NCBI GenBank assembly: GCA_963785725.1 | Contig: CAWAWS010000008.1 | Span: 1 to 64,000 of the forward strand | Direction of reading: 5' to 3' | Length of the DNA stretch: 64,000 bases | Origin: an uncultured delta proteobacterium | GTDB lineage: Bacteria; Myxococcota_A; Polyangia; Palsa-1104 | Shown: piece by piece, positions 1 through 64,000 of the stretch | How positions within the stretch are numbered: the stretch's first letter is position 1 | Layout: each line of letters opens with the position of its first letter | The notes under the pieces: model-generated | Database searches by the model: none | What the model saw: the letters and a program-made list of their open reading frames with translations, nothing else | Told to the model about the DNA's origin: nothing | Translations under genes and position numbers: made by a program

Positions 1-83
1 CGTGCCCAATCTGAGCTGGCCGATCGCGGTCAAGAACCGCATCGTCGTGGCTGCGCTCGGTCATCTCTGCTCGTGGTCGCCCG

Positions 84-1377
84 GTGGCAAGTAGCCGCGG
101 CCTCGTCGCCTTGGTCGTGGCCTTCGTCGGCTGCGGTGGCGGCAGCGGCGGGGCGCGCGATCTCGGCGTCGGCGTCGACATGAGCAGCGCCGACCTCGGC
201 GCCGGCGATGCCGGCGGCGACATGGCGCAGCCCGCGTGCATCACGCCGGCGACGCCCGGCAGTCGTGCAGCCGCGCCGGTCATGACCAAGCTGCCCATCT
301 GCAAGCTGAGCCAGACCGGCTGCATGGACGCGCGAGCCCACGCAGTTCGCCGCCGACGCGCAGTCTATTACGAGGTCAACAGCCCGCTGTGGTCCGACAA
401 TGCGGCCAAGTCGCGCGCCTTCGTGCTGCCCGACGGCGGCACGATTCACGTCAAGAATTGCGGGCCGACGCACGCCGACGCAGCTGGCCGAATGCAGTGT
501 CGCCGATCGGCATCCCCAATGGCGACGGCCGAGACCGGCAAGTGGGTCTTCCCCGTCGGCACGGTCATGATCAAGAACTTCATCGTTCGACGGCAAGCTC
601 GTCGAGACGCGCCTCTTCATGCACGTCGACGCGCGCGACCGCGAGCTCATCCAGAACGGCAGCCGACTGGGTCGGCTACAACTACGCCTGGAACGAGGCG
701 CAGACCGAAGCGACGCGTCGTGCCCGACACGCGCACCGCCGTGTCAGTTCAACACCGGCGCGCAGACGGTGACGTGGAACTACCCGAGCTTCACCGACTG
801 CATCGGCTGCCATAGCCCGGCGTCGACACGATGGGCCCGGAGACGGACGCAGATGAACCGCACGGTCGACGGCGGCAACCAGATCGACACGTTCGTCGCG
901 ATGGGCCTCTTCGACGACACGGCGCCGGCGAAGCCTTACGCGACGCCGCTCGTCGAGCCGTACGCCAACGCGGCGCTGGGGCTCGACCGGGCCGCCGGCC
1001 GGCGCGACCGTCGATCAGGAGGCGCGCTCGTACCTGAGCGCGAACTGCGGCTTCTGCCATCGCCCCGACGTCAACGACCAGGGCTTCGACTTGCGCTATT
1101 CGCTCTCGCTCTACGAAACCAAGGTCTGCAATCTCACGCCAACAGAACGGCATCCCCGGAATGACGACCACGCAGTACGTCGGAATTCGCGCCCGGCAAT
1201 CACGCCGGCTCGGCCTTGTGGGTGCGGATGAACATCCCGGTGCCCGACGGACGACGTCGCACGAGAGTGACAACGTCGGGCGCATGCCGTCCGCGCGCCA
1301 GCTTCGTCGTCGACGCGCAGGCCACGGCGCTCATCGCCGCCTGGATCGACGGCACCGCCAGCTGCCCGACGCAATAG
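84..1377 (+). CDS. Lipoprotein with SO2930/HNE_0200-like diheme c-type cytochrome domain, split by several frameshifts
   Basis: Lipobox-like FVGC; YEVNSPLWSDNAAKSR and WVFPVGTVMIKNF motifs; two CxxCH motifs in different frames (CIGCH ~799-813, CGFCH in ARSYLSANCGFCHRP ~1046-1060); ends IAAWIDGTASCPTQ-TAG at 1377. Confidence 0.65.
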
Positions 1378-1380
1378 CCG

Positions 1381-2349
1381 CTACGGCGCGACGACCACGT
1401 CCCAAGGCTCGCCGCCGACGGCGATGCGGCGGTCGACATTGCCGCTGACGACGTCGATGATCGACAGATTGTGGCCGCTGCCGTTGGCGCTGTAGAGGTG
1501 GCGGCCGTCGCGATCGAGCGCCAGGCCGAGCGGCGCTTGGCCGGCGCCGTCGATGCTGCGCAGCTGGCGTCGTGCGGCGACGTCGAGGATGGCGACGGAG
1601 GCGCCGCGGCCGCAGCTGACGTAGAGCGTGTGGCCGTCGGCCGATAGGGCGCCCCCCGAGGGGTGCACGCCGGCGGGCGCGGCCGAGTCCTGCGTGACGG
1701 CGATGTTGCCGAGCGGCGCCAGGCTCGCGGCATCGAAGACCGTGACCGCTTTGCCGCGCTCGCTCATGACATAGGCGGTGCGTCCGTCGTCGCCGAGGAC
1801 GACGGCGCGCGGGCCGGCGGCGACGGGGATGCGGGCCACGACGGCGAAGCTGTGCGCGTCGACGGCGACCACCTGGTCGGCGCCGGCGACGGAGACGAAG
1901 ACGAGCTGGCCGTCGGGGCGCACGGCCACGCCCGCGGGCTTGGCGCCGACGGCGACGCGACCGCGCGGCGCGCCCGTGACGGCGTCGACGGCGACCAGCT
2001 CGCCCGCGCCGTCCGTCGCGACCCAAAGCGTGCCGTCGACGCGCGACACGGCCAACGCCGCCGGCTTGCCGTCGACGAGCAGCTTACGCACCGTTCGTTG
2101 CCGCAGGTCGACGACGGCCACGCCGTCGGCGACCGCGACGTAGAGCCGTCGCTGCTCGGTCAAGAGCGCGAGGCCGCGCGGCTCGGCGCCGACGTCGATG
2201 CGGTCGAGCACCTGAGCGGCGCGCGGATCGACCGCGATCACCTGTCGGCCGGCGTGATCGCTGACCCACAGGCGCGGCCCGGGCGGCGAACGACGCGCGC
2301 AACCGAGCGACAAGCCGAGGCAAACGAGTAGCGCGCAGGTCTTGGCCAT
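1381..2349 (-). CDS. YVTN/YncE-type beta-propeller lipoprotein
   Basis: Lipobox SLGC; repeated blades such as IDVGAEPRGLAL, VAVGAKPAGVAVRPDG, IPVAAGPRAV, IAVGGEPWDVVV. Confidence 0.85.
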   Translation of the reverse strand: MAKTCALLVCLGLSLGCARRSPPGPRLWVSDHAGRQVIAVDPRAAQVLDRIDVGAEPRGLALLTEQRRLYVAVADGVAVVDLRQRTVRKLLVDGKPAALAVSRVDGTLWVATDGAGELVAVDAVTGAPRGRVAVGAKPAGVAVRPDGQLVFVSVAGADQVVAVDAHSFAVVARIPVAAGPRAVVLGDDGRTAYVMSERGKAVTVFDAASLAPLGNIAVTQDSAAPAGVHPSGGALSADGHTLYVSCGRGASVAILDVAARRQLRSIDGAGQAPLGLALDRDGRHLYSANGSGHNLSIIDVVSGNVDRRIAVGGEPWDVVVAP

Positions 2350-2382
2350 GCTCGATATGTACTACGGCCGCCGCCGCCGCCG

Positions 2383-4656
2383 TTACGGCAGATGCCAGGT
2401 GACGCGGCCGAAGACGCGGCGCAGCGGCGCATAGGCGCTCCCGACGACGCTGGCGGTGCCGATGCGATAGGCCCACAGCTCGTCGCCGAGGTTGAGGATG
2501 TCGACGGCTGCCTCGGGTTGGCCCCAGATGTCGAAGCGGTGGCGCAAGCTGACGTCGACGGTGGCGTGCTGCGGCAGCGCCAGCTGGTTGCTCTCGCCGG
2601 TACGCAAGCCGCTGCCGTATTGCACGAGCGCGCTCACGTGCGTGCGCTGCGCGCGATCGTGCAGATCGACGCCGGCATTGAAGGTGACGATCTGCTGGTG
2701 GTCGAACGCTTGCCAGCCGGCATACGCCAGCTGGTCGGCGTTGAAGAGATACTTCGAGCTGACGATGCCTTGGCCTTGCACCGCCTGCAGCGAGACGTTG
2801 CCGAACGTCGTCAGCCAGCGCGTCGGGATGAGCTGGAATTCGAGCTCGAGACCGCCGCCACGCCCACGCCGGTAGTTGTATTCGGCCTTGAGGTCGGTGT
2901 TGCCGATCTCCTCGTCGTCGAGCGGATGGTTCATGAGCCGGCCCCACAGCGTCACTTCCGTCTCCAGCCACGGCTTGGGCCGCACGGCCACGCCCACCTC
3001 CGCCGACCACGTCTCTTCGGGGCGGACGTCGAGCTCGAGCGGCTGGCCGGGCGGCACGAGGCCGAGCGCGCGCGCCGCCGTCGGCGCGTCCAGCGACGGC
3101 GGCTGCCACAAGTAGCCGACGAAGGCGTGCAGCCGCACCAAGCGGCCGAGATCGTAGGTCGCGCCCAGGCGTCCCGACGGCGTGTCGAAGGTGATGGTGC
3201 GCTCGGCGGGGACGGCGATGGCTTGCAGGTCGAAGCGCACGCCGCCGAGCAGCGTCAGGCGACCCCAGGTGAAGCGATCTTGCGCGAAGGCGACCACGCT
3301 GCCGATGTGCGTGCGATCGCGGCCGCCCAGCGTCAGCGACGGGTCGGGACCGCCGGCGGGCGCGCTGTCGTCGCGCGTGTATTGCTTGTAGCCGATGCTG
3401 TTCTCCTCGTCGCCGCCCTGCAGCCCGGCTTTGAGCAGGTGATGCTGACCGAGGAAGATCCAATAGTGCAGGATGGCGTTGTAGCTCTGCGCGCCGTGGT
3501 TGATGTCGCTGCAGATGGTGCCGGGATCGGCGGTGGCGCCGAGGCTGCGCGTCGGATCGCAGCTCAAGTCGCCTTCGGAGTCGCGCACGATGGCGGCGGC
3601 CAGCCAATTGCCGTGGGCGCCGCTGTGACGATAACTGACCGTGGCCAGAAGGTCGCGCTCGCGCTCGAGCGGGTTGGAGTCGAGCGGGATGTAGCGCGGC
3701 GGATCGTTGCCATACTGGTCGGGCCCGCGCACGGCGCCGGGCGGCGCGTCGGCGAGCGGCAGCAGCGTCGGGTCGAGCGGGATCTGCAGCGTCGACTGGC
3801 GGTAGGCGAAGGTCGCTTCCAGGCGATCGTGCGTCGTCAGACGATAGGCGGCGCGCGCCAACACCTCGCCGCTCTCGGTCTGGTCGTGGACGATGGGATT
3901 GGCGTCGGGCGTGTCGAGGCCGCGGTCGGTGCGCTCGTAGTTGCCGGCGACGAGCAGGCTGAAGCGGCCCCAGCCGGCCGCGTAGGCCGCCGACGGGCGC
4001 ACGGTGTCGTAGCTGCCGTAGGTGATCTTGGCGTAGCCGACCTGCCCGTGCTCGGGGAGCAGCGTGCTCAGCGCTGCGACGCCGGCGACGCCGCCGTATT
4101 CGACCGGCATGCCGCCGATGGTCAAATCGACGCGCGTGATGAGCTCGGTCGGGATCAGCGTCAACAGCTGGTTCGACAGCGCGGCCGGCAGCGGAACGCC
4201 GTCGAGCCAGTAGCTGATGTCTTCGTAGTTGCCGCGCACGTGGTTCTGGCCGAGCGCGTCGGCGGTGACGCCGGGCAGGACGCGCAGCGCCTCGGGCAGC
4301 TCGCGGTCGACGGCGCCGGGGATCATGCGCAGCGTCGCGGCGTCGAGCTGGAAGGTGCTGCTGCCGGTCTTCGGCGTGTCTCGGCTGCCGATGACGCTCG
4401 ACTGATACGCCGGAACGAGCGTCCCCGGCGCCGTCTCCATTGGCGTCGTCTCCGGCTGCGGCATTGGCGGCACCGTCGATGGCGTTGATGGGGTCGTCTG
4501 AAGCTGCGGCTGCGGCGTCGGTGTCGGCGTCGGCTGCGCCGTTGGCGTTGGCGTCGGCTGCGCCGTTGGCGTCGGTGTCGGCGTCGGTGTCTTGTCGGCC
4601 GAGGCGACACGCGCGAGGCCGAGCGCGAGCGCGAGCGTGAGGAGCCCGCGCGTCAT
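2383..4656 (-). CDS. TonB-dependent outer-membrane receptor
   Basis: Signal peptide, Pro/Thr linker, plug motif LRVLPGV...HVRG...YWLDGVPL, beta-barrel strands (AFAQDRFTWGRLTLLGGVRFD), C-terminal DILNLGDE...RRVFGRVTWHLP. Confidence 0.9.
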   Translation of the reverse strand: MTRGLLTLALALGLARVASADKTPTPTPTPTAQPTPTPTAQPTPTPTPQPQLQTTPSTPSTVPPMPQPETTPMETAPGTLVPAYQSSVIGSRDTPKTGSSTFQLDAATLRMIPGAVDRELPEALRVLPGVTADALGQNHVRGNYEDISYWLDGVPLPAALSNQLLTLIPTELITRVDLTIGGMPVEYGGVAGVAALSTLLPEHGQVGYAKITYGSYDTVRPSAAYAAGWGRFSLLVAGNYERTDRGLDTPDANPIVHDQTESGEVLARAAYRLTTHDRLEATFAYRQSTLQIPLDPTLLPLADAPPGAVRGPDQYGNDPPRYIPLDSNPLERERDLLATVSYRHSGAHGNWLAAAIVRDSEGDLSCDPTRSLGATADPGTICSDINHGAQSYNAILHYWIFLGQHHLLKAGLQGGDEENSIGYKQYTRDDSAPAGGPDPSLTLGGRDRTHIGSVVAFAQDRFTWGRLTLLGGVRFDLQAIAVPAERTITFDTPSGRLGATYDLGRLVRLHAFVGYLWQPPSLDAPTAARALGLVPPGQPLELDVRPEETWSAEVGVAVRPKPWLETEVTLWGRLMNHPLDDEEIGNTDLKAEYNYRRGRGGGLELEFQLIPTRWLTTFGNVSLQAVQGQGIVSSKYLFNADQLAYAGWQAFDHQQIVTFNAGVDLHDRAQRTHVSALVQYGSGLRTGESNQLALPQHATVDVSLRHRFDIWGQPEAAVDILNLGDELWAYRIGTASVVGSAYAPLRRVFGRVTWHLP
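4505..4590 (-). repeat. Coding Pro-Thr low-complexity repeat (PTPTPTAQ units) in the receptor N-terminus
   Basis: Repeated ggcgtcggctgcgccgttggcgt units; translation TPTPTPTPTAQPTPTPTAQPTPTPTPQPQ. Confidence 0.75.
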
Positions 4657-4868
4657 TGCGCCTTCACGGCGGCGGTGTCGTCGTCATCGCCGCCGTCGAC
4701 GCCGCCGTCGAGCGGGCAACCCGCGTCGGGCGCGGGAGTGCCGTCAGGACACTGCCAGCTCCAGTCGGAGGAGGGGATTGGCGTGCCCGAGTCGTCGTAG
4801 ATGCGGCAAGCAGCGGCGCCGATCGTGATCAGGCCTAGGACGACCCAGAGTAGGTTACGCAGGCGCAT
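4653..4868 (-). CDS. Small acidic lipoprotein, hypothetical
   Basis: MRLRNLLWVVLGLITIGAAAC lipobox; DAG/DGG acidic tail; stop overlaps the receptor ATG (ATGA). Confidence 0.65.
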   Translation of the reverse strand: MRLRNLLWVVLGLITIGAAACRIYDDSGTPIPSSDWSWQCPDGTPAPDAGCPLDGGVDGGDDDDTAAVKAQ

Positions 4869-4928
4869 CGAGGCTGCACGATAGCAGCTGCCGTGCGCCT
4901 CCACTCGCCGCCGCGCACGCAGCGCGGG

Positions 4929-5368
4929 TCAGAAGCCTTTGGGCGGGAGCGCGCGCAGATAGGCGACCAGCCCGCTCTGCTCGGCGGCGCTGAGCGTGAA
5001 CTCGTGGTTGGGCGCGATGAGCGGCGTGCGGTCGGGATACTGGCCGAGCGTCATGATGCCGACGAGGTCGGCGTCGGCGTAGAAGGCTTCGTACGTCGGC
5101 GTGTTGTCGACGCCGCCGGCGCCGTCGTGGCCGCCGAAGTCGGCGAACAGATTGAATCGGGAAGTCGAGCGGCGTGGCCGAGGCGACCAAGGAGGCGCAG
5201 CTGGGTCACCGAGCGGCCGTCGAAGCGGGCGGTCACCGACAGCTGATCGGCGACCGTGCCGCGTCCGCCGACGGTGAGGACGACGCCGTCCGGGTGGCAG
5301 CCGGCGGCGGGACGAACGGCAAGAACAGGCGCACGAACGGGACTGCGGACATGGATGACGGAAGCCAT
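4929..5368 (-). CDS. Hypothetical lipoprotein, frameshifted
   Basis: N-terminal MASVIHVRS...AAGC in one frame; C-terminal FNLFADFGGHDGAGGVDNTPTYEAFY...EQSGLVAYLRALPPKGF-stop in another frame with GC3-rich codons. Confidence 0.4.
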
Positions 5369-5507
5369 CGACAGCAAGAACCTGGCCGCTGACGGGCGCG
5401 CGCTTTCGCGTGGTTGCGGTGGCGCTCGGATGCGCCGCTGGGGAGCGCGGTTCCCAGCGCGGACAGCTGGGCGCGGACGCGAATGCCCGCTTGTCGCCGG
5501 CGTCCGA

Positions 5508-6713
5508 TCAGCGGTTGTCGAACGTGCGCGCGATCTTGAGCTGCGTCGCACCCTCCGCGAACGCATCGGCGGCCTGCGACAGCGCCTTCTGCGAGTGGCG
5601 CACCGTCACCTGGGCGCGAATGCGCGCCGCTCCCTCGGGCACGACCGGATGGCAAAAGCCGATGCAGAAGACGCCCTTGCCATAGAGGAAGTCGGTCAAG
5701 CGCTGTGCCGCGACGGCGTGGCGGGTCAACACGATGACCGCGGGGTGCTCGCCTTCGGCGGTCCACAGCCCGTGCTCGGCGAGCGCGTCGCGGAACAGCT
5801 TGACGTTCAGGGCCAGCTGCTCGCGCAGCTGCGGCTCGGAGCGCAACAGCCCGAGCGACGTGAGCGCCGCCGCCACCGACGCCGGCGGCAGCGCCGTCGA
5901 CGACAAATACGGGCGCGACTTCTGCCGCAGCCACGTCACCAGCTCCTTGCGCCCGGCGACGAAGCCGCCGGCCCCACCGCCGAGCGCGACGCCGAAGGTG
6001 CCGGTGACGAGGTCGATGCGATCGCCGAGGCCGAGCTGATCGTGCGTGCCGCGGCCGCGCTCGCCGACGATGCCGACGCCGTGGCTGTCGTCGACGACGA
6101 CGAGCGCGTTGTACTTCGCGGCCAGCCCGTAGATGTCGCGCAGGTTCGCCGTCAGCCCCGACAGCGGGAAGACGCCGTCGGTGACGATGACGCGGAAGCG
6201 GGCCGAGCGCGAGCGCCGCAAGCGGTCCTCGAGGTGCTCCATGTCCTGGTTGCGATAGGAGTAGACGCGCGCGCGGCACAGCCGGATGCCGTCGGCCAGG
6301 CTGGGTCGCACCAGCTCGTCGCAGAACAGATAGTCGCGATCGGAGAGCAGCGACTCGAAGAGGCCGGTGTTGGCGTGATAGCCGCTGGCGAAGACGAGCG
6401 CGTCGCTGGTGCCGAAGAAGCCCGCCAGCTCGCGCTCGAGCTCGGCGTGCAAGGGCAGCGTGCCGGCGGCCATGCGCGGCGAGGCGACGCCGACGCCCCA
6501 TTGCTCGATGGCGCGAATCGCCGCCTGCTTCACCGCCGGATGCTGCGACAGCCCGAGGTAGTCGTTGGACGCGAAGTTGGTGAGCTCGCGATCGCCGACG
6601 CGGATGGTCGGTCCGGGCGGCGTCGACAAGAGCGGCTCGCGACGCAACAGCCCCGCCTCTTCCAGGTGCTTGGCCTCGGTGCCGAGGAAATCGAGGAACG
6701 CGCTGTTTCTCAT
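5508..6713 (-). CDS. KBL/AONS (alpha-oxoamine synthase) family PLP-fold protein lacking the catalytic lysine; probable pseudoenzyme
   Basis: NFASNDYLGL, GTLPLHAELE, ANTGLFE, VTDGVF, VDDSHGVG, PVVPEGAARIRAQV are typical of kbl; the family motif GTLGKALGG reads GTFGVALGG. ATG at 6713 overlaps the upstream TGA. Confidence 0.85.
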   Translation of the reverse strand: MRNSAFLDFLGTEAKHLEEAGLLRREPLLSTPPGPTIRVGDRELTNFASNDYLGLSQHPAVKQAAIRAIEQWGVGVASPRMAAGTLPLHAELERELAGFFGTSDALVFASGYHANTGLFESLLSDRDYLFCDELVRPSLADGIRLCRARVYSYRNQDMEHLEDRLRRSRSARFRVIVTDGVFPLSGLTANLRDIYGLAAKYNALVVVDDSHGVGIVGERGRGTHDQLGLGDRIDLVTGTFGVALGGGAGGFVAGRKELVTWLRQKSRPYLSSTALPPASVAAALTSLGLLRSEPQLREQLALNVKLFRDALAEHGLWTAEGEHPAVIVLTRHAVAAQRLTDFLYGKGVFCIGFCHPVVPEGAARIRAQVTVRHSQKALSQAADAFAEGATQLKIARTFDNR

Positions 6714-7336
6714 TTGCCGCTCCCGGCCGGCTCGGTGGCGATGAACCATAAGAGCGACGACGCGCAGGCCTGCCACGGCATCGCGTTGTCGTCGCTCGCG
6801 GCGAGGCAGTAACGATCGATGGCGCGCCCGAGCTCGGCGTCGCTCGGCAAAGGACCCGTGCGCAGCCGGAAGTCGACGGCGAGCGCGCCGGCCAGGCGGC
6901 GGCTCTCGTCGGCCAGCGCGCGCCGGTAGTCTTTGGCGGTGGTCATGATCTGGTAGCGCTGCTCCGTCGGGATGAGCTGGGCGTCGCCGAGGAGCTTGGC
7001 GACGATGACGTCGAGGTCGACGGCGCAGCGCTGCGCCTCACCGCCGCGCTTCTTGCAATATTGGCGCGACGCGGTCATCAGGCACTCGAGCTTCAAGCGC
7101 TCGATCTCGGACGCGCAGCTCGAGCGGCTCATCACCTGCGCATAGTTGGTCGCTTGCGCCAGCGCTTCCGCCGGCGTCGCGCGCAGCGCCGCCAGCGCCT
7201 CGTCGAGGTAGGCGACCCGCGCGGCGGCGCCATACGGCTCATCGGCGCCGGCGACCGCGCCGCCGAGGACGACCGCGCAGCCGAGGACGAGCGCGCCCGC
7301 CAGGTTGCGGCGTCGGCGCGCGCCGGCGCGACTCAC
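6710..7336 (-). CDS. Exported helical Cys-rich hypothetical protein
   Basis: GTG start overlapping the upstream TGA; Arg-rich then hydrophobic signal (RRRRNLAGALVLGCAVVLGGAVAGA); six Cys in the mature part. Confidence 0.7.
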   Translation of the reverse strand: MSRAGARRRRNLAGALVLGCAVVLGGAVAGADEPYGAAARVAYLDEALAALRATPAEALAQATNYAQVMSRSSCASEIERLKLECLMTASRQYCKKRGGEAQRCAVDLDVIVAKLLGDAQLIPTEQRYQIMTTAKDYRRALADESRRLAGALAVDFRLRTGPLPSDAELGRAIDRYCLAASDDNAMPWQACASSLLWFIATEPAGSGK

Positions 7337-8859
7337 AGCCGCCCTCGCAGTCGAGCATACTGGCCGCGGAACAGCCCGACGTAATTGCGCAGATGCCGCT
7401 CGTAGGGATAGACCTCGAGCAGATCGGGCCGCGTCGTCATGAAGCCGGGGTCGAGGTAGATGTCGACCGCGTCGAGGCCGTACAGGCGCGTCAGAAGATA
7501 GTCGCGGCCGGCGAACGCGGCCTGCATGCCGCCGGTGGCGCGCGCGTCGAGGCCCGCTTCGCTGAGCAGGGCGCCATAGTGGAAGCCGGGCGCGAGCAGG
7601 CGCGCGACGGCGTCGTAGCGATCGGTGTACAGCGTCGCGCCGGCGGGCGAGGGTGGCACGTGCAGCTCGGCGACGGTGAAGTGGTGGCCGGCGAAGTCGA
7701 ATGGCGTCGACGTGAGCGCCTGCGCCGCGTCTTCGAAGTAGCACTGGAAGGTGATGAACGCGCCACTCGGATGTTGCCGCGACAGGCGTTCGCGCTCGAG
7801 CACGGTGGCGACGTCCGTCGACGCCAGGAGCGCGCGCGGATCGGCGGCCAGCCGCTTGCACGTATCGAGCGCCGCGCCCCAGTGCACGTGCACCTCGCGG
7901 CAGCTGGCGGCGGCCGGCTCGTAGCGGCTCTCGAACATCAGCTGCGCGACAACGTGCTCGAAGACCAGGCTCGCTTGCCGCTCGCCCGTCGGCGCCGGCC
8001 GGTGTGCCAGCGCGCGATAGCGCTCGCAGCTCGCCGCACGGAACGCGCCGTCGCCGGGATCGGGCAGGTTGGTCCACAGCTGGTGCGAGGCGTGCGGCGC
8101 CGTCGCCAGCATCTCCGCCTCGGCGCGTCCGCGCTCGCCGGCGTGGTCGAGCCGCGCGCCGAGGTCGCGCGTGTGCGGCTCGGCCGGGCTCGGGCGCGAC
8201 GTCAGCTTCGTCCACGTGCCGTCGAGGAGGCGCCAGGCGTAGTGCAGCGCCGGCTCATCGCGCTGCCGTCGCGTGCACGGCGGCGCCGCTTGCGCCCGGC
8301 GCTCGGCCGGCGCGCATTGGCCGAGCGACTTCACGTAGCCGAGCGCGAAGGCGCGCTGCATGAGCGCGCAGCCGGGCACGTTGGGATCGGCCGGCGGCGC
8401 CGGCGCCGCCGGATCGGCGCACCAGGTCGCGCCGTACTGGCCGGCCGGCTGCACGAGACCGAGGAGCAGCCCGAGCGCGCGCGCGTCGATGCAGGCGAGC
8501 GCCAGCAGCAGCGCGATGGCCACGCAGACGGCGCGATGGAGCCGCGGGCCCAAGTCGAACGCCTCGCCGCGGTTGTCGCCGAGCGTGATGCGCCGCGCGT
8601 CGCCGCCGACGAAGTGCGCCTCTTCCGCCGTCCACTGGTCGCGCTTGGACGCGAAGCGGAAGTAGTGCAGGCTCGGCTCGTTGAGGCGCCAGAAGCGGAA
8701 GACGAGCGTGCCCACGACGACGGCGAAGCAGCCGACGAAGAAGAGCGTGCCGGCGCCGCGGCTGGCGAGCCGCTCGGGCGCGAGCACCCCGAAGCTGAGG
8801 GCGGCGGCGACACCGGCGACGAGCAGCGTCAGCGTCACCAGCGTCTTGGCGCCGATCAC
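7333..8859 (-). CDS. Membrane protein (about 3 TM) with a large Cys-rich extracytoplasmic domain, hypothetical
   Basis: GTG at 8859 overlapping the motB-like TGA; two N-terminal hydrophobic helices, a third at AVCVAIALLLALACI, then a ~370-aa domain with 8 Cys. Confidence 0.75.
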   Translation of the reverse strand: MIGAKTLVTLTLLVAGVAAALSFGVLAPERLASRGAGTLFFVGCFAVVVGTLVFRFWRLNEPSLHYFRFASKRDQWTAEEAHFVGGDARRITLGDNRGEAFDLGPRLHRAVCVAIALLLALACIDARALGLLLGLVQPAGQYGATWCADPAAPAPPADPNVPGCALMQRAFALGYVKSLGQCAPAERRAQAAPPCTRRQRDEPALHYAWRLLDGTWTKLTSRPSPAEPHTRDLGARLDHAGERGRAEAEMLATAPHASHQLWTNLPDPGDGAFRAASCERYRALAHRPAPTGERQASLVFEHVVAQLMFESRYEPAAASCREVHVHWGAALDTCKRLAADPRALLASTDVATVLERERLSRQHPSGAFITFQCYFEDAAQALTSTPFDFAGHHFTVAELHVPPSPAGATLYTDRYDAVARLLAPGFHYGALLSEAGLDARATGGMQAAFAGRDYLLTRLYGLDAVDIYLDPGFMTTRPDLLEVYPYERHLRNYVGLFRGQYARLRGRL

Positions 8860-9455
8860 GGCAACTCTTTGGCGCGGCTGACCAGCTTGTCCTCGACGGT
8901 GATGCGGCGGTTCTTGGCCTTCGCCTCGCGCACCGCCGCCTGCTCGGTCGTGGTCAGCGTGCCGCCGAACGCCGGCACCTCGATGGCCGGCGTGTTGTCG
9001 GCGTGCGTGCAGATGACGACGTGATCGGGCACGTCGCTGCCGTAACGGGCGATCTCGTGGTAGGCCGCCATCGCGCGCTCGTAGCCGAGCTGCAGGTTCT
9101 TCTCCTTCTGCCCTTCGTTGTCGGTGTGGCCGTGGATGACCAGCATGCGCTTTTGCAGCGGCCCGACGTCGAAGTTGAGCACCGTGTGCGTCTCGTCGTT
9201 GAACAGCTTCGACATGATCTCGTGGCCGCCGTCGCTGAGCTCGCTCTTTCCCGTCGGAAACAGCACGTCGCCGGGCAGCGTCACCATCTTCACCGTCTCG
9301 GTGCCGACGGTGTCCGAGAGGCCGCTCTTGCGCGGCCGCGACTGCACCGCCCACAAGACGACGAAGAAGATCATCACGTTCGTCATCAGATCGATGTAGA
9401 CGATCTGCCAGATGTCGAACGCCCGCCGCTGCCGCGACTCGCGCCGGCGGATCAC
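8856..9455 (-). CDS. motB: MotB-like stator/OmpA-domain protein
   Basis: TM motif WQIVYIDLMTNVMIFFVVLWA with the conserved Asp (9390-9392); OmpA-like peptidoglycan-binding motifs DVLFPTGKSEL, GHTDN, NLQLGYERA, KNRRITV. Confidence 0.85.
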   Translation of the reverse strand: MIRRRESRQRRAFDIWQIVYIDLMTNVMIFFVVLWAVQSRPRKSGLSDTVGTETVKMVTLPGDVLFPTGKSELSDGGHEIMSKLFNDETHTVLNFDVGPLQKRMLVIHGHTDNEGQKEKNLQLGYERAMAAYHEIARYGSDVPDHVVICTHADNTPAIEVPAFGGTLTTTEQAAVREAKAKNRRITVEDKLVSRAKELP

Positions 9456-10270
9456 TTCTGGACCTCGATGAGCGCCTGGTTCTCGAACACGACCTTGAGC
9501 GCGCGGCACAAGGTGTCGTAGTCGTAGTCGAGCCCCTTCAGTCGCTGCTCGAAGCGCGTCGCCGAGATCTTGTAGAAGGCCGAGAAGACGACGCCGTAGA
9601 GCGTGCACTTGAGCGCCAGCGCCAGCTGCGGCGCGATCGACTCGATGGTGACGGCGCCGCCGAGGCTGTCGAACATGCTGATGAGGCCGAGGACGGTGCC
9701 CATGAGGCCGAACAGCGGCATGGCGCCGGCCACGAAGTCGAGGTGCGCGCCCGAGTGATCGTAGAGCTCGTGGCACTCGACGTAGTACGAGTAGACGACG
9801 TACTCGGCGTAGTCGAAGCTCTTGCCGCGCTCCTGCATGGTGACGAGGTCGCGCACGAGCGGGTTGTCGGGCAAGGGCACGCGCGCGCCCTTGTCGACGG
9901 GACCGACGCGCATCTCGCCGTCGCGATCGCGGCGCATGGTGAGCCGCTCCTCGAGCGCCGCCAGCGTCTGCTGCAGCTGCGCCGCCTTCGGCGTCAGGTG
10001 TCGCGACGAGAAGAAGACCGTCATCGTCGACAGCATCTGCTTGCCGATCTCGGCGCCGGTCGCATAGACGAGCAGCGCCAGCGACACCAGCATGAGCGCG
10101 ACGAAGAAGTTCTCGGTGACGAAGAAGACCGCCGCCACCGCCAGGATCGCGCCCATGCCGACGAGGCCGACGACGCCGGCGCCGGCCGCCTTCTTGCTGA
10201 CGGCGAGCGTCGACTTGTTGATGACCTCGAAGAAGCCGGACGGGCTGTTGCTCTGTCGTGGGTCGCTCAT
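9452..10270 (-). CDS. motA: MotA/TolQ/ExbB proton-channel family protein with MotA-like 4-TM topology
   Basis: Two N-terminal TMs, a cytoplasmic domain, then AMPLFGLMGTVLGLISM and ALALKCTLYGV; directly upstream of the motB-like gene. Confidence 0.85.
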   Translation of the reverse strand: MSDPRQSNSPSGFFEVINKSTLAVSKKAAGAGVVGLVGMGAILAVAAVFFVTENFFVALMLVSLALLVYATGAEIGKQMLSTMTVFFSSRHLTPKAAQLQQTLAALEERLTMRRDRDGEMRVGPVDKGARVPLPDNPLVRDLVTMQERGKSFDYAEYVVYSYYVECHELYDHSGAHLDFVAGAMPLFGLMGTVLGLISMFDSLGGAVTIESIAPQLALALKCTLYGVVFSAFYKISATRFEQRLKGLDYDYDTLCRALKVVFENQALIEVQK

Positions 10271-12534
10271 CGGATGCCGCTCCTTGCCGCCGGCGCGGAA
10301 GCCCGCATGCGCTCGACGTAGATGGGGTGATAGTCGAAGGCGTCGCGCACGGCGACGTAGAGCGCGCCGCCGGCGACGACCGCCAAGACGAGCGCCACGG
10401 CCGTGCCGAGCGCGCGATCGGCGCGCCGCGCCAACGGCGCGTGGAAGAGCCGCGACAGCCACAAGAGGCGATTGCGCGGCGTCGCCGCCAACAGCTGCCG
10501 CTCGACGGTGGGGATGGCCTGGCGATCCATGTGCTCGAGCAGCTCCTTCGACGTCTGGATGAGCTCGGGCGCGTTGGCGCGCGTCGTCAGCGACGGCTCG
10601 GCGCCGCCGCGCAGGAACGCGAGGTACTGAATGAGCGGGTGCAGGCCCTGGTTGAGCGCCGCCTCGGCGTCGGCCACGCGCGCCGCCGGGCCCGACAGAA
10701 AGCGGTCGTAGACGTCGACGGTGGCGGCGACGAGCCAGCGGCGCAGGCGCGACGCCTTGCGTCCCGTGAGCGCGAACCCGAGCCGCAGCGTCGTCAGAAA
10801 CGTGTCGCGGCTGCGGAAGCGGCCGAGCTCGCGCAAGAGCGCGGCGAACAAGAAGTCCTTCTGCGTCGGGTCGCTGTCGTCGATCTCGTCGTCGTCGACG
10901 TCGCGGGTAAAGGCGGCGTAGTGCTCGGTCAAGAGCTGGCGCACGATCTCGAAGTCTTCGTTGCCGTCGGCGATGAGCGGCACGCCGTCGCTGGCCGGCT
11001 GCGGCATGACCCAGCCGAGCAAGGTCGCATTCTCGCCGAGGACGCGTGGCGCCGCGGCGCGCGGCCGCGCCGGCGCCACCGTCAGCTCGTGGCGGCGCTG
11101 CTCGGCCGAGCGCTCGTGCAAGGTGGCGTCGCGCCCGCGCTTGCGCCGGTCGTCGACGGCCGGCTGGATGAAGCCGAAGGGCAGCTCTTCCTGATTGACG
11201 GTGCGCTCGGGCAGCTCGGTCTCGTCGGGCAGCTGGCCGAGCGCGGCGTCACGCACCAGCTCGCCGACGAGGATGCGCGGGCGCGCGAAGCCGCCGCCGT
11301 AGCTGACGACGCCGGGCAGCGCGCTCGGCAGAAACAGCGTGCGCTCGAACAGGGTCGGGTCGATGTCGACGCCGTTGCGGCGGATGTAGCCGCGGAAGTA
11401 GCGCTTGATGGTCGCATGCCAGGGATTGCGCGCCGTCGCCGCACCGATGACGAGGTGGACGTCGAGGTAGGCCGCCACGTTGTCGACGAGCGTGAGCAGC
11501 CAGAAGTGGACGAAGAGCCCGACGGTGGGCAGCGCCAACATGAAGGTCGCGCGCCGCGGCAGGCCGAGCGCGTCGCAGGCGACGAGCGCGAGCCAGAACA
11601 GCGGCAGGTAGGCGACGAGCAGGCAGGCGCGCAAGAACGCGAGGATGAGCCACGACTGCAGCAGCGGCCAGATCGCGTCGTGGCGCGCCTGACCGAGGCC
11701 ATGGATCGGCGACAGGATCCAGCTGACGTGAATGAGCGCGAACGCGCCCCAGATCATGCCGGCGGCGATGGCGACGGCGAGCTCGCCGGTCGCGCCGGCG
11801 TCGGCGACGGCGGCGACGGCCCGCGCCGGCAGATCCGTCGTCACGACGGCGACGGCGACGAGGCCGAGTGCGGCGATGAGCGCGCCCGACCACTTCCACG
11901 ACGCCGGCCGGCCGCGCCGCGCCAGCTCGCGCGCGCTGACGAGCAGGCGCGTCCACAAGGGCGGCAGCGCCACGAGCAGCATGAGCGCCACGAGCAGCGT
12001 CGCCAACAGCCGCGGATGGCCGGCCGGCGCCGTCGCCGTGACGGCTGCGGGCGCCGCTGGCGCGCCGCGCTGCGGCCGCTCGTCGACGAGGCCGCCGCGC
12101 TGCACGATCGGCCGCGCCAGCTCGCCGATGTGCCGTCGCAGCGTGGCCGCGTCGACGTGCGCCACGGCCAGGCTGCCGTCGAAGGCGCGGCCGCGCATCC
12201 AGGTGGCGTAGACGTCGTAATCGAGGAGCCCCTGGCGCAGGCTGCCGAGCACGACGATGTCGACGCCGGCGTCGCGGTAGCGATCGACGAGGCAGCGCGG
12301 GTCGCGGCCGGGACAGGCGCGCGCGTCGAGCTTGTCGGCGAGCGTGACCGAATGGAAGCGCGACAGCTCGCGCGCGATGGTCTGCTCGAGCGCGGCGGCG
12401 AACCAGCCGTCGCCGGCCGACGGCGCCACGTCGACCACCACCGCGACGGCGGACGGCGCGGCCGCGGCGCGGCCGGCAGCCACGACCCCGACGACGAGAG
12501 CTACGACAGCGGCGCGCACGATCGGATCACACAA
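10267..12534 (-). CDS. Large polytopic membrane protein with an N-terminal periplasmic domain and a degenerate M48/M56 peptidase-like domain
   Basis: Signal peptide (likely GTG at 12519), CPGRDPRC-containing domain, about 5-6 TMs, then SYGGGFARPRILV...LFAALLRELGR...ARVADAEAA...TPRNRLLWL, and a C-terminal TM. Confidence 0.7.
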   Translation of the reverse strand: MCDPIVRAAVVALVVGVVAAGRAAAAPSAVAVVVDVAPSAGDGWFAAALEQTIARELSRFHSVTLADKLDARACPGRDPRCLVDRYRDAGVDIVVLGSLRQGLLDYDVYATWMRGRAFDGSLAVAHVDAATLRRHIGELARPIVQRGGLVDERPQRGAPAAPAAVTATAPAGHPRLLATLLVALMLLVALPPLWTRLLVSARELARRGRPASWKWSGALIAALGLVAVAVVTTDLPARAVAAVADAGATGELAVAIAAGMIWGAFALIHVSWILSPIHGLGQARHDAIWPLLQSWLILAFLRACLLVAYLPLFWLALVACDALGLPRRATFMLALPTVGLFVHFWLLTLVDNVAAYLDVHLVIGAATARNPWHATIKRYFRGYIRRNGVDIDPTLFERTLFLPSALPGVVSYGGGFARPRILVGELVRDAALGQLPDETELPERTVNQEELPFGFIQPAVDDRRKRGRDATLHERSAEQRRHELTVAPARPRAAAPRVLGENATLLGWVMPQPASDGVPLIADGNEDFEIVRQLLTEHYAAFTRDVDDDEIDDSDPTQKDFLFAALLRELGRFRSRDTFLTTLRLGFALTGRKASRLRRWLVAATVDVYDRFLSGPAARVADAEAALNQGLHPLIQYLAFLRGGAEPSLTTRANAPELIQTSKELLEHMDRQAIPTVERQLLAATPRNRLLWLSRLFHAPLARRADRALGTAVALVLAVVAGGALYVAVRDAFDYHPIYVERMRASAPAARSGIR

Positions 12535-12765
12535 GGCTTCCCGCGGTCATCATATCAGCTCCGGCTCCGGGAATGACGGCGCTGTCGTGCGTGAGTGCGC
12601 TGACGATCCGGCCGTGGCCTAATCGGGCCGCGCCGGCGCGCCGGCGCTGAATGCGGGCAGGTGCGCAGCCTCGCGGCCACGGTCGTGCCGGCCACGAGCG
12701 CGAGTGACTTGCGCACTCGTCAGTCGGCGGCGATCGGCGTATACCCGCTGTCGGCGACGACCGCC

Positions 12766-13986
12766 ATGCGAGCCCTCATGCGAGCGAGACTTCTCATTCT
12801 GGCGCTGGCGCTTCCTGTCGGCTGTGGCGACGACGGCCTGGACAGCGGTCCGGTCGCGACCACCGATCTGGCCGTCGACGCGGCCGCGCGCGATCTCCTC
12901 GCGCCCGCGACCGGCACGCCCGACCTCGCCGTGCCCGCCGACCTCACCGCCGGCCCGCTCGATCTGGCCGCAGCCGACCTGGCTGCCGGCGCGACCAAGA
13001 GCGACCTCGCCACCGTCGATCTGGCGACGCCGCCGGATCTGCGCCCGCCGGCCGATCTGGCGCCGCCCGGCAATCTCAACTGCCCGGTGGGCGTGCGCCC
13101 ATACATGCGAGAGTTCGTCGTCAACCGCTTCCTCGTGCCGTCGCAGAAGACCGACTACGGCATCGATCTCGACGGCGACGGCCGCAGCGACAACCAGCTC
13201 GGCGCGCTCGAGTCCGTCTTCGCCGACGAGAACCTCTTCGACGATCAAGCGACCAGCGACAGCTACGTCGCCCAGGGCGAATCGCTGATGCTGCTCGCGG
13301 TCGACTCGTTCGACCCGAATCTCAGTAATGATTCGTGCGCGCAGGTTCGCGTCTATTCCGGCACGCCACAGGGCGGCGGCGCACCCGACTTCAGCGGCAA
13401 CGGCAGCTTCGTCGCCCAAGCGGGCCCGCTCGGCACCTTGGCCGGCGGGCTCTACGCCGGCACCTTCATTGCGTACAGCCCGCTCGTGCTCGCGACGCCG
13501 GTGACGCTGCCGATTACGCTCATCGTCGGCGATGCGCCGCTGGCGTTGACGATGACCGCCGCCTTCATCCGGATCGAGCCGCCCGGCAACGGCCTGCAGA
13601 CGAGCGGGCTCGACGGCGCCCTGCGCGAGACCGAGGTTCAGCTGCAGATGGTGCCGAGCCTGGCGGAATATTGGACGCACGAGCTGTCGGATGTCCCGTT
13701 GACCGCGCACGATCAGCAGCTGGCCCAGATCTTCGACACGGGTGGCTCGCCCAGCCCGGCCTGCGCCGGGCTCGGCTGCCAGAATCCCGACGGCAGCTGC
13801 GCCAAAGCCAACGACAAGCTCGTCGACACCTGCGAGGTCTCCACCAGCTCGTTGATCTTGCAGCTCTTGCAGCCCGACATCCAGCTCTTCGCCGCCGATG
13901 GCAGCTATCATCCGACGCCCAACGGCACGGCACGCGACAGCTGGTCGCTCGGCCTCGGCTTCACGGTCGTCGGCGCCCAGTTCTGA
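12766..13986 (+). CDS. Myxobacterial lipoprotein with a D-L-A repeat linker and Cys-containing C-terminal domain
   Basis: Lipobox LPVGC; about 11 xDL repeats; DLDGDGRSDN EF-hand-like Ca loop. Confidence 0.75.
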   Translation: MRALMRARLLILALALPVGCGDDGLDSGPVATTDLAVDAAARDLLAPATGTPDLAVPADLTAGPLDLAAADLAAGATKSDLATVDLATPPDLRPPADLAPPGNLNCPVGVRPYMREFVVNRFLVPSQKTDYGIDLDGDGRSDNQLGALESVFADENLFDDQATSDSYVAQGESLMLLAVDSFDPNLSNDSCAQVRVYSGTPQGGGAPDFSGNGSFVAQAGPLGTLAGGLYAGTFIAYSPLVLATPVTLPITLIVGDAPLALTMTAAFIRIEPPGNGLQTSGLDGALRETEVQLQMVPSLAEYWTHELSDVPLTAHDQQLAQIFDTGGSPSPACAGLGCQNPDGSCAKANDKLVDTCEVSTSSLILQLLQPDIQLFAADGSYHPTPNGTARDSWSLGLGFTVVGAQF

Positions 13987-14088
13987 AGCGCGGCGCCGCG
14001 GCTCACGGCCGCAGCGCTGACGTTACCGTCGCTGGGTTGCGACGCGGCGCTGGTCGAGCCGTGGTCGCAGTAGCTGCCGCGGCCGACG

Positions 14089-14652
14089 ATGGGCTACGAT
14101 GGGTGGGTGCAGGTGAAGGGCAACAGCTTTCGTGGCTTCATCGCGGCGCTGCGTCGCTTGCATGGGGAGGCGACGGTCGACAAGGTGATCGCGCTCCTGC
14201 CGGCCGAGCTCGGGCGTCGCCTGCAGCGCGACAACATCGTCACCGGACATTGGTATCCGCTCGATGAGCTGTCCCGCGTCCAGCAGGCGATGATGCGCGC
14301 CGTCGGACGCGGACCGGACGTCATCCGCGAGGTCGCGCGCGAATCGACGCTCGAGGACTTTCGCGGCCTCTATCAAGTCCTGACGTTCATCCTGACGCCG
14401 CAGTTCATCATCAAACGCACGCCCGGCATCTGGAAGCGCTACTACGATGGCGGCGTCGTCAGCGTCACCGCACAGGAGGGCGCCGGCGAAGCGAGCTTCA
14501 GCGCCTGCACGGGCTTCGACGAGCCCATGTGGCAAGGCGTCATCGGCGGCACCAGCGGCGTGCTCGAGGCCTGCGGCGCCAAGGGGCTCGAGATCAAGAT
14601 CATCGGCGGCGGCATCGGCGACCACATGACGATCAAGGCAACGTGGCGCTGA
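14089..14652 (+). CDS. DUF2378/TIGR02265-like myxobacterial protein (V4R/H-NOX-like fold)
   Basis: VKGNSFRGFIAAL...WYPLDEL...PGIWKRYYDGG...GVLEACG...ATWR pattern; start may be GTG at 14107. Confidence 0.6.
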   Translation: MGYDGWVQVKGNSFRGFIAALRRLHGEATVDKVIALLPAELGRRLQRDNIVTGHWYPLDELSRVQQAMMRAVGRGPDVIREVARESTLEDFRGLYQVLTFILTPQFIIKRTPGIWKRYYDGGVVSVTAQEGAGEASFSACTGFDEPMWQGVIGGTSGVLEACGAKGLEIKIIGGGIGDHMTIKATWR

Positions 14653-14743
14653 CGAACGCGCGCAGCCGCTCCGCGCTTTCGTAGGCCCGCCGCGACGGAC
14701 GGCGGTCGGTCAGCGGTGCCGCTGTGATTCGCCGTTCGCTGCC

Positions 14744-17700
14744 TCAGGACGCCGGGCGTGCCGGCGCGGTGGTGCCGCCGCCGCGCAGCTGCTCGACCTT
14801 GGCTCGCGCGCCCCAGCGCTCGTAGGCGGCGATGGCGTCGCGCCGGCAGTCGGCCGCGGTGTGCGGCTCGCCTTGCGCCGTGGCGTGGCGCGCGGCCAGC
14901 TCCAGCGCCAGCGCCTCGACGTCGACGGCGCCGCTGCGTCGCGCCACGAGGACCGCGGCCTGATAGCCGGCGGCGGCGGCGACGGCGCGGCCGGCCACAC
15001 GCGCCGCCTCGGCCTGCGCCAGCCGATGGCGCGCCGCGAAGTTCTCCGGGCACTCGGCCGCCCAGCGCCGCAGCTGCGCCACGCCGTCGGTCAGCCAGCG
15101 CTGCAGCCGCCGGCGCTCGTTGGTCGCGCCGTCGGTCAGGCGCTGCGCGGCGATGAGCACGCGGAAGAACGTGCGCTTGACCTGCGCCAGGCTGGCGAAC
15201 ACCGAGCGCTCGCGCCGATCGGCCTCCAGCATGTTGCGATAGGCCGCCGCGTAGTCGCCGAAGTAATAGCCGATGATCGCCTTGCCGCCGAAGTAGGTGG
15301 CCAGCGCCAGCGGCGTGTGCTCGTCGCTGAGCGAGGCGCGCAGCTCGGCTTCGGAGCGATCGGGCAACCTGAACGAGCGCGTCGCCGGACCGAGCGGCTG
15401 GCGCAGCGACTCGTAGAGGCCGAGCCGCAAGGCGTTGGCGGCGCTGAGATCGACGTCGCGCTCCTGTCGCGCCAGCTCGGCGGCGGTGCGCGCGACCTGC
15501 AAGAGCTCGTCGAGGTTCGGCGCGCTGAGCTCGAGCATCATGGCCAAGTTGCCGAGCACGAACAGGCGATAGGTGCGATCGCCGAGCCGCACGCTGGCGT
15601 CGTAGGCGCGGCGCAGCCTGAGCTCGGCCTGCGCGAACGGCCGCACCCACGGGATCAAGAAGGCGCCGCTCATGTAGAGCACCTTGGCCTCGAGGTCGCC
15701 GCCGCCGAAGCGCTCGTTGAGCTGGATGGCCAGCTCGCCCAGCTCGAAGCCCATGCGATAGCGCTGAAAGCCGCCGGTCATGACCATGCCGTAGCCGACG
15801 AAGCCATAAGCCGATTCCGCCGCCATGCCGTGCTCGAGCGACAGGCTGGCTACCTTGAGCAGCACGAAGGACAACAGCGTGCGATCGACCATGTACGCGG
15901 CCGGCGCCAGCGCCGTCAGAAGCTGCATGGCGCAGCGCGTGCGCGGATCGTTCGAGATGGGCAGCTCGGCCAGCTCGGCCAGCGTGCGCCGGCCTTGGCG
16001 CAGGCGGAGCAGCGCCAGCTCCTTGACGATCGACAGCTTGCCCGGCGCCGCCGGCAGCGCGACGCCGAGCGCCTGCAGGCCGGCGCGCGCCGAGTCGATG
16101 GCGTCGCGGAATTCGCCGCGCAGCCGCTGGACGGTCATGCGCAGCGCGTACAGCTCGGTGCGCTCGCCGTCGTCGCGGGCGCGGACGAGCGCGGTCGTAA
16201 AGGCGGCGTTGGCCGCATCGACTTGGCCCAAGAGGTAATAGAGCTCGATGCGCTCCTTGGCGAAGGCGAAGCGCAGATCGTCGGCGTCGGCGAGCGCGGC
16301 CAGCGTCGGCGCGCCGTCGGTGACGTGCTTGAGCGCGGCGGCGAAGGCGGTGGCCAGCTTGGCTTTGCGCGCCGCGCGCAGGATGAGCGCGAGCAGCTGG
16401 CGACGCTCGGCGGTCGAGTCGATCAGCGCGACGCCGCGCTGCAGGTGGCTGACGATGGTGAACAGCGCGTCGTCGAGCGCATCGGCGGGCGTGTCGGCCA
16501 AGAGGCTGCGTCCGATCGACAGGTGCAGCGCCAGCCGGCCCACGTCGCCGCGCTCGTGCGCGCCGGCGCGCTCCCGGTCGTCGCCGGCGCCGCGGCTGAC
16601 GATGGCCTCGCGCAGCCGGTCGTGATAGGGCTCGACCAGCCGCGCGTTGCCGCGTCGCGTGACGCGAATGAGGTGCGTGACGCGCAAGGCGCTCATGAGC
16701 TGCAGCGCGCCGCCGACGTCGAGCCCGGCGGCGCGCGCCAGGACCTGGAACTTGACCGGCGCGCCGGCGAGGGCCACGCACTCCATGAAGCGGCGCGCCG
16801 TCTCGTCGAGCTCGCTGACCCGCTGCCACAAGACCGCTTGCAAGCTCGAGGCGCCCGGCCGCTGGTCGCGGCTCGGCTGTCGTCGACTGCGCGCCAGCTC
16901 CGAGAGGAAGAGCGGATGGCCGGCGGCCTCGCTCAGCATGCGATCGACGTCGTCGAGGGCGAGCGGGCCGCCGTCGCCGTCGCGACCCAGGCGCGCCACG
17001 AGCGCCGCCGCCTCGTCACGCGACAGGCCGCCGAGTCGGATGTGGCGGCGCGACACGTCGCGGGCCGTGGGCGCGCTCACGCTCGCGGGATCGCCGGCGG
17101 GCGCGAGGCGACGCGTGGCCAACAGCATGCACGGCGGCCCGTCGGGCGCGAGCAGGTGCGCCAGCAGATCGAGGCTGTCCTGATCGGCCCACTGCAGGTC
17201 GTCGATGAAGAGGACGAGGTGCAGCCGCTCCGACAGCGCCGTCAAGAGCCGCGCCAGCTCTTGGAACGCGCGCTCACGCAGCGCCAGCGGGTTCTCTTGC
17301 GCGCCCAGCGGCTCTTGCGCGGCCACCGCCGGCACCAGCCGCAGCACGGGGAAGAGGGTCCCGAGGTGGCGCAGGTCGAAGCCCAAGAGCGGGAGCGCCT
17401 CGGTCTCGTCGAGCGCGTTGAGATAGGCGGCCAGCGCGTCGATGACGCTGTCGAAGGCCTTGAACGGCACCTCCTCCTGCTCGTAGCAGCGCCCGGCCAA
17501 GACCACCGCCGCCGGGTCGAGCGCCACGTGCCGCTCGAGGAAGCGGCGCACCAGCAGGCTCTTGCCCACGCCCGGCTCGCCCTCGACGATGACCAGCTCG
17601 CGCGTGCCCGCTTGCACGCGGCGATAGGCGTCGACCAGCTCGGCCAGCTCGGCGCCGCGACCGACGAACGTCGCCGACAGATTGCTCGACGTCTCGTCGG

Positions 17701-18622
17701 CGGTCGCGCTCGCGTCGTCGTCGGCCTCGAGCGCGCGCAGCACCGCGTCGCCGCGCGGCCGCTCGGCCGGCTCGCGCGCCAACAGCGCCTGGCACAGCGC
17801 ATCGAGATCGGGCGGCACGTCGCTGACGAGCGAATGCGGCGCCGGCGCCGGACGCGTGCGCTTGGCCTCGACCACGACCGGCGGCGGGCCGACGAACGGC
17901 AACGCGCCGGTGAGCGCCAGAAACAGCACGCAGCCGAAGGCGTACCAATCGGCCTCGGGCCCGACCTTGCGCTCGTCGATCTGCTCGGGCGCGATGAAGT
18001 TCGGCGTGCCGCACAAGGCGCCGGTGTCGACGCCCACCTTCTCCATCAGCCCGAAGTCGAGCAGCACCACATGGCCGTCGTCGCGCACCATGACGTTGGA
18101 CGGCTTGATGTCGCGGTGGACGCTGCCGGTGCGATGGAGCGCGTGGATCGCCTGCGCCAGCTGGCGGGCGGCGGCGCGCAGCCGCGCCTCGTCGTAGCCG
18201 CGGGCGTGGTCGCGCTCGGTCGCGGCCGGCCGCGCTGCCGCCGCGAACGATTCGGCCGGACCGTTGGGAATGACGACCGGCAAGGTCGGCCCTTCGTCGG
18301 GCAGCGGCACCGCCGGCAAGCGCACGTAGGTCAGAAAGTCGCAGCCGCGCACCAGCTCCATCGTGAAGAACCACTGATCGGCGTCGCAGTAGAGCTCACC
18401 GAAGTGGATGAGGTTGGGATGCTGGATGTCGGCCAGCTCGCGGAACTCGTGCTTGAGGCGAAAGAGCAGATCGGCGCTGAAGTCGCGCAGCGTCTTGATG
18501 GCGACGTGGGTGTCGGTCTCGCGATCGAGCGCCTCGTAGACGACGCCCATGCCGCCCGAGCCGAGCTTGCGGAGCAGCTCGTAGCGACCGGAGGCGAGCG
18601 ATTGCTTCATCATCGGCGCCAT
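14744..18622 (-). CDS. Ser/Thr kinase fused to an AAA (STAND-type) ATPase and TPR-like C-terminus
   Basis: LGSGGMGVVY, VAIK, HRDIKPSN, DFG, APE; Walker A GEPGVGKS; Walker B LFIDDLQWAD; GHPLFLSEL. Confidence 0.92.
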   Translation of the reverse strand: MAPMMKQSLASGRYELLRKLGSGGMGVVYEALDRETDTHVAIKTLRDFSADLLFRLKHEFRELADIQHPNLIHFGELYCDADQWFFTMELVRGCDFLTYVRLPAVPLPDEGPTLPVVIPNGPAESFAAAARPAATERDHARGYDEARLRAAARQLAQAIHALHRTGSVHRDIKPSNVMVRDDGHVVLLDFGLMEKVGVDTGALCGTPNFIAPEQIDERKVGPEADWYAFGCVLFLALTGALPFVGPPPVVVEAKRTRPAPAPHSLVSDVPPDLDALCQALLAREPAERPRGDAVLRALEADDDASATADETSSNLSATFVGRGAELAELVDAYRRVQAGTRELVIVEGEPGVGKSLLVRRFLERHVALDPAAVVLAGRCYEQEEVPFKAFDSVIDALAAYLNALDETEALPLLGFDLRHLGTLFPVLRLVPAVAAQEPLGAQENPLALRERAFQELARLLTALSERLHLVLFIDDLQWADQDSLDLLAHLLAPDGPPCMLLATRRLAPAGDPASVSAPTARDVSRRHIRLGGLSRDEAAALVARLGRDGDGGPLALDDVDRMLSEAAGHPLFLSELARSRRQPSRDQRPGASSLQAVLWQRVSELDETARRFMECVALAGAPVKFQVLARAAGLDVGGALQLMSALRVTHLIRVTRRGNARLVEPYHDRLREAIVSRGAGDDRERAGAHERGDVGRLALHLSIGRSLLADTPADALDDALFTIVSHLQRGVALIDSTAERRQLLALILRAARKAKLATAFAAALKHVTDGAPTLAALADADDLRFAFAKERIELYYLLGQVDAANAAFTTALVRARDDGERTELYALRMTVQRLRGEFRDAIDSARAGLQALGVALPAAPGKLSIVKELALLRLRQGRRTLAELAELPISNDPRTRCAMQLLTALAPAAYMVDRTLLSFVLLKVASLSLEHGMAAESAYGFVGYGMVMTGGFQRYRMGFELGELAIQLNERFGGGDLEAKVLYMSGAFLIPWVRPFAQAELRLRRAYDASVRLGDRTYRLFVLGNLAMMLELSAPNLDELLQVARTAAELARQERDVDLSAANALRLGLYESLRQPLGPATRSFRLPDRSEAELRASLSDEHTPLALATYFGGKAIIGYYFGDYAAAYRNMLEADRRERSVFASLAQVKRTFFRVLIAAQRLTDGATNERRRLQRWLTDGVAQLRRWAAECPENFAARHRLAQAEAARVAGRAVAAAAGYQAAVLVARRSGAVDVEALALELAARHATAQGEPHTAADCRRDAIAAYERWGARAKVEQLRGGGTTAPARPAS

Positions 18623-18688
18623 CCCCCAGCGCGTGATCGCGGTCCACGCCGTGGGCTATTTTATCACTCGGTCGCCGGTGCGGTCTCG

Positions 18689-19819
18689 TCATTCGTGCGC
18701 GGCGCCCGTGAAGAACGCGATGAGGCCGAGCGGGGCGCGGTCGTCGTAGAGGAGAGCGAGCAGGCGGTGCGCCTCTGCGGCTTCGGCCTGGCTGCGCGGG
18801 AACAGCGCCTGCTCGTACTCGGTGAGCGCCGCTTCGATGTCGTCGGGGTGCGCGGCGATCGCCTTGCCGAGCTCGGCGCCGTCGAACATCGCCAGGTTCG
18901 CGCCCTCGCCGGACGGCGGCATCAGGTGCGCGGCGTCGCCGAGGAGCGTCACGCCGGGCACGCGGTCCCAGCGGTGCCCGATCGGCAGCGTGTGGATCGT
19001 GCGCGGGACGGGCGCGGTCTCGCCGTCGGTGATCAGCGCGGTGAGCGCCGGCGCCCAGCCCGCGAACTCGGCCGCGACCGCCGCCGTCGCCGCCGGTGCG
19101 TCGGTGAAGTCGATGCCGCGAACCACGAAGCGGGGCGTTGCAGCGCGACGTAGGTGTGCAGGACGCCGTCCGGCTCGCGGTGCGCGTGGATCCCCTTGCC
19201 CGGGGCGAGCGCGAACATCGCGCCTCCGCCGACCGCCGCGGCGCTCGCCGCGTGCCGCTCGTCGGCGTCGTACAGGTACGTCTCGATGAACGAGGTGCCG
19301 ACGTACTCGGGCTGGGCGTCGGAGAGCAGCGGCCGGACCTTCGACCAGGCGCCGTCCGCGCCGACGAGGAGGTCGGTCCGAACCGTCGTCCCGTCGGCGA
19401 AGGTCAGCTCGTGCCGGCCCTCGCCGAGCGCGCGAACCGCGGTGAGCTTCTTGCCCCACGCGATCGACGCCGCCGGCAGCGAGTCGACGAGCAGGCGGCG
19501 CAGGTCGCCGCGAAGAACCTCGGGCCGACCGCCGCTGCCGTCGTCGGGCTCGTCGAGCAGCACCGTGCCGTGTCGGTCGAGCCCGCGCAACGCCTCGCCG
19601 CCCTCGTGGATGAGCCCGAGGAAGCGGTCGTAGAGCCCCGCGGCCTTGAGCGCGAGCTGCCCGTTGTGCTGGTGGATGTCGAGCATGGCCGCCCTGGGTG
19701 CGGGCGTCGGCGGAGGCGTCCGCCTCGTAGATCGTGGCCGGGATGCCGTGGACGTGCAGGACGCGGGCGAGGGTGAGGCCGCCGAGGCCGGCGCCGATGA
19801 TCGTGACCTGCGTCGTCAT
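18689..19819 (-). CDS. TetX-like FAD-dependent monooxygenase (two frameshifts, ~19690 and ~19120)
   Basis: IIGAGLGGL, RTQGG-MLDIH, RPEVLRGDLR, LVGADGAWSKVR, LLGDAAHLMPPSGEGANLAM; ORFs 18689-19819 and 19033-19686 combine into one protein. Confidence 0.85.
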   Translation of the reverse strand: MTTQVTIIGAGLGGLTLARVLHVHGIPATIYEADASADARTQGGHARHPPAQRAARAQGRGALRPLPRAHPRGRRGVARARPTRHGAARRARRRQRRSARGSSRRPAPPARRLAAGGVDRVGQEAHRGSRARRGPARADLRRRDDGSDRPPRRRGRRLVEGPAAALRRPARVRRHLVHRDVPVRRRRAARGERRGGRRRRDVRARPGQGDPRAPRAGRRPAHLRRAATPRFVVRGIDFTDAPAATAAVAAEFAGWAPALTALITDGETAPVPRTIHTLPIGHRWDRVPGVTLLGDAAHLMPPSGEGANLAMFDGAELGKAIAAHPDDIEAALTEYEQALFPRSQAEAAEAHRLLALLYDDRAPLGLIAFFTGAAHE

Positions 19820-19873
19820 CGTCTCCCTCCATCCCGTCGCGAGACCGCCGGGCAGTCGCTGGTCAGCCGTTTA

Positions 19874-19909
19874 TGGAACATTGTTCCAATAGATTGGAAC
19901 GGCGTTCCA
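19874..19909. promoter_or_regulatory. Twin TetR operators
   Basis: TGGAACA-T-TGTTCCA (19874-19888) and TGGAACG-G-CGTTCCA (19895-19909), both perfect 7-1-7 palindromes, between the divergent monooxygenase and tetR genes. Confidence 0.85.
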
Positions 19910-19928
19910 GATGTGTCAAGATGGATCC

Positions 19929-20600
19929 ATGGCACGCAAGTCACGGCGAGCGGAGCGACGCACGGACGCGCTCTCGCGCGAGCGCATCGTCGAGGCCGCG
20001 ATCGAGCTCCTCGACGCCGAAGGCGAGAGCGGGCTGACCTTCCGCGCGCTCGCGACGCGCCTGGCGACCGGCCCGGGCGCGATCTACTGGCACGTGGCGA
20101 ACAAGGGCGAGCTGCTCGCCGCGACGACGGACGACGTCGTCGCGGCGGCCATGAACGCGGTCGGCGAAGAGGCCGCGCCGGCGGAGGCCATCCGCGCCGT
20201 CGCGCTCGGCCTGTTCGACGCGATCGACGCGCACCCCTGGGTCGGCGCCCAGCTGGCGCGGGAGCCGTGGCAGTCGGCGATGCTGCAGATCTTCGAGCGC
20301 ATCGGCGTGCAGCTGCAGGCGCTGCGGGTGCCGAAGCGGGCGCTGTTCTTCACCGCGTCGGCGCTCGTGAATTACGTCCTCGGCGTCGCCGGCCAGAACG
20401 CCGCGGCCGCCCGCAATCCGGCGCACGGCGGCGACCGCGACGCCTTTCTCGCGACCGTCGCCGCCCGGTGGTCCGCGCTCGACCCCGAGACCCATCCGTT
20501 CATCCGGCAGATGGCCACGCAGCTCGCCGGCCACGACGATCGCGCGCAGTTCCTCGCCGGGATCGACCTCATCCTCGCCGGCCTGGCCACCGTCCGCTAA
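19929..20600 (+). CDS. TetR-family repressor with a TetR_C-like C-terminal domain
   Basis: LSRERIVEAAIELLDAEGESGLTFRALATRLATGPGAIYWHVANKGELL HTH; FLAGIDLILAGL C-terminus. Confidence 0.92.
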   Translation: MARKSRRAERRTDALSRERIVEAAIELLDAEGESGLTFRALATRLATGPGAIYWHVANKGELLAATTDDVVAAAMNAVGEEAAPAEAIRAVALGLFDAIDAHPWVGAQLAREPWQSAMLQIFERIGVQLQALRVPKRALFFTASALVNYVLGVAGQNAAAARNPAHGGDRDAFLATVAARWSALDPETHPFIRQMATQLAGHDDRAQFLAGIDLILAGLATVR

Positions 20601-20722
20601 GCAGTGTCCCTTGGCGCGTGATCCGTCGCGAGATCCAGCGTCCGGCGCTGCGGCGCCTGTCTCTCGCGTGTCTCATGGGACACTGTTTTGTTCGAGAGGG
20701 CGACGCTAGCGGTGACCGCTCC

Positions 20723-21058
20723 ATGTCCTATACTCGCCTCGTGGTATGGCGCGTTCTAGCGGTCGCGTGGGTGTTCGCGTTGCGGTTGGCAGCGCAGGCC
20801 GCTCCCGTCGCCGCGGCCGAGGGCCCGGCGTCGCCGGCGCCGGAAATGACGAGCGCGCACCGCGAGGCGACCGGAGACGGCGCCGACGCTCCCTTCGACC
20901 TCGACGACGATGACGATGACCCGGATGATGCCGCGCTGCCGGCGGGGATCGCGCTCTTCATTCCCGATCCGGTGACGCAGCTGCGCTCATGGTCCGTCGG
21001 TCCGCTCGCCACCAAGTGCACCTTGGATCCGCTGTTTCGTCCGCCGCGCCGCGCCTGA
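20723..21058 (+). CDS. Small exported protein with an acidic run and C-terminal RPP motif
   Basis: Signal-like N-terminus, DLDDDDDDPDD, ends DPLFRPPRRA. Confidence 0.5.
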   Translation: MSYTRLVVWRVLAVAWVFALRLAAQAAPVAAAEGPASPAPEMTSAHREATGDGADAPFDLDDDDDDPDDAALPAGIALFIPDPVTQLRSWSVGPLATKCTLDPLFRPPRRA

Positions 21059-21112
21059 TGCACGCCACGAAAACGGTGATGTGGGCAGGCTCACGCGCAA
21101 CGGAGGACGATC

Positions 21113-21475
21113 ATGGTGCTTCTAGTCGATGACGATCAGGATTTTTGCGATTCGATCCGCGACCTGCTGCTGCGGCGCGGCTACGCGGTAGCGACGGCGA
21201 GGGACGGTCAGCAGGCGCTCGATACGCTGTCGGTCAGCCAGGCGCCCTGCGTCGTCCTGCTCGACCTCGTGATGCCGGGCATGGACGGCTGGGGTTTCCT
21301 CACGGTCGTCAAAGCCGACCCGCAGATGGCGACGATTCCCATCGTCATCGCGTCGGCGCACTCGGCGACGCACGCGCCGACCGGCGTCGCCGGCGTGCTG
21401 CAGAAGCCGTTCGCGCTCGCCGATCTGTTCAGTTACGTCGAGCGCTATTGCGGCCCGGCGCGGGTCGGCGTGTAG
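21113..21475 (+). CDS. Single-domain response regulator
   Basis: VLLVDDD, LLDLVMPGMDG, LQKPF; GGAGG RBS upstream. Confidence 0.9.
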   Translation: MVLLVDDDQDFCDSIRDLLLRRGYAVATARDGQQALDTLSVSQAPCVVLLDLVMPGMDGWGFLTVVKADPQMATIPIVIASAHSATHAPTGVAGVLQKPFALADLFSYVERYCGPARVGV

Positions 21476-22771
21476 TCAAGCGCGCGGCAGCGCGATCCAC
21501 AGCCGCCGTTCGCGCTTGCCGTTATGGACGCCGACGGCGCCGCCGCACGCTTCGACGCGTCGGCGCGCCGTCGCCAGGCGCAGGTCGATGCCGGGATGGA
21601 GCGAGCCGGGATTCTGCAGCTGCGGATCGAACGGGTCGCTGAACCGATCGCCGTCAGGCGCCGAGCGCACCGAGATGCGCACGTAGCGCGCCGACGTCTG
21701 CACCTCGATGCCGTCGAGCGCGACGACACCGGGCGGCAAGCCGCCGCCGAACAGGTCGGCGAGCAGCTCATGCAGCACCGGCTCGGCGCACCCGACGTGC
21801 AGCCCGGGATCGACGTCGACTTTGATCCCGGCCCGGCTCGCGGCGGCGGCGAGCGGCGATGACAGCGGCGTGCGCGGCGCGGGCTCGGCGGATGGAATGG
21901 CCGCCTTGGCAAAGGTCGTCAGCCGCTCGATGCTCTGCTCGATGCGCACGAGCGAGCGCTCCGCCCGCGCCAGCGCGTCGCGGCGGACCCCGTCGTCGTG
22001 GCCCTCCTCCTCGAAGATGCGCAGCGCCACGCGAATCGGCATCAGCGGCGTGGCGATCTCGTGACCGACCTGGATCGCCAGGTGATCGAGCTCGCGGGCG
22101 CGCCGCCGCAGCGTCGTGACGAAGCGCTCCACCGTGCGTGCCGCCAAGAGCGTCGAGACGAACGCGACGAGGATGGCGAGCCCGTCGAGCGCGAAGGCGT
22201 AGACGTTGCGCCGCCGGCTGCCCGTCACGATGGCGTGCGCGCCCGCCTCCAGCTTGCTGCGGTTGAGATCGGAGATTTCGCGCAACGACGCTTCGAGCTG
22301 ATCGATAACGCCGTCGACCCGCTGTTGCGTGGCTGCGCGCGCCGACGTGGGCAGCGGGCGCGCCGTCGGCTGGTCGACGAGCCGGTCGAGCTGCTTCAGC
22401 TCGGTGGGAACGCGCGCGAACAGCGCTTGCTCGCCCGAGTAGTCGGGCAGCTTCTCGTACGCGGCGAGCACGGCGTCGATCTGCCGCCGCTCGTCGCGGT
22501 AGCGCGAGCGCGCGCGCGCCAGTGCCGCCTCGTCCTCGGCGGCGATGACGCCGTCGGCGGCGCGCCCGAGCCCGCGCAGCTCGGCGCGGGCCTCGGCCAG
22601 CTCGGCGATGCTCGGCGCCGCGTTGGAGGCAATATCGAGCGCGTCGAGATCGCTGGTCAGGCGCAGCTGCGAATAGATGGTCGCGGCGACGAAGATGGCG
22701 ACGACGAGGCCCATCGTCCGCGGCAGCATGTGCCCAAACGCGGGCGCTCGATGAGGCCGACGCCCCGGCAT
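21476..22771 (-). CDS. Membrane sensor kinase-like protein with a degenerate HATPase domain
   Basis: TM, four-helix periplasmic domain, TM, H-box GHEIATPL; N/G1/G2 boxes not conserved; start uncertain (22771 or 22729). Confidence 0.65.
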   Translation of the reverse strand: MPGRRPHRAPAFGHMLPRTMGLVVAIFVAATIYSQLRLTSDLDALDIASNAAPSIAELAEARAELRGLGRAADGVIAAEDEAALARARSRYRDERRQIDAVLAAYEKLPDYSGEQALFARVPTELKQLDRLVDQPTARPLPTSARAATQQRVDGVIDQLEASLREISDLNRSKLEAGAHAIVTGSRRRNVYAFALDGLAILVAFVSTLLAARTVERFVTTLRRRARELDHLAIQVGHEIATPLMPIRVALRIFEEEGHDDGVRRDALARAERSLVRIEQSIERLTTFAKAAIPSAEPAPRTPLSSPLAAAASRAGIKVDVDPGLHVGCAEPVLHELLADLFGGGLPPGVVALDGIEVQTSARYVRISVRSAPDGDRFSDPFDPQLQNPGSLHPGIDLRLATARRRVEACGGAVGVHNGKRERRLWIALPRA

Positions 22772-22950
22772 GGCAACTCTATACCGCCAGGCTCGGTGAT
22801 GCACAATCCACCGTCGCTCGGAGCCGACTAAGCTCAGCCGCATGCGCGGCGATATCGTATTTCGGGTCTATGGCGGCTTCGCCGAGCGCGTCGACGGGGA
22901 GCCATCAAAATCACTGTGGCGAGATCCTGGTCAGCGCGCGCCCGTCGCGG

Positions 22951-25900
22951 TCAGCCGTTGCGCGAGACCGCCGATCGGTTGCGGCTGCGGATCCAGTTGT
23001 GCGCCAACACCAACAGCGGCGGCTGCAGCACGCGCGTCAGCACGGCCAGGATGAGCGAGCCGCCGATGACGACGACCGCCAGCGGCTTCTGCGTCTGCGC
23101 GCCGATGCCGTTGGAGAGCGCCGCCGGCAAGAGCCCGAGCGTCGCCACCAGCGTCGTCATGAGCACCGGCCGGAAGCGCTGCTCGGCCGCGATGCGCGCG
23201 CCTTCTTCGATCGTCTTGCCGAACGCCCACTGTCGCTGTGCATAGGTGACGACCAGAATGGCGTCTTGAATGGCGATACCGAAGATGCTGATGAAGCCCA
23301 TGGCGGCGGAGACCGAGAAGTTGATGCGCGTCAATAAGAGCGCCAAGACGCCGCCGGTGCACGCCACCGGAATGGAGACGACGACAATCAACGTATCAAT
23401 CCAGGTTTTGACGGCGCTGTGCACGAGAAAGACGATGATCAAGAGCGTCAATGGAATGATGAGAACGAGGCGGCCCATCGCCTCTTTGAGCTCGTTGATC
23501 TCGCCGCCCCATTCCAAGTGCGTGTCGTAAGGCAGTCGAACGCGACTGGCGATCTCGTGCTGCGCTTCGGCGATGGTCGACTTCAGATCGCGGCCGCGCA
23601 CCGAGAATTTGACCGGCGCATAGCGCATGCCGTCTTCGCGATAAATGGTCGAGGGACCATCCTCTTGGCGAATGTCGGCGATCTGTCCCAAAGGAATCTG
23701 CGAGCCGTCGGGCGACGCCACGGTGATCTGACGAATGGCAGAGACCGTGTCGCGCGTCGCCTCTTTCCAGCGCACCGTGAGGTCGAAGGACTTTTCGCCT
23801 TCGTACACTTGGGTGACGGCTTGGCCGCCGATGGCCGCTTGAATGACCGCCTCGACGTCGCCGACGTTGAGCCCATAACGCGCGCAGCGGGCGCGGTCGG
23901 GCACGATCATGATGCTCGGCTGTCCCAATGAATGAAAGAGGCCGAGGTCTTTGACGCCTTTGACCTGCCCCATGACGTCGACGATGTTTTGCCCCTTACG
24001 CTCGTTGAGGCGCAAGTCGGGGCCGATGATCTTGACCGAGTTCTCGCCTTTGACGCCCGATAAGGCCTCCTCGACATTGTCGGAGATGTACTGCGAGAAA
24101 TTGAAGACGACGCCGGGGAACTCCTGTTTCAGCTGCGCCGCGACCTCGTCCGTGAGCTGCTCTTTGCGGACGCCGCGCGGCCATTCGTCGAACGGCTTGA
24201 GCGGCGCGAAGAGCTCGATGTTGAAGAAGCCGGAGACGTCGGTGCCGTCGTCGGGCCGGCCGAGCTGCGAGACGACCGTGACCACCTCTTCGTGCGCGCG
24301 CAGAATCTGCCGCATACGGCCGACGTATTTCGCCGACTGTTCGAGTGAGATCGACATCGGCAAGGTCGCGCGAATCCAGAAGTTGCCCTCTTCCAGCTTG
24401 GGCATGAACTCGCCGCCGAGCAGCGGAAACAGCGCCGCGCACAAGACGATCGGAATGAGCGACAACAACACCGCCGTGCGCGGACGGCGCAACGCCGCGT
24501 CGAACATCGGCGCATAGAGCCGATGCAAGAGCTGCATGATGCGGCTCTCTTTCTCCTCGGTGTCGACCGGCATCGCGCGCCGCGCCAAGGTCGGCGTCAG
24601 CGTCAGCGCCAAGACGATGGCGCCGCCGATGGCGAACGCATAGGTGTGCGCCATCGGCGAGAAGATGACGCCGGAGACGCCCGTCATCGTGAACAGCGGC
24701 AGGAACGCGATGCCGATGATGACGGTCGAGAACATCATCGGACCGCCGACCTCGGCCGCGGCCGCTTCGATGCGCTCGCGCATGTCGCCGTGACCGTGCG
24801 TGCCCAAGTGGCGAAAGATGTTCTCCATCATGATGACGGTCGAGTCGATGACGATGCCGAAGTCGACCGCGCCCAGCGAGATCAGGTTGGCCGGCGTTCC
24901 CGTCATCACCATGCCAATGAACGCGATCAACAACGCCAGCGGAATATTGAGCGCGGTAATGAGCGCCGCCCGCGTATTGCCGAGAAACAGGAACAGGACC
25001 GCGGTGACGAGCAACATGCCGACGAGCAGGTTCTCGAGCACAGTGTGCGTCGTCAGCTTCACCAGGCGGCCGCGATCGTAATAGGGCTCGATATCGATGC
25101 CGGGCGGCAATAAATTGTATTTGCGAATGTATTCGATGCGGTCGTAGATGCCGTCGAGCGTCGTCGGCGTCTCGGCGCCATAACGCATGAGAATGATGCC
25201 TTGCACGATGTCGGCGTCGTCGCGATCTTTGCATTCGTGCCCTTGATTGAGCACGCGCACCTCTTCGCAGGCGTTGCTCCCTTGCATCGCGTCGTATTTG
25301 CAGTACCAGGGCTCGCTCACTTTGCCCATGCAGCCCCATTTGCCGACGATTCCGAGGCGCGGCGCATAGCCGAGCACCATCTCGGCGATATCGCGGACGC
25401 GAATGGGAATGTTGCTGCCCGAGCGGTCTTTCATCTCGGCGACGACGATGTCGCCGATGTCGCGCAGCGTGCGAATCAATCCCAGCCCGCGCACCGTGAA
25501 CGATTGTTCGCCGATCGATAAGCGCTGTCCGCCGACATTTTGATTGGCGTTTCCGATCGCCTGAACGAGCTGCGCCAACGTGACGCCTTGCCCGCGCAGT
25601 CGATAAGGATCGACCTCGACGTGATATTGCTTGGTCTCGCCGCCGTAGCTGGTGACGTCGATGACGCCGGGGACCTGCTTGAACTGCCGATCGAGAATCC
25701 AATCCTCGACCGTCTTCAAGTCGCGCAGCGTATAGCGGTGCTCTTTGGTCGTGTCGACGACCGCATAACGAAACACTTCGCCGATGGCATTGGTCGGCGA
25801 AATCTGCGCCTGCAGCCCACTCGGGAGCTGCACGAACTGCAGTCGATTGATGACCTCTTGCCGCGCGTCTTTATATTGCACGCCCCACTTGAAGTAACAC

Positions 25901-26181
25901 TTCACGTCGGAGAGCCCGAACAGCGACTGCGAGCGCACGTGATCGAGGCCGGGCATTCCCGCGAGCCCGATCTCCAGCGGAATCGTCACGTAGCGCTCGA
26001 TCTCTTCGGCGCTCAGCCCTTGCGGCTGCGTAATGACCTCCACCAGCGGTGGCACCGGGTTGGGATAGGCCTCGATATCGAGCTGCGCATAACTGTAGAG
26101 CCCGCCGACGAGCACGACAAAGGCGAGAACGGCGACGACCAACGGCATACGCAGCGCTGCGGAGACTAAGCTTTGAATCAC
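22951..26181 (-). CDS. czcA: CusA/CzcA-family heavy-metal efflux RND transporter
   Basis: IEAYPNPVPPLVEVITQ, SLGAVDFGIVIDSTVIMMENI, GGEFMPKLEEG, RFRPVLMT, QKPLAVVVIGG; GTG start with GAGG RBS. Confidence 0.93.
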   Translation of the reverse strand: MIQSLVSAALRMPLVVAVLAFVVLVGGLYSYAQLDIEAYPNPVPPLVEVITQPQGLSAEEIERYVTIPLEIGLAGMPGLDHVRSQSLFGLSDVKCYFKWGVQYKDARQEVINRLQFVQLPSGLQAQISPTNAIGEVFRYAVVDTTKEHRYTLRDLKTVEDWILDRQFKQVPGVIDVTSYGGETKQYHVEVDPYRLRGQGVTLAQLVQAIGNANQNVGGQRLSIGEQSFTVRGLGLIRTLRDIGDIVVAEMKDRSGSNIPIRVRDIAEMVLGYAPRLGIVGKWGCMGKVSEPWYCKYDAMQGSNACEEVRVLNQGHECKDRDDADIVQGIILMRYGAETPTTLDGIYDRIEYIRKYNLLPPGIDIEPYYDRGRLVKLTTHTVLENLLVGMLLVTAVLFLFLGNTRAALITALNIPLALLIAFIGMVMTGTPANLISLGAVDFGIVIDSTVIMMENIFRHLGTHGHGDMRERIEAAAAEVGGPMMFSTVIIGIAFLPLFTMTGVSGVIFSPMAHTYAFAIGGAIVLALTLTPTLARRAMPVDTEEKESRIMQLLHRLYAPMFDAALRRPRTAVLLSLIPIVLCAALFPLLGGEFMPKLEEGNFWIRATLPMSISLEQSAKYVGRMRQILRAHEEVVTVVSQLGRPDDGTDVSGFFNIELFAPLKPFDEWPRGVRKEQLTDEVAAQLKQEFPGVVFNFSQYISDNVEEALSGVKGENSVKIIGPDLRLNERKGQNIVDVMGQVKGVKDLGLFHSLGQPSIMIVPDRARCARYGLNVGDVEAVIQAAIGGQAVTQVYEGEKSFDLTVRWKEATRDTVSAIRQITVASPDGSQIPLGQIADIRQEDGPSTIYREDGMRYAPVKFSVRGRDLKSTIAEAQHEIASRVRLPYDTHLEWGGEINELKEAMGRLVLIIPLTLLIIVFLVHSAVKTWIDTLIVVVSIPVACTGGVLALLLTRINFSVSAAMGFISIFGIAIQDAILVVTYAQRQWAFGKTIEEGARIAAEQRFRPVLMTTLVATLGLLPAALSNGIGAQTQKPLAVVVIGGSLILAVLTRVLQPPLLVLAHNWIRSRNRSAVSRNG

Positions 26182-26225
26182 GGCCTCAGCCTAAGTGCGG
26201 GCCGCGAATGTCACGTTGCGCCAAG

Positions 26226-26241
26226 ATTACGAATTCGTAAT
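26226..26241. promoter_or_regulatory. CzcR/CusR-type box ATTAC-N6-GTAAT
   Basis: Perfect 16-bp palindrome ATTACGAATTCGTAAT in the 103-bp gap between divergent czcA and the response regulator. Confidence 0.8.
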
Positions 26242-26284
26242 GTTGACCGGCGCGTTGCATCGCCTCTGCTAGCATTCAGCGAAA

Positions 26285-26953
26285 GTGAGGGTGCTCTTAG
26301 TCGAGGACGAGGATCGTTTGGCGCGCTTCTTGGAACGCGTGCTGAAAGAGGAGGGGTACACCGTGGACCGCTGCGGCAGCGGCGCCGACGCGGTGACGCA
26401 GGTTCGCTCCGGCGATTACAACCTCGTGCTCCTCGACTGGATGATCCCCGATCTCGATGGGCTCGAGGTCTGTCGCCAGCTGCGCCGCTTCGGCTCGACG
26501 GTGCCCATCCTCATGTTGACCGCGCGCGACGAAGTGGGCGAGCGCGTGCTCGGCCTCGACGCCGGCGCCGACGATTACCTGGTCAAGCCGTTCGAGATCG
26601 AGGAGCTGCTGGCGCGCATCAACGCGCTCTTGCGTCGCGCGCAAGGTCACGCCGTGTCGAGCGTCGGCCCGCTGGCCATCGATCGGGCCGGCCGCCGCGT
26701 GCTGCTCGACGGCAAGGCGCTGGACTTGACCGCGCGCGAGCTGGCGCTGTTGCTGCATTTGGCGCATCGCGTGGAGCAGATCGTCACCCGCACCGAGCTT
26801 TTGACGCAGGTGTGGTCGATTCGCTTCGATCCCGAGTCGAACGTCGTCGAAGTGCACATGAGCCGGCTGCGCGACAAGCTCGGCCGGCACGCCTGGATGA
26901 TCGAGACGGTGCGCGGGCGCGGCTATCGGCTGCGCACCCGTCACGACGAGTAG
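26285..26953 (+). CDS. OmpR-family heavy-metal response regulator (CzcR/CusR-like)
   Basis: RVLLVEDE, LLDWMIP, GADDYLVKPF, SNVVEVHMSRLRDKL, IETVRGRGY. Confidence 0.92.
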   Translation: MRVLLVEDEDRLARFLERVLKEEGYTVDRCGSGADAVTQVRSGDYNLVLLDWMIPDLDGLEVCRQLRRFGSTVPILMLTARDEVGERVLGLDAGADDYLVKPFEIEELLARINALLRRAQGHAVSSVGPLAIDRAGRRVLLDGKALDLTARELALLLHLAHRVEQIVTRTELLTQVWSIRFDPESNVVEVHMSRLRDKLGRHAWMIETVRGRGYRLRTRHDE

Positions 26954-26971
26954 CCGCACGAGGAGGATCTC

Positions 26972-28333
26972 ATGAGCTTTCGCAGTCGCCTCGTCGGCGC
27001 CGTCAGCGGCGTCACCGTGCTCACGTTGGGCGGCGCCTTCTTCGCGGTCTTGCAGCTGATGAACGGCGAGCAGCAGCGGCAGCTCGACGTCGCGCTGCGC
27101 GCCGAGGCCAGGCAAGAGGCGCGCGAGGCCGCGCACGGCGGCGACGGCGCCGCGCTCATGATCTCCGACGGCCCCGGGCCGTACGGCAACGACATCGGCC
27201 CGCTGACGAAATATGGCGCGATCTTCGCCGGCGACGGTCGTCTATTGTCGAGCACCGAGACGTTCAACGGCCGCGTCCCGCGGCTCGACGACCTACGCCA
27301 TCCGCCGGGCGAATGCTTCGATCTCTGGTTCCACCGCGAGCACCTGCGCGCCGTGCTCATGGACGTGCCCGGCCATCCCGGCAATCTGTTGATGCTGGCG
27401 GCGCCGCGGCTCGACCTCGACAGCGACGCGGCGTTCCTGCGGCGCGCCATGATCATCGTCTTCGCCGTCGCCGTCGCCTGGGCGGTGGCGTTGGCGATGT
27501 GGATCGTGCGCCGGCTGACGCGGGGTCACGCCGCCGTCGCCGGCGTCGCCCGGCGCGTGGCCGACGGCGATCTGTCGGCGCGCGTGCAGCCCGACGCGAG
27601 CGATCCGGAAATGGCGCAGCTGGCCCGCGACGTCAATCAGATGATCGAGCGGCTCGCCAAGCTGCTGCAGACGCAAGAGGAGTTCATCACGCACGCCGCC
27701 CACGAGCTGCGCTCGCCGTTGACGACGCTGAACGGCGAGCTCTCGCACGCGCTGCGCAAGGCGCGCGACAGCGACGGCTATCGACTGGCGATCGCCAGCG
27801 CGCTCGAGTCGGCGCAGCGGCTCAAGGGCTTGGCCGAGAATCTGCTCAGCCTGGCGCGCATCGACGGCACCGCCGACGAGCCGCGCGATCCTTTGTGGCT
27901 CAACGAGGTCATCGAGCACGCGCGCCGCGCGGTCGCGCCCGAGGCCGAAGGCGGCGGCGTCTCGATCGAGATCGACGACGAGGCCTGCGCGGTGACGGGC
28001 AACGCGCGCGATCTCGAGCGGCTGTTCTGCAATCTCCTCGAGAACGCCATTCGCCACTCGCCACGCAACGGCCTGGTCCGCGTCGAGATCGCGCGCGCGC
28101 CCTCCGGCCGGCGCGTCGAGGTGCGCATCGCCGACGACGGCCATGGCATCGCCGCCGTCGAGCGCGAGCGCGTCTTCGAGCCGTTCTATCGCAGCCCGGG
28201 GGCTTACGGCATTCCCGGTCACGGCCTCGGCCTGGCCATCGCGCGCAAGATCGCCCGCGCCCACGGCGGCGAGGTTCGCCTCGGCGACAGCGACAAGGGC
28301 GCCTGCTTCGTCGTCGACATGCCGGCGGCCTGA
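26972..28333 (+). CDS. HAMP sensor histidine kinase (CzcS/CusS-like)
   Basis: Two TMs, HAMP, AAHELRSPL, NLLENAIRH, DDGHGI, GHGLGL. Confidence 0.92.
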   Translation: MSFRSRLVGAVSGVTVLTLGGAFFAVLQLMNGEQQRQLDVALRAEARQEAREAAHGGDGAALMISDGPGPYGNDIGPLTKYGAIFAGDGRLLSSTETFNGRVPRLDDLRHPPGECFDLWFHREHLRAVLMDVPGHPGNLLMLAAPRLDLDSDAAFLRRAMIIVFAVAVAWAVALAMWIVRRLTRGHAAVAGVARRVADGDLSARVQPDASDPEMAQLARDVNQMIERLAKLLQTQEEFITHAAHELRSPLTTLNGELSHALRKARDSDGYRLAIASALESAQRLKGLAENLLSLARIDGTADEPRDPLWLNEVIEHARRAVAPEAEGGGVSIEIDDEACAVTGNARDLERLFCNLLENAIRHSPRNGLVRVEIARAPSGRRVEVRIADDGHGIAAVERERVFEPFYRSPGAYGIPGHGLGLAIARKIARAHGGEVRLGDSDKGACFVVDMPAA

Positions 28334-28461
28334 GGCTTCGTCCAGCAGCGCACGGGCCGTGTCAGTGCAGCCCGGTCGCCGCGAACGAGGTGTACGCTGT
28401 CACGGCGTCATCCACTCCAACCGCCGTGCTGGTTGCGACGGCGCTGCACGTGCCGAGGCTC

Positions 28462-28881
28462 ATGACCATGACGACCACGACGATTGCCGGACTGCGCGCG
28501 GCGCCCAGCGAGCGTTCGCCCAAAGAGACGATGGATCGGCTCGAGCAGGCGATTCGCGCCAAGGGCATGACCATCTTCGGTCGCGTCGATCACGCGGCCG
28601 GCGCACGCGAGGCGGGGTTGGCGCTGCGGCCGACCGAGGTCTTGCTCTTCGGCGACGCGCGCGTGGGGACGCGGCTGATGCTGCTGGCGCAGACGATGGG
28701 GATCGATCTGCCGCTCAAGGCGCTGGTGTGGCAGGACGAAGCGGGGCAGACGTGGATCGCCTACGACGATCCGGGCGCGCTCACCGAGCGGCACGGCGTG
28801 GCCGTCGCCGGTGCGCCGGTGACGACGAAGATGACGGCGCTGCTGGAGGAGCTCGTCGCGCAGGCGACCGGACGCGCCTGA
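28462..28881 (+). CDS. DUF302 domain protein
   Basis: KGMTIFGRVDHAAGA, LRPTEVLLFG, GIDLPLKALVWQD; 3' end of track ORF 26173-28881. Confidence 0.85.
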   Translation: MTMTTTTIAGLRAAPSERSPKETMDRLEQAIRAKGMTIFGRVDHAAGAREAGLALRPTEVLLFGDARVGTRLMLLAQTMGIDLPLKALVWQDEAGQTWIAYDDPGALTERHGVAVAGAPVTTKMTALLEELVAQATGRA

Positions 28882-29228
28882 ACGCCGGCCGGCTCGCACA
28901 CCCGACCGTGGCCGCCGCCGAATCCGCGGCGAACGTCCCGCCAACGAGACAGCCGACTCCGTTTCCGTACGCCGCCCCGCACTAAGAAACGCGGTCTCCC
29001 ATAACGCGCTAGCACCACTGCGCGTAAGTCACGGAACGACATCGCGAACACCGATCGGCACATGCTAAGACGCGGAAGTGTTGCTGCTCGCGCGCGCTGG
29101 TCGACCACGTAGCTCCGACGGGCGAGCAGCGCTCGAACGGCCGCGCAGCGCTGCGCGACTGCAGTCGAATGAACGAAATGGAGCCCCATTGTCGTGCAAA
29201 CGAATGACTTTGAATAAAGGTTGATGAC

Positions 29229-32200
29229 ATGAATATGCGCGGCTCATCGAACTTTGGCGTACGGCATCGCACTTGGCGCGTCGCCGTCGGCATTGCCAGC
29301 CTCACGCTCGCCGCCTCGCTCGGCGGCTGCGGCTCGAACGGCGGCGGCGGCAACGGTGGCGGTGGCGGCAGCGCCGGTGCCGGCGGAGGCACTGCCGGCG
29401 GCGGCGGCGCTCCCGTCAGCGGCGGCGACCTCGCCACCGGCGCGACCGACGGCGGCGCCGGCGACGGCGGCAGCGACGGCGGCCCGGCCGAGCCGGTCTG
29501 GCTCGCCGATCCCGCCTCGCACGTCAACACGATCATCGGCACGACCGCCGGCGGCAACATGTTCCCGGGCGCCGACGTCCCGTTCGGCATGGTGCAGTGG
29601 AGCCCGGACACGTCGCCCGATCGCAGCGAAGGCGGCGGCTACGAATACAACGACACCAAGCTCCTCGGCTTCAGCCTGACGCACATCAGCGGCCCCGGCT
29701 GCGGCGCCGCCGGCGACATTCCCATCCTGCCGCTGACCGGCGGGCTGCCGGCCGGCGATCCGACGACGCACGTCGAGCCGCTCACGCACACCGGTGAAGT
29801 CGCGACCGCCGGCTACTACTCGGTGCAGAGCGGCTCGCCGGCGATCACGACCGAGCTCACGGCGACGCTGCGCAGCGCCATGGCCCGCTTCACCTATCCG
29901 TCGACGACCAACGCGAACCTCTTGTTCGAGCTGCTCAACAGTCAGAACGGCAGCCAAGGCTCGAGCGCGGCCATCGTCGGCACGAACGAAGTGACCGGCT
30001 CGACCACGAGCGGCCACTTCTGCGGCGCCGGCGATCAATACACCGTCTACTTCGACGTCGTCTTCGATCAGCCGTTTACGGCGTCGCAGATCATTACGGC
30101 TTCGGGCGGCAAATCGCCGAGCGCGGTGTTCTTGACCTTCGACACGACGAAGACGCAGGTCCTGCAAGCGAAGGTCGCCATCTCGTTCGTGAGCGTCGCC
30201 AACGCCAAAGCCAACTGGACCGCGGACAACGCGCAGTGGGACTTCGACGCGACGAAGACGGCCGCCCATACGGCCTGGAACAACGCGCTCGGCCAGGTGC
30301 AGATCTCGGGCGGGACGACGGCGGAGCAGGAGCTGTTCTACACGTCGCTCTACCACTCACTGCTTCATCCCAACGTCTTTAGTGACTCGAATGGCCAATA
30401 CATGGGCTTCGATAATCAGGTCCATTCAGTGGCGGGCACGCAGAAAGCGCAATACGCCAACTATTCGGGTTGGGACATTTACCATAGCCAAGTTCAGCTC
30501 AGCGCCACGGTCGCCCCGCAAGCCATGAGCGACTCGGCGCAGTCGATGCTCAATGACGCCGCGCAGAACAACGGCCAGCTTCCCAAGTGGGCGCTCGAGA
30601 ACGGCGAGAGCTACGTCATGGTCGGCGATCCGTCGGACGGCATCATCGCCGGCTATTACGCCTTCGGCGCGCGCAACTTCGACACCAAGACCGCGCTGGC
30701 CGTCATGCTCAAAGAGGCGACGGTCGCCAACAACATTCGCCCCGGCCTCGATTACTACATGATGAAGGGCTACCTGCCCGATGACGGCACTTACGGCTGC
30801 TGCAACTTCTACGGCTCGGTGGCGACGCTGCTCGAATACGGCGAAGCCGACTTCGCGCTCGCGCAGTTCGCCGCCGCGCTCGGCGACACCGTCAATTCGG
30901 GCTTGATGCTCACGCGGTCGCAGAATTGGCAGAACGTCTTCGACAGCTCGGTCAATATGTTCAATGCCAAGCTCTCGGACGGAACGTTCGTCGCCGGCGA
31001 GGGGCTCACCAGCGGCCAGGGCATGGTCGAAGGCAGCGCCTCGGAGTACCGCTGGATCATGTCGTACGATCGCTTGGCGCAGATGACGGCGATGGGCGGA
31101 CCGGCCGTCGTCAACCCGCTGCTCGACGCCTTCTTCACGAAGCTCGACGACTTCAGCGGTCAAGGCGCGCTCATGACCAACGAGTTCGAGATGGGCGCGC
31201 AATACTGGTTCAACTACACGGGCGAGCCCTGGAAGACGCAGGACGCGGTCAACCGCATGCGCACGCAGATGTATACGGACACGCCCGCGTTCATCAACAA
31301 CAACGACGACCTGGGCGCGCTCTCGTCGCAGCTCGTGTGGTCGATGATGGGCCTGTATCCGGCGCATCCGGGCAGCGGCATCCTCACGCTCAACGGGCCG
31401 GAGTTCCCGGGCGTGAAGATTCATCTGCCGAGCGGCGCCTCGATCTTGCTCCTGGCCAACGGCGCCTCGGAGTCGAACCCCTATATTCAGTCGCTCAATC
31501 TCAACGGTCAGCCGAGCTCCAAGACCGAGCTCGACCCGTCGATTCTCGAGAACGGCGGCACGCTCGAGTTCACGATGGGCGCCACGCCCAACATGAATTG
31601 GGGCACCGACGCGCCGACGTCGTTCGGGTCGGCCTCGACGTCCGTCGTGCCGGTGTTCCCGGTGGGGCCGGTGGTCATGGCGCCCGGCAGCACGATGACG
31701 GCGAACGTCGGCGCGCAATCGGCGCGCATGGACGTGAGCCAGACGGTCTCGTGGTCGACGTCGGCGACCGGCATCACGGTCAGCCCGACCAGCGGTCAGC
31801 TCACGGTCGCCGCCGGCGCGCAGGCGACGAGCCCGCTCACGATCACCGCGCCCGGCACCGAAGGACGCTACATGATCCCGTTCTCGCTGACGTCGTCGAC
31901 GGGCCTGACGCCGCCGGGTGCGGCGTTGGCGGTCATCGTCGCGGCCGCCGGCTCGTTCTGGCCCTACTTCAACAACGCCGGCATCTCCGACGACGGCTCG
32001 GGCGTCGCCAACTTCGACGGCGAGGGCTACACCTACTCGACGCAGGCCTTGGCCGCCGGCGGCGCCACGCCCGGCGCCACCATCACCGTTGGCGGCATCG
32101 CGTACACCTGGCCCAACGAGACGTCGGGACAGCTCGACAACGTCGCCGTCAGCGGCCAGACCATCGCCTTCCCGAGCGCCGTTCACACCACGATCGGCCT

Positions 32201-32522
32201 CCTCGGCAGCGCCACCAACGCCGGCACCGCGGGCGCGACCGGCACCCTCACGGTCACCTACGCCGACAAGAGCACGCAGGCGATCCCCATCGTCTTCACC
32301 GATTGGACCCGGGGCGGCGGCGGACTTCCGGTCGTGGGCGGCAACACCGTCGCGGTCACCAGCAGCTACCGCAACGCCGGCACCGCCAAAGACACGGGCA
32401 CGCCGGCGTACGTCTTCGCCTTCTCGGCGGCGCTCACGTCGACGCAGCCGGTCACCAGCGTGACGCTGCCGTCGGATTCGTCCGGCGGCCAGATTCACCT
32501 CTTCGCCCTCACGCTCAAGTAG
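29229..32522 (+). CDS. GH92 alpha-1,2-mannosidase-family lipoprotein with C-terminal Ig-like/beta-sandwich domains
   Basis: Lipobox LGGC; FPGADVPFGMVQWSPDT, GFSLTHISGPGC, FYTSLYH, SGWDIY, VEGS, NDDLGALSS. Confidence 0.9.
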   Translation: MNMRGSSNFGVRHRTWRVAVGIASLTLAASLGGCGSNGGGGNGGGGGSAGAGGGTAGGGGAPVSGGDLATGATDGGAGDGGSDGGPAEPVWLADPASHVNTIIGTTAGGNMFPGADVPFGMVQWSPDTSPDRSEGGGYEYNDTKLLGFSLTHISGPGCGAAGDIPILPLTGGLPAGDPTTHVEPLTHTGEVATAGYYSVQSGSPAITTELTATLRSAMARFTYPSTTNANLLFELLNSQNGSQGSSAAIVGTNEVTGSTTSGHFCGAGDQYTVYFDVVFDQPFTASQIITASGGKSPSAVFLTFDTTKTQVLQAKVAISFVSVANAKANWTADNAQWDFDATKTAAHTAWNNALGQVQISGGTTAEQELFYTSLYHSLLHPNVFSDSNGQYMGFDNQVHSVAGTQKAQYANYSGWDIYHSQVQLSATVAPQAMSDSAQSMLNDAAQNNGQLPKWALENGESYVMVGDPSDGIIAGYYAFGARNFDTKTALAVMLKEATVANNIRPGLDYYMMKGYLPDDGTYGCCNFYGSVATLLEYGEADFALAQFAAALGDTVNSGLMLTRSQNWQNVFDSSVNMFNAKLSDGTFVAGEGLTSGQGMVEGSASEYRWIMSYDRLAQMTAMGGPAVVNPLLDAFFTKLDDFSGQGALMTNEFEMGAQYWFNYTGEPWKTQDAVNRMRTQMYTDTPAFINNNDDLGALSSQLVWSMMGLYPAHPGSGILTLNGPEFPGVKIHLPSGASILLLANGASESNPYIQSLNLNGQPSSKTELDPSILENGGTLEFTMGATPNMNWGTDAPTSFGSASTSVVPVFPVGPVVMAPGSTMTANVGAQSARMDVSQTVSWSTSATGITVSPTSGQLTVAAGAQATSPLTITAPGTEGRYMIPFSLTSSTGLTPPGAALAVIVAAAGSFWPYFNNAGISDDGSGVANFDGEGYTYSTQALAAGGATPGATITVGGIAYTWPNETSGQLDNVAVSGQTIAFPSAVHTTIGLLGSATNAGTAGATGTLTVTYADKSTQAIPIVFTDWTRGGGGLPVVGGNTVAVTSSYRNAGTAKDTGTPAYVFAFSAALTSTQPVTSVTLPSDSSGGQIHLFALTLK

Positions 32523-32632
32523 CCCTCGGCCACCGCCGGTCCGGCCCGTCGCGATCGCGCGCGGGCCGGCCGGTCGGTCGGTCGGTGCGCCTGCTCACCG
32601 CGCGCGGGCGTCGACCCGCGTATGCTGCCCGA

Positions 32633-33166
32633 GTGACCTCACTCGACCGCTGGCTGCCGACGCTCGTCTCGATTCCGCTCGTCGGCTTCGTGCTCTACCG
32701 TCGCTTGTCCCGCGCTTTTCGCCGCCAGCCAATCGCGGCGCCGCGGATGCTCGTGCGCGTCGGCCTCTTGTCGCTCGTGGCCGCGCTGTTCCTCTTGGCC
32801 ATGCCGACGGCGCAAGGGCTCGCCGCCGCCGGAATCGGCGCGCTCGTCGGCACCGGCTTGGCGCGCTTCGGCCTCGCCCGCACCGAGATCGAAGCCACGC
32901 CCCAAGGCCGCTTCTTCACGCCCTATCGGTGGACCGAGCTCGTCGTGATGGCGCTCTTCTTGGGTCGCCTGACCGCGCGCATGCTGACGACGTTCCAGGC
33001 CGCGTCGAGCCACGCGGGCGACCTCGCGTCCAACCCGGCGCTGCAGCGGAGCCCGCTCACGCTGGCGCTCTTCGTCGTCCTCGCCGCTTATTACGTCGTG
33101 TATTACGTGGGGCTCTTGCGTCGCGCGCGACCGTCCGCCGCGCCCGTCGAGAATCGCGCCGGCTGA
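32633..33166 (+). CDS. DUF1453/CcdC-like membrane protein
   Basis: LYRRLSRAFRRQP, LARTEIE...FFTP, LFLGRL, SPLT...YYVVYYVGLL; several TMs. Confidence 0.7.
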   Translation: MTSLDRWLPTLVSIPLVGFVLYRRLSRAFRRQPIAAPRMLVRVGLLSLVAALFLLAMPTAQGLAAAGIGALVGTGLARFGLARTEIEATPQGRFFTPYRWTELVVMALFLGRLTARMLTTFQAASSHAGDLASNPALQRSPLTLALFVVLAAYYVVYYVGLLRRARPSAAPVENRAG

Positions 33167-33175
33167 TCTTCGCGC

Positions 33176-33679
33176 TTACGCGAGCCACGACGCCAGCAGG
33201 TTCGCGTCGGTGTCGAAGGCGGCGCGCACCTCCCGCACCAACACGCGCTCGGCCAGCCCACCGACGAGCGGCACGCGAACATTGATCTCGCCCGCGACGG
33301 TGCGAACGACGCCGCTCGCCGCCTGCCGGAACGTGAAGCAGCCCGACGAGTCGAAGCGCTCGCGCCAATGCTCGGGCAGGTTGGGATGGACGCGATAGTC
33401 GATGCGCTGCCGAACGCGATCGTAAGCGGACTCTTCCACCCAGATGAGCATCTCGGGCGTCACCAGGCCCCGTCCGAACGACGGCACGCGGTCGTGCGCG
33501 CGCGGCGTATAGCGCACCCGACGCCGCAGCACGCCGTCGGTCTCCGCGCTCGCCAGCAGCTCGATGCGCTCGAACCCCGGCAGCGCGCGCTCGAGACGAT
33601 CGTAGGTCGAAGGGTCCACGAGCAGCGACTCGAGGCTCGCCAGCGTTCCCGGCAGCGCGTGCTCGACAGAAAAGCGCAT
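33176..33679 (-). CDS. DUF2505-like (SRPBCC/START fold) protein
   Basis: MRFSVEH start; WVEESAYDR; RTVAGEINVRVPLVGGLAERVLV. Confidence 0.7.
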   Translation of the reverse strand: MRFSVEHALPGTLASLESLLVDPSTYDRLERALPGFERIELLASAETDGVLRRRVRYTPRAHDRVPSFGRGLVTPEMLIWVEESAYDRVRQRIDYRVHPNLPEHWRERFDSSGCFTFRQAASGVVRTVAGEINVRVPLVGGLAERVLVREVRAAFDTDANLLASWLA

Positions 33680-33911
33680 CGGCCGACGGATGATTACACC
33701 GCGCCGCCGGCCACGCAATCCCACCGTCGATCCGCTCGAACGCGCGATCGCGCCGAAATGACAGTGCGAGCGCGACTGAAACGTCACTGTCGCGCGCCGA
33801 TTTAGCCGACTGGCATAAGCAGTCGCAATGCAATGTAACTACAGTCTGGCTTAGTCCCGTTGTCTCTAAAATGAGACGGTTTCACGCAGGTTTACCGACG
33901 TCTTCGCGCTA

Positions 33912-33940
33912 TTCACACGCGCTGTGCACGATGCTATGAC
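33912..33940 (+). promoter_or_regulatory. Candidate sigma70 promoter
   Basis: TTCACA-N17-TATGAC with an extended TG, in the AT-richer gap upstream of the VWA gene. Confidence 0.4.
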
Positions 33941-34110
33941 GACATCGGTCGGCGGGGGAATTCGTATTGCGGCATTCGGACTCGAACAGTGTTAATGGCA
34001 ACCGCAATGCGCGCGCGACTGTCAGTCCGTGAGTCGCGCGCCAATCGACTCTTCATATAGGCATTCATTCTTGGCTTATCGCTTCGTTTACTTTTGCCGA
34101 GGAGGATTCG

Positions 34111-35133
34111 TTGCTTCGTAGTGCCATTCGTCTAATGCCGCTCTTGGCGCTCGCCACGGCCGGTTGCGGCTTGTCGCTCAAGATGGTCGACGCCAGCGTG
34201 CGCAAGCCGTCCAACGTCGCCATCTATTTCCGCGTGACGGACCACGACGGCAAAGGCGTGCCCGATCTGCCGGCGACGCAGTTCAACATCTTCGAAGACG
34301 GTAAGCCCGTGCCGCTCGAGATGTCGAAGCAGACGATCTTGACCGACCAAGCGGCGGCCGCGAAGTACACGCTCCTCCTGCTCGACATGTCGGGCGCGAT
34401 CGCGACGTCCAGCCGGCGCAGCGAGCTGGTGTCGGCGGCGGCGGCCTTCGCCGATCGCATCTCCAAGACGCAGGAAGTGGCCATCTGCGCCTTCGATGGC
34501 TCGCCCAGCATCAAGCCGCTCATGCTCTACGCGGCGGGCGGCGGCGTCGTCAAAGGCGACATCGACGCGCTGCGCACGTTTCAGACCGCCGATCCTTCGG
34601 ACAACCTCAACGGCGCGGTCGTCGAGGCGATCGACGCGCTGACGAAGCAGATGGAGCGCTCGTCGCAGCCGCTGCGTTTGGGCACGCTCGTCATCTTCAC
34701 CGACGGCACCGACCACGCGCAGCGGGTGACGCGGCCGCAAGCGCTCGAGGTGCTCGACAAGGTCCGCGAGCAGGTCAGCGTGCTGGCGGTGGGCGTCGGG
34801 CCGCTCGTGGACGCCGAGGAGCTGCATGCGCTCGCGCGCGACGGCGCCGTCCTCGAGAAGCGCAGCATCGACATGCCGCGCGCCTTCGCCGAGATCACCC
34901 AGCGCGTCGACGATCTGTCGCGCGCGCACTACCTCTTGAGCTACTGCTCGCCGGCGCGCGCCAGCTCGCATGAGGTGCGCGTCGACGTCGACGTCAAGCA
35001 TCGCGGCGCCGGCAGCTTGCCGTACCACTTCGAGGCCGATCGCTTCCAGCCGGGCTGCGATCCCAATCAGCCGCCGCAGTTCAAGGTCCATCACGCGACG
35101 CTCACGCCCACGAGCCGCGTCAGCCGCCGTTAA
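34111..35133 (+). CDS. VWA-domain lipoprotein
   Basis: Lipobox TAGC; LLLLDMSG, AFDG, LVIFTDGTD MIDAS-like motifs; GAGGAGG RBS before TTG. Confidence 0.85.
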   Translation: MLRSAIRLMPLLALATAGCGLSLKMVDASVRKPSNVAIYFRVTDHDGKGVPDLPATQFNIFEDGKPVPLEMSKQTILTDQAAAAKYTLLLLDMSGAIATSSRRSELVSAAAAFADRISKTQEVAICAFDGSPSIKPLMLYAAGGGVVKGDIDALRTFQTADPSDNLNGAVVEAIDALTKQMERSSQPLRLGTLVIFTDGTDHAQRVTRPQALEVLDKVREQVSVLAVGVGPLVDAEELHALARDGAVLEKRSIDMPRAFAEITQRVDDLSRAHYLLSYCSPARASSHEVRVDVDVKHRGAGSLPYHFEADRFQPGCDPNQPPQFKVHHATLTPTSRVSRR

Positions 35134-35146
35134 AGAGGTCTGCTTC

Positions 35147-35938
35147 ATGTCGCGACGCTTCGTCTTGGTCACTTTGGCCGCCCTCGGCTGTCACGGCGCC
35201 GCCCAGCCGGCGGCGCCCTCGGTCGATGACCGCTGCTTCGGCGCGCACGTCGCCGCCGCCTGTCTCATCGTCGCCGCGCAGTCGGTCGCCGATCCCAGCC
35301 TGACCACGCCCGAGCGCGGGCGACAGGCGGCGGCCGAGGCCTGTCGCTTGAAGCGCGGCGACGGCTGCGAGCAGCTCGCCGAGATGCTCGAGAGCGGTCG
35401 CGGCGGCGCACGCGCCTTGGACGCGGCCGTCGCCGACCGTCGCCAAGGCTGCGCGCTCGGCGACACTAGCGCCTGCGAGCAGCTCGGCAACATGCTGTCG
35501 TCGGCGATCGGCGCCGGCAAAGACGAGGCTGGCGCGCGCGAGGCCTACGCCAAAGGCTGCGCCGCGCAGCGCCAGTTTTCCTGCGCGCGCCTCATGGAGC
35601 TGCCGGGCGCCGCCGCCGTCGCGCCCGCGCCCGTCGCGCTCACGGCGCACGCCGGCGGGCACGACGGCTCGTTCAGCCTCGCCGTCATCGGCAGCGACGC
35701 CAATCCCGACAAAGAGCAGCGCTGTCGCGAGCAGCTGCATCAAATGGGCGCCCACCTCGACCCGCACGCGAGCACGAAGGCGACGCTCATTCTCGGCAGC
35801 GAGAATCGGCTGCGGGTGACGACGCGCAACGAAGGCACGGTCGTCGACCGCGAGCTCTCGCACGCGGGCGTGTCCGACCTGTGCGCCGAGATCGTCGCGC
35901 AGGTGGCGCGCACGCAGAAGCGCCGCGCCGGCCTCTGA
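35147..35938 (+). CDS. Sel1-like repeat Cys-rich lipoprotein
   Basis: Lipobox ALGC; repeats ACRLKRGDGCEQLA, GCALGDTSACEQLG, AYAKGC...SCARL. Confidence 0.7.
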   Translation: MSRRFVLVTLAALGCHGAAQPAAPSVDDRCFGAHVAAACLIVAAQSVADPSLTTPERGRQAAAEACRLKRGDGCEQLAEMLESGRGGARALDAAVADRRQGCALGDTSACEQLGNMLSSAIGAGKDEAGAREAYAKGCAAQRQFSCARLMELPGAAAVAPAPVALTAHAGGHDGSFSLAVIGSDANPDKEQRCREQLHQMGAHLDPHASTKATLILGSENRLRVTTRNEGTVVDRELSHAGVSDLCAEIVAQVARTQKRRAGL

Positions 35939-36044
35939 CGTTTTTGCTGCGACGAGCGCGGCGCCGCGGGCCCTACCAAACATGGCGTCGCGACGCCGCC
36001 GTCGCTTTGCGAGCGCGCGCGCCGAACATCGTCGAGGAGTCGAG

Positions 36045-36545
36045 ATGAGCGTCAATGGTGCGATGATTCGAATCAGTCCGGCCGAGCTCGATTGGTGTCG
36101 GGTCGCGGACGAAGAAGCGATCGAAGAGAAGACCGAGCATTGGTTCTGGGCCGACGAGCCGCGCGCCCTCAATTTCGCCAAACGCTACGCCGGCGTGCAC
36201 TTCCTGTTGACCGGCATCGACCACAGCGAAGAGGTGGACGGGCCGCTCAGCTTCTTGGGCAACCAAAGCTACGGCGAGAATCTCAGCTACGAATTCTCGT
36301 ATGGCCCGGCGCGCGTGTTCCCGCCCGACGCCGTCCACGAGATTCAGCGCGCGCTCGAGGCGCTGTCGGCGGAGGTCGTCGCGCAGCGCCTGCGCGATCC
36401 GGCGCTGGCTCACGTCTATCCCTTCGCCATCCGCAGCTTGGATGATGAAGACCGCCAGTCGCTCGAGCAGCTCGTGGCCGAGTCGCGCGCGTACATCGCC
36501 GCGACCGCCGCCGCCGGCGACGCGCTCCTGGTCGCCATCTTCTAA
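36045..36545 (+). CDS. YfbM/DUF1877 family protein
   Basis: MSVNGAMIRISPAEL, GVHFLLTG, SYGPARVFPPDAV, AAAGDALLVAIF; GAGGAG RBS. Confidence 0.8.
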   Translation: MSVNGAMIRISPAELDWCRVADEEAIEEKTEHWFWADEPRALNFAKRYAGVHFLLTGIDHSEEVDGPLSFLGNQSYGENLSYEFSYGPARVFPPDAVHEIQRALEALSAEVVAQRLRDPALAHVYPFAIRSLDDEDRQSLEQLVAESRAYIAATAAAGDALLVAIF

Positions 36546-36628
36546 CCGGTAACCAGCGCGGCGCGACGGCAGCGCGGCGGGCGCGCGAGCTGTTGACTTG
36601 TCTTCCGCGCTCTGCGTTTGCTATCGGT

Positions 36629-37390
36629 GTGCGCTTAAAAATCTTATTGGTGATGATCCTCACGCTGGGTGGCGCGGTGGCGCAAGCCGACGTCGAAGGG
36701 GCGCGGCGCGCCTACGCCAAAGGCATGACCGCCTACAACTTGCAGCGGTTCGCCGAGGCGTTGGCGCTGTTTCAGCGCGCCTACGAAGAGAAGCAAGATC
36801 CGGCGTTCCTCTTCAATTTGGCGCAGTGCCAGCGGCAGCTCGGCCAGTACGACACGGCGGCCAAGAGCTATCGCGCCTATCTCAACTCCTCGCCGCAGAC
36901 GCCGGCGAACGCCGAGCAGGTGCGCGTCTTGATCGGCGAGATGGAGACGGCGGCTCAGCGCAAAGTGGCCAGCGAGCTGCCGCTCGTGACGCCGACGCCC
37001 GCGCCTGTCGTGACCACGCCGACGCCGGTCGTGACGACGCCGGCGAGCCCATCCGTCGACCACGCGTGGTACCGCAATCCCGTCGGCTGGACGCTGGTCG
37101 GCGTCGGTGTTGCCGGCCTGGGCGTGTCGATCGGCCTCCTCGTGCACGGCAACGATCTCGACCATCAGCTGGGATCGGCCACGTCGCTGACGCAGGTGCA
37201 GCAGCTGCAGTCCGACCGCGACACGTTTCGCACGGCCGGCTTCGCGCTCGTCGGTGTCGGCGCGGCTGCAGCCGTCGCCGGCGCGGTGGTGTTGGCATTG
37301 ACCGCGCGCCAGCACCACGGGCGCACGGCGTGGCTGGCGCCGGCGGTGACCAACGGTTCGGCGGCGCTCGCGTTCGGCGGTGCCTTGTGA
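36629..37390 (+). CDS. Exported TPR protein with C-terminal hydrophobic helices
   Basis: ARRAYAKGMTAYNLQRFAEALALFQRAY...FLFNLAQCQRQLG TPRs, Pro/Thr linker, WYRNP plus Gly-rich hydrophobic segments. Confidence 0.82.
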   Translation: MRLKILLVMILTLGGAVAQADVEGARRAYAKGMTAYNLQRFAEALALFQRAYEEKQDPAFLFNLAQCQRQLGQYDTAAKSYRAYLNSSPQTPANAEQVRVLIGEMETAAQRKVASELPLVTPTPAPVVTTPTPVVTTPASPSVDHAWYRNPVGWTLVGVGVAGLGVSIGLLVHGNDLDHQLGSATSLTQVQQLQSDRDTFRTAGFALVGVGAAAAVAGAVVLALTARQHHGRTAWLAPAVTNGSAALAFGGAL

Positions 37391-38604
37391 GGCTGGCGTT
37401 CGGCGCGCTCCTCGCCATCGGCCTCATCGGCTGCTCGGACACGACGCCGCGCGTGCGCTGCGGCAACAACGCGCAGTGCACGACGGCGAAGCGCGCGGGA
37501 ATTTGCGTGCCCGGTGAAGACGTCTGCGCCGTCGCCAACGCCAGCTGCGCGTCGGGCTACGCCTACGATCCGACGTCGGGACGCAGCGGCTGCGTGGCCA
37601 CGACGACGCCCGATCTGTCGACCGGCTTCGACTTGTCGGGCGCCACGCCGGGCGCCGACATGACGCCGCCCAACAACGCGCCCGGTCCCGACCTGGCCAC
37701 CGCCGACATGGCGGAGTTCACCGGCACGCTGACGTGGACCGCGGTCACCAACACCGGCACGCAGAACACGTTCGCCGCCGTCGCCGGCTCGTCGCCGTCC
37801 AACGTCTGGGTCGTCGGCGGCACGGCGGCCGGCAACATCTTGCATTTGGCGTTCGGCAAAGTCGTCGGCACCAACAACTTGAGCCAGGCGATGAGCGCGC
37901 TCTACGTCAATGCCAACGGCGAAATCTTCGCCGCCGGCCAGTCCGCCATCTTGAATCTGACGAGCGGCGCTCCGGGCACGACCGAGAACAGCAGCGACGT
38001 GTTCCTCGGCCTGTGGGGCACGAGCGACGGCGCCTCCCTCTTTGCCGTCGGCAACGCCGGCTTTTACGCGCGTGCGTCGACGGGCGCGTGGGCGTTGACG
38101 GTCGAGGCGCCCGCCGGCTCGACCGCGCCCGTCTCGGCCTACCGCACGATCTGGGGCTCGTCGCCGACCAACATTTACTTGGCCGGCGGCTATCGTCCGT
38201 CGCCCAGCTTGGGCTTCCGAGCGGCCATCGCCGAGGACGTCAACGGCACCTGGAACAACGTCACCCCGACGGGAAACAACGTCGAAGCAATGTGGGGCAC
38301 GAGCGCGACCGACCTCTACTTCGTCGGCGACTTCGGCTCGATCGTCCACTCCGACGGCACGACGCTGACGAGCCAACAGAACACCAACGTCACCACCGCC
38401 AACCTCTACGGCATCTACGGCACCAGCGCGACGAACCTCTACGCCGTCGGCGCCAGCGGCGTCATCCTGCACTCGACCGGCGACGGCACCTGGGCCGTCC
38501 AAAACAGCGGCACGACGAACACGCTCTACGCCATCTGGGCCTCGAGCTCCACCGACTGGTACGCCGTCGGCGCCGCCGGCACCATCCTCCACGGCACGCC
38601 GTAA
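37387..38604 (+). CDS. Lipoprotein with a Cys-rich N-terminus and WGxSxxDxYxVG beta-propeller repeats
   Basis: GTGA overlap; lipobox LIGC; repeats IWGSSPTNIYLAG, MWGTSATDLYFVG, IYGTSATNLYAVG, IWASSSTDWYAVG. Confidence 0.82.
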   Translation: MRLAFGALLAIGLIGCSDTTPRVRCGNNAQCTTAKRAGICVPGEDVCAVANASCASGYAYDPTSGRSGCVATTTPDLSTGFDLSGATPGADMTPPNNAPGPDLATADMAEFTGTLTWTAVTNTGTQNTFAAVAGSSPSNVWVVGGTAAGNILHLAFGKVVGTNNLSQAMSALYVNANGEIFAAGQSAILNLTSGAPGTTENSSDVFLGLWGTSDGASLFAVGNAGFYARASTGAWALTVEAPAGSTAPVSAYRTIWGSSPTNIYLAGGYRPSPSLGFRAAIAEDVNGTWNNVTPTGNNVEAMWGTSATDLYFVGDFGSIVHSDGTTLTSQQNTNVTTANLYGIYGTSATNLYAVGASGVILHSTGDGTWAVQNSGTTNTLYAIWASSSTDWYAVGAAGTILHGTP

Positions 38605-38811
38605 GCTCGCGCCCGTCAGCCGCGCGTTCGTCCACGCACTTCACGCATTGTTGCTAGCGACTTTGTCGTTCTCTCGCGGAGACATGGACTGAGTGTCTAC
38701 TCCCCATGGCGCAGTGGCTATGCGCGTTGCCGTCGCCATCCGCCGCGTTGACTGCAGGTTGCAGTTCACACAACTGCACATCTTTCGTGGCCTTCTCTTA
38801 TAGGGATCGGC

Positions 38812-38827
38812 TGGCAAGGCGCTTGCT
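38812..38827 (+). promoter_or_regulatory. Sigma54 (-24/-12) promoter
   Basis: TGGCAAGGCGCTTGCT fits TGGCA-N7-TTGCW with exact GG-N10-GC spacing, 40 nt upstream of the peptidase ATG. Confidence 0.75.
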
Positions 38828-38866
38828 CTGGGCGTCGTAACCCTCGGCACCCAAGGAGCCCCGCAC

Positions 38867-40570
38867 ATGAGTAGGCGTCATCGGTCTTCGTCGACCACCA
38901 TCCACGCGCTCGTCGCCGTCACGCTCGGCCTCTTGACCGGCGCGGCCGCGGCGCACGCGGATCCGGCCGCTCCGGCGGGCTACTCCGTCGTGAGAAACTG
39001 CAACCCCAGCAGCAAGCACAAGTTCCACTGCAAGTCGTTCCAGATCGTCGACTCGCAGCAGAAGCCGATGGTCATCTCGGACTTGAGCCCGAAGGCGACC
39101 AATCCGTTGACCGCGCAGCAGATCGCGTCGCTCTACCAGCTCGACACGACGCGCAAGCCGGGCGCGACCATCGCCATCGTCGACGCCTACGGCTACGCCG
39201 CCGCCGAGAGCGACTTGGCGGGTTACCGCTCGGCGATGGGGCTGTCGGCGTGCACCAGCGCCAGCGGCTGCTTGACCATCGTCAATCAGACGGGCGCGGC
39301 GTCGCCGCTGCCGCCTGCGCCGCCCAAGAACGACGATTGGACCGGCGAGACCGCGCTCGACATCGACATGGCCAGCGCCGTGTGCCCGAACTGCAAGATC
39401 CTCTTGGTCCAGGCCGACGACGACCAGGGCGACGGCCTCTACATCGCGCAGCAGACGGCCGCGGCGCTCGGCGCCTCGGTCATCAGCAACAGCTGGGGCG
39501 GTCCCGATCCCGACGGCTCGGGCACGACCGAAGGCGAGCCCTACTTCCAGGTCAACCCGGCCATCAACATCTTCGTCGCCACCGGTGACGCGGGCTGGGA
39601 CAACCTCATCGGCTCGTCGACGCAATCGCCGGGCGGCCCCGACTTTCCGAGCACCTCGGCTTACGTCATCGGCGTCGGCGGCACGAACGTGACGCTGACC
39701 ACCGCCGGCGCGCGCGCGACCGAGACCGCTTGGGCCGACGGCGGCAGCTCGTGCAGCGTCATCGTCCCCAAGCCCGCCTACCAGAGCGCGTTCGTTCCCG
39801 CGGCCGCGTGCGGCTTCCGCGCCGCGTCCGACGTGGCCGCGATCGGCGGCACCCCGGGCGTGCAGACGTACAACAAGGGCAAGATGGGCGGCGCGGAGGG
39901 CACCAGCGTCGCCTCGCCGCTCGTCGCCTCGATCTTCGCGCTCTACGGCTTCTCCAAGTCGGACCCCGGCTTCCCCTACGCGCACGGCTCGGCCTTCTAC
40001 GACGTCACCAGCGGCAGCAACGGCGCGACGAGCACGTCGCAGTCGCAGTTCAACTGCTCGACGACCACCACCAACAAGCAGATGTGCAACGCCGGCACCG
40101 GCTGGGACGGCCCGACCGGCATGGGCGCGCCCATCGGCACGGCGCTCGGCATGATCTCGGCCGAGCCGACGCCGCCGGCGGGGCCTGACATGGCCACGCC
40201 GGTCGTCCCCGACATGACGGCGCCGCCGGTTCCGGGCGCCGACATGACGATCGTCGATCACGACATGGCGCAGCCGGGCGAGCAGGACATGGCGCAGGGC
40301 GAGCAGCACGACCTGGCGCAGACGGACGATCTGGCGGAGTCGGAGGACCTCTCGACCGGCACCGGCGGTAACGGTCCGGGCGGCGGCGGTGGCTCGGCCG
40401 GCGGCACCGGCGCGGCCGGTGGCACCGGCGCGGCCGGCGGCGGTGGCAGCGGCGGCAGCAACGGCTGCGGCTGCACGCTCGGCGGCGCCAACAGCGGCAA
40501 CGCGGCCACGGCACTGCCGCTCATGCTGGCACTGCTCGGCTTCGTGATCATCCGCCGTCGTCGCGCGTAG
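38867..40570 (+). CDS. S53 (sedolisin-like) serine peptidase with MYXO-CTERM sorting signal
   Basis: ETALDID (ExxxD), SNSWG, TGDAG, GTSVASP, GWDGPTGMG; C-terminus GCGCTLGG...LLGFVIIRRRRA. Confidence 0.9.
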   Translation: MSRRHRSSSTTIHALVAVTLGLLTGAAAAHADPAAPAGYSVVRNCNPSSKHKFHCKSFQIVDSQQKPMVISDLSPKATNPLTAQQIASLYQLDTTRKPGATIAIVDAYGYAAAESDLAGYRSAMGLSACTSASGCLTIVNQTGAASPLPPAPPKNDDWTGETALDIDMASAVCPNCKILLVQADDDQGDGLYIAQQTAAALGASVISNSWGGPDPDGSGTTEGEPYFQVNPAINIFVATGDAGWDNLIGSSTQSPGGPDFPSTSAYVIGVGGTNVTLTTAGARATETAWADGGSSCSVIVPKPAYQSAFVPAAACGFRAASDVAAIGGTPGVQTYNKGKMGGAEGTSVASPLVASIFALYGFSKSDPGFPYAHGSAFYDVTSGSNGATSTSQSQFNCSTTTTNKQMCNAGTGWDGPTGMGAPIGTALGMISAEPTPPAGPDMATPVVPDMTAPPVPGADMTIVDHDMAQPGEQDMAQGEQHDLAQTDDLAESEDLSTGTGGNGPGGGGGSAGGTGAAGGTGAAGGGGSGGSNGCGCTLGGANSGNAATALPLMLALLGFVIIRRRRA

Positions 40571-41155
40571 CACGTCCGCTTCAGTCGACCTCGATTCCCC
40601 TCCAATGAATCCTTAGTCACAAACCGCCCGTCGCGTGGCCCAGGTCACGCGCCGGGCGGTTTGCACGCGGTCGTCCGCACCATCGTCGCTGCCCGCGAGA
40701 CGCGCCCGATGAGCGCGCCTACGTGCTGGCGCGCGTGCGGCGTGGCTGCCGACGGTGACGCGATAGGCGAGACACGCGTTGCTCGCGATTGGGCGCGCCG
40801 CCGCGTTCGGCAGCGGCGCCGAAGAGCTGATGACGCAGCAGTCAGTAGGTGGCCGACCGCTCGCTTTCGCGGTCGCTTCCCGAAAAATACGTCGTTTGGC
40901 GTAGCCGACCGCCGACAAGGCCAGAGTGACGGAAATACCCCTGACGTCTGCGTAATTTTCGCACGAGCCGCGCTCGCCCATCCCATGAAGTGACCGACAT
41001 CACATCCGCGTGTGTGCGGATTCGGTGGACGCGAATTGGACTAGCGGACATCATGCGCTGGCCAGGGTCGACGCATCGCGTCGGGCCGAGCGGGCAGGCG
41101 ATTCCGAACCATTCCAGGCAGCGCGACAGGCGGCGGTGGAGGCGAGGTGCGGCCC

Positions 41156-41890
41156 ATGAATGTCTTGGTTGTCGACGATCACGAGATCTTTCGCGACGGC
41201 CTGCGCACGGTGATCGAATCGCGCGGCGACGCACGCGTCGTCGCCGAGGCGTCGACGGTGCGCGAGGCGACGGCGCTGCTCGACACACTCCAGTTCGACC
41301 TCATGACGCTCGATCTGACGATGCCGGGCGCCAACGGGGTGTCGTTGTTGCGCGAGATGCGCCGGCGCGGGCTGCGCCAGCGCGTCCTCGTCTTGACGAT
41401 GCACACCGATCCCGACGTCGCGGCCGAGGCGTTCGCCTGCGGCGCCGGCGGCTTCGCGCTCAAGTCCGACAGCCGCGCGGCGCTGCTCGACGCCATCGAC
41501 CGGGTCATGCGCGGCGAGCGCTTCATCGCCGCCGGCCTTTCCGCGGCGCAGATCGACCGCTTTTTGCAGACTCAGCCGAGCGCCTTCGACGCCTCGGGCC
41601 CGCTGGCCGTGCTCTCGGCCCGCGAGCGCGAGATCTTCGACCTGCTCGTGCGCGGCTACGGCAACGACGGCATCGCCACGGAGCTCTCGATTAGCCGTCG
41701 CACCGTCGATACCCATCGCACCCACGTCTTCGGCAAGCTCGGTGTGCACTCGATGAGCGAGCTCTTGCGGTTCGGCTTTCGCCAGCAGTTCATCCGCGAG
41801 AGCGGCGGCGCCGGCGAGGTCCCGGCGGCGTTGTCGGCCCCGCGATCGCCGAACGATTCGACGAGCCCGACGACGAAGCAAGCGCGATGA
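41156..41890 (+). CDS. NarL/FixJ-family response regulator
   Basis: VLVVDDHEIFRDGL, LDLTMPG, LSAREREIFDLL...TVDTHRTHVFGKLG. Confidence 0.92.
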   Translation: MNVLVVDDHEIFRDGLRTVIESRGDARVVAEASTVREATALLDTLQFDLMTLDLTMPGANGVSLLREMRRRGLRQRVLVLTMHTDPDVAAEAFACGAGGFALKSDSRAALLDAIDRVMRGERFIAAGLSAAQIDRFLQTQPSAFDASGPLAVLSAREREIFDLLVRGYGNDGIATELSISRRTVDTHRTHVFGKLGVHSMSELLRFGFRQQFIRESGGAGEVPAALSAPRSPNDSTSPTTKQAR

Positions 41891-44769
41891 GCGGCGCCGC
41901 GGCGACCGCGGAGGCCGGCGATGCGAGCGCGTCGCGGCCGCCCTCGTTCATCGTCGGCGTCGGCGCGTCCGCCGGCGGGCTCGACGCGGTGGCGGCGCTG
42001 CTCACGACCTTGCGGCACGACTCGATGGCGGTGGTCGTCGTGCAGCACATGTCGCCGGCGGACGAGCGCGCGCTGGCGCAGCTGCTCGCGCGCGCCACGC
42101 CGTTCGCGGTGACGACGGCGGTCGACGGTGCGAGCGTCGTCGCGCACCACGTCTATCTCATTCCGCCCAATGCATCCTTGTCGATCGCGCTCGGCAAGCT
42201 GCAGCTGTCGGAGCCGCGCGACCGCGGCGCCATCGACCTCTTCTTTCGCGCGCTGGCCGAGGATCAGCGGCAACGCGCCATCGGCGTCGTCTTGTCGGGC
42301 ACCGGCAGCGACGGCACGCTCGGCCTGCAGGCGATCAAAGAGGCGGGCGGCATCACCTTCGTGGAGCAGCCGGAGCCGGCGCGCGGCGACGAGCTGCCGC
42401 GCGCGGCCTGCGACAGCGGCTGGGCCGACTACTGCGGCAGCCCCGCCGAGATCGGCCACGCGCTGCTCGAGATCGGCCGGCACCCGTATCTCGCCAGTCG
42501 GCAGCAGGAAGCGATCGTCGACGACAACGGGCTGCGCGAGCTGTTGACCGAGCTGCGCAACGCCTTCGGTCACGATCTGACGCAGTACAAGTCGAGCACG
42601 ATCGAGCGGCGCGCCGAGCGGCGCATGGCGCTGCACCAGCTCGTGCGCGTCGCGGATTACGTGGCGCTGGTGCGGTCCGATCGCGGCGAGCTGCGCGCGC
42701 TCTATCGCGATCTGCTCATCGGCGTCACCAACTTCTTTCGCGACCACGAGCCATTCGAGGCGCTGAAGAGCAAGGTGCTGCCGGCGATCGCCGCGCGCAA
42801 ACAGCCGGGCTCGGCGCTGCGCATCTGGGCGCCGGCCTGCTCGACCGGCGAAGAGGCCTATTCGCTGGCCATCGCCTGCGCCGAGCTCTTCGCAGCCGAG
42901 CCGCACGACGTGCGCATCCAGATCTTCGCCACCGACATCGACGCCGCGGCCATCGCGCGGGCGCGGCGCGGCGTCTATTCGCACAACATCGCGCTCGACG
43001 TCTCGCCCGAGCGGCTGCAGCGCTTCTTCGTCCGCACCGACAGCCACTTCCAGATCAGCCGCCGCATCCGCGACATGGTCGTCTTCTCCACGCAGGACGT
43101 CACCAGCGACGCGCCGTTCTCGCGGCTCGACCTCCTGAGCTGTCGCAATCTGCTCATCTACTTGAAGCCGGCGATGCAACAGCGCGTGCTGCGTGTGTTT
43201 CATTACGCGTTGCAGCCGCAGGGTTTCTTGCTGCTCGGCAGCTCGGAGACGGTGGGCGACTCGGCCGAGCTCTTCTCGGTCGTCGACGCCAAGAACAAGG
43301 TCTACGTCTGCAAGCACCTGGCGCTGCCGGCGTTCTTGGACGTGAACGCGGCTCGCTCGCGCGGCGAGCCCGCGCGCACGCCGCCGCCGCCGGTGCGGGC
43401 GCGGCCGGCGCTGACGTTGGCGACGCTCGCCGATCGCAAAGTGCTCGACCTCTACGGCCCGGCCGGCGTCGTCGTCAATGAGGCGCTCGACATCTTGCAT
43501 TTTCGCGGTCGCACCAGCCGCTATCTCGAGCCGACGCCGGGCGTGGCCAGCCTCAACCTCTTGCGGCTGGCGCGGTCGGAGCTGCAGGCCGACTTGCGGC
43601 GCACGACGCAGCAGGCGCTCGATCTCGACCTGCCGGCGAGCGTGACGAGCCGCTTGTGCCACGGCGAGACGCGCAGCGAGTTCAAGCTGGAGGTGCTGAC
43701 GGTCGTCGATCCGGAGACGAATGCGCGCTGTCTGCTCGTGCTGTTCCACGAGCCGCACGCGACCGAGGCGCTGCCGCCGACGGTTCGGCCGCTCGATCCG
43801 GCGCTGGACCATCGCGTCAAGGACCTCGAGCTCGAGCTGCGCTTGACCAAAGAGAGCCTGCAAAGCTCCATCGACGACTTGCAAGGCAGCAACGAGGCGC
43901 TCGAGTCGTCGAACGAAGAGCTGCAGTCGTCGATCGAGGAGCTGCAGAGCACGAATGAAGAGCTGGAGACGTCCAAAGAGCAGATTCAGGCGACCAACGA
44001 AGAGCTGATGACCGTCAACGAAGAGCTGCAGAATCGCATGGCCGAGCTGCAGCAGACCAACGACGACCTGCACAACGTGCTCACCGGCGTCGAGAACGCG
44101 GTCGTCATCGTCGGGCGCGATCTGCGCATTCGTCGCTTCACGGCGGCGGCGGAGCGGCTGCTCGGCGTTCGCGCGGTCGACATCGGGCGGCCCATCGGCG
44201 TGCTCGAGCGCTTCGTCGGCGGGCTGCGGCTCGACGCGTTCACGGACGAGGTCATGGAGTCGCTGCGACTGTCGGAGCAGGAGGTGCAGTGCGCCGACGG
44301 CCGCTGGTACCTCTTGCGCATCCTGCCCTACAAGACGCAGGAGAACTCGATCAACGGCGCCGTCATCGTGTGGAGCGACATCGACGTGCGCAAGCGCTCG
44401 TCGCGCCTGGGCGAGGACGTCGCCGCCTACGCCAGCAACTTCCTCGAGCCCATCAACCAGGCGCTGGCCATCGTCGACGGGCGACAGCGCATCGTCTGGG
44501 TCAACGAGCAGTTCTATCGCCTGTTCGGCGTCATCGCCGAGGAGACGATCAACGGCCCGCTCTCGGCGGTGCCCGGCGGTCGCTGGGACGCGTCCGACCT
44601 CACGGCGCTCTTGGCCACCGCAGCGGCGACGGGCGACAGCTTTCACGACGCGCGCCTCGTGCACTGCGGGGCCGACGGCGGCGAGCGCGCCCTGTCGGTC
44701 GGCGGCAGCCGCATTCCTCGGCTGCGCGACGACGCGCAGCTCATCCTCTTGTCCTTCGAGGTGCGCTGA
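41887..44769 (+). CDS. CheB/CheR fusion protein with coiled coil and PAS domains
   Basis: GASAGG, VQHM, SGTGSDG (CheB triad); IGVTNFFRD, CSTGEEAYS, SCRNLLIY (CheR); SNEELQS repeats. Confidence 0.93.
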   Translation: MSGAAATAEAGDASASRPPSFIVGVGASAGGLDAVAALLTTLRHDSMAVVVVQHMSPADERALAQLLARATPFAVTTAVDGASVVAHHVYLIPPNASLSIALGKLQLSEPRDRGAIDLFFRALAEDQRQRAIGVVLSGTGSDGTLGLQAIKEAGGITFVEQPEPARGDELPRAACDSGWADYCGSPAEIGHALLEIGRHPYLASRQQEAIVDDNGLRELLTELRNAFGHDLTQYKSSTIERRAERRMALHQLVRVADYVALVRSDRGELRALYRDLLIGVTNFFRDHEPFEALKSKVLPAIAARKQPGSALRIWAPACSTGEEAYSLAIACAELFAAEPHDVRIQIFATDIDAAAIARARRGVYSHNIALDVSPERLQRFFVRTDSHFQISRRIRDMVVFSTQDVTSDAPFSRLDLLSCRNLLIYLKPAMQQRVLRVFHYALQPQGFLLLGSSETVGDSAELFSVVDAKNKVYVCKHLALPAFLDVNAARSRGEPARTPPPPVRARPALTLATLADRKVLDLYGPAGVVVNEALDILHFRGRTSRYLEPTPGVASLNLLRLARSELQADLRRTTQQALDLDLPASVTSRLCHGETRSEFKLEVLTVVDPETNARCLLVLFHEPHATEALPPTVRPLDPALDHRVKDLELELRLTKESLQSSIDDLQGSNEALESSNEELQSSIEELQSTNEELETSKEQIQATNEELMTVNEELQNRMAELQQTNDDLHNVLTGVENAVVIVGRDLRIRRFTAAAERLLGVRAVDIGRPIGVLERFVGGLRLDAFTDEVMESLRLSEQEVQCADGRWYLLRILPYKTQENSINGAVIVWSDIDVRKRSSRLGEDVAAYASNFLEPINQALAIVDGRQRIVWVNEQFYRLFGVIAEETINGPLSAVPGGRWDASDLTALLATAAATGDSFHDARLVHCGADGGERALSVGGSRIPRLRDDAQLILLSFEVR

Positions 44770-46613
44770 TGCCGCCGGCATTGGAAGAGTGGACCAAGGA
44801 CGAGCTCATCGCCGCCATCCGCTCGCTCGAGCGCCAGCCGTGGACGGCCGCCAACGTCGCCGATGCCGAGTCGGTGCTGCACGAGCTGCGCGTCCACCAG
44901 ATCGAGCTCGAGATGCAGAATCGCGAGCTGCGCGAGGCCCAGCAGCAGCTCGAGGAGTCCCGCAGCCGCTACGCCGACCTCTACGACCTGGCGCCGATCG
45001 GCTATTGCACGCTCGATCGGCAGGGCGTCGTGCGCGAGGCCAACCTCGAGGCGACGCGGCTGCTCGGGACCAATCGCGCCTATCTGGCGGGGCGGCCGTT
45101 GACGGCGGTCGTGAACACCGACGTGCGCCGCTTTCACGCGCATCTCGATCGCTGTTTGACGAAGCAGGAGCGCGTCACCTGCCAGCTCGAGCTCACGCGC
45201 CTGAACGAGACGAACGGCTCGACCGGCGCCGGCAGCAGCCTCATCGTGCAGATGGTGTCGACGCCGATCGCCCAAGTGGGCGCCAAGGCGACGCTGTGCA
45301 TGACGGCCTTGACCGACGTCTCGGAGCTGAAGAGCTCGGAGCGCCGGCTGCGCCTGTTGTCGTTGGTGAGCGAGCGGCTGGGGGCCTCGCTCGACTACCG
45401 CGCCAGCTTGCCGGCGGTGGCGGCGCTGGTGGTGCCGCTGTTGGCCGACCTCGCGTTCATCGACGTGGTGGCGGTCGGCGACAGCCAGCCTGGCGAGCGC
45501 TTCGGCCGCCTCGGCGCGCAGCCGCTCGTCGACTACGATCGCACGCCGCAAGCCGAGGTGCTGCGCACGCGCTCGCCGCTGGTGGTCGAGGGCGCGACCG
45601 GCGCGACGCTGCGCGCGGTGCTAGGCGTCTCGGCGCCGAGCGAGCGGAACGTGGCCTATGCCGAGCGCGGCGCGCTCTTGCTCTTGCCGCTCATCGCGCG
45701 CCGGCGCGCGCTCGGCGTCTTGACGTTGGTGCTGGCGCCGTCGAGCCGCGGCTATTCGGCCGCCGAGCTGCAGCTCGGCTACGAGGTCGCGGCGCGGGTG
45801 GCGATGGCGCTCGAGAACGCGCAGCTCTACGAAGGCGCGCAAGAGGCGATCCGCGCGCGCGAGGACATCGTGGCCGTGGTCTCGCACGATCTGCACAACC
45901 CGCTGCATGGCATGCGGCTCAACTGCGATTACCTGCTCGAGATCGCGCAAGCCGACGGTCAGCGCGCCGGTCGCCAGCAGCTGGAGGCGATTCGACGCGG
46001 CATCGACCGCATGTGGCAGATGATCCGCCAGCTGTCGGAGATGGCGCGCATCGAGGCCGGTCACCTGACGCTCGAGCGCGGCGTCCATTCGGTGGACGCG
46101 CTCGTGGGCGATGCGCTCGACCTCTTGCGCCCGCTGGCGGAGAAGAAGCGGCTGTCGATCGAGCCGCCGTCGCCGCAGCCGTCGCTGGCGGTCTCGGCCG
46201 ATCGCGATCGCGTGCTGCAGGTGCTCTCCAACCTCCTCGGCAACGCGCTCAAGTTTTCGCCCGCCGGCGAGCGCGTCACCATCGCCGTGACCGTCGACGG
46301 CGCGCGCGGCGTCGCCCGCGTGGCCGTGACCGATCGCGGGCCCGGCATCGCGCCGGCGCAGCTGAGCCACATCTTCGAGCGCTATTGGCGCAGCGAGGAG
46401 CGACGGCGCGGCGGCAGCGGTCTCGGCCTCTACATCGCCAAGTCGATCGTCGACGCGCATGGCGGCCAGATTGGCGTCGACAGCGAGCTCGACCGGGGCA
46501 CGACCGTGTGGTTCACGCTGCCGATCGCGCCCGCTGTCGCGCCGGCGCCGCCAGCGCGACGGCGTGAAGCGCCGGACGCGCCGGCGGCCGTCATCGACCA
46601 CGAGCACAGCTAA
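44769..46613 (+). CDS. PAS-GAF histidine kinase
   Basis: TGATG overlap; LHELRVHQIELEMQNREL, YDLAPIGY, SHDLHNPL, NLLGNALKF, DRGPGI, GSGLGL. Confidence 0.9.
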   Translation: MPPALEEWTKDELIAAIRSLERQPWTAANVADAESVLHELRVHQIELEMQNRELREAQQQLEESRSRYADLYDLAPIGYCTLDRQGVVREANLEATRLLGTNRAYLAGRPLTAVVNTDVRRFHAHLDRCLTKQERVTCQLELTRLNETNGSTGAGSSLIVQMVSTPIAQVGAKATLCMTALTDVSELKSSERRLRLLSLVSERLGASLDYRASLPAVAALVVPLLADLAFIDVVAVGDSQPGERFGRLGAQPLVDYDRTPQAEVLRTRSPLVVEGATGATLRAVLGVSAPSERNVAYAERGALLLLPLIARRRALGVLTLVLAPSSRGYSAAELQLGYEVAARVAMALENAQLYEGAQEAIRAREDIVAVVSHDLHNPLHGMRLNCDYLLEIAQADGQRAGRQQLEAIRRGIDRMWQMIRQLSEMARIEAGHLTLERGVHSVDALVGDALDLLRPLAEKKRLSIEPPSPQPSLAVSADRDRVLQVLSNLLGNALKFSPAGERVTIAVTVDGARGVARVAVTDRGPGIAPAQLSHIFERYWRSEERRRGGSGLGLYIAKSIVDAHGGQIGVDSELDRGTTVWFTLPIAPAVAPAPPARRREAPDAPAAVIDHEHS

Positions 46614-46980
46614 AGTAGAACCCCGAACGTTCGATTGCCGTAGCGACACGCGGTGGCGGTCGAGCCGCTCGGCGGTCTGTCCAGCTGCGCGACGCGCTTG
46701 CGAAATCGACGGTCGCGGAACCCGCGCGCGCGTCCACTCGTCAAATACGCATTCTACCTGAGCGCCGAATCGCGCTGGTTGTGGCAAGGTGAATTTGCGC
46801 GAGGAGTCGGCCAATGGCGGACGGGCGGGCGGCGACGGGAGTGGGCGCGCGATCGACGGGCAAAAGGTCTTGCTCGGCACGCTGCGCGCGCGTCTCGTCG
46901 GCACCGCGCCGGCTCGGCCGCCGTCGTTGGCGAGCCCATTCGCGTTCCGTTGCGCAACTCGAACCCGCGAGGACGATCGG

Positions 46981-47346
46981 ATGAAACTAGAGGTCTTGAG
47001 GAGCGAGCGAGAGGGCCGCGATCATCACGCTCAGTGGGTTCCGCTCGACTACGCGGCGCTGCATTCGGTCCCGCCGGAAAAGCCCGCCGATCCTCCGGTC
47101 GCGCCAACGACGCTGCGGGCGATCGGCAAGGTCACGGCGTTGGCGCACGATCTGCGCCGGCAGCGACAACGGATTCGGGCCACGGTGTCCGAGGTCGATC
47201 TGTTGGCGACGTGGCTCGACGTCGTGGCCGATCTCTACGAATTCGGCGAGAGCCATCGCGAGCGCGTGGCGTACCAGCTGAAGTTTCGCGCGCGCATCCT
47301 GCATGACCAATTGCGACTGTCGCGTTGGCTCGATTGGATCGGTTGA
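46981..47346 (+). CDS. Hypothetical helical protein
   Basis: ATG preceded by GAGGA; amphipathic helical composition. Confidence 0.5.
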   Translation: MKLEVLRSEREGRDHHAQWVPLDYAALHSVPPEKPADPPVAPTTLRAIGKVTALAHDLRRQRQRIRATVSEVDLLATWLDVVADLYEFGESHRERVAYQLKFRARILHDQLRLSRWLDWIG

Positions 47347-47350
47347 GCCG

Positions 47351-47794
47351 ATGGGCGCCGTCCGCGTGACGACGAGCCAGCCGAGCGCCGCGCTCGTCGA
47401 TCGGGTGCGGCGACTGCTCGTCTACGAAGGCGCCGCCGTGGCCTGCGCCGACGCCTGCGCGATCGCCGCCGAGCGCGTCCACGACAAGATCACGGCGCGG
47501 CTGAGCCCCATTCTCGGCTCCGCCGGCGTACGCGCGCTGTTCGTGCGCAGCGCGCGGCTCGTGCGCGGCCAGCTGGCGGCGCTCACCGATGGCGCGGCGC
47601 GCGACGGCTCGTTCGACTTCCGCGCGCTCTTGCGCGCCGGCGATCCCACGATGTCGCGCGAGACGGTCGAAGCGCTGTTCGCGCGCTTCTTGGCGCTGAT
47701 GACGTCGTTCATCGGCGAGCGGCTGACGACCGAGACGCTGCACGCGGCCTGGCCGACGATCGAAGAGCCGGCTCCGCCGAGCGATAAGTCCTAA
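47351..47794 (+). CDS. Conserved hypothetical protein
   Basis: RLSPILGSAGVRALFVRS...LMTSFIGERLT pattern; GC3-rich codons. Confidence 0.6.
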   Translation: MGAVRVTTSQPSAALVDRVRRLLVYEGAAVACADACAIAAERVHDKITARLSPILGSAGVRALFVRSARLVRGQLAALTDGAARDGSFDFRALLRAGDPTMSRETVEALFARFLALMTSFIGERLTTETLHAAWPTIEEPAPPSDKS

Positions 47795-47819
47795 GTCCTC
47801 AACCGCGAAAGCACAGCGC

Positions 47820-49646
47820 TCAGTCGGCCGTCATCGCGCACGCCGCCGCGTCGCCGTGCGTCGTCGCTGCGCTCGACGGCAGCTGGCGCGGCAGGCGCAT
47901 GACGAAGGTGGTGACGCCGTCGGCCGATCGCGCCACGATCGTGCCGCCGTGCGAGAGCACGATCTGCTTGGCGATGAAGAGGCCGAGCCCGAGGTTGCCG
48001 GCGCTCGACTTCTCGCACTGCCGGCCGCGCCGAAAGGGCTCGAAGATCGTCGGCAATAGCTCGGCGGGGATGGGATTGCCCTCGTTGCTGATCTCGATGA
48101 CGACGTCGTTGCCTTCGGAGTAGGCGTGCAGACCGAGCGGAGTGCCCGGCTGCGCGTGCTCGATGGCGTTGCCGAGGATGTTCGACAGCAGCTCGACGAG
48201 CCGATCGGCGTCCCACACGCCGGTGACGTCGCCGTCGATGGCGAGCTCGATCGGGTGGTCGAACTCTTCGACGACGCAGCGACAGAGCTCGCGCAGATCG
48301 GTCGGCTTGCCGTCGAGCGGGAAGCCGCCGCCGAGGCGCGCCCGCGTCAAGTCGAGCAGCTGCGAGATCATCCGTGTCATGCGCTCCGAGCCGTGGATGA
48401 TGCGCGACAGCGACTTGTCGTCGCGCTCGTCGAGCTTGGCGTGGCGGCGGATGAGCGTGGCCGCCAGCGTGATCGACGACAACGGCGTGCGCAGATCGTG
48501 GCCCACGATGCCGATGAACAGCTCGCGAAACTCGGCCACTTGGCGCAGCTCGCGCTCGCGCTCCTCGGTGAGCGCGCGCGCCGCTTCGGCCGCCTCGGTC
48601 AGCTCGAGCGCGTGGATCGTCGCGCCCACCATCTCCTCGTTGGCCTCGCGCAGGTCGTGCAGCGCGCGGCGGGCGCTCTCGTGCAGCTGCGCATTTTCGA
48701 CGGCCAGCGCCGCGCGCGCCGCCACCTCTTGCGCCAAGCTGAGGTCGGCTTCGCCGTAGCGCCGGCCGGCGTCGGTCGAGATGAGCACCAGCGAGCCCAA
48801 CGGCTCGCCGTGCGCCAAGAGCGGCACCACCATGAGCGACTGCGGGCCGAGATCGTGAATGGCGGCGACGAAGCGCGGGTCGCGCGAGAGCGAGGCGAGA
48901 TCGGCGGGCGCGACGCTGGGCAAGAGATGCGGCTGCTGCGCGTCCGCCGGCGACAGGGCGAGGCGAGCGCGGGCGAGATCGGCCGTCAGGACGCGCAGCC
49001 GCTCGCACAGCGCCGCCTGGCTCGGATCGCGGTGCCGCACTTCGACGCGCTCGGCGCGCTCGCCGGCCGCCACCACGTCGACGATGCAGCAGTCCGCCAG
49101 CTCGGGCACGATCATGCGCGCCACCGTCGCCAGCGTCGCGTCTTGATCGAGGAAGGTGTCCATGAGCGCGGCGCCGAGGCCGGCCAAGAGCTCGCTCGCC
49201 CGCTCGCGCTGCAGCTGCTCGGTGATGTCGCGCAAGACGACCGTGAACAGCTGGACGCCTTCGATGTCGAGCTTGGAGATGGCGGCTTGTGCGGAAAATT
49301 CCCGGCCGTCCTTGCGCACGCAGGTGATGGCCGGCATGCGCTCGCCCATGCGCCGCGCCGTGACGTCGCCGGCGCCGAACTGCCGCACCAGCTGGCCGTG
49401 GGTGCGACCGAAGCGCAGCGGCATGAGCAGCGTCAACGGCTGCCCCATCGCCTCCGCCGCCGTCCAGCCGAAGATCGCCTCGGCGCCGCGGTTGTACATG
49501 ATGATCCGCTGCGCGTCGTCGATGGAGATGATGGCCTCGGCGGCGATGCCGATGATACCGCGCAGCTTGGCCTCGGAGATGCGCAAGGCGTCCTCGGCCT
49601 CCTTGCGCGCGGCGACGTCGATGCTCCGAAGCTCCGACTCCGTCAT
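47820..49646 (-). CDS. PAS-GAF histidine kinase
   Basis: YNRGAEAIFGW PAS, GAF, GHDLRTPL, NILGNAIEH, NEGNPI, GLGLGL; GAGGAG RBS. Confidence 0.92.
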   Translation of the reverse strand: MTESELRSIDVAARKEAEDALRISEAKLRGIIGIAAEAIISIDDAQRIIMYNRGAEAIFGWTAAEAMGQPLTLLMPLRFGRTHGQLVRQFGAGDVTARRMGERMPAITCVRKDGREFSAQAAISKLDIEGVQLFTVVLRDITEQLQRERASELLAGLGAALMDTFLDQDATLATVARMIVPELADCCIVDVVAAGERAERVEVRHRDPSQAALCERLRVLTADLARARLALSPADAQQPHLLPSVAPADLASLSRDPRFVAAIHDLGPQSLMVVPLLAHGEPLGSLVLISTDAGRRYGEADLSLAQEVAARAALAVENAQLHESARRALHDLREANEEMVGATIHALELTEAAEAARALTEERERELRQVAEFRELFIGIVGHDLRTPLSSITLAATLIRRHAKLDERDDKSLSRIIHGSERMTRMISQLLDLTRARLGGGFPLDGKPTDLRELCRCVVEEFDHPIELAIDGDVTGVWDADRLVELLSNILGNAIEHAQPGTPLGLHAYSEGNDVVIEISNEGNPIPAELLPTIFEPFRRGRQCEKSSAGNLGLGLFIAKQIVLSHGGTIVARSADGVTTFVMRLPRQLPSSAATTHGDAAACAMTAD

Positions 49647-49898
49647 GTGCTCCTCGCTACTTTACCGAGCCCAGCTGCCCGATGCGCGCGGCGACGACGG
49701 TCGTCTCGGTGTGGCCCCGATCGATCGCAGCGGCCGACCGGCGCCACACGGCAAGCGCCGCCTCGTCAAGTGTAACGCTCGCTCGCAACGCGCGCAGCGA
49801 CAAAGTCGACCGCGCGGAGAATTACGGTATCGAACTGTCACGCCGTCAGCCGAAGCGCGACACGAGCGCGCCGGTGCAGGATTCGCGTTCGGGCGCAG

Positions 49899-50312
49899 TC
49901 ACTGGTGACGGGGCGCGTTCGCGTCGTGAACGGCTTGCGAGATCGGCGGCGTGCCGAAATATTGGCGGACATGAGCGGCCAGCTGCCTGTCGGTCGGGTG
50001 ATCGACCGTCTCCACGCCGACGATGCCGAACGTCAACATCACCGAGTGCGCGTTGACGTAGTCGCAAAAGTGCAGCTTCTCGTCCGCCGGGCCCATGACG
50101 AGCACGCTGTCGACGCCGGCCAGCGACTGCGCGATGGCGGCGAAGAAGCGGTGCTCGTCTTGCGGATGATTGTGCGGCTGCGCTTCGTAGCGCGGATGGC
50201 GCAAGACGTGGGCGGGCGCGCTGACGAGCGAGGTCGTGAACGTCTCCGGCTCGACATGAAAGACGTGCGCCTCTCGATGATCGATCCAAACGGCCGCTCG
50301 ATGAATCTCCAT
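49899..50312 (-). CDS. eRF1/pelota-fold (baeRF-like) small protein
   Basis: AVWIDHREAHVF, FFAAIAQSL, VLVMGP, VGVETVDHPTDRQLAAHVRQYF. Confidence 0.75.
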   Translation of the reverse strand: MEIHRAAVWIDHREAHVFHVEPETFTTSLVSAPAHVLRHPRYEAQPHNHPQDEHRFFAAIAQSLAGVDSVLVMGPADEKLHFCDYVNAHSVMLTFGIVGVETVDHPTDRQLAAHVRQYFGTPPISQAVHDANAPRHQ

Positions 50313-50637
50313 GTGACACCTCGCTTTCGCATCCATGCGCATGACGAAGATCAGAAGCAATCGACGGGCCTGCCGTCTTCATGACGAATGTTAGTCGTCG
50401 CCGACCAAGCGCAATCGGGCGCCGGCGAGCCAGCGTCGGATTCGGCTCGGCGTGCAGGATTCACGGTAGGCGCGCTACGTCGATCGCGGTGCTCGGCCGA
50501 GCGGCCGGCGACGCGCGAGCGCGACCAGCGGCCGGCCGCTGCGACCGTCGCACGCGTATTTGCACGGCTTACGCGCGGTTGCGCACGTGTGTCGGCGCGC
50601 ACCGACGTTTCAGGCGCCGCCCTGTTAGACATTGGAG

Positions 50638-51876
50638 ATGCGTCATCCTCTGGTCTGCGCGGCCCTCATCGGGCTCGCCGGTTGCAGCCACGCTCCGCCG
50701 CCGCCCGTCGCCAAAGTCACGCCCGCCAAGCCCGGCGCGCTCGACGCCACGGAGACGGCGAACGCCATGCTGGCGCGCGAAGCGACCGGCCTTGTGCCGA
50801 TCGCGATCCGCTCCGGCGACGGCGAGCTGCAGCTGACGGTGACGGCCAAGGGCACGCCCAAGCTGGAGCCGCTGCCGGGCAAGCAGCACTTCATGCTCAC
50901 CGTCCCCATCGGCACGCAGCAGGCCATCTACTGCCGGCTCGGGCCGACGCAGGATCTGGCCGCCGGCACGCTGTCGGCGCGCGCCGACGTGAACAAGCTG
51001 CCGCACCGGCAGATCACCGACGTCAACGGCGGCGCGCTCAACGGCGCCGCCTTCTTGTCGACGCGCACCATCTACTCGTTCGAGCGCGACGGCGTCAAGC
51101 AGTGGGGCGAGGTCAAGACGGCCGCCGCCGAGCGCGGCTTCGAGTTCTCGGCCATCTGCGTGCACGACGAGGTCGGCTACGCCGCGACGTTGCACGACGT
51201 CTTGGGCTCGCTCGTGCAGTCCGGGACGTTCGTCGGCGCCGCCACCTCGCCCGCCTATCGCGAGCTGTCGAGCATCACGCTGGCCGGCAAGATCGTCGGC
51301 ATCTCGCAGTCGCAGCTGGTGCGCGCGGACGACGGGCGGCTGTGGAGCTACGTCGACACGGCGATGCTGATCCCGGCGTCGCCGCTCGATTTCCAAGGCC
51401 ACGACAACTTCGAGAGCGAGACCAGCGACAGCGCCGGCAACGTGCTCAGCGCGACGCACATCGCCAGTCAGGGTGAAGGCGAGCTGCAGTACAAGCTGAA
51501 GCTGACGCGCACGCCGAAGGGCTATCACGTCGACGGGGAGTTCGGCGGCAAGCGGGTGGACGCCGAGATCGCGTCGGCCGAGGCGCTGACCGCCGCCGAT
51601 CGCGCCGCGCGCCTGACGCGCGAGCTGATGGCCGGCAAGCGCCGCGACGTCGTCTTGCCGCACTACGCGCCGAGCGCCGATCCGCTCGGGTTCGCGCAGT
51701 CGACGGTGACGCCCAGCGGCGACAAGGAGCTGCCCTATCGCCGCGAGGACAGCGACAAGACGGTCTCGCTGGTCGACGTCGACGACAACGGCAACGGCCG
51801 GCGCGGGCGCATGCAAGTGGGCCCGTTGACGCTCGAGATCGCGCGGACGGCGGAATATGGCCACTTTCCCCAGTAG
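50638..51876 (+). CDS. Hypothetical lipoprotein
   Basis: Lipobox LAGC; strongly GC3-biased 412-codon frame. Confidence 0.75.
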   Translation: MRHPLVCAALIGLAGCSHAPPPPVAKVTPAKPGALDATETANAMLAREATGLVPIAIRSGDGELQLTVTAKGTPKLEPLPGKQHFMLTVPIGTQQAIYCRLGPTQDLAAGTLSARADVNKLPHRQITDVNGGALNGAAFLSTRTIYSFERDGVKQWGEVKTAAAERGFEFSAICVHDEVGYAATLHDVLGSLVQSGTFVGAATSPAYRELSSITLAGKIVGISQSQLVRADDGRLWSYVDTAMLIPASPLDFQGHDNFESETSDSAGNVLSATHIASQGEGELQYKLKLTRTPKGYHVDGEFGGKRVDAEIASAEALTAADRAARLTRELMAGKRRDVVLPHYAPSADPLGFAQSTVTPSGDKELPYRREDSDKTVSLVDVDDNGNGRRGRMQVGPLTLEIARTAEYGHFPQ

Positions 51877-52634
51877 TCGCTGGCTGGCGGCGGCGGCGCT
51901 GGCGACGCTCATGAGCGGCGGCGGCGCGCGCGCCGAGAAGGTCGACGGCTATCTGCCCAGCATCGACCTGAAGGCGCCGCAAGGCTGGCTGCCCGGCGCC
52001 ACCTTCACGGCGCGCCTGACCTGTCAGGACGCCGAAGGGCTGGCCGCCGCGATGGCGACCGGCTACGCGGCCGCGCGCGAGGGCGACAAGGTCAAGGTGC
52101 ACGTGACCGGCTATGCGCCGCTGCCGGGCGCGCCCGACGAGGCGCAGCGCAAGCCGAGCTTCCTCGTCGACTTCGACGATCCGCTGTTCACGCCGCTGCG
52201 CGCGACCATCGTGGCCAAATACGGCGAGCATCCGACGCCGGCGCAGCTGGCCGCGTTCACCGACGGCTACATCACCAACAAGGACTCGTCGCGGGGCGAA
52301 GATCTCGGCCTCGACCGTGGCGCGACGCAAAGAGGGCGACTGCACCGAGCACGCGGTGCTGCTGGCGGCGCTGGTGCGGCTGTTCGGCGGGGCGTCGCGG
52401 CTCGTCAACGGCGTCGCCTTCATCGTCGTCGACAAGAAGACGTATGCCTTCGGGCACGAGTGGGTCGAAGTGGAGGTCGGCGGCAAGTGGCAGCCGTTCG
52501 ATGGCACGCGTCCGACCGAGCGGCCCGACGGTCATTGGCTGCCGGTGTCCATCGTCGTCGACGAGAGCATGCGGCGCGGCAAGGCGGCCATGCACATGAT
52601 GCAGCTGCAGCCGATGCAGATTACGATCGAGTAG
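51857..52634 (+). CDS. Transglutaminase-like cysteine protease (one +1 frameshift near 52307)
   Basis: Signal peptide in the 51857 frame; catalytic triad GDCTEHAVLL, GHEWVEV, WQPFDGT in the 52113-52634 frame. Confidence 0.8.
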
Positions 52635-52675
52635 CCAGCCCGCCGCGCGGCCCGGTTGCTGCAATGGCGCCCGGC

Positions 52676-54100
52676 ATGCGACCTACGACCTTGCTCGTCC
52701 TCCTATGCTTCGGCGGCTGCGCGACCACGCCCGCCGACGGCGCGTCAGCGACCGCCTCCACCGTCGCTGACGCCGCCTGCACGACGCGCATCACCTACGG
52801 CGCCGCCTGGCTCCCCGGCGCCAACCATCCCGGCAGCTCCGACACCGTCAACGGCCTGGTGACTTGGGACGGCAGCTGTATCCCCGATGGATCGAATTCC
52901 TACGCGACGCTCTCCAACGGCTGGCAGCCGCACTTCAGCGGGCCCGGCTGCGTCATGGCCCTCGACAGCAGCTGCGCCGGCGCGCCGACGAGCTGCGCCA
53001 CGCGCGTCGGCTACGGCCCGGCGTGGCTGGCGCCGAGCGGCCACGCCAACCGCTTCGACGACGTCGCCGACCGTCTCTGGCCGAGCAACGTGTGCAGCGT
53101 CGCCGGTGCGCAGTCGTCCGAAGCGCTGTCCAACGGCTGGGTCCCCTATTTCAGCGGCAGCGCCTGTCAGCTCTCGATGCGCTACGATCAATGCGGCGGC
53201 CTCTACGACAACCCGGTCATCGCCGGCAACTTCCCCGATCCGGGCGTGCTCCACGACGGCAACCAATACGTCCTCGTCACCACCTCGGGCGACGCCGCCG
53301 ACGCCTTTCCCATTCGCACGTCGACGGACCTCGTCAACTGGACGGCGGTCGGCTTCATCTTCCCGGCGGGCCAGCATCCGGCGTGGGCGGTGAGCGACTT
53401 CTGGGCGCCCGAGATCCACAAGGTCGGCAGCCACTACGTCGCCTATTACACGGCGCGCAACGCCGCCGGCAAGCTGAGCATCGGCGCCGCCACCGCGTCG
53501 AGCGCGACCGGACCGTTCACCGACCTCGGCCAGCCGCTCGTCACCCGCAGCGACCTCGGCGTCATCGACGCGACCGAATTCACCGCCGCCGACGGCACCA
53601 ATTACCTCGTGTGGAAGGTCGACGGCAACGCGGTCGGACAGCCGACGCCCATCTTCGGCCAACCGCTCAGCGCCGACGGCCTGACGCTGACCGGCGCGGC
53701 CGTGCAGCTCATCACCAACGATCGCGCGTGGGAAGGCGGCGTCGTCGAGGGCCCGTGGGTCGTGCAGCGCAACGGCGCCTATTGGCTGTTCTACAGCGGA
53801 AACTCCTACGCCAATTCCACGTACGCCGTCGGGGTCGCGCAGGCGGCGTCGCCGCTCGGGCCGTACACGAAGCTGGCGGCGCCCATCGTCACCAGCAACG
53901 GCGACTGGATCGGCCCCGGCCACTGCTCGGTCGTCGACGGGCCGAGCGGCGGCGACTACATGGTCTACCACGCCTGGCTGCCCGGCCACGTCAACGGACC
54001 CGGCGACGGCCGCCAAACGCTCGTCGACCGCATCGTGTGGAGCGCCGCCGGCCCGTCGCTGCTGGGCGCGCCGTCGGTGCATTCGCGTCCGCTGCCGTAA
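52676..54100 (+). CDS. GH43 glycoside hydrolase lipoprotein with two N-terminal Cys-rich repeats
   Basis: Lipobox FGGC; FPDP, FWAPEI, VIDA, VVEGPW, GPGHCS motifs. Confidence 0.9.
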   Translation: MRPTTLLVLLCFGGCATTPADGASATASTVADAACTTRITYGAAWLPGANHPGSSDTVNGLVTWDGSCIPDGSNSYATLSNGWQPHFSGPGCVMALDSSCAGAPTSCATRVGYGPAWLAPSGHANRFDDVADRLWPSNVCSVAGAQSSEALSNGWVPYFSGSACQLSMRYDQCGGLYDNPVIAGNFPDPGVLHDGNQYVLVTTSGDAADAFPIRTSTDLVNWTAVGFIFPAGQHPAWAVSDFWAPEIHKVGSHYVAYYTARNAAGKLSIGAATASSATGPFTDLGQPLVTRSDLGVIDATEFTAADGTNYLVWKVDGNAVGQPTPIFGQPLSADGLTLTGAAVQLITNDRAWEGGVVEGPWVVQRNGAYWLFYSGNSYANSTYAVGVAQAASPLGPYTKLAAPIVTSNGDWIGPGHCSVVDGPSGGDYMVYHAWLPGHVNGPGDGRQTLVDRIVWSAAGPSLLGAPSVHSRPLP

Positions 54101-54162
54101 GCCGTCGCGCGCGGCGCGCCGGCGTTGTGCACCGCGCGCGATCGGCAGCGGCGGCAGGCTCG

Positions 54163-54763
54163 TCACCAGCCGGAGCCGACTTGCGCGGCCTGGTCGAGCT
54201 CCCACGTCGCCTGCTTCGGCCGCGCGGCCCACCACGCGCGGCCGAGCCAGGCGTCGAGCGACCAGCGACCGGGGCCGGCGAGCAAGAGGAAGCTCACCGT
54301 CAGAAGCTGCGCCCAGTCGGAGCGCGTCTCGTGCATCACCGCCCAGAACCCGATGCGCGGCGGCGCCGGCGGCAACGGCAGCGGCGAGGTCCCGAGATAG
54401 AGCGAGATTCTTGGTCGTCAGGATCGCCACGATCATCTCGACGATGAAGATGACGGCGGTCAAGCGCGTCAGCAGCCCGGCGATGAGGCAGAGCCCGCCC
54501 ACGATCTCGAGGCCGCCGACGAACGTCGCCGTCGCGTGCGGCCAGGGAAAGCCGAGCTTGGTGAAGCGGCCGACCCCTTGATTGGTGTAGACGAACTTCA
54601 AGATTCCCTCGGAGAGAAAGACGCCGCCGGCCATCAGCCGTAAGAGCACCGTCGCTGCGTTGCCCGCGACCGGCGGGTGCACCATCCACTCGTACAGGGC
54701 CCGAATGCTCCAGGCGTTGCTGTTGATACTGCTGTTGCTGTTGCTGCTTTTCGTGGCGCGCAT
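54163..54763 (-). CDS. DoxX-family membrane protein (one frameshift near 54408)
   Basis: [32 protein letters not shown], then HETRSDWAQ...[16 protein letters not shown]. Confidence 0.85.
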
Positions 54764-54783
54764 TTGAAACCTCCCGAGGTCCC

Positions 54784-54808
54784 AACGCGGCAACGGCGCG
54801 ATCGTTCC
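54784..54808 (-). promoter_or_regulatory. ECF-type promoter for doxX
   Basis: Minus strand reads GGAAC-N16-CGTT just upstream of the doxX RBS. Confidence 0.7.
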
Positions 54809-54844
54809 CGAGTCATTCGCGCCACCCATCGTCACGAAAAGCCG

Positions 54845-54869
54845 GGAACGAATCGGCGCCTCGGCCGTT
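54845..54869 (+). promoter_or_regulatory. ECF-type autoregulatory promoter
   Basis: GGAAC-N16-CGTT pointing at the ECF sigma gene. Confidence 0.7.
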
Positions 54870-54958
54870 GCGATCGGCGAGTGGAGGGAATTCGCGACAG
54901 CCATGCGCGTGCGGCTCGGCGACTGCTCCGCGTCGAACGGACGTGGTATGGCAGGGCG

Positions 54959-55513
54959 GTGGGCGGGGCGAATCGGCACGAAGGCGCCTCTTGGCTGGGT
55001 AACGAGGCGCTGGCGTACGCCGATCCGCTGCACAACCTGGCGCGCTATCTGACCGGCGACGCCAGCCAAGCGGAAGATCTGGTGCAGGAGACGTATGCGC
55101 GCGCCTTGGGCGCCGCCGATCGCTTCGATGGCCGGAACTTGAAGGCGTGGCTGTTCAAGATCCTGCGCAATACGTTCATCGATGTCTATCGCAAGCAGAA
55201 GCAGCATCCGACCACCGGCGGGCTGGACACGATCCATCCCGACCTCGCCGACGGGGCGCAGGGTGCGGGCGATGCCGAGCTCTTGCGCGACGACATCGAG
55301 ATTCACCAGCTGCGCCACGCGGTCGCGTCCGACATCGAGGCGGCGCTGATGGGCCTGTCGGAGGACGCGCGGACGGTCATCTTGCTCGACCTCGAAGGCA
55401 TGACCGAAGTCGAGGTGGCCGAGGTGCTCGGCTGTGCGATCGGGACGGTCAAGTCGCGGCTTTCCCGCGCGCGCACGATGCTGCGTCGCAAGCTAGAGGC
55501 CTATGCTCGTTAG
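54959..55513 (+). CDS. ECF RNA polymerase sigma factor (SigR/SigH-like)
   Basis: [49 protein letters not shown]; start codon uncertain. Confidence 0.9.
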
Positions 55514-55522
55514 GGGCGCGTG

Positions 55523-56326
55523 ATGGAGCACAAAGAAGCGCAGGATCAACTGCTCGATTTTCAGCGTGGCCGGCTGCCGGAAGAGGCGCGTGCGCGCGTG
55601 GCCGCGCATCTCGAGGGCTGCGCCGAATGCCGCCGCGCCGCGGACGCCGAGGCGGCGCTGTCGAGCGCGCTCGAGAGCCGGCTGCCGCGTCATCCGGCGT
55701 CGCCGGCGCTGCAGGCGCGGCTGGCCGAGCGGCTGACGGCTCGCGAGCGGGCGCCGCGGCCGGCGCGACGCCGCTGGCCGCGCTATGTGGCGCCGCTGGT
55801 CAGCGCGCTGGCGGCGGCGGCGCTCGTGCTCGTCGGCGTGCGGCTGACGCAGCCGAGCTTCTTGCGCGCGGGGCTGACGGCCGGCGATCTGGTGGAGGAG
55901 GGCGTCAACGATCACTTGCGCGTCGTCGCCAGCGCGCACCCGATCGAGATCGAAGGCGGCGGGATTCATCAGGTCAAGCCGTGGTTCACGGGCCGCCTCG
56001 ACTTCGCGCCGCGCGTGTCGTTCGCCGGCGACGATCAGTTTCAGCTCGTCGGCGGCAGCGTCGGCTACTTCCGCGATCGCAAGGCGGCGGTGTTCGTCTT
56101 CAAGCTGCGGCTGCACACGATCTCGCTGTTCGTCTTTCGCGCCGAGGAGCTGCCGTGGCCGACGCGCGGCCTGACGCGCGTCGGGCCGCTCGACGTCGAC
56201 GTCCGCGTCTCGCGCGGCTTCTCGGTGCTCATGTGGCGCAGCGGCGAGCTCGGCTACTGCATGGTGTCCGACGTGAACCGCGCCGATCTGGAGGCGCTGG
56301 CGATCCGCGTGGCCGAGGGATCGTGA
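55523..56326 (+). CDS. Zinc-binding (ZAS) transmembrane anti-sigma factor
   Basis: HLEGCAEC (HxxxCxxC), TM, VKPWFTGRLDFAP, LVGG, VSD. Confidence 0.88.
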   Translation: MEHKEAQDQLLDFQRGRLPEEARARVAAHLEGCAECRRAADAEAALSSALESRLPRHPASPALQARLAERLTARERAPRPARRRWPRYVAPLVSALAAAALVLVGVRLTQPSFLRAGLTAGDLVEEGVNDHLRVVASAHPIEIEGGGIHQVKPWFTGRLDFAPRVSFAGDDQFQLVGGSVGYFRDRKAAVFVFKLRLHTISLFVFRAEELPWPTRGLTRVGPLDVDVRVSRGFSVLMWRSGELGYCMVSDVNRADLEALAIRVAEGS

Positions 56327-56921
56327 GCGTGCAGCCGCGCCACGAGCGATAGGATTCGTCGGGCTTCCGTCAGTCCGTAAACGTAACCAGGTCTCTCCCA
56401 CTCGCAATCGCGGCGCGCAGGATCTCGAGCACGCCATGCTCAGTCATGGGCGCGCCTGCGCATCGGGCCGACTGCGCTCGTCGGGCAATTCGGGCCGCGT
56501 CAAACGATTGATGGAGGGAAAGTCGTCGGGCTTTGGAACGGCGATTGGCAATCTGTGATCGGCATTGGGCGAGGTGTGTCCGTCAAGTTCGCCTCGATCG
56601 CGACTGCTCTTAGCTGCGATCGAGATGCGACGAATTGTCGCATCGCCTCTTGTCGACTGGCTTAGATTGTCTGCTTAGATCAGTCAGTCGCGTGCACAAT
56701 GAACGAAGGTCGCTGTCGCTTAGCGATGTCGTTAGTCGTCTAAGGTTTATTGGTCACGCAGTGCAGGCTCGTCGCTCGGCGGAACCAGGGAATTGTGAGC
56801 GCGCTCGCGATCTCGGTTAGTGCTGTCTCTCTAATGAGACACTGCAATTCGACTAAAGACTTCTGTGCGATAGCGCAACTGCGCGTGGCTCGATTGTCGA
56901 GAACGAGAGTATCTTTACAAG

Positions 56922-58061
56922 GTGCGCGCTGGCCCAACGCCACTCTATAGCTTGATCCTTGCGCTGACAGTCGCGTCGTTGCCGGCTCATGCGCAAGGAG
57001 AGAACGCCGACGTGGGCGCGGCCGCGCGCGCCTTCCAGCGCGGCCAGCACGCGCAGCTGCACTCGCAGTTCGCGCGCGCGGCCTCGCTGTTCGAGCTCGC
57101 CGACGAGGCGGCGCCGTCGGCAGCGGCCTTGCGCAGCGCCATTCGCAACTGGGACGCCGCCGGCAATCCGGCGCGCGCCGCGACGCTGGCGCAGCGCGCG
57201 CTCGAGCGCTACCCGCACGACATCGCGACGGTGCGGCTGGCGGCCGGTCTGCTGACGCGGCGCACGCGCGCGCTCGGCTCGGTACGAGCGCACTGCGCGC
57301 CGGCGTGCGTGCTCGTCGTCGACGGACACTCGACGGCGCCGGCGCCGCTCGTCGATCACGATCTGTACGTCGCGCCGGGCGAGCACGCGCTCGTCGTCGA
57401 GTTCGAGGACGGTCGCAGCGCGCGCCAGCGGCTCAAGCTCGGCGCCGGCGAGCGTCGCGAGCTGTCGCTGGCGGCGCCGGTCGAGGTGGCGCGCCGCCAC
57501 GCGCCGGCGCGCGCCGCGACCGCCGAGGACGGCGACGACGACGACATGCCGGCGATCGACGACTCGGCCTGGGGCGCGCAGACGACGAGCGCGACGCCGC
57601 CGCCGCCGCGACCCGCGCCCGCGGCGGTCGAACGCGCGCCCGCGCCGGCGATCGCGCCGCCCGCCCTCGCCACCGTCGAGCTGACGCGCGGCCCCGAGCC
57701 GAAGCGCGATCGACGCGTGCCGCCGGTCGTGCCCGTCGTCGGTATCGGCCTCACGCTCGGCCTCGGCGCCGTGCTCGTCTGGTCCTACACCGACACGCTG
57801 TCGGCCAGCGCCCGCTACATCGCGCATCCGACCGCCGCCGGCTATCACGACGGGCTCGGCCGCGAATCGCGCACCTTCGGGCTGCTCGGCGGCGTCGCCG
57901 CGCTGGGCGTGACGACGCTGGCGGTCGCGCTCTTCGCCACCAACTGGCACGCGAGCTTCGCCGGCCGCGGCGGCCCCGACAAGCTGGCGCGCCGGATCTG
58001 GCCGACGGCGGGCGCGAGCGGCAGCGCCTGGTCGGTCGGTATCGGCGGCGTGCTCGAATAA
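56922..58061 (+). CDS. Exported TPR plus PEGA-like protein with C-terminal hydrophobic helices
   Basis: Signal peptide, ARAFQRGQ...FELADEAAP TPR, LVVDG...YVAPGEHALVV PEGA-like segment, Pro-rich linker, two hydrophobic helices. Confidence 0.75.
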   Translation: MRAGPTPLYSLILALTVASLPAHAQGENADVGAAARAFQRGQHAQLHSQFARAASLFELADEAAPSAAALRSAIRNWDAAGNPARAATLAQRALERYPHDIATVRLAAGLLTRRTRALGSVRAHCAPACVLVVDGHSTAPAPLVDHDLYVAPGEHALVVEFEDGRSARQRLKLGAGERRELSLAAPVEVARRHAPARAATAEDGDDDDMPAIDDSAWGAQTTSATPPPPRPAPAAVERAPAPAIAPPALATVELTRGPEPKRDRRVPPVVPVVGIGLTLGLGAVLVWSYTDTLSASARYIAHPTAAGYHDGLGRESRTFGLLGGVAALGVTTLAVALFATNWHASFAGRGGPDKLARRIWPTAGASGSAWSVGIGGVLE

Positions 58062-58063
58062 CC

Positions 58064-59605
58064 ATGAGCGGCGCGTTCTCCATCTCTCCCAGCTCCGAAT
58101 GGACCGTCGGTCGACGTCTCGACCGCTACGAGCTCCTCGGCGAGATCGCGCGCGGCGGGATGGGCACGGTGCTGTTGGCGCGCCTGGCCGGCGCCGGCGG
58201 CTTCTCGCGCCTGTTCGCCATCAAGATGCTGCACGCGCACCTCGCCGACGACGAGCACTTCGTCCACATGCTGCTCGACGAAGCGCACTTGGCGTCGCGC
58301 ATTCATCACTCGAACGTCGTGCCGGTCGTCGACATGTGTCGCAGCGAGCAGGGGCTCTACGTCGTCATGGAGTACGTCGACGGCTTCCCGTTCTCGCAGA
58401 TCTTGGCCTCGGCGGCGCTGACCGATCGCGAGCGCATCGCCATCGGCGTGCAGGCGCTGCTCGGCGTGCTCGGCGGCTTGGAGGCGGCGCACAACCTCGT
58501 CGACGACGACGGCGCGCCGCTCGGTCTCGTCCATCGCGACGTCTCGCCGCAGAACGTGCTCGTCGGCATCGACGGCTTGGCGCGGTTGGCCGACTTCGGC
58601 ATCGCCCGCGCCGCCGCTCGCTTGACGCACACCGAGCCGGGCACGCTCAAGGGCAAGCTCGCGTACATGGCGCCCGAGAGCGCGCGCGGCGAGCCGAGCG
58701 ATCGTCGCGCCGACGTCTTCTGCGCCGGCATCATGCTGTGGGAGTGCCTGAACGGCGGCCGGCTGTTCAAAGCCGACAACGAAGCGGCGACGCTGCTGCG
58801 ACTGCTGAGCGATCGCATCGCGCCGCCGCGACCGAACGCGACGGGCGCGGCCGCGGCGCTCGACGCCGTGTGCCTGCAGGCGCTCGAGCGCGACATCGGC
58901 CGGCGTTACGCCTCGGCGCACCAGATGGCAACGGCGTTGGCCACGGCCGCCGAGCAGGCCGGCTGTCTCATCTCGCCCATCGCCGTCGGTGATTTGCTGT
59001 GCGCGCGCTTCGCCAGCGAGATCGAGCGGCGGCGCGCCAAGATCCGCGGCATGCGCACGTCGCCGTCGCAGCCGGGGATCGACCTCGGCGCCGCGCTGCC
59101 GGCGCTGGCGACCACCTACGACGGCGAGCCTTCGAGCGCGAGCGCGTTCAGCCTGCCGCTGCAGATCACGGTCGAGACGATGATCGGTCACCTGTCGGCG
59201 CCGCAGCCCAAGGTGCGCACGCGGTTGAGCGCGGCGACGCTCGCGATCGTGACGTCGCTGTTGGTGGCGGTGGTGGCGGGCGGCATTTGGCTCCGGCGCG
59301 TCGAGCTCGGTCATGACCGCGCCACGCCGCCGACGGCTGCGACTGCGGCGACGGTCGCGCCGGTTCGGCCGGCGGTCGCGCCGACGCGTCCGGCCGGCGC
59401 GCCCGGCGCTGCGGCGGTCGCGCCGACTGCCGCGTCCGACTGTGCCGCGGACGCGACGGCGCCGGCCGGCGTCTGCCCGCCCGCGGGCGAGCCGACGCGA
59501 CCGGTCGCTCACGGCAGCCACGTCCATCACGGCAGCAGCAGCAGCTCGCGCCACGGTCACGGCAATCACGGCTCGCCGACGTTGGAAGCGAATCCGTACA
59601 TGTAG
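58064..59605 (+). CDS. Membrane Ser/Thr protein kinase
   Basis: IARGGMGTV, FAIK, HRDVSPQN, DFG, GKLAYMAPE, TM, C-terminal NPYM. Confidence 0.92.
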   Translation: MSGAFSISPSSEWTVGRRLDRYELLGEIARGGMGTVLLARLAGAGGFSRLFAIKMLHAHLADDEHFVHMLLDEAHLASRIHHSNVVPVVDMCRSEQGLYVVMEYVDGFPFSQILASAALTDRERIAIGVQALLGVLGGLEAAHNLVDDDGAPLGLVHRDVSPQNVLVGIDGLARLADFGIARAAARLTHTEPGTLKGKLAYMAPESARGEPSDRRADVFCAGIMLWECLNGGRLFKADNEAATLLRLLSDRIAPPRPNATGAAAALDAVCLQALERDIGRRYASAHQMATALATAAEQAGCLISPIAVGDLLCARFASEIERRRAKIRGMRTSPSQPGIDLGAALPALATTYDGEPSSASAFSLPLQITVETMIGHLSAPQPKVRTRLSAATLAIVTSLLVAVVAGGIWLRRVELGHDRATPPTAATAATVAPVRPAVAPTRPAGAPGAAAVAPTAASDCAADATAPAGVCPPAGEPTRPVAHGSHVHHGSSSSSRHGHGNHGSPTLEANPYM

Positions 59606-59623
59606 CAACCCGAGGGCCCCACG

Positions 59624-60595
59624 ATGCATCGCGCCGTCCGCCTTTGTCGCCGTCTGTCTCGCCTCGTGGTCGTCGCTGCCGTCGTGGCGAGCGCGGGCTG
59701 TCACCTATTCGATCCGCGCCTGTTCGAGCAGCCCGGCGACGGCGGCCCGCCCGGCGTGGGCGGCAACGGCGGCGGCAGCGGCAATGGCGGCGGCACTAAC
59801 GGCGGCGGCGGCGGCGGCGGCAGTAACGGCGGCGGCGGCGGCGGTGGCGCGCCGAACGACCTCGGCGCCGGCGGCGGCGGCACGTCGGGCTCGTTGTGCG
59901 GCCGCTCCAGCCCGGTCAGCACCTGCCCCGGCAGCTTCCTCTTTTGCGACGGCTTCGAGAACGAGAGCGGCCAGACGTTCTCGCAGTGGAGCACCTTCTT
60001 CGCCGACGACTTCAAGGGCGGCGCCGCCAACCTCGGCACCACCATCGCCGTCGACAGCACCGAAGCCTGCCTCGGCGTCAACGCCTTGCACGCGAGCACC
60101 GGCGGGCAGAATCAGGAAGCGGTCGTCGTGCGCGACTTCACCGGCTGGCCCAACCCCGTCCACATTCGCTTCTTCCTCTTCATCAAGCAGCTCGGCTCGA
60201 AGTCGGGCCTGGTCGAGTTCCGCAACGGCAACGGCGATTTCTCGTCGCTCTTCGTCGCGCCACCGAGCGGCAGCGGCACGACGTCACACTTCGGCTTCGA
60301 GTCCATCTTCACGTCGAATCTGTCGACCATCGGCTCCGACCTCACGCTGGCGCACAATCAATGGCTGTGCGTCGAGCTGACGATGACGCTCGACGCCAAC
60401 AACGGCGCGGTGCACGTCGACCTCGACGGCAATGCGCTCGGCGACTTGAGCGGCCTCGAGACGCAGTCGAAGTCGGACGCCATGGACCGCATCGCCGTCG
60501 GGCCCATCACCGAGGACGACGCCGGCATCTTGGCGGTCAACGAAATCTACTTCGACGAAGTCGCGGTCTCGCCCAGCGCCATCGGCTGCATGTAG
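59624..60595 (+). CDS. Lipoprotein with a Gly-rich linker and beta-sandwich (lyase/ConA-like) domain
   Basis: Lipobox SAGC; FCDGFE, WLCVEL, IYFDEVAVS...IGC. Confidence 0.75.
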   Translation: MHRAVRLCRRLSRLVVVAAVVASAGCHLFDPRLFEQPGDGGPPGVGGNGGGSGNGGGTNGGGGGGGSNGGGGGGGAPNDLGAGGGGTSGSLCGRSSPVSTCPGSFLFCDGFENESGQTFSQWSTFFADDFKGGAANLGTTIAVDSTEACLGVNALHASTGGQNQEAVVVRDFTGWPNPVHIRFFLFIKQLGSKSGLVEFRNGNGDFSSLFVAPPSGSGTTSHFGFESIFTSNLSTIGSDLTLAHNQWLCVELTMTLDANNGAVHVDLDGNALGDLSGLETQSKSDAMDRIAVGPITEDDAGILAVNEIYFDEVAVSPSAIGCM

Positions 60596-60689
60596 CCGCC
60601 CCGTCCACGGCGTGCAATGACGACGTCGCGTGATGCGCCTCATTGGAGCGTTCGAGTCGCCGTTCTAGGCTGCGACGAGGAGTGTGCCC

Positions 60690-61550
60690 ATGTCGCGGAT
60701 CCTATCGCTCGCCTATTGCGTCCTGTTCGTCGTCGGCTGTGGTCAGGCGGAGCCGAGCAGCAACGACGCCTCGCGCTTCGTCACGACGGTGACGTGGGAC
60801 GCCAACTGTCAGCCGGTCATCGCCACGCAGGCCGTGCATCCCGATTCCATCGGCGTCGATCCGCACTGCGGGGGCAACGATCTGCTGCTCTCCGATAAGC
60901 CGCTCATCACCGGCAGCGGTGGCGGCGGCGGCACGGGCGGCGGCGGCGTCTCCGCCATCATCGATCCCACGAGCAACGCGCTCTGTCTGGCCAATCCCTT
61001 CGACACCGAATCGGTCAGTCTGAAGACGTTTCCTTATGCAGGCGGCGCCGGGCAGACGTGGGCGCATCACGTGGTCGCGTACATCGCGTCCAGCCAAAGT
61101 GGAGGGCTTTACAACGACGGCCAGGACGCGGGCATCGCGGCCTTCGATTATCATTTCGCGGTCAATCAGTATGCGACTGTTCCGGCCGCGGTTCAGAACG
61201 CCAATGGCGTCGAGTTCGACGCGCCCGGCGGCGCCACCGAATGCTCGAGCGGGCAATATCAGTGCGTCGGCGCTGTTCTGCAGCATTGCGACGGCTCGGC
61301 GCAGTGGCAGAACAGCGTCAATTGCGCGGCCTCGGGCTTGGCGTGCGACGCGGCCACCGGCAGCTGCACGTGCGCGCCGCCGGTCTGCGGGTCGAGCTGC
61401 GGCACGCTCACCAGCGCCTGCGGCGCCAGCGTCGACTGCGGCGGCTGCCAAGGCTATGCGCAGCGCTGCGTCGCCAACGAGTGCCGGACGACGTGCCATT
61501 GCGCCAAGGGCTTCGTCTGCGATCCCGACGGCGCCTGCATTCACCTCTGA
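60690..61550 (+). CDS. Cys-rich lipoprotein
   Basis: GAGGAG RBS; lipobox VVGC; dense Cys repeats (CGSSCG...ACGASVDCGGC). Confidence 0.75.
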   Translation: MSRILSLAYCVLFVVGCGQAEPSSNDASRFVTTVTWDANCQPVIATQAVHPDSIGVDPHCGGNDLLLSDKPLITGSGGGGGTGGGGVSAIIDPTSNALCLANPFDTESVSLKTFPYAGGAGQTWAHHVVAYIASSQSGGLYNDGQDAGIAAFDYHFAVNQYATVPAAVQNANGVEFDAPGGATECSSGQYQCVGAVLQHCDGSAQWQNSVNCAASGLACDAATGSCTCAPPVCGSSCGTLTSACGASVDCGGCQGYAQRCVANECRTTCHCAKGFVCDPDGACIHL

Positions 61551-61762
61551 CGCGTCGACTGACGCTCTCCCATCCGCGCTCGACGCCCGCGCGCTTGGCG
61601 TCCCGTGACCTGTTCTAGCTAGGCCGATCGGTTGCGGGCGCGGCTGGCCGACGGCCGCTGGTCGCCGTCGCTCCCGCTCGACGTTCGCTAGCCGAAGCCG
61701 CCGCCGCTGATTTGCCGAGACGCTTGACCGCGTCGGCGAGCTCATGTGGGATCATCATGTAG

Positions 61763-63373
61763 GTGGCATGCATCGGCGAAAACACCATCGTCGCCTGGGT
61801 CGACGGTAGCCTCGCGGCGACGGAGCGTGCGGGCGTGGAAGCGCACGTCGCCGGCTGTCCGCATTGCCGCGCCGTCTTGTCCGAGGTCGGCCGCTCGTCG
61901 CTCGTCGACGGCGCGCTGGCCCTGGCCGCGCCTGAAGGCGGCGCCGTCGCCGACGGCACCGTGCTCGCCGAGCGCTATCGCATCACCCGCTTCATCGCGC
62001 GCGGCGGCATGGGCGAGGTCTACGAAGCCGAAGACTTGGAGCTGCACGCGCCGGTCGCGCTCAAGATGATGCGCGCGGAGATGGCCGCCGATCCGCGCGC
62101 CATCGAGCGCTTCAAGCGCGAGACCCACCTGGCGCGGCGCGTGACGCATCCCAACGTCTGTCGCATCTTCGACGTCGGCTTCGTGCCGTCCGCGGGATTG
62201 CGCGTGCCGTTCCTGACGATGGAGCTGCTCGCCGGCGAGACGCTGAGCGAGTGGCTGTCACGCATCGTGCGGCTGACGGCGGAAGAGGCGCTGCCGCTGG
62301 CCGGCCAGCTGGCCGCCGGGCTGCAAGCGGCGCACGACGCCGGCATCGTCCATCGCGACTTCAAGAGCGCCAACATCGTGCTCGTGCCGACGCGCGACGA
62401 AGGCGGGCTGCGTGCCGTCGTCACCGACTTCGGCGTCGCCCGCGCCAGCGACGGGCTCGACTTCGCGGCGACGCACTCGAGCACGCGCGGCATCGTCGGC
62501 TCGCCCGGCTACATGGCGCCCGAGCAGCTGCAAGGCGGCGAGGCCACGGCGGCGGCCGACGTCTACGCGTACGGCGTCGTGCTCTACGAAATGGTGACCG
62601 GCCACTTGCCATTCGAGGAGAAGACGGCGCTGTTGACGGCGCTGCGACGCCTCGAGCATCCGCCGACCTCGCCGCGCGTGCACGTGCCGGAGCTGGACGC
62701 GGTTTGGGAGCGCGTGCTGCTGAAGTGTCTCGCGCGCGAGACAGAGCTGCGCTTCGCCTCCGTGGCGGCGGCGTATCAGGCGCTCGGCGGCGATGGCGCG
62801 ACGCGCTTTACGATGCCGGCGGCGGGGCGTTGGCCGCGACCGGAGGTGCGCGACCGCCCGCCGTCGCCGTCGCCCTGGGCCGCGACGGTGCCGGCGCGAG
62901 GCGCGCGGCGTCGTCGTAAACCGGTGCTGCTCCTCGGTTTCGCGCTGGCCGCGCTGTCGTCGCTGGCGGTCGGCGCCGCGGTCTGGCAGCGACAGACGCA
63001 CCCGCCGCCGCCGCCGACGACGCCGACGCTGCCGCGCTCGTCGCCGAATACGCCGTCGCCGGCGAAGACGCCGTCGCTCGCGAATGGGCCGGCGTTGTCG
63101 AATACGCCGGCGCAGCAGGCGATCGCGGCCGTGCCCAGCCCGCTCTCGGCGATGCCCGCGCTCATCCGCAGCGATCCGCCGGGCGCGCGCGTGTCAGTCG
63201 ACGGCCAGGCGGTCGGCGTGACGCCGTTGACGCTCTCGACCGCGCCGCCGTTTGCGCTGCAGCTGACGCTGCCCGGCTATCGTCCCGTGCGGCGTCGCGT
63301 GACCGCGGCCGGCACGATTAACGTCCGTATGATTACGCTAGCCACGCCCGCGAGCCGACTTCTCGACGAGTAG
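61763..63373 (+). CDS. Ser/Thr kinase with N-terminal zinc finger (zf-HC2), TM and C-terminal PEGA domain
   Basis: HVAGCPHC; IARGGMGEVY, VALK, HRDFKSAN, DFG, YMAPE; SDPPGARVSVDGQAVGVTP. Confidence 0.92.
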   Translation: MACIGENTIVAWVDGSLAATERAGVEAHVAGCPHCRAVLSEVGRSSLVDGALALAAPEGGAVADGTVLAERYRITRFIARGGMGEVYEAEDLELHAPVALKMMRAEMAADPRAIERFKRETHLARRVTHPNVCRIFDVGFVPSAGLRVPFLTMELLAGETLSEWLSRIVRLTAEEALPLAGQLAAGLQAAHDAGIVHRDFKSANIVLVPTRDEGGLRAVVTDFGVARASDGLDFAATHSSTRGIVGSPGYMAPEQLQGGEATAAADVYAYGVVLYEMVTGHLPFEEKTALLTALRRLEHPPTSPRVHVPELDAVWERVLLKCLARETELRFASVAAAYQALGGDGATRFTMPAAGRWPRPEVRDRPPSPSPWAATVPARGARRRRKPVLLLGFALAALSSLAVGAAVWQRQTHPPPPPTTPTLPRSSPNTPSPAKTPSLANGPALSNTPAQQAIAAVPSPLSAMPALIRSDPPGARVSVDGQAVGVTPLTLSTAPPFALQLTLPGYRPVRRRVTAAGTINVRMITLATPASRLLDE

Positions 63374-63424
63374 TTGTTGACAGGCGCGGCGCGTTCGGCG
63401 CCAATTGCGCAGAAGTTGCTGGGC

Positions 63425-64000
63425 ATGGAAACCGTTCGTCCTCTTTTTCTTCGCGGTCGCGCTGTGCGTGTCACTGGCCGGCGCCTCTATCGCTCACGCG
63501 GCTCCGGCTGCGTCCGACGTCGAGGCCGAGGCCGAGATGCTCAAGGCCAAGCAGGCGATGGAGCGCGCGCAGTACGACGTCGCCGTCGGGCACTTGCTCG
63601 TCGCGCGCTCGCTCGTGCCGAACGCGTCGGGGCCGTACTTGAACTTCGGGCGTCGCCTACGAGCGGCTCGGTCGCTGCGCCGAGGCGGTGCCGCTGCTCG
63701 AGGAGTATCTGCGCCGCAAGCCGCAGTCGCCGAGCCCGATCGCGGCGCGCAGCTTGGCCGCCTGTCGCGCGCAAGCGACCGCTGCCGCGCCGCCGGCGCC
63801 CGCTTCACCGGCAGCGACGACGCCATCGGCGCCGGCAGCGACGACGCCGTCCGCGCCGGCAGCGACGACGCCGTCATCGCCGGCTGTCGACGACGGGCCG
63901 GACGCGCCGCGCGTGAGCACGCCGGCCGATGGTCAGCCGGCGCAGCTGCCTTACGCGCAAGTGGGCGGCGTCGGGCCGGCTGCGGCTGCCGAGCCGTCGC
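63425..64000 (+). CDS. Exported TPR protein, frameshifted and running off the window end
   Basis: After correcting indels near 63446 and 63650 it reads as signal peptide, AKQAMERAQYDVAVGHL...GVAYERLGRCAEAVPLLEEYL, then a Pro/Ala linker. Confidence 0.65.
63808..63879 (+). repeat. Three 24-bp coding tandem repeats (PAATTPSA)
   Basis: ccggcagcgacgacgcc(a/g)tcnncg x3. Confidence 0.85.

Follow-up and report, generated by a model that had tools for sequence, protein, structure and literature searches.

The window, that is, the whole stretch of 64,000 nucleotides analysed here, comes from an uncultured delta proteobacterium. Its minus strand carries a six-gene operon that runs from 12534 to 5508 and in which all five gene junctions overlap by 4 nt. 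The six genes, called G1 to G6, are as follows:

10267..12534, minus strand: G1, about 750 aa, with the start at 12519 or 12534
9452..10270, minus strand: G2, MotA/TolQ/ExbB-family subunit, 272 aa, without a long cytoplasmic tail
8856..9455, minus strand: G3, MotB-type subunit with a linker of 23-31 residues between TM helix and an OmpA-like wall-binding domain
7333..8859, minus strand: G4, 508 aa, three predicted TM segments followed by a large Cys-rich domain with 8 invariant Cys
6710..7336, minus strand: G5, 208 aa, one N-terminal hydrophobic segment and six invariant Cys
5508..6713, minus strand: G6, Kbl/alpha-oxoamine-synthase (AOS) homologue without the PLP lysine, 401 aa, soluble

The G6 frame (5508-6713) was translated into 401 aa with zero internal stops, and its ATG overlaps the G5 stop (ATGA). 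No promoter or terminator consensus was detected at positions 4900-5600 of the window. Among the six operon products G6 alone is without a hydrophobic segment, and it is therefore taken as the cytoplasmic component of the operon.

To place the residues of G6 we used an alignment to E. coli Kbl (1fc4_A; chain numbering minus 3). The initial annotation had described G6 as a lysine-less Kbl homologue with Arg at His136, Pro at Ser185 and an intact ORF, and the 1fc4 alignment and the translation showed this description to be exact: all three catalytic positions are replaced. Lys244 of Kbl corresponds to V242 (GTLGKALGG reads GTFGVALGG; codon GTC at 5988-5990, three changes away from AAG or AAA), His136 to R136 (LNHAS reads VRPS; codon CGA at 6306-6308), and Ser185 to P183 (DGVFSMDG reads DGVFPLSG; codon CCG at 6165-6167). 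Additional substitutions, absent from the earlier list, are C111-F112 to GY, A137 to P, and N275 to T; the His-Ala-Ser motif, which stacks the PLP ring in Kbl, has become R-P-S. S110-G-Y, D209, S272, and R366 are retained, and the motif RSRxxRFR (residues 167-174) has been gained. The nearest solved structures are Kbl enzymes (3tqx, E 3e-111; 1fc4, E 6e-100). The predicted G6 model (pLDDT 92) superposes on Kbl structures with Z 54-55, rmsd 1.6-1.7 Å, and 40-44% identity; the fold-type-I AOS fold is thus present. G6 shares this fold with Kbl (TIGR01822; PDB 1fc4, 3tqx, 7v58), its sister clade, but it lies in a motor operon, carries the new RSRxxRFR motif, is without Lys244, His136, and Ser185, and scores below the Kbl equivalog cut-offs of NCBIfam (TIGR01822, 404.7 < 493; NF005394, 432.8 < 460). 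We hold with high confidence that the G6 of the window is not a Schiff-base enzyme.

The same change is found widely among relatives. Lys occupies the catalytic column in 6/121 sequences (the query and the best 120 of 7404 homologues listed, 55-96% identity), which indicates more than chance or a sequencing error. We then pooled the best homologues with locus-derived copies into a clade set of 135 sequences, with a deep subgroup of 8 kept separate. The 135 sequences are akin and include a few near duplicates, so the counts are not independent of each other. Lys is present in 6 members, His136 in 11, and both together in 0. Ser185 is found in 3, His213 in 52, Asp210 in 133, and Arg368 in 100. 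The DDSH motif, said earlier to be kept, is indeed intact in the G6 of the window (where D210, H213, and R368 of Kbl are retained); across the clade its His is in just 52/135. Well kept are the phosphate-cup positions S110 (132/135) and S272 (118/135), together with D209 (133/135) and R366 (100/135). The equivalents of His136, His213, Ser185, and Asn52 all drift, and Arg368 too is gone in one subclade. At least 11 different residues occupy the Lys column, which argues that the position is unconstrained. The six Lys-bearing members form one nested group lacking His136, His213, and Arg368, and their Lys thus looks regained by drift. The only strongly conserved lysines in the clade are K62 (93%) and K265 (96%), the latter at the place where active Kbl has an Arg beside K244.

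Selection on G6 was estimated with the Nei-Gojobori method. In eight lysine-less pairs dN/dS was 0.15-0.39 (near-identical pairs L037-L061 and L042-L075 excluded), compared to 0.18-0.38 for MotA in the same eight pairs and 0.04-0.26 for active Kbl in four pairs; high GC likely depresses dS, so these values lean upward. The proposal that G6 is a conserved pseudoenzyme under purifying selection is well supported by these ratios and by the shared losses, and strain-specific decay, which close orthologues with Lys and His would have indicated, is contradicted. Conservation is also distributed differently than in Kbl. Segment 126-174 is better conserved in the G6 clade than in Kbl (0.86 vs. 0.73), whereas the active-site segments are less so. 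The motif RSRxxR[FY]R occurs in 133/135 clade members and 7/8 deep members vs. 0/51 active Kbl sequences (this set was picked by Lys, His213, and Asn275, so its counts in these columns follow from the choice itself). In net charge the basic segment exceeds that of Kbl only modestly (+6.3 in the G6 clade vs. +4.0), and deep members are lower (+2.5). As judged from these alignments, constraint in G6 is shifted from the active-site segments to the Arg-rich segment 126-174.

In a tree of 66 sequences (150 iterations) the operon G6 proteins formed one clade (UFBoot 96) that is sister to Kbl. Its deep branch mostly keeps Lys and His136 and has lost Ser185, His213, and Asn52. Lys and His136 were found in 8/8 deep members, and Ser185 and His213 in 0/8; Lys and His136 are also kept at the deep loci L160, L162, L167, and L185. 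Inside the deep branch Lys was lost at L100 and L166, and further deep loci read Lys, Asp, Asp, and Asn. Two histories have equal cost on the tree: in one, Lys is lost three times and regained once; in the other, a loss is combined with two regains and another loss. The former is more natural because Lys and His136 persist together. Since deep members within the operon keep both residues, catalysis appears to have been shed inside the operon: the G6 gene probably entered it as an enzyme and lost catalysis there. The deep members with Lys and His136 may still be enzymes, and they provide a natural series for enzyme-to-pseudoenzyme conversion. These members, like the predicted second pseudoenzyme described below, are absent from the initial annotation.

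The linkage of G6 to the motor genes was examined from both ends of the operon. Among loci found from G6 (chosen by the P137 signature, which omits L043, itself a full operon), G5 or G4 was present in 36/37 distinct loci with ≥400 nt upstream, and G1-G4 were present in 21/21 loci with ≥6.5 kb upstream. The search from G4 gave 26 loci in 25 genomes, with G6 following G5 in 24 of them and a G6-clade gene in all 25 genomes. In genome G678 the operon contig breaks off within G4, and a G6-clade gene is located at the end of another contig. In genome G654, G1-G5 are located on C38 (L159), and the G6-clade gene stands apart on C508 (L166) behind a thioredoxin-like gene; this G6 has Lys changed to Asp and Arg368 to Gln, with the RSR motif retained. 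Synteny thus strongly bears out the suggested link between G6 and the motor operon (36/37, 21/21, and 24/26 loci), and we are fairly confident that G6 works with the motor genes. G4-bearing genomes amount to 16/401 of the class and 9/301 in a second sample. By title, the records belong to Polyangia, Myxococcaceae, Archangiaceae, Myxococcales, and unclassified deltaproteobacteria; all of these titled records are metagenome-assembled. In genome G635 the complete six-gene operon is present twice, as divergent copies (C468 and C501; L132 and L138), both with a Lys-keeping G6.

Among the other five genes, G2 and G3 encode a MotA/MotB-type ion-motor pair. In an alignment of 20 MotA and 22 MotB homologues, P185, T192, P214, and T223 were invariant in G2, and D22, GHTD, and NRR in G3. 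D22 of G3 aligns with D22 of C. jejuni MotB, which the consulted sections of PMC9389320 give as the proton-binding residue. By family profiles G3 matches MotB_plug and OmpA, not ExbD. With its profile, G4 falls into a family of 264 representatives at 50% identity; neither G4 nor G5 had a family or significant match in Pfam and PDB profile searches. G5 is likely a periplasmic protein.

G1 is predicted to consist of a signal peptide, a FlgT/TolB-N/PelC-like periplasmic domain, five TM segments, an M48/M56-like domain, and a C-terminal TM segment. In the G1 model (pLDDT 84) the periplasmic domain resembles FlgT (Z 11.2), TolB-N (Z 10.6), and PelC (Z 9.8). ESM Atlas returned only leads of ≤0.80, CsgG/LpoB-like in the case of G1. 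The motif pattern of the C-terminal half, read by eye, resembles that of M48/M56 peptidases. In a wide fold search with the whole-G1 model, all five rows spanning residues about 195-693 were M48/M56 proteins (3c37, Z 8.3; ZMPSTE24, 7.8; BepA, 7.8; Ste24, 7.4; BlaR1, 7.1), with modest Z-scores near the noise level of the search tool for helical proteins. Foldseek on the whole model matched the N-terminal domain only, with none at E < 0.001 and no M48 report. Pfam and PDB profile searches of G1 gave nothing significant, and M48 was not reported by Pfam. HExxH is found in 0/70 G1 homologues; the site reads RExG, and the third-ligand position is not Glu. The C-terminal half is therefore predicted to be an M48/M56-like domain without zinc ligands, a second dead enzyme: its predicted fold is like that of the metallopeptidases Ste24/ZMPSTE24, BepA, and BlaR1, whereas the G1 homologues lack HExxH and have a long acidic insertion. 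A conserved acidic loop, DDDExDDTDP, lies in this domain, which is predicted to be cytoplasmic. With a lysine-less G6 and a G1 domain devoid of HExxH, two pseudoenzymes likely accompany the intact motor in this operon. A complex prediction of G1 (355-700) with G6 scored 0.16 against a mark of 0.32 and was counted neither way. At L133 (10799-14644) and L134 (11125-14814) the G1 open frames extend to 1230-1282 aa with low-complexity N-terminal stretches, in which no added Pfam domain was found. Two records, P0134 and P0291, were rejected as gene fusions and read as frameshifted.

Known MotAB-type motors each drive a separate process, such as flagellar rotation, uptake, outer-membrane upkeep, gliding, or phage defence. 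We compared the operon with these systems. With the flagellar stators MotAB/PomAB, G2 and G3 have in common the Pro/Thr residues of MotA, Asp22/32 of MotB, and the OmpA-like domain. In contrast to those stators the G3 linker is short (23-31 residues; for E. coli a segment of 52 residues is given in PMC12505986, with boundaries that are not defined identically), and the operon has four extra conserved genes. Of 19 operon genomes, 5 had a strong FliG_C match, 4 a weak one, and 10 none, genomes 97-98% complete among them, so that 14 are without a strong FliG; in the genome of the window the FliG contig carries other MotA-family genes. A flagellar stator identity was rejected on the short linker, the scarcity of FliG, and the separate MotA genes on the FliG contig. 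TolQRA/ExbBD-TonB and Myxococcus AglRQS-Glt share the MotA/TolQ/ExbB-family A subunit, and G1 has a TolB-N/FlgT-like periplasmic fold, but the B subunit G3 is of the MotB/OmpA type, not of the ExbD/TolR type, and on this ground a Ton/Tol/Agl identity was rejected as well. Profile searches gave no TonB/TolA family match among the six operon genes. The passages of PMC12505986 and PMC12204202 used for this comparison show no Ton/Tol/Agl system with such an OmpA-type B subunit.

Some features are shared with Zorya. The top profile match of G3 is ZorB1 (E 2e-14), ZorB is also among its PDB matches, and the wall-binding domain is close to the TM helix as in Zorya. ZorAB is likewise a non-flagellar MotAB-type pair that comes with a soluble cytoplasmic product. 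In PMC11946911 it is proposed that ZorB is linker-less, that closeness to the membrane gates wall binding, and that soluble effectors are recruited. Given the resemblance of G3 to ZorB, we may fairly infer a gating by envelope distance. One could go further and regard the operon as a Zorya-like anti-phage or envelope-breach sensor, in which the short-linked MotB anchors as the membrane nears the wall and the motor recruits G6 as effector or adaptor. Such a machine would be compatible with a non-catalytic G6 and would differ in its purpose; the ZorB matches, the short linker, the proposed mechanism, and the patchy occurrence (16/401 genomes of the class) speak for it. Against it, G2 has no ZorA tail (272 aa; E 0.09 vs. 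ZorA), ZorC/D/E effectors are not adjacent, and there is no nuclease or helicase gene, the soluble product being a pseudo-Kbl. PADLOC on 99 flanking ORFs gave only generic kinase, AAA, TIR-type or partial matches, outside a defence-island context, and G4 was not found in the plasmids, phages or viral contigs searched. Moreover, members from the same family group together in the tree, and the GC content of the operon matches that of the window. We rejected identity with Zorya on the tail, the nucleases, the PADLOC matches, and the distribution of G4, and consider the Zorya-like purpose unlikely. By the sequence features tested, the motor is distinct from the flagellar, Zorya, Ton/Tol, and Agl machines. 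A six-gene unit that fails the defining features of each motor tested points to an unassigned output in Myxococcota.

If G6 is not itself an enzyme, it could be the silent half of one. It had been suggested that G6 heterodimerises with an active paralogue in the manner of SPTLC1/LCB1, and in the corresponding rival explanation it pairs with the housekeeping Kbl or another active AOS and tethers it to the membrane complex. R80, S266-R267, and S272, which we take to be residues that one AOS subunit lends to the site of the other, are largely kept in G6. A separate Kbl over the cut-off was found in 7/10 further operon genomes tested. Precedents with a dedicated partner subunit are SPT1/SPT2 (PMC6148460) and the tandem-encoded Serratia Ser4/Ser5 (PMC11726168), as far as the sections consulted go; PMC6148460, a review from 2018, describes the SPT heterodimer of eukaryotes as unique within the alpha-oxoamine synthases. 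SPTLC1/LCB1 and Ser4 of SerTA are, like G6, fold-type-I subunits without the PLP lysine and other active-site residues. But the origin of G6 is separate, from Kbl (LCB1, E 1e-42 to 1e-28 vs. Kbl, 1e-111), and unlike these subunits it is tied to an ion motor and has no co-encoded active partner: no active family member was seen inside the operon at any locus examined. In the genome of the window (G000, 88% complete) the sole other family member is BioF in the bio cluster (L002, C19:121028-125161), which adjoins BioA and has Lys and His intact, and no Tdh over the cut-off was found. No Kbl over the cut-off was found in G000, G641, G645, and G002, all of them incomplete assemblies (G002, 53% complete), and in these families Kbl occurs commonly, whether the operon is present or not. 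The search for an active paralogue thus did not bear out the suggested heterodimer; with no co-encoded partner and four genomes showing no Kbl over the cut-off, an SPTLC1-like arrangement is quite improbable. A lysine-less alpha-oxoamine synthase arose independently in this bacterial clade, seemingly without a partner. In the genus of the window Kbl occurs patchily: the Kbl match of one genome has an internal TAA (L019, G001 C1043:13265-14425), and both Kbl and the operon are missing from genome G003 (99% complete).

There is somewhat more room, though still little, for a G6 that remains an enzyme with altered chemistry and makes or modifies an aminolipid or a signal for the motor complex; deep members would bind PLP covalently, and the lysine-less ones would use PLP/PMP non-covalently or work without a cofactor. 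The high retention of S110, S272, D209, and R366, the Lys and His136 of the deep members, and the recurrent ABC1/UbiB kinase and alpha/beta hydrolase neighbours (10 loci), which hint at lipid metabolism, are in line with it. Yet no consistent lysine substitute appears, His136, His213, Ser185, and Asn52 drift, and one subclade is without Arg368, residues on which, according to PMC6148460, PLP binding and catalysis depend in this family; even the deep members are already without Ser185 and His213. We regard this reading as rather unlikely. Apparent frameshifts in other genes of the window could invite the view that G6 is a decaying pseudogene or an assembly error, but more than 100 homologues share the losses, the frames are intact, dN/dS is far less than 1, and a conserved motif has been gained. 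This makes such a view extremely improbable, and strain decay was ruled out.

The reading that we favour, with moderate confidence, is that G6 has no catalytic function and serves in the cytoplasm as a docking or regulatory subunit of a membrane motor that is proton-driven and anchored to the wall. In this mechanism the OmpA domain with its short linker would fasten a MotA5B2 unit to peptidoglycan, and the unit would rotate as ions flow. The periplasmic part, held together by disulfide bonds, would be made up of G4 and G5, and G1 would pass force or a signal through the membrane. An acidic face on the cytoplasmic side, such as the DDDExDDTDP loop of G1, the cytoplasmic domain of MotA, or anionic lipid, might be where the basic patch of the G6 dimer docks. 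Non-covalent binding of a small anionic ligand in the remodelled G6 pocket (phosphate cup, D209, R136) might gate or report the activity of the motor; the putative acyl-CoA/amino-acid sensing suggested earlier is possible. The output of the motor may be envelope sensing or remodelling, lipid handling, or phage defence. A broader proposal, which we advance tentatively and hold to be somewhat short of an even chance, is that the operon specifies a 5:2 ion motor class of its own, different from the flagellar, Ton, Tol, Agl, Gld, and Zorya systems, and that two dead enzymes are built into it. The M48 protease domain without zinc would grip or relay across the membrane, and the Kbl without its lysine would serve as cytoplasmic load or metabolite-sensing clutch. 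Living intermediates would then document how an enzyme turned step by step into part of a machine. With a soluble G6 and six genes within 7 kb, these claims are directly testable. No description of the operon or of the G6 clade was found in the literature searched (subscription papers and supplements lay outside its scope).

Other genes were observed around the operon. Downstream of it on the same strand lie a TonB-dependent receptor and a beta-propeller protein (window 1381-4656, minus strand), for which no match was found in the ten related loci compared. A Ser/Thr kinase-AAA protein is encoded nearby (14744-18622, minus strand) and has relatives near the operon at several loci; Ser/Thr kinases are abundant in these genomes, so this link may be due to chance. 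Two genes of the window, named from sequence reading as flavin-monooxygenase-like (18689-19819, minus strand) and lipoprotein-like (84-1164, plus strand), appear split across frames, which suggests frameshifts or contig assembly errors. Genes for an alpha/beta hydrolase or an ABC1/UbiB atypical kinase with a C-terminal ribosomal L7/L12-CTD-like domain adjoin the operon at 10 loci; none was found in the genome of the window, and they are therefore accessory. They are located at L039:3573-4742, L034:7129-8232, L043:11225-12358, L044, L077:2894-4015, L041:2325-4238, L071:2026-3660, L132:12168-13550, L186, and L187, the last two being known from the L7/L12-like part only. Two such genes stand in tandem at L034, L071, and L132, and position and orientation vary.

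Follow-up and report, generated by a model that had tools for sequence, protein, structure and literature searches.

To our knowledge, few machines use a MotA/MotB-type drive: the flagellum, the Ton and Tol systems, the Agl gliding machinery, and Zorya. What, then, does such a motor power in the 64,000-nucleotide stretch of an uncultured delta proteobacterium analyzed here (the window), where it sits among four genes of other kinds? Six open reading frames occupy the minus strand. Gene A (10267..12534; 755 aa) encodes, by ORF call and structural model, a signal peptide, a periplasmic domain, transmembrane (TM) helices, and a cytoplasmic domain; its start is uncertain, the database gene call giving 738 aa. 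Downstream lie a MotA-like subunit with a four-TM layout (9452..10270; 272 aa), a MotB-like subunit with a TM helix, a short linker, and an OmpA-like domain (8856..9455; 199 aa), gene D with three TM helices and a domain predicted to lie in the periplasm (7333..8859; 508 aa), gene E with an N-terminal hydrophobic segment (6710..7336; 208 aa), and a paralogue of KBL (glycine C-acetyltransferase; 5508..6713; 401 aa). These frames, and the 4-nt overlaps at all five junctions (ATGA at 10267-10270 and 6710-6713; GTGA at 9452-9455, 8856-8859, and 7333-7336), are as the first-pass annotation had described them. Pfam assigns MotA_ExbB to the second gene, MotB_plug and a weak OmpA match to the third, and Aminotran_1_2 to the sixth, while A, D, and E have no Pfam match below E 0.1. 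The operon thus yields three protein families without a Pfam model, along with two enzyme folds kept without their catalytic motifs. A TonB-dependent-receptor-like ORF farther downstream in the window has no counterpart in the flanks of other loci and was placed outside the system.

The complete six-gene set is found in 34 loci, and dozens of soil and marine bacteria keep the genes together across a GC range of 34-73% and MotA identities of 49-92%. Where the contig leaves room, motA is accompanied by motB (86/86), A (68/68), E (43/43), D (63/65), and, in 36 of 39 cases, the KBL-like gene. The partners are therefore linked to motAB wherever contigs allow rather than occurring as unlinked homologues. 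The proposed six-gene unit stands as a conserved cluster, but its core comprises five genes, the KBL-like gene having been lost in two lineages. The 4-nt overlaps are not universal among relatives, being present at 18/70 A-motA, 69/88 motA-motB, 57/73 motB-D, 43/44 D-E, and 26/39 E-kbl junctions. The encoded proteins would assemble stoichiometrically and function together. In agreement with the view that the system is undescribed, the analysis found no match to a known one.

By sequence, the MotA/MotB-like pair is a member of the MotA/TolQ/ExbB ion-motor superfamily. The MotA-like subunit scores 58 bits against PF01618 (cut-off 22.9). Its P185, T192, and T223 are invariant (91/91), as is K221 in the last TM helix; the first three match PomA P151, T158, and T186 (PMC10374538). 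A PomA-type Thr triad occurs in 58 of 91 family members; in 31, the window copy included, the middle residue is Cys. Members are ~270 aa long and extend ~35 residues beyond the last TM helix, with no long tail. In the MotB-like subunit, Asp22 (codon 9390-9392) lies in the TM helix and is kept in 82/82 sequences, and GHTD and Arg127 in 81/82. The OmpA-like peptidoglycan-binding domain scores 24.8 bits in Pfam, slightly below the cut-off of 27.2, and begins ~20 residues after the end of the TM helix, without a plug or long linker; the Pfam MotB_plug match spans model positions 13-41 of 58. A 5:2 assembly with ion-driven rotation is predicted for the pair.

One reading of these features is an accessory flagellar stator or motility motor. 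Like flagellar MotAB/PomAB (the FIT clade; PMC12505986), the pair has a four-TM A subunit, a WxxxYxD TM motif with its Asp, and an OmpA-like domain. Unlike them, it pairs a MotB lacking plug and long linker with a MotA bearing the invariant Lys221, occurs without FliG, and is joined by four fixed non-flagellar partners. In a FastTree phylogeny of a core of ~110 residues, the MotA family stands apart as a clade on a long branch (stem 2.0 substitutions per site, support 0.99), weakly sister to flagellar stators (support 0.70) and outside the TolQ/ExbB/AglR-like group; the position of ZorA is unreliable because ZorA candidates aligned poorly. Six of 15 operon genomes contain a strong FliG match, which together with the weak sister position favors a stator, but FliG was not found in operon genomes G004 (92% complete), G299 (97%), and G379 (97%). 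The source genome carries FliG, flagellin, and two stator pairs of its own on a separate contig, C29, and no flagellar or gliding genes were found among 94 flanking proteins. Both the tree, which places the family outside the flagellar group, and the near-complete operon genomes without detectable FliG agree with the earlier proposal of a motor apart from flagella. A flagellar role is already largely refuted; we consider the stator or motility-motor reading very improbable, and the machine is likely unrelated to swimming.

The anchor of the motor points elsewhere, to a Zorya-like anti-phage or anti-predator system in which an envelope breach engages the motor and cytoplasmic effectors are recruited. 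The best library matches of the MotB-like subunit are ZorB1 models (top match 51 bits, E 2.5e-14), with a score against the NCBIfam ZorB1 model of 17 bits for a cut-off of 400. As in ZorB, for which a short TM-to-PGBD link has been described (PMC11946911), the subunit is plug-less and holds its wall-binding domain near the TM helix. Both systems are stand-alone motors with cytoplasmic partners and a patchy distribution; the operon occurs in 4 of 61 relatives and 3 of 401 genomes in a phylum sample, and two genomes of the same genus (93% and 99% complete) yielded no copy. The combination of a ZorB-like anchor with a stator-like MotA bears on how ion motors diversified. However, the MotA-like subunit has four TM helices where ZorA has three and lacks the ZorA tail (best ZorA model E 0.094), and the operon has neither nuclease nor helicase, carrying instead a pair of Cys-rich periplasmic proteins along with two degenerate enzymes. 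PADLOC matched just six of the 94 flanking proteins, mostly via generic domains, and ZorC/D/E-type effectors were not found among these or the six genes, in keeping with the first-pass annotation. The GC content of the operon equals that of the surrounding DNA, MotA is highly conserved, and no relatives were found in viral contigs. We regard a defense role of this kind as unlikely. With its own MotA clade, an OmpA-domain B subunit, and neither ZorA tail nor Zorya effectors, the locus indeed fits none of MotAB, ExbBD, TolQR, AglRQS, and ZorAB.

The model of gene A (pLDDT 85.5) displays a TolB-N/FlgT-like periplasmic domain, five TM helices, a cytoplasmic M48/M56-like domain, and a sixth TM helix that leads into a long C-terminal helix. 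Residues 28-152 (12079..12453, minus strand) contain a conserved Cys pair (82/89) and are predicted to adopt a TolB-N/FlgT/PelC/CsgG-like fold, resembling the LPHT-ring chain 8z5n (Z 11.2, rmsd 3.3 over 126) and TolB 1c5k (Z 10.6, rmsd 2.8 over 112); Foldseek matches this domain with a probability of 1.0 and E about 0.01. The fold serves in outer-membrane assemblies, and in its shortest versions A retains precisely this domain plus the C-terminal helix, so the periplasmic part constitutes the conserved core. These features would suit a Ton/Tol-like force transducer for outer-envelope remodeling, import, or export, in which the two retained elements couple the motor to D/E or an outer-membrane partner, and unusual motor-linked transducers are on record (PMC12204202). 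ExbBD-TonB, TolQRA-TolB, and AglRQS belong to the same motor superfamily, but the OmpA-type wall anchor of the operon's B subunit is no feature of ExbD or TolR, and its TolB-N-like domain, unlike TolB, is attached to a polytopic protein of the inner membrane. Moreover, the flanking genes examined show no recurrent beta-barrel or TonB-type gene, TolQ/ExbB/AglR-like pairs exist separately in the genome, and force transduction leaves the dead cytoplasmic enzymes unexplained. Such a transducer appears unlikely.

Genes D and E had been annotated as Cys-rich envelope proteins, and their families retain this character: eight Cys in D are conserved in 96-98 of 98 relatives and six in E are invariant (41/41). 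D also has several conserved His in its predicted periplasmic domain and a weak metzincin-like resemblance (best Z 5.4, rmsd 4.1 over 130) that serves as a lead only. None of the 98 D family members contains HExxH, and Foldseek searches of D against PDB and viral libraries gave no match at E 0.001; for E, the ESM Atlas yielded no usable match.

The cytoplasmic part of A (residues 356-701; 10432..11469, minus strand) is modeled as an M48/M56-like zincin domain with RELGR at the place of HExxH and a conserved acidic motif directly before it. It resembles 3c37 (Z 8.2, rmsd 4.2 over 168), ZMPSTE24 (Z 7.8), BepA (7.3), Ste24p (7.0), and BlaR1 (6.6), and all five among the matches listed for residues ~200-701 are M48/M56 proteins. 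With these middling Z scores of 6.6-8.2, the case for a zincin fold is of moderate strength. The program hhalign sets RELGR on the HExxH helix with E 0.015 for the unedited sequence, and E 0.0015 only after post hoc removal of an insertion in A. Neither a profile search of A in PDB sequences nor Pfam scans covering 42 A proteins returned anything meaningful, and the ESM Atlas gave only unnamed clusters under 0.8. BlaR1/MecR1 and the M48 peptidases HtpX, Ste24, and BepA likewise combine a membrane protein and exported domain with a zincin fold, whereas A lacks HExxH throughout its family (0/89), has another domain order, and is linked to a motor.

The KBL paralogue departs from its parent in a comparable manner. 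In the window copy, Val (codon 5988-5990) replaces the PLP lysine and Arg the stacking His, and the protein scores 432.8 bits against a KBL cut-off of 460; its clade is sister to canonical KBL, copies of which are encoded elsewhere in four of five operon genomes. Across the family, PLP Lys and stacking His occur together in 9 of 32 copies, the only ones with the Lys, and these may still be active; a second His appears in 5 of 32, never with the Lys, and Cys354 is a new invariant residue. The claim of two pseudoenzymes thus holds for A and KBL in the window, and it does not extend to these nine copies. Unlike canonical KBL, the paralogue is encoded in a motor operon, but it keeps the fold, the substrate-carboxylate Arg (30/32), and an Asp (30/32), and its dN/dS of 0.11-0.24, near that of MotA (0.19-0.26), indicates purifying selection. 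Serine palmitoyltransferase offers an analogue in its lysine-less LCB1/SPTLC1 subunit. The retained Arg and Asp, KBL descent, and strong conservation would fit a metabolite-gated ion valve, with the paralogue sensing glycine, threonine-pathway intermediates, or acyl-CoA and gating motor ion flow via A. The KBL-like gene is, however, the sole dispensable member, and two disulfide-rich periplasmic proteins kept in every lineage would be superfluous for a valve, which makes this reading quite improbable.

Losses of the gene coincide with losses in A. The KBL-like gene is missing where the cytoplasmic domain of A is deleted or eroded, a co-loss that represents two lineage events at most. At loci L092 and L099, A has shrunk to 249-264 aa and its cytoplasmic domain is gone; at L092, KBL is absent within 7.3 kb downstream. 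At L031 and L032, the acidic motif retains three acidic residues, compared with 4-7 in 29/29 KBL-adjacent loci, and only a canonical kbl adjoining a tdh-like gene was found in these genomes. The basic helix shows a modest contrast, with a charge of +1 to +5 in KBL-like proteins versus 0 to +2 in canonical KBL.

We favor, at a probability of roughly 40%, the reading that the operon encodes an undescribed ion-driven, wall-anchored signal relay across the inner membrane, with enzyme folds as docking sites. The plug-less MotB would bind peptidoglycan while ion flow turns the MotA ring of a predicted MotA5:MotB2-type motor. D, E, and the TolB-N-like domain of A may receive an envelope perturbation or ligand, and A, with its BlaR1-type layout and dead protease, would carry the signal inward, its acidic motif binding the KBL paralogue; the cytoplasmic enzyme folds are likely docking sites rather than catalysts. 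With six genes in 7 kb and a one-residue off switch in MotB Asp22, the machine is directly testable.

In about half of loci, this relay might signal onward to proteins encoded alongside it, namely ABC1 kinases, vWA proteins, or hydrolases that carry a ribosomal L12-CTD-like tail. Such neighbors are missing at 22 of 42 loci, with none found in the window's own genome, and are therefore no obligatory output. The tentative and rather doubtful extension is a new class of rotary machine, a motor-energized receptor whose dead zinc-protease fold and repurposed PLP enzyme form a cytoplasmic hub to which the tail, as a portable tag, brings kinases, vWA proteins, and hydrolases interchangeably. Predicted conflict systems also include vWA components with L12/ClpS domains (PMC7159879), which would suit Zorya-like defense. 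L12-tailed proteins, as at L027 and L107, adjoin 20 of the 42 loci whose flanks reach 1.5 kb or more, compared with 0 of 99 control loci; many operon loci are longer than these controls, and related loci are not independent. The tailed neighbors lie on all three main branches, on both sides, and on both strands, and suggest a role, open to testing, for L12-CTD fusions outside the ribosome.

Six minus-strand genes at window 5508–12534 form the operon, encoding, in order, A (755 aa), a MotA-like protein (272 aa), a MotB-like protein (199 aa), D (508 aa), E (208 aa) and a KBL-like protein (401 aa), a paralogue of glycine C-acetyltransferase (KBL). The six genes and five 4-nt overlaps claimed in the first-pass annotation were borne out by the ORFs and junctions read in the window. 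Operon GC is at the level of the surroundings. Apart from the motor pair and the PLP-enzyme fold, Pfam has no match in the six genes, and an NCBIfam scan of them gave no model at its own cut-off. All six are intact, unlike the ORFs split by apparent frameshifts at 84–1285, 4855–5372 and 18689–19819, which suggest assembly indels outside the operon. GC falls to 0.62–0.65 at 22000–27000 and 29000–32000, versus about 0.71.

The 94 loci examined comprise 12 genome loci and the best 80 of 88 metagenome loci from MotA scans, a further two genome regions and the window, less the near-duplicate L036. Where the contig has room, motA neighbors motB (86/86), A (68/68), D (63/65), E (43/43) and the KBL-like gene (36/39), and all six genes are present in 34 of the 94 loci, some truncated by contig ends. 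The two D misses are L108, a short contig, and L102, probably chimeric, where motB runs out into unrelated low-complexity sequence (1260–3167). Only the two Oligoflexales loci depart from the common gene order, placing A after E; many but not all junctions overlap, that of D and E being kept in 43 of 44. This multi-gene system is real and conserved. It spans 34–73% GC, and its closest loci are titled Polyangia, Myxococcaceae/Archangiaceae, Deltaproteobacteria and Oligoflexales, with one D relative labelled Bdellovibrionales. Its distribution is sparse and patchy: counting the window's own genome in both samples, 4 of the 61 relatives carry it, as do 3 of the 401 phylum genomes. D, taken alone, has 238 cluster representatives at 50% identity. 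The operon also sits on L023, a 4.4-kb contig with a Terriglobales title whose MotA is 80% identical to the window's, through either mis-binning or transfer. Neighboring operon genes are apparently fused in P0196, P0225 and P0314; the first two look like frameshift artefacts and were left out of the evidence. The system is apparently undescribed, its motor type being already known: we found no paper on this operon in a literature search that covered few subscription papers, and members may sit in sequence lists of PMC12505986 or comparative-genomics papers.

Our preferred reading, at a probability of about 0.4, is a signal relay built on, and driven by, a wall-anchored ion motor. MotB has Asp22 in all 82 sequences and the GHTD and Arg motifs for wall binding in 81 of them; MotA P185, T192 and T223 are invariant (91/91). 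These three align with PomA P151, T158 and T186, which together with T185 make up the Na+ site according to an excerpt of PMC10374538. At the T185 equivalent, 58 sequences have Thr, 31 (including the window) Cys and 2 Asn, which leaves both Na+ and H+ as candidate coupling ions. Lys221 in the last MotA transmembrane helix is also invariant. A FastTree phylogeny of a roughly 110-residue MotA core gathers the 21 family members in a single long-stemmed clade (support 0.99) that lies outside both the flagellar and the TolQ/ExbB groups; its sister relation to the flagellar group has weak support (0.70), and it does not nest among flagellar stators.

Only about 20 residues link the MotB transmembrane helix to its OmpA domain, resembling the plug-less ZorB in an extract of PMC11946911; OmpA domain plus plug are taken as flagellar traits in PMC12505986. 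Beside this likeness we weighed a Zorya-like defence role, which we consider unlikely. Defence had been among the functions first suggested; PADLOC on the 94 of 168 predicted flanking proteins scanned gave matches in six, mostly to generic domains. Contig C29 of the own genome (about 27000–64200) encodes FliG, flagellin and two stator pairs of the ordinary kind, and FliG is not matched in four same-genus genomes (53–99% complete). Among 15 operon genomes, FliG matches strongly in six, only weakly in four and not at all in five, three of these 92–97% complete. Motility is highly improbable as the operon's role. On the tests run, the operon does not belong to the flagellar, Zorya or Ton/Tol/Agl systems, in keeping with the earlier view that the locus fits none of these motors.

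The model of A (pLDDT 85.5) comprises a periplasmic domain, five transmembrane helices, an M48/M56-like domain and a final transmembrane helix, a topology predicted from hydropathy and charge. The periplasmic domain matches the LPHT-ring chain 8z5n, which we take to be FlgT (Z 11.2, rmsd 3.3, 126 aligned), TolB (Z 10.6, rmsd 2.8, 112 aligned) and PelC (Z 9.8). We regard a Ton/Tol-like transducer as unlikely. All five listed matches of the domain after the five helices are M48/M56 proteins, at middling Z: 3c37 (Z 8.2, rmsd 4.2, 168 aligned), ZMPSTE24, BepA, Ste24p and BlaR1. Independently of structure, profile comparison aligns the RELGR of A with the helix of HExxH (E 0.015, against 0.11–0.65 for controls), and HExxH occurs in none of 89 A sequences. 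In nature A also occurs in a minimal form of 249–264 aa (L092:9277–10023 and L099:727–1518) that has dropped the dead-protease domain and is left with just the signal, the TolB-N-like domain, a pair of hydrophobic segments and the C-terminal helix.

The KBL paralogue is sister to canonical KBL (support 0.76–0.78), a separate copy of which is present in four of five operon genomes tested; none turned up in the own genome. Catalytic positions were set by alignment to 1fc4 and 3tqx, with E. coli residue numbers and the roles of the PLP Lys, stacking His and second His as we presume them. Of 32 copies, 9 have the Lys, 10 the stacking His and 5 the second His; every Lys-bearing copy has the stacking His and lacks the second. 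The proposed pseudoenzyme status suits the window copy, which lacks Lys and stacking His; the nine that keep both may still be active. A metabolite-gated valve is decidedly improbable. The gene is not decaying, given dN/dS of 0.11–0.24 (five pairs). It is absent from L092, where A lacks its whole cytoplasmic domain, and from two Oligoflexales genomes (completeness not stated), where A lacks the acidic motif; this coincidence, resting on at most two loss events, suggests an A–KBL pairing. In the preferred relay, A would span the membrane, linking periplasmic modules to the cytoplasmic side, where the catalytically degenerate folds are putative docking surfaces.

D, E and the N-terminal domain of A would be the periplasmic receiving modules. 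The D model is confident (pLDDT 89.7), with three transmembrane helices and a Cys-rich domain; a structure search gave no clear match, metzincins recurring at Z 4.2–5.4. Conservation of His259, His260, His302, His326, His489 and Asp466 (72–94 of 98) might mark a metal site. E has six invariant cysteines.

L12-tailed proteins may act as optional effectors of the relay. Nine of the 94 flanking proteins fuse a C-terminal Ribosomal_L12 domain to an alpha/beta hydrolase, ABC1 kinase or vWA domain, and a profile built from them picks up such tails in 21 loci, of which 20 belong to the 42 whose flank is 1.5 kb or longer, and in none of 99 control loci (337 kb). The tail-bearing loci fall on all three main MotA-tree branches, with varying tail positions, and L212 adds one further tail, downstream of D-E-KBL. 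Six of the 15 operon genomes encode extra non-ribosomal L12 domains, the own genome having none over the cut-off; among 57 relatives that lack the operon, three have a second L12 match. L12/ClpS fusions are mentioned in other contexts in passages from papers among PMC12204202, PMC7159879, PMC12419801, PMC11946911 and PMC10374538. Tandem L12-CTD proteins lie at G455:C245:2832–3341 and G456:C20:11195–11644, a stand-alone one adjoins the operon at L024:6278–6604, and ABC1 kinases without a detected tail lie directly upstream of A at L088:3001–4095 and L090:6467–7753. By eye, minus-strand ORFs at window 1381–4656 resemble a TonB-dependent receptor (757 aa) and a YVTN beta-propeller (322 aa), neither recurring in the flanks of other loci, and a 1292-aa minus-strand protein upstream of the operon (14744–18622) resembles a Ser/Thr kinase with an ATPase domain.
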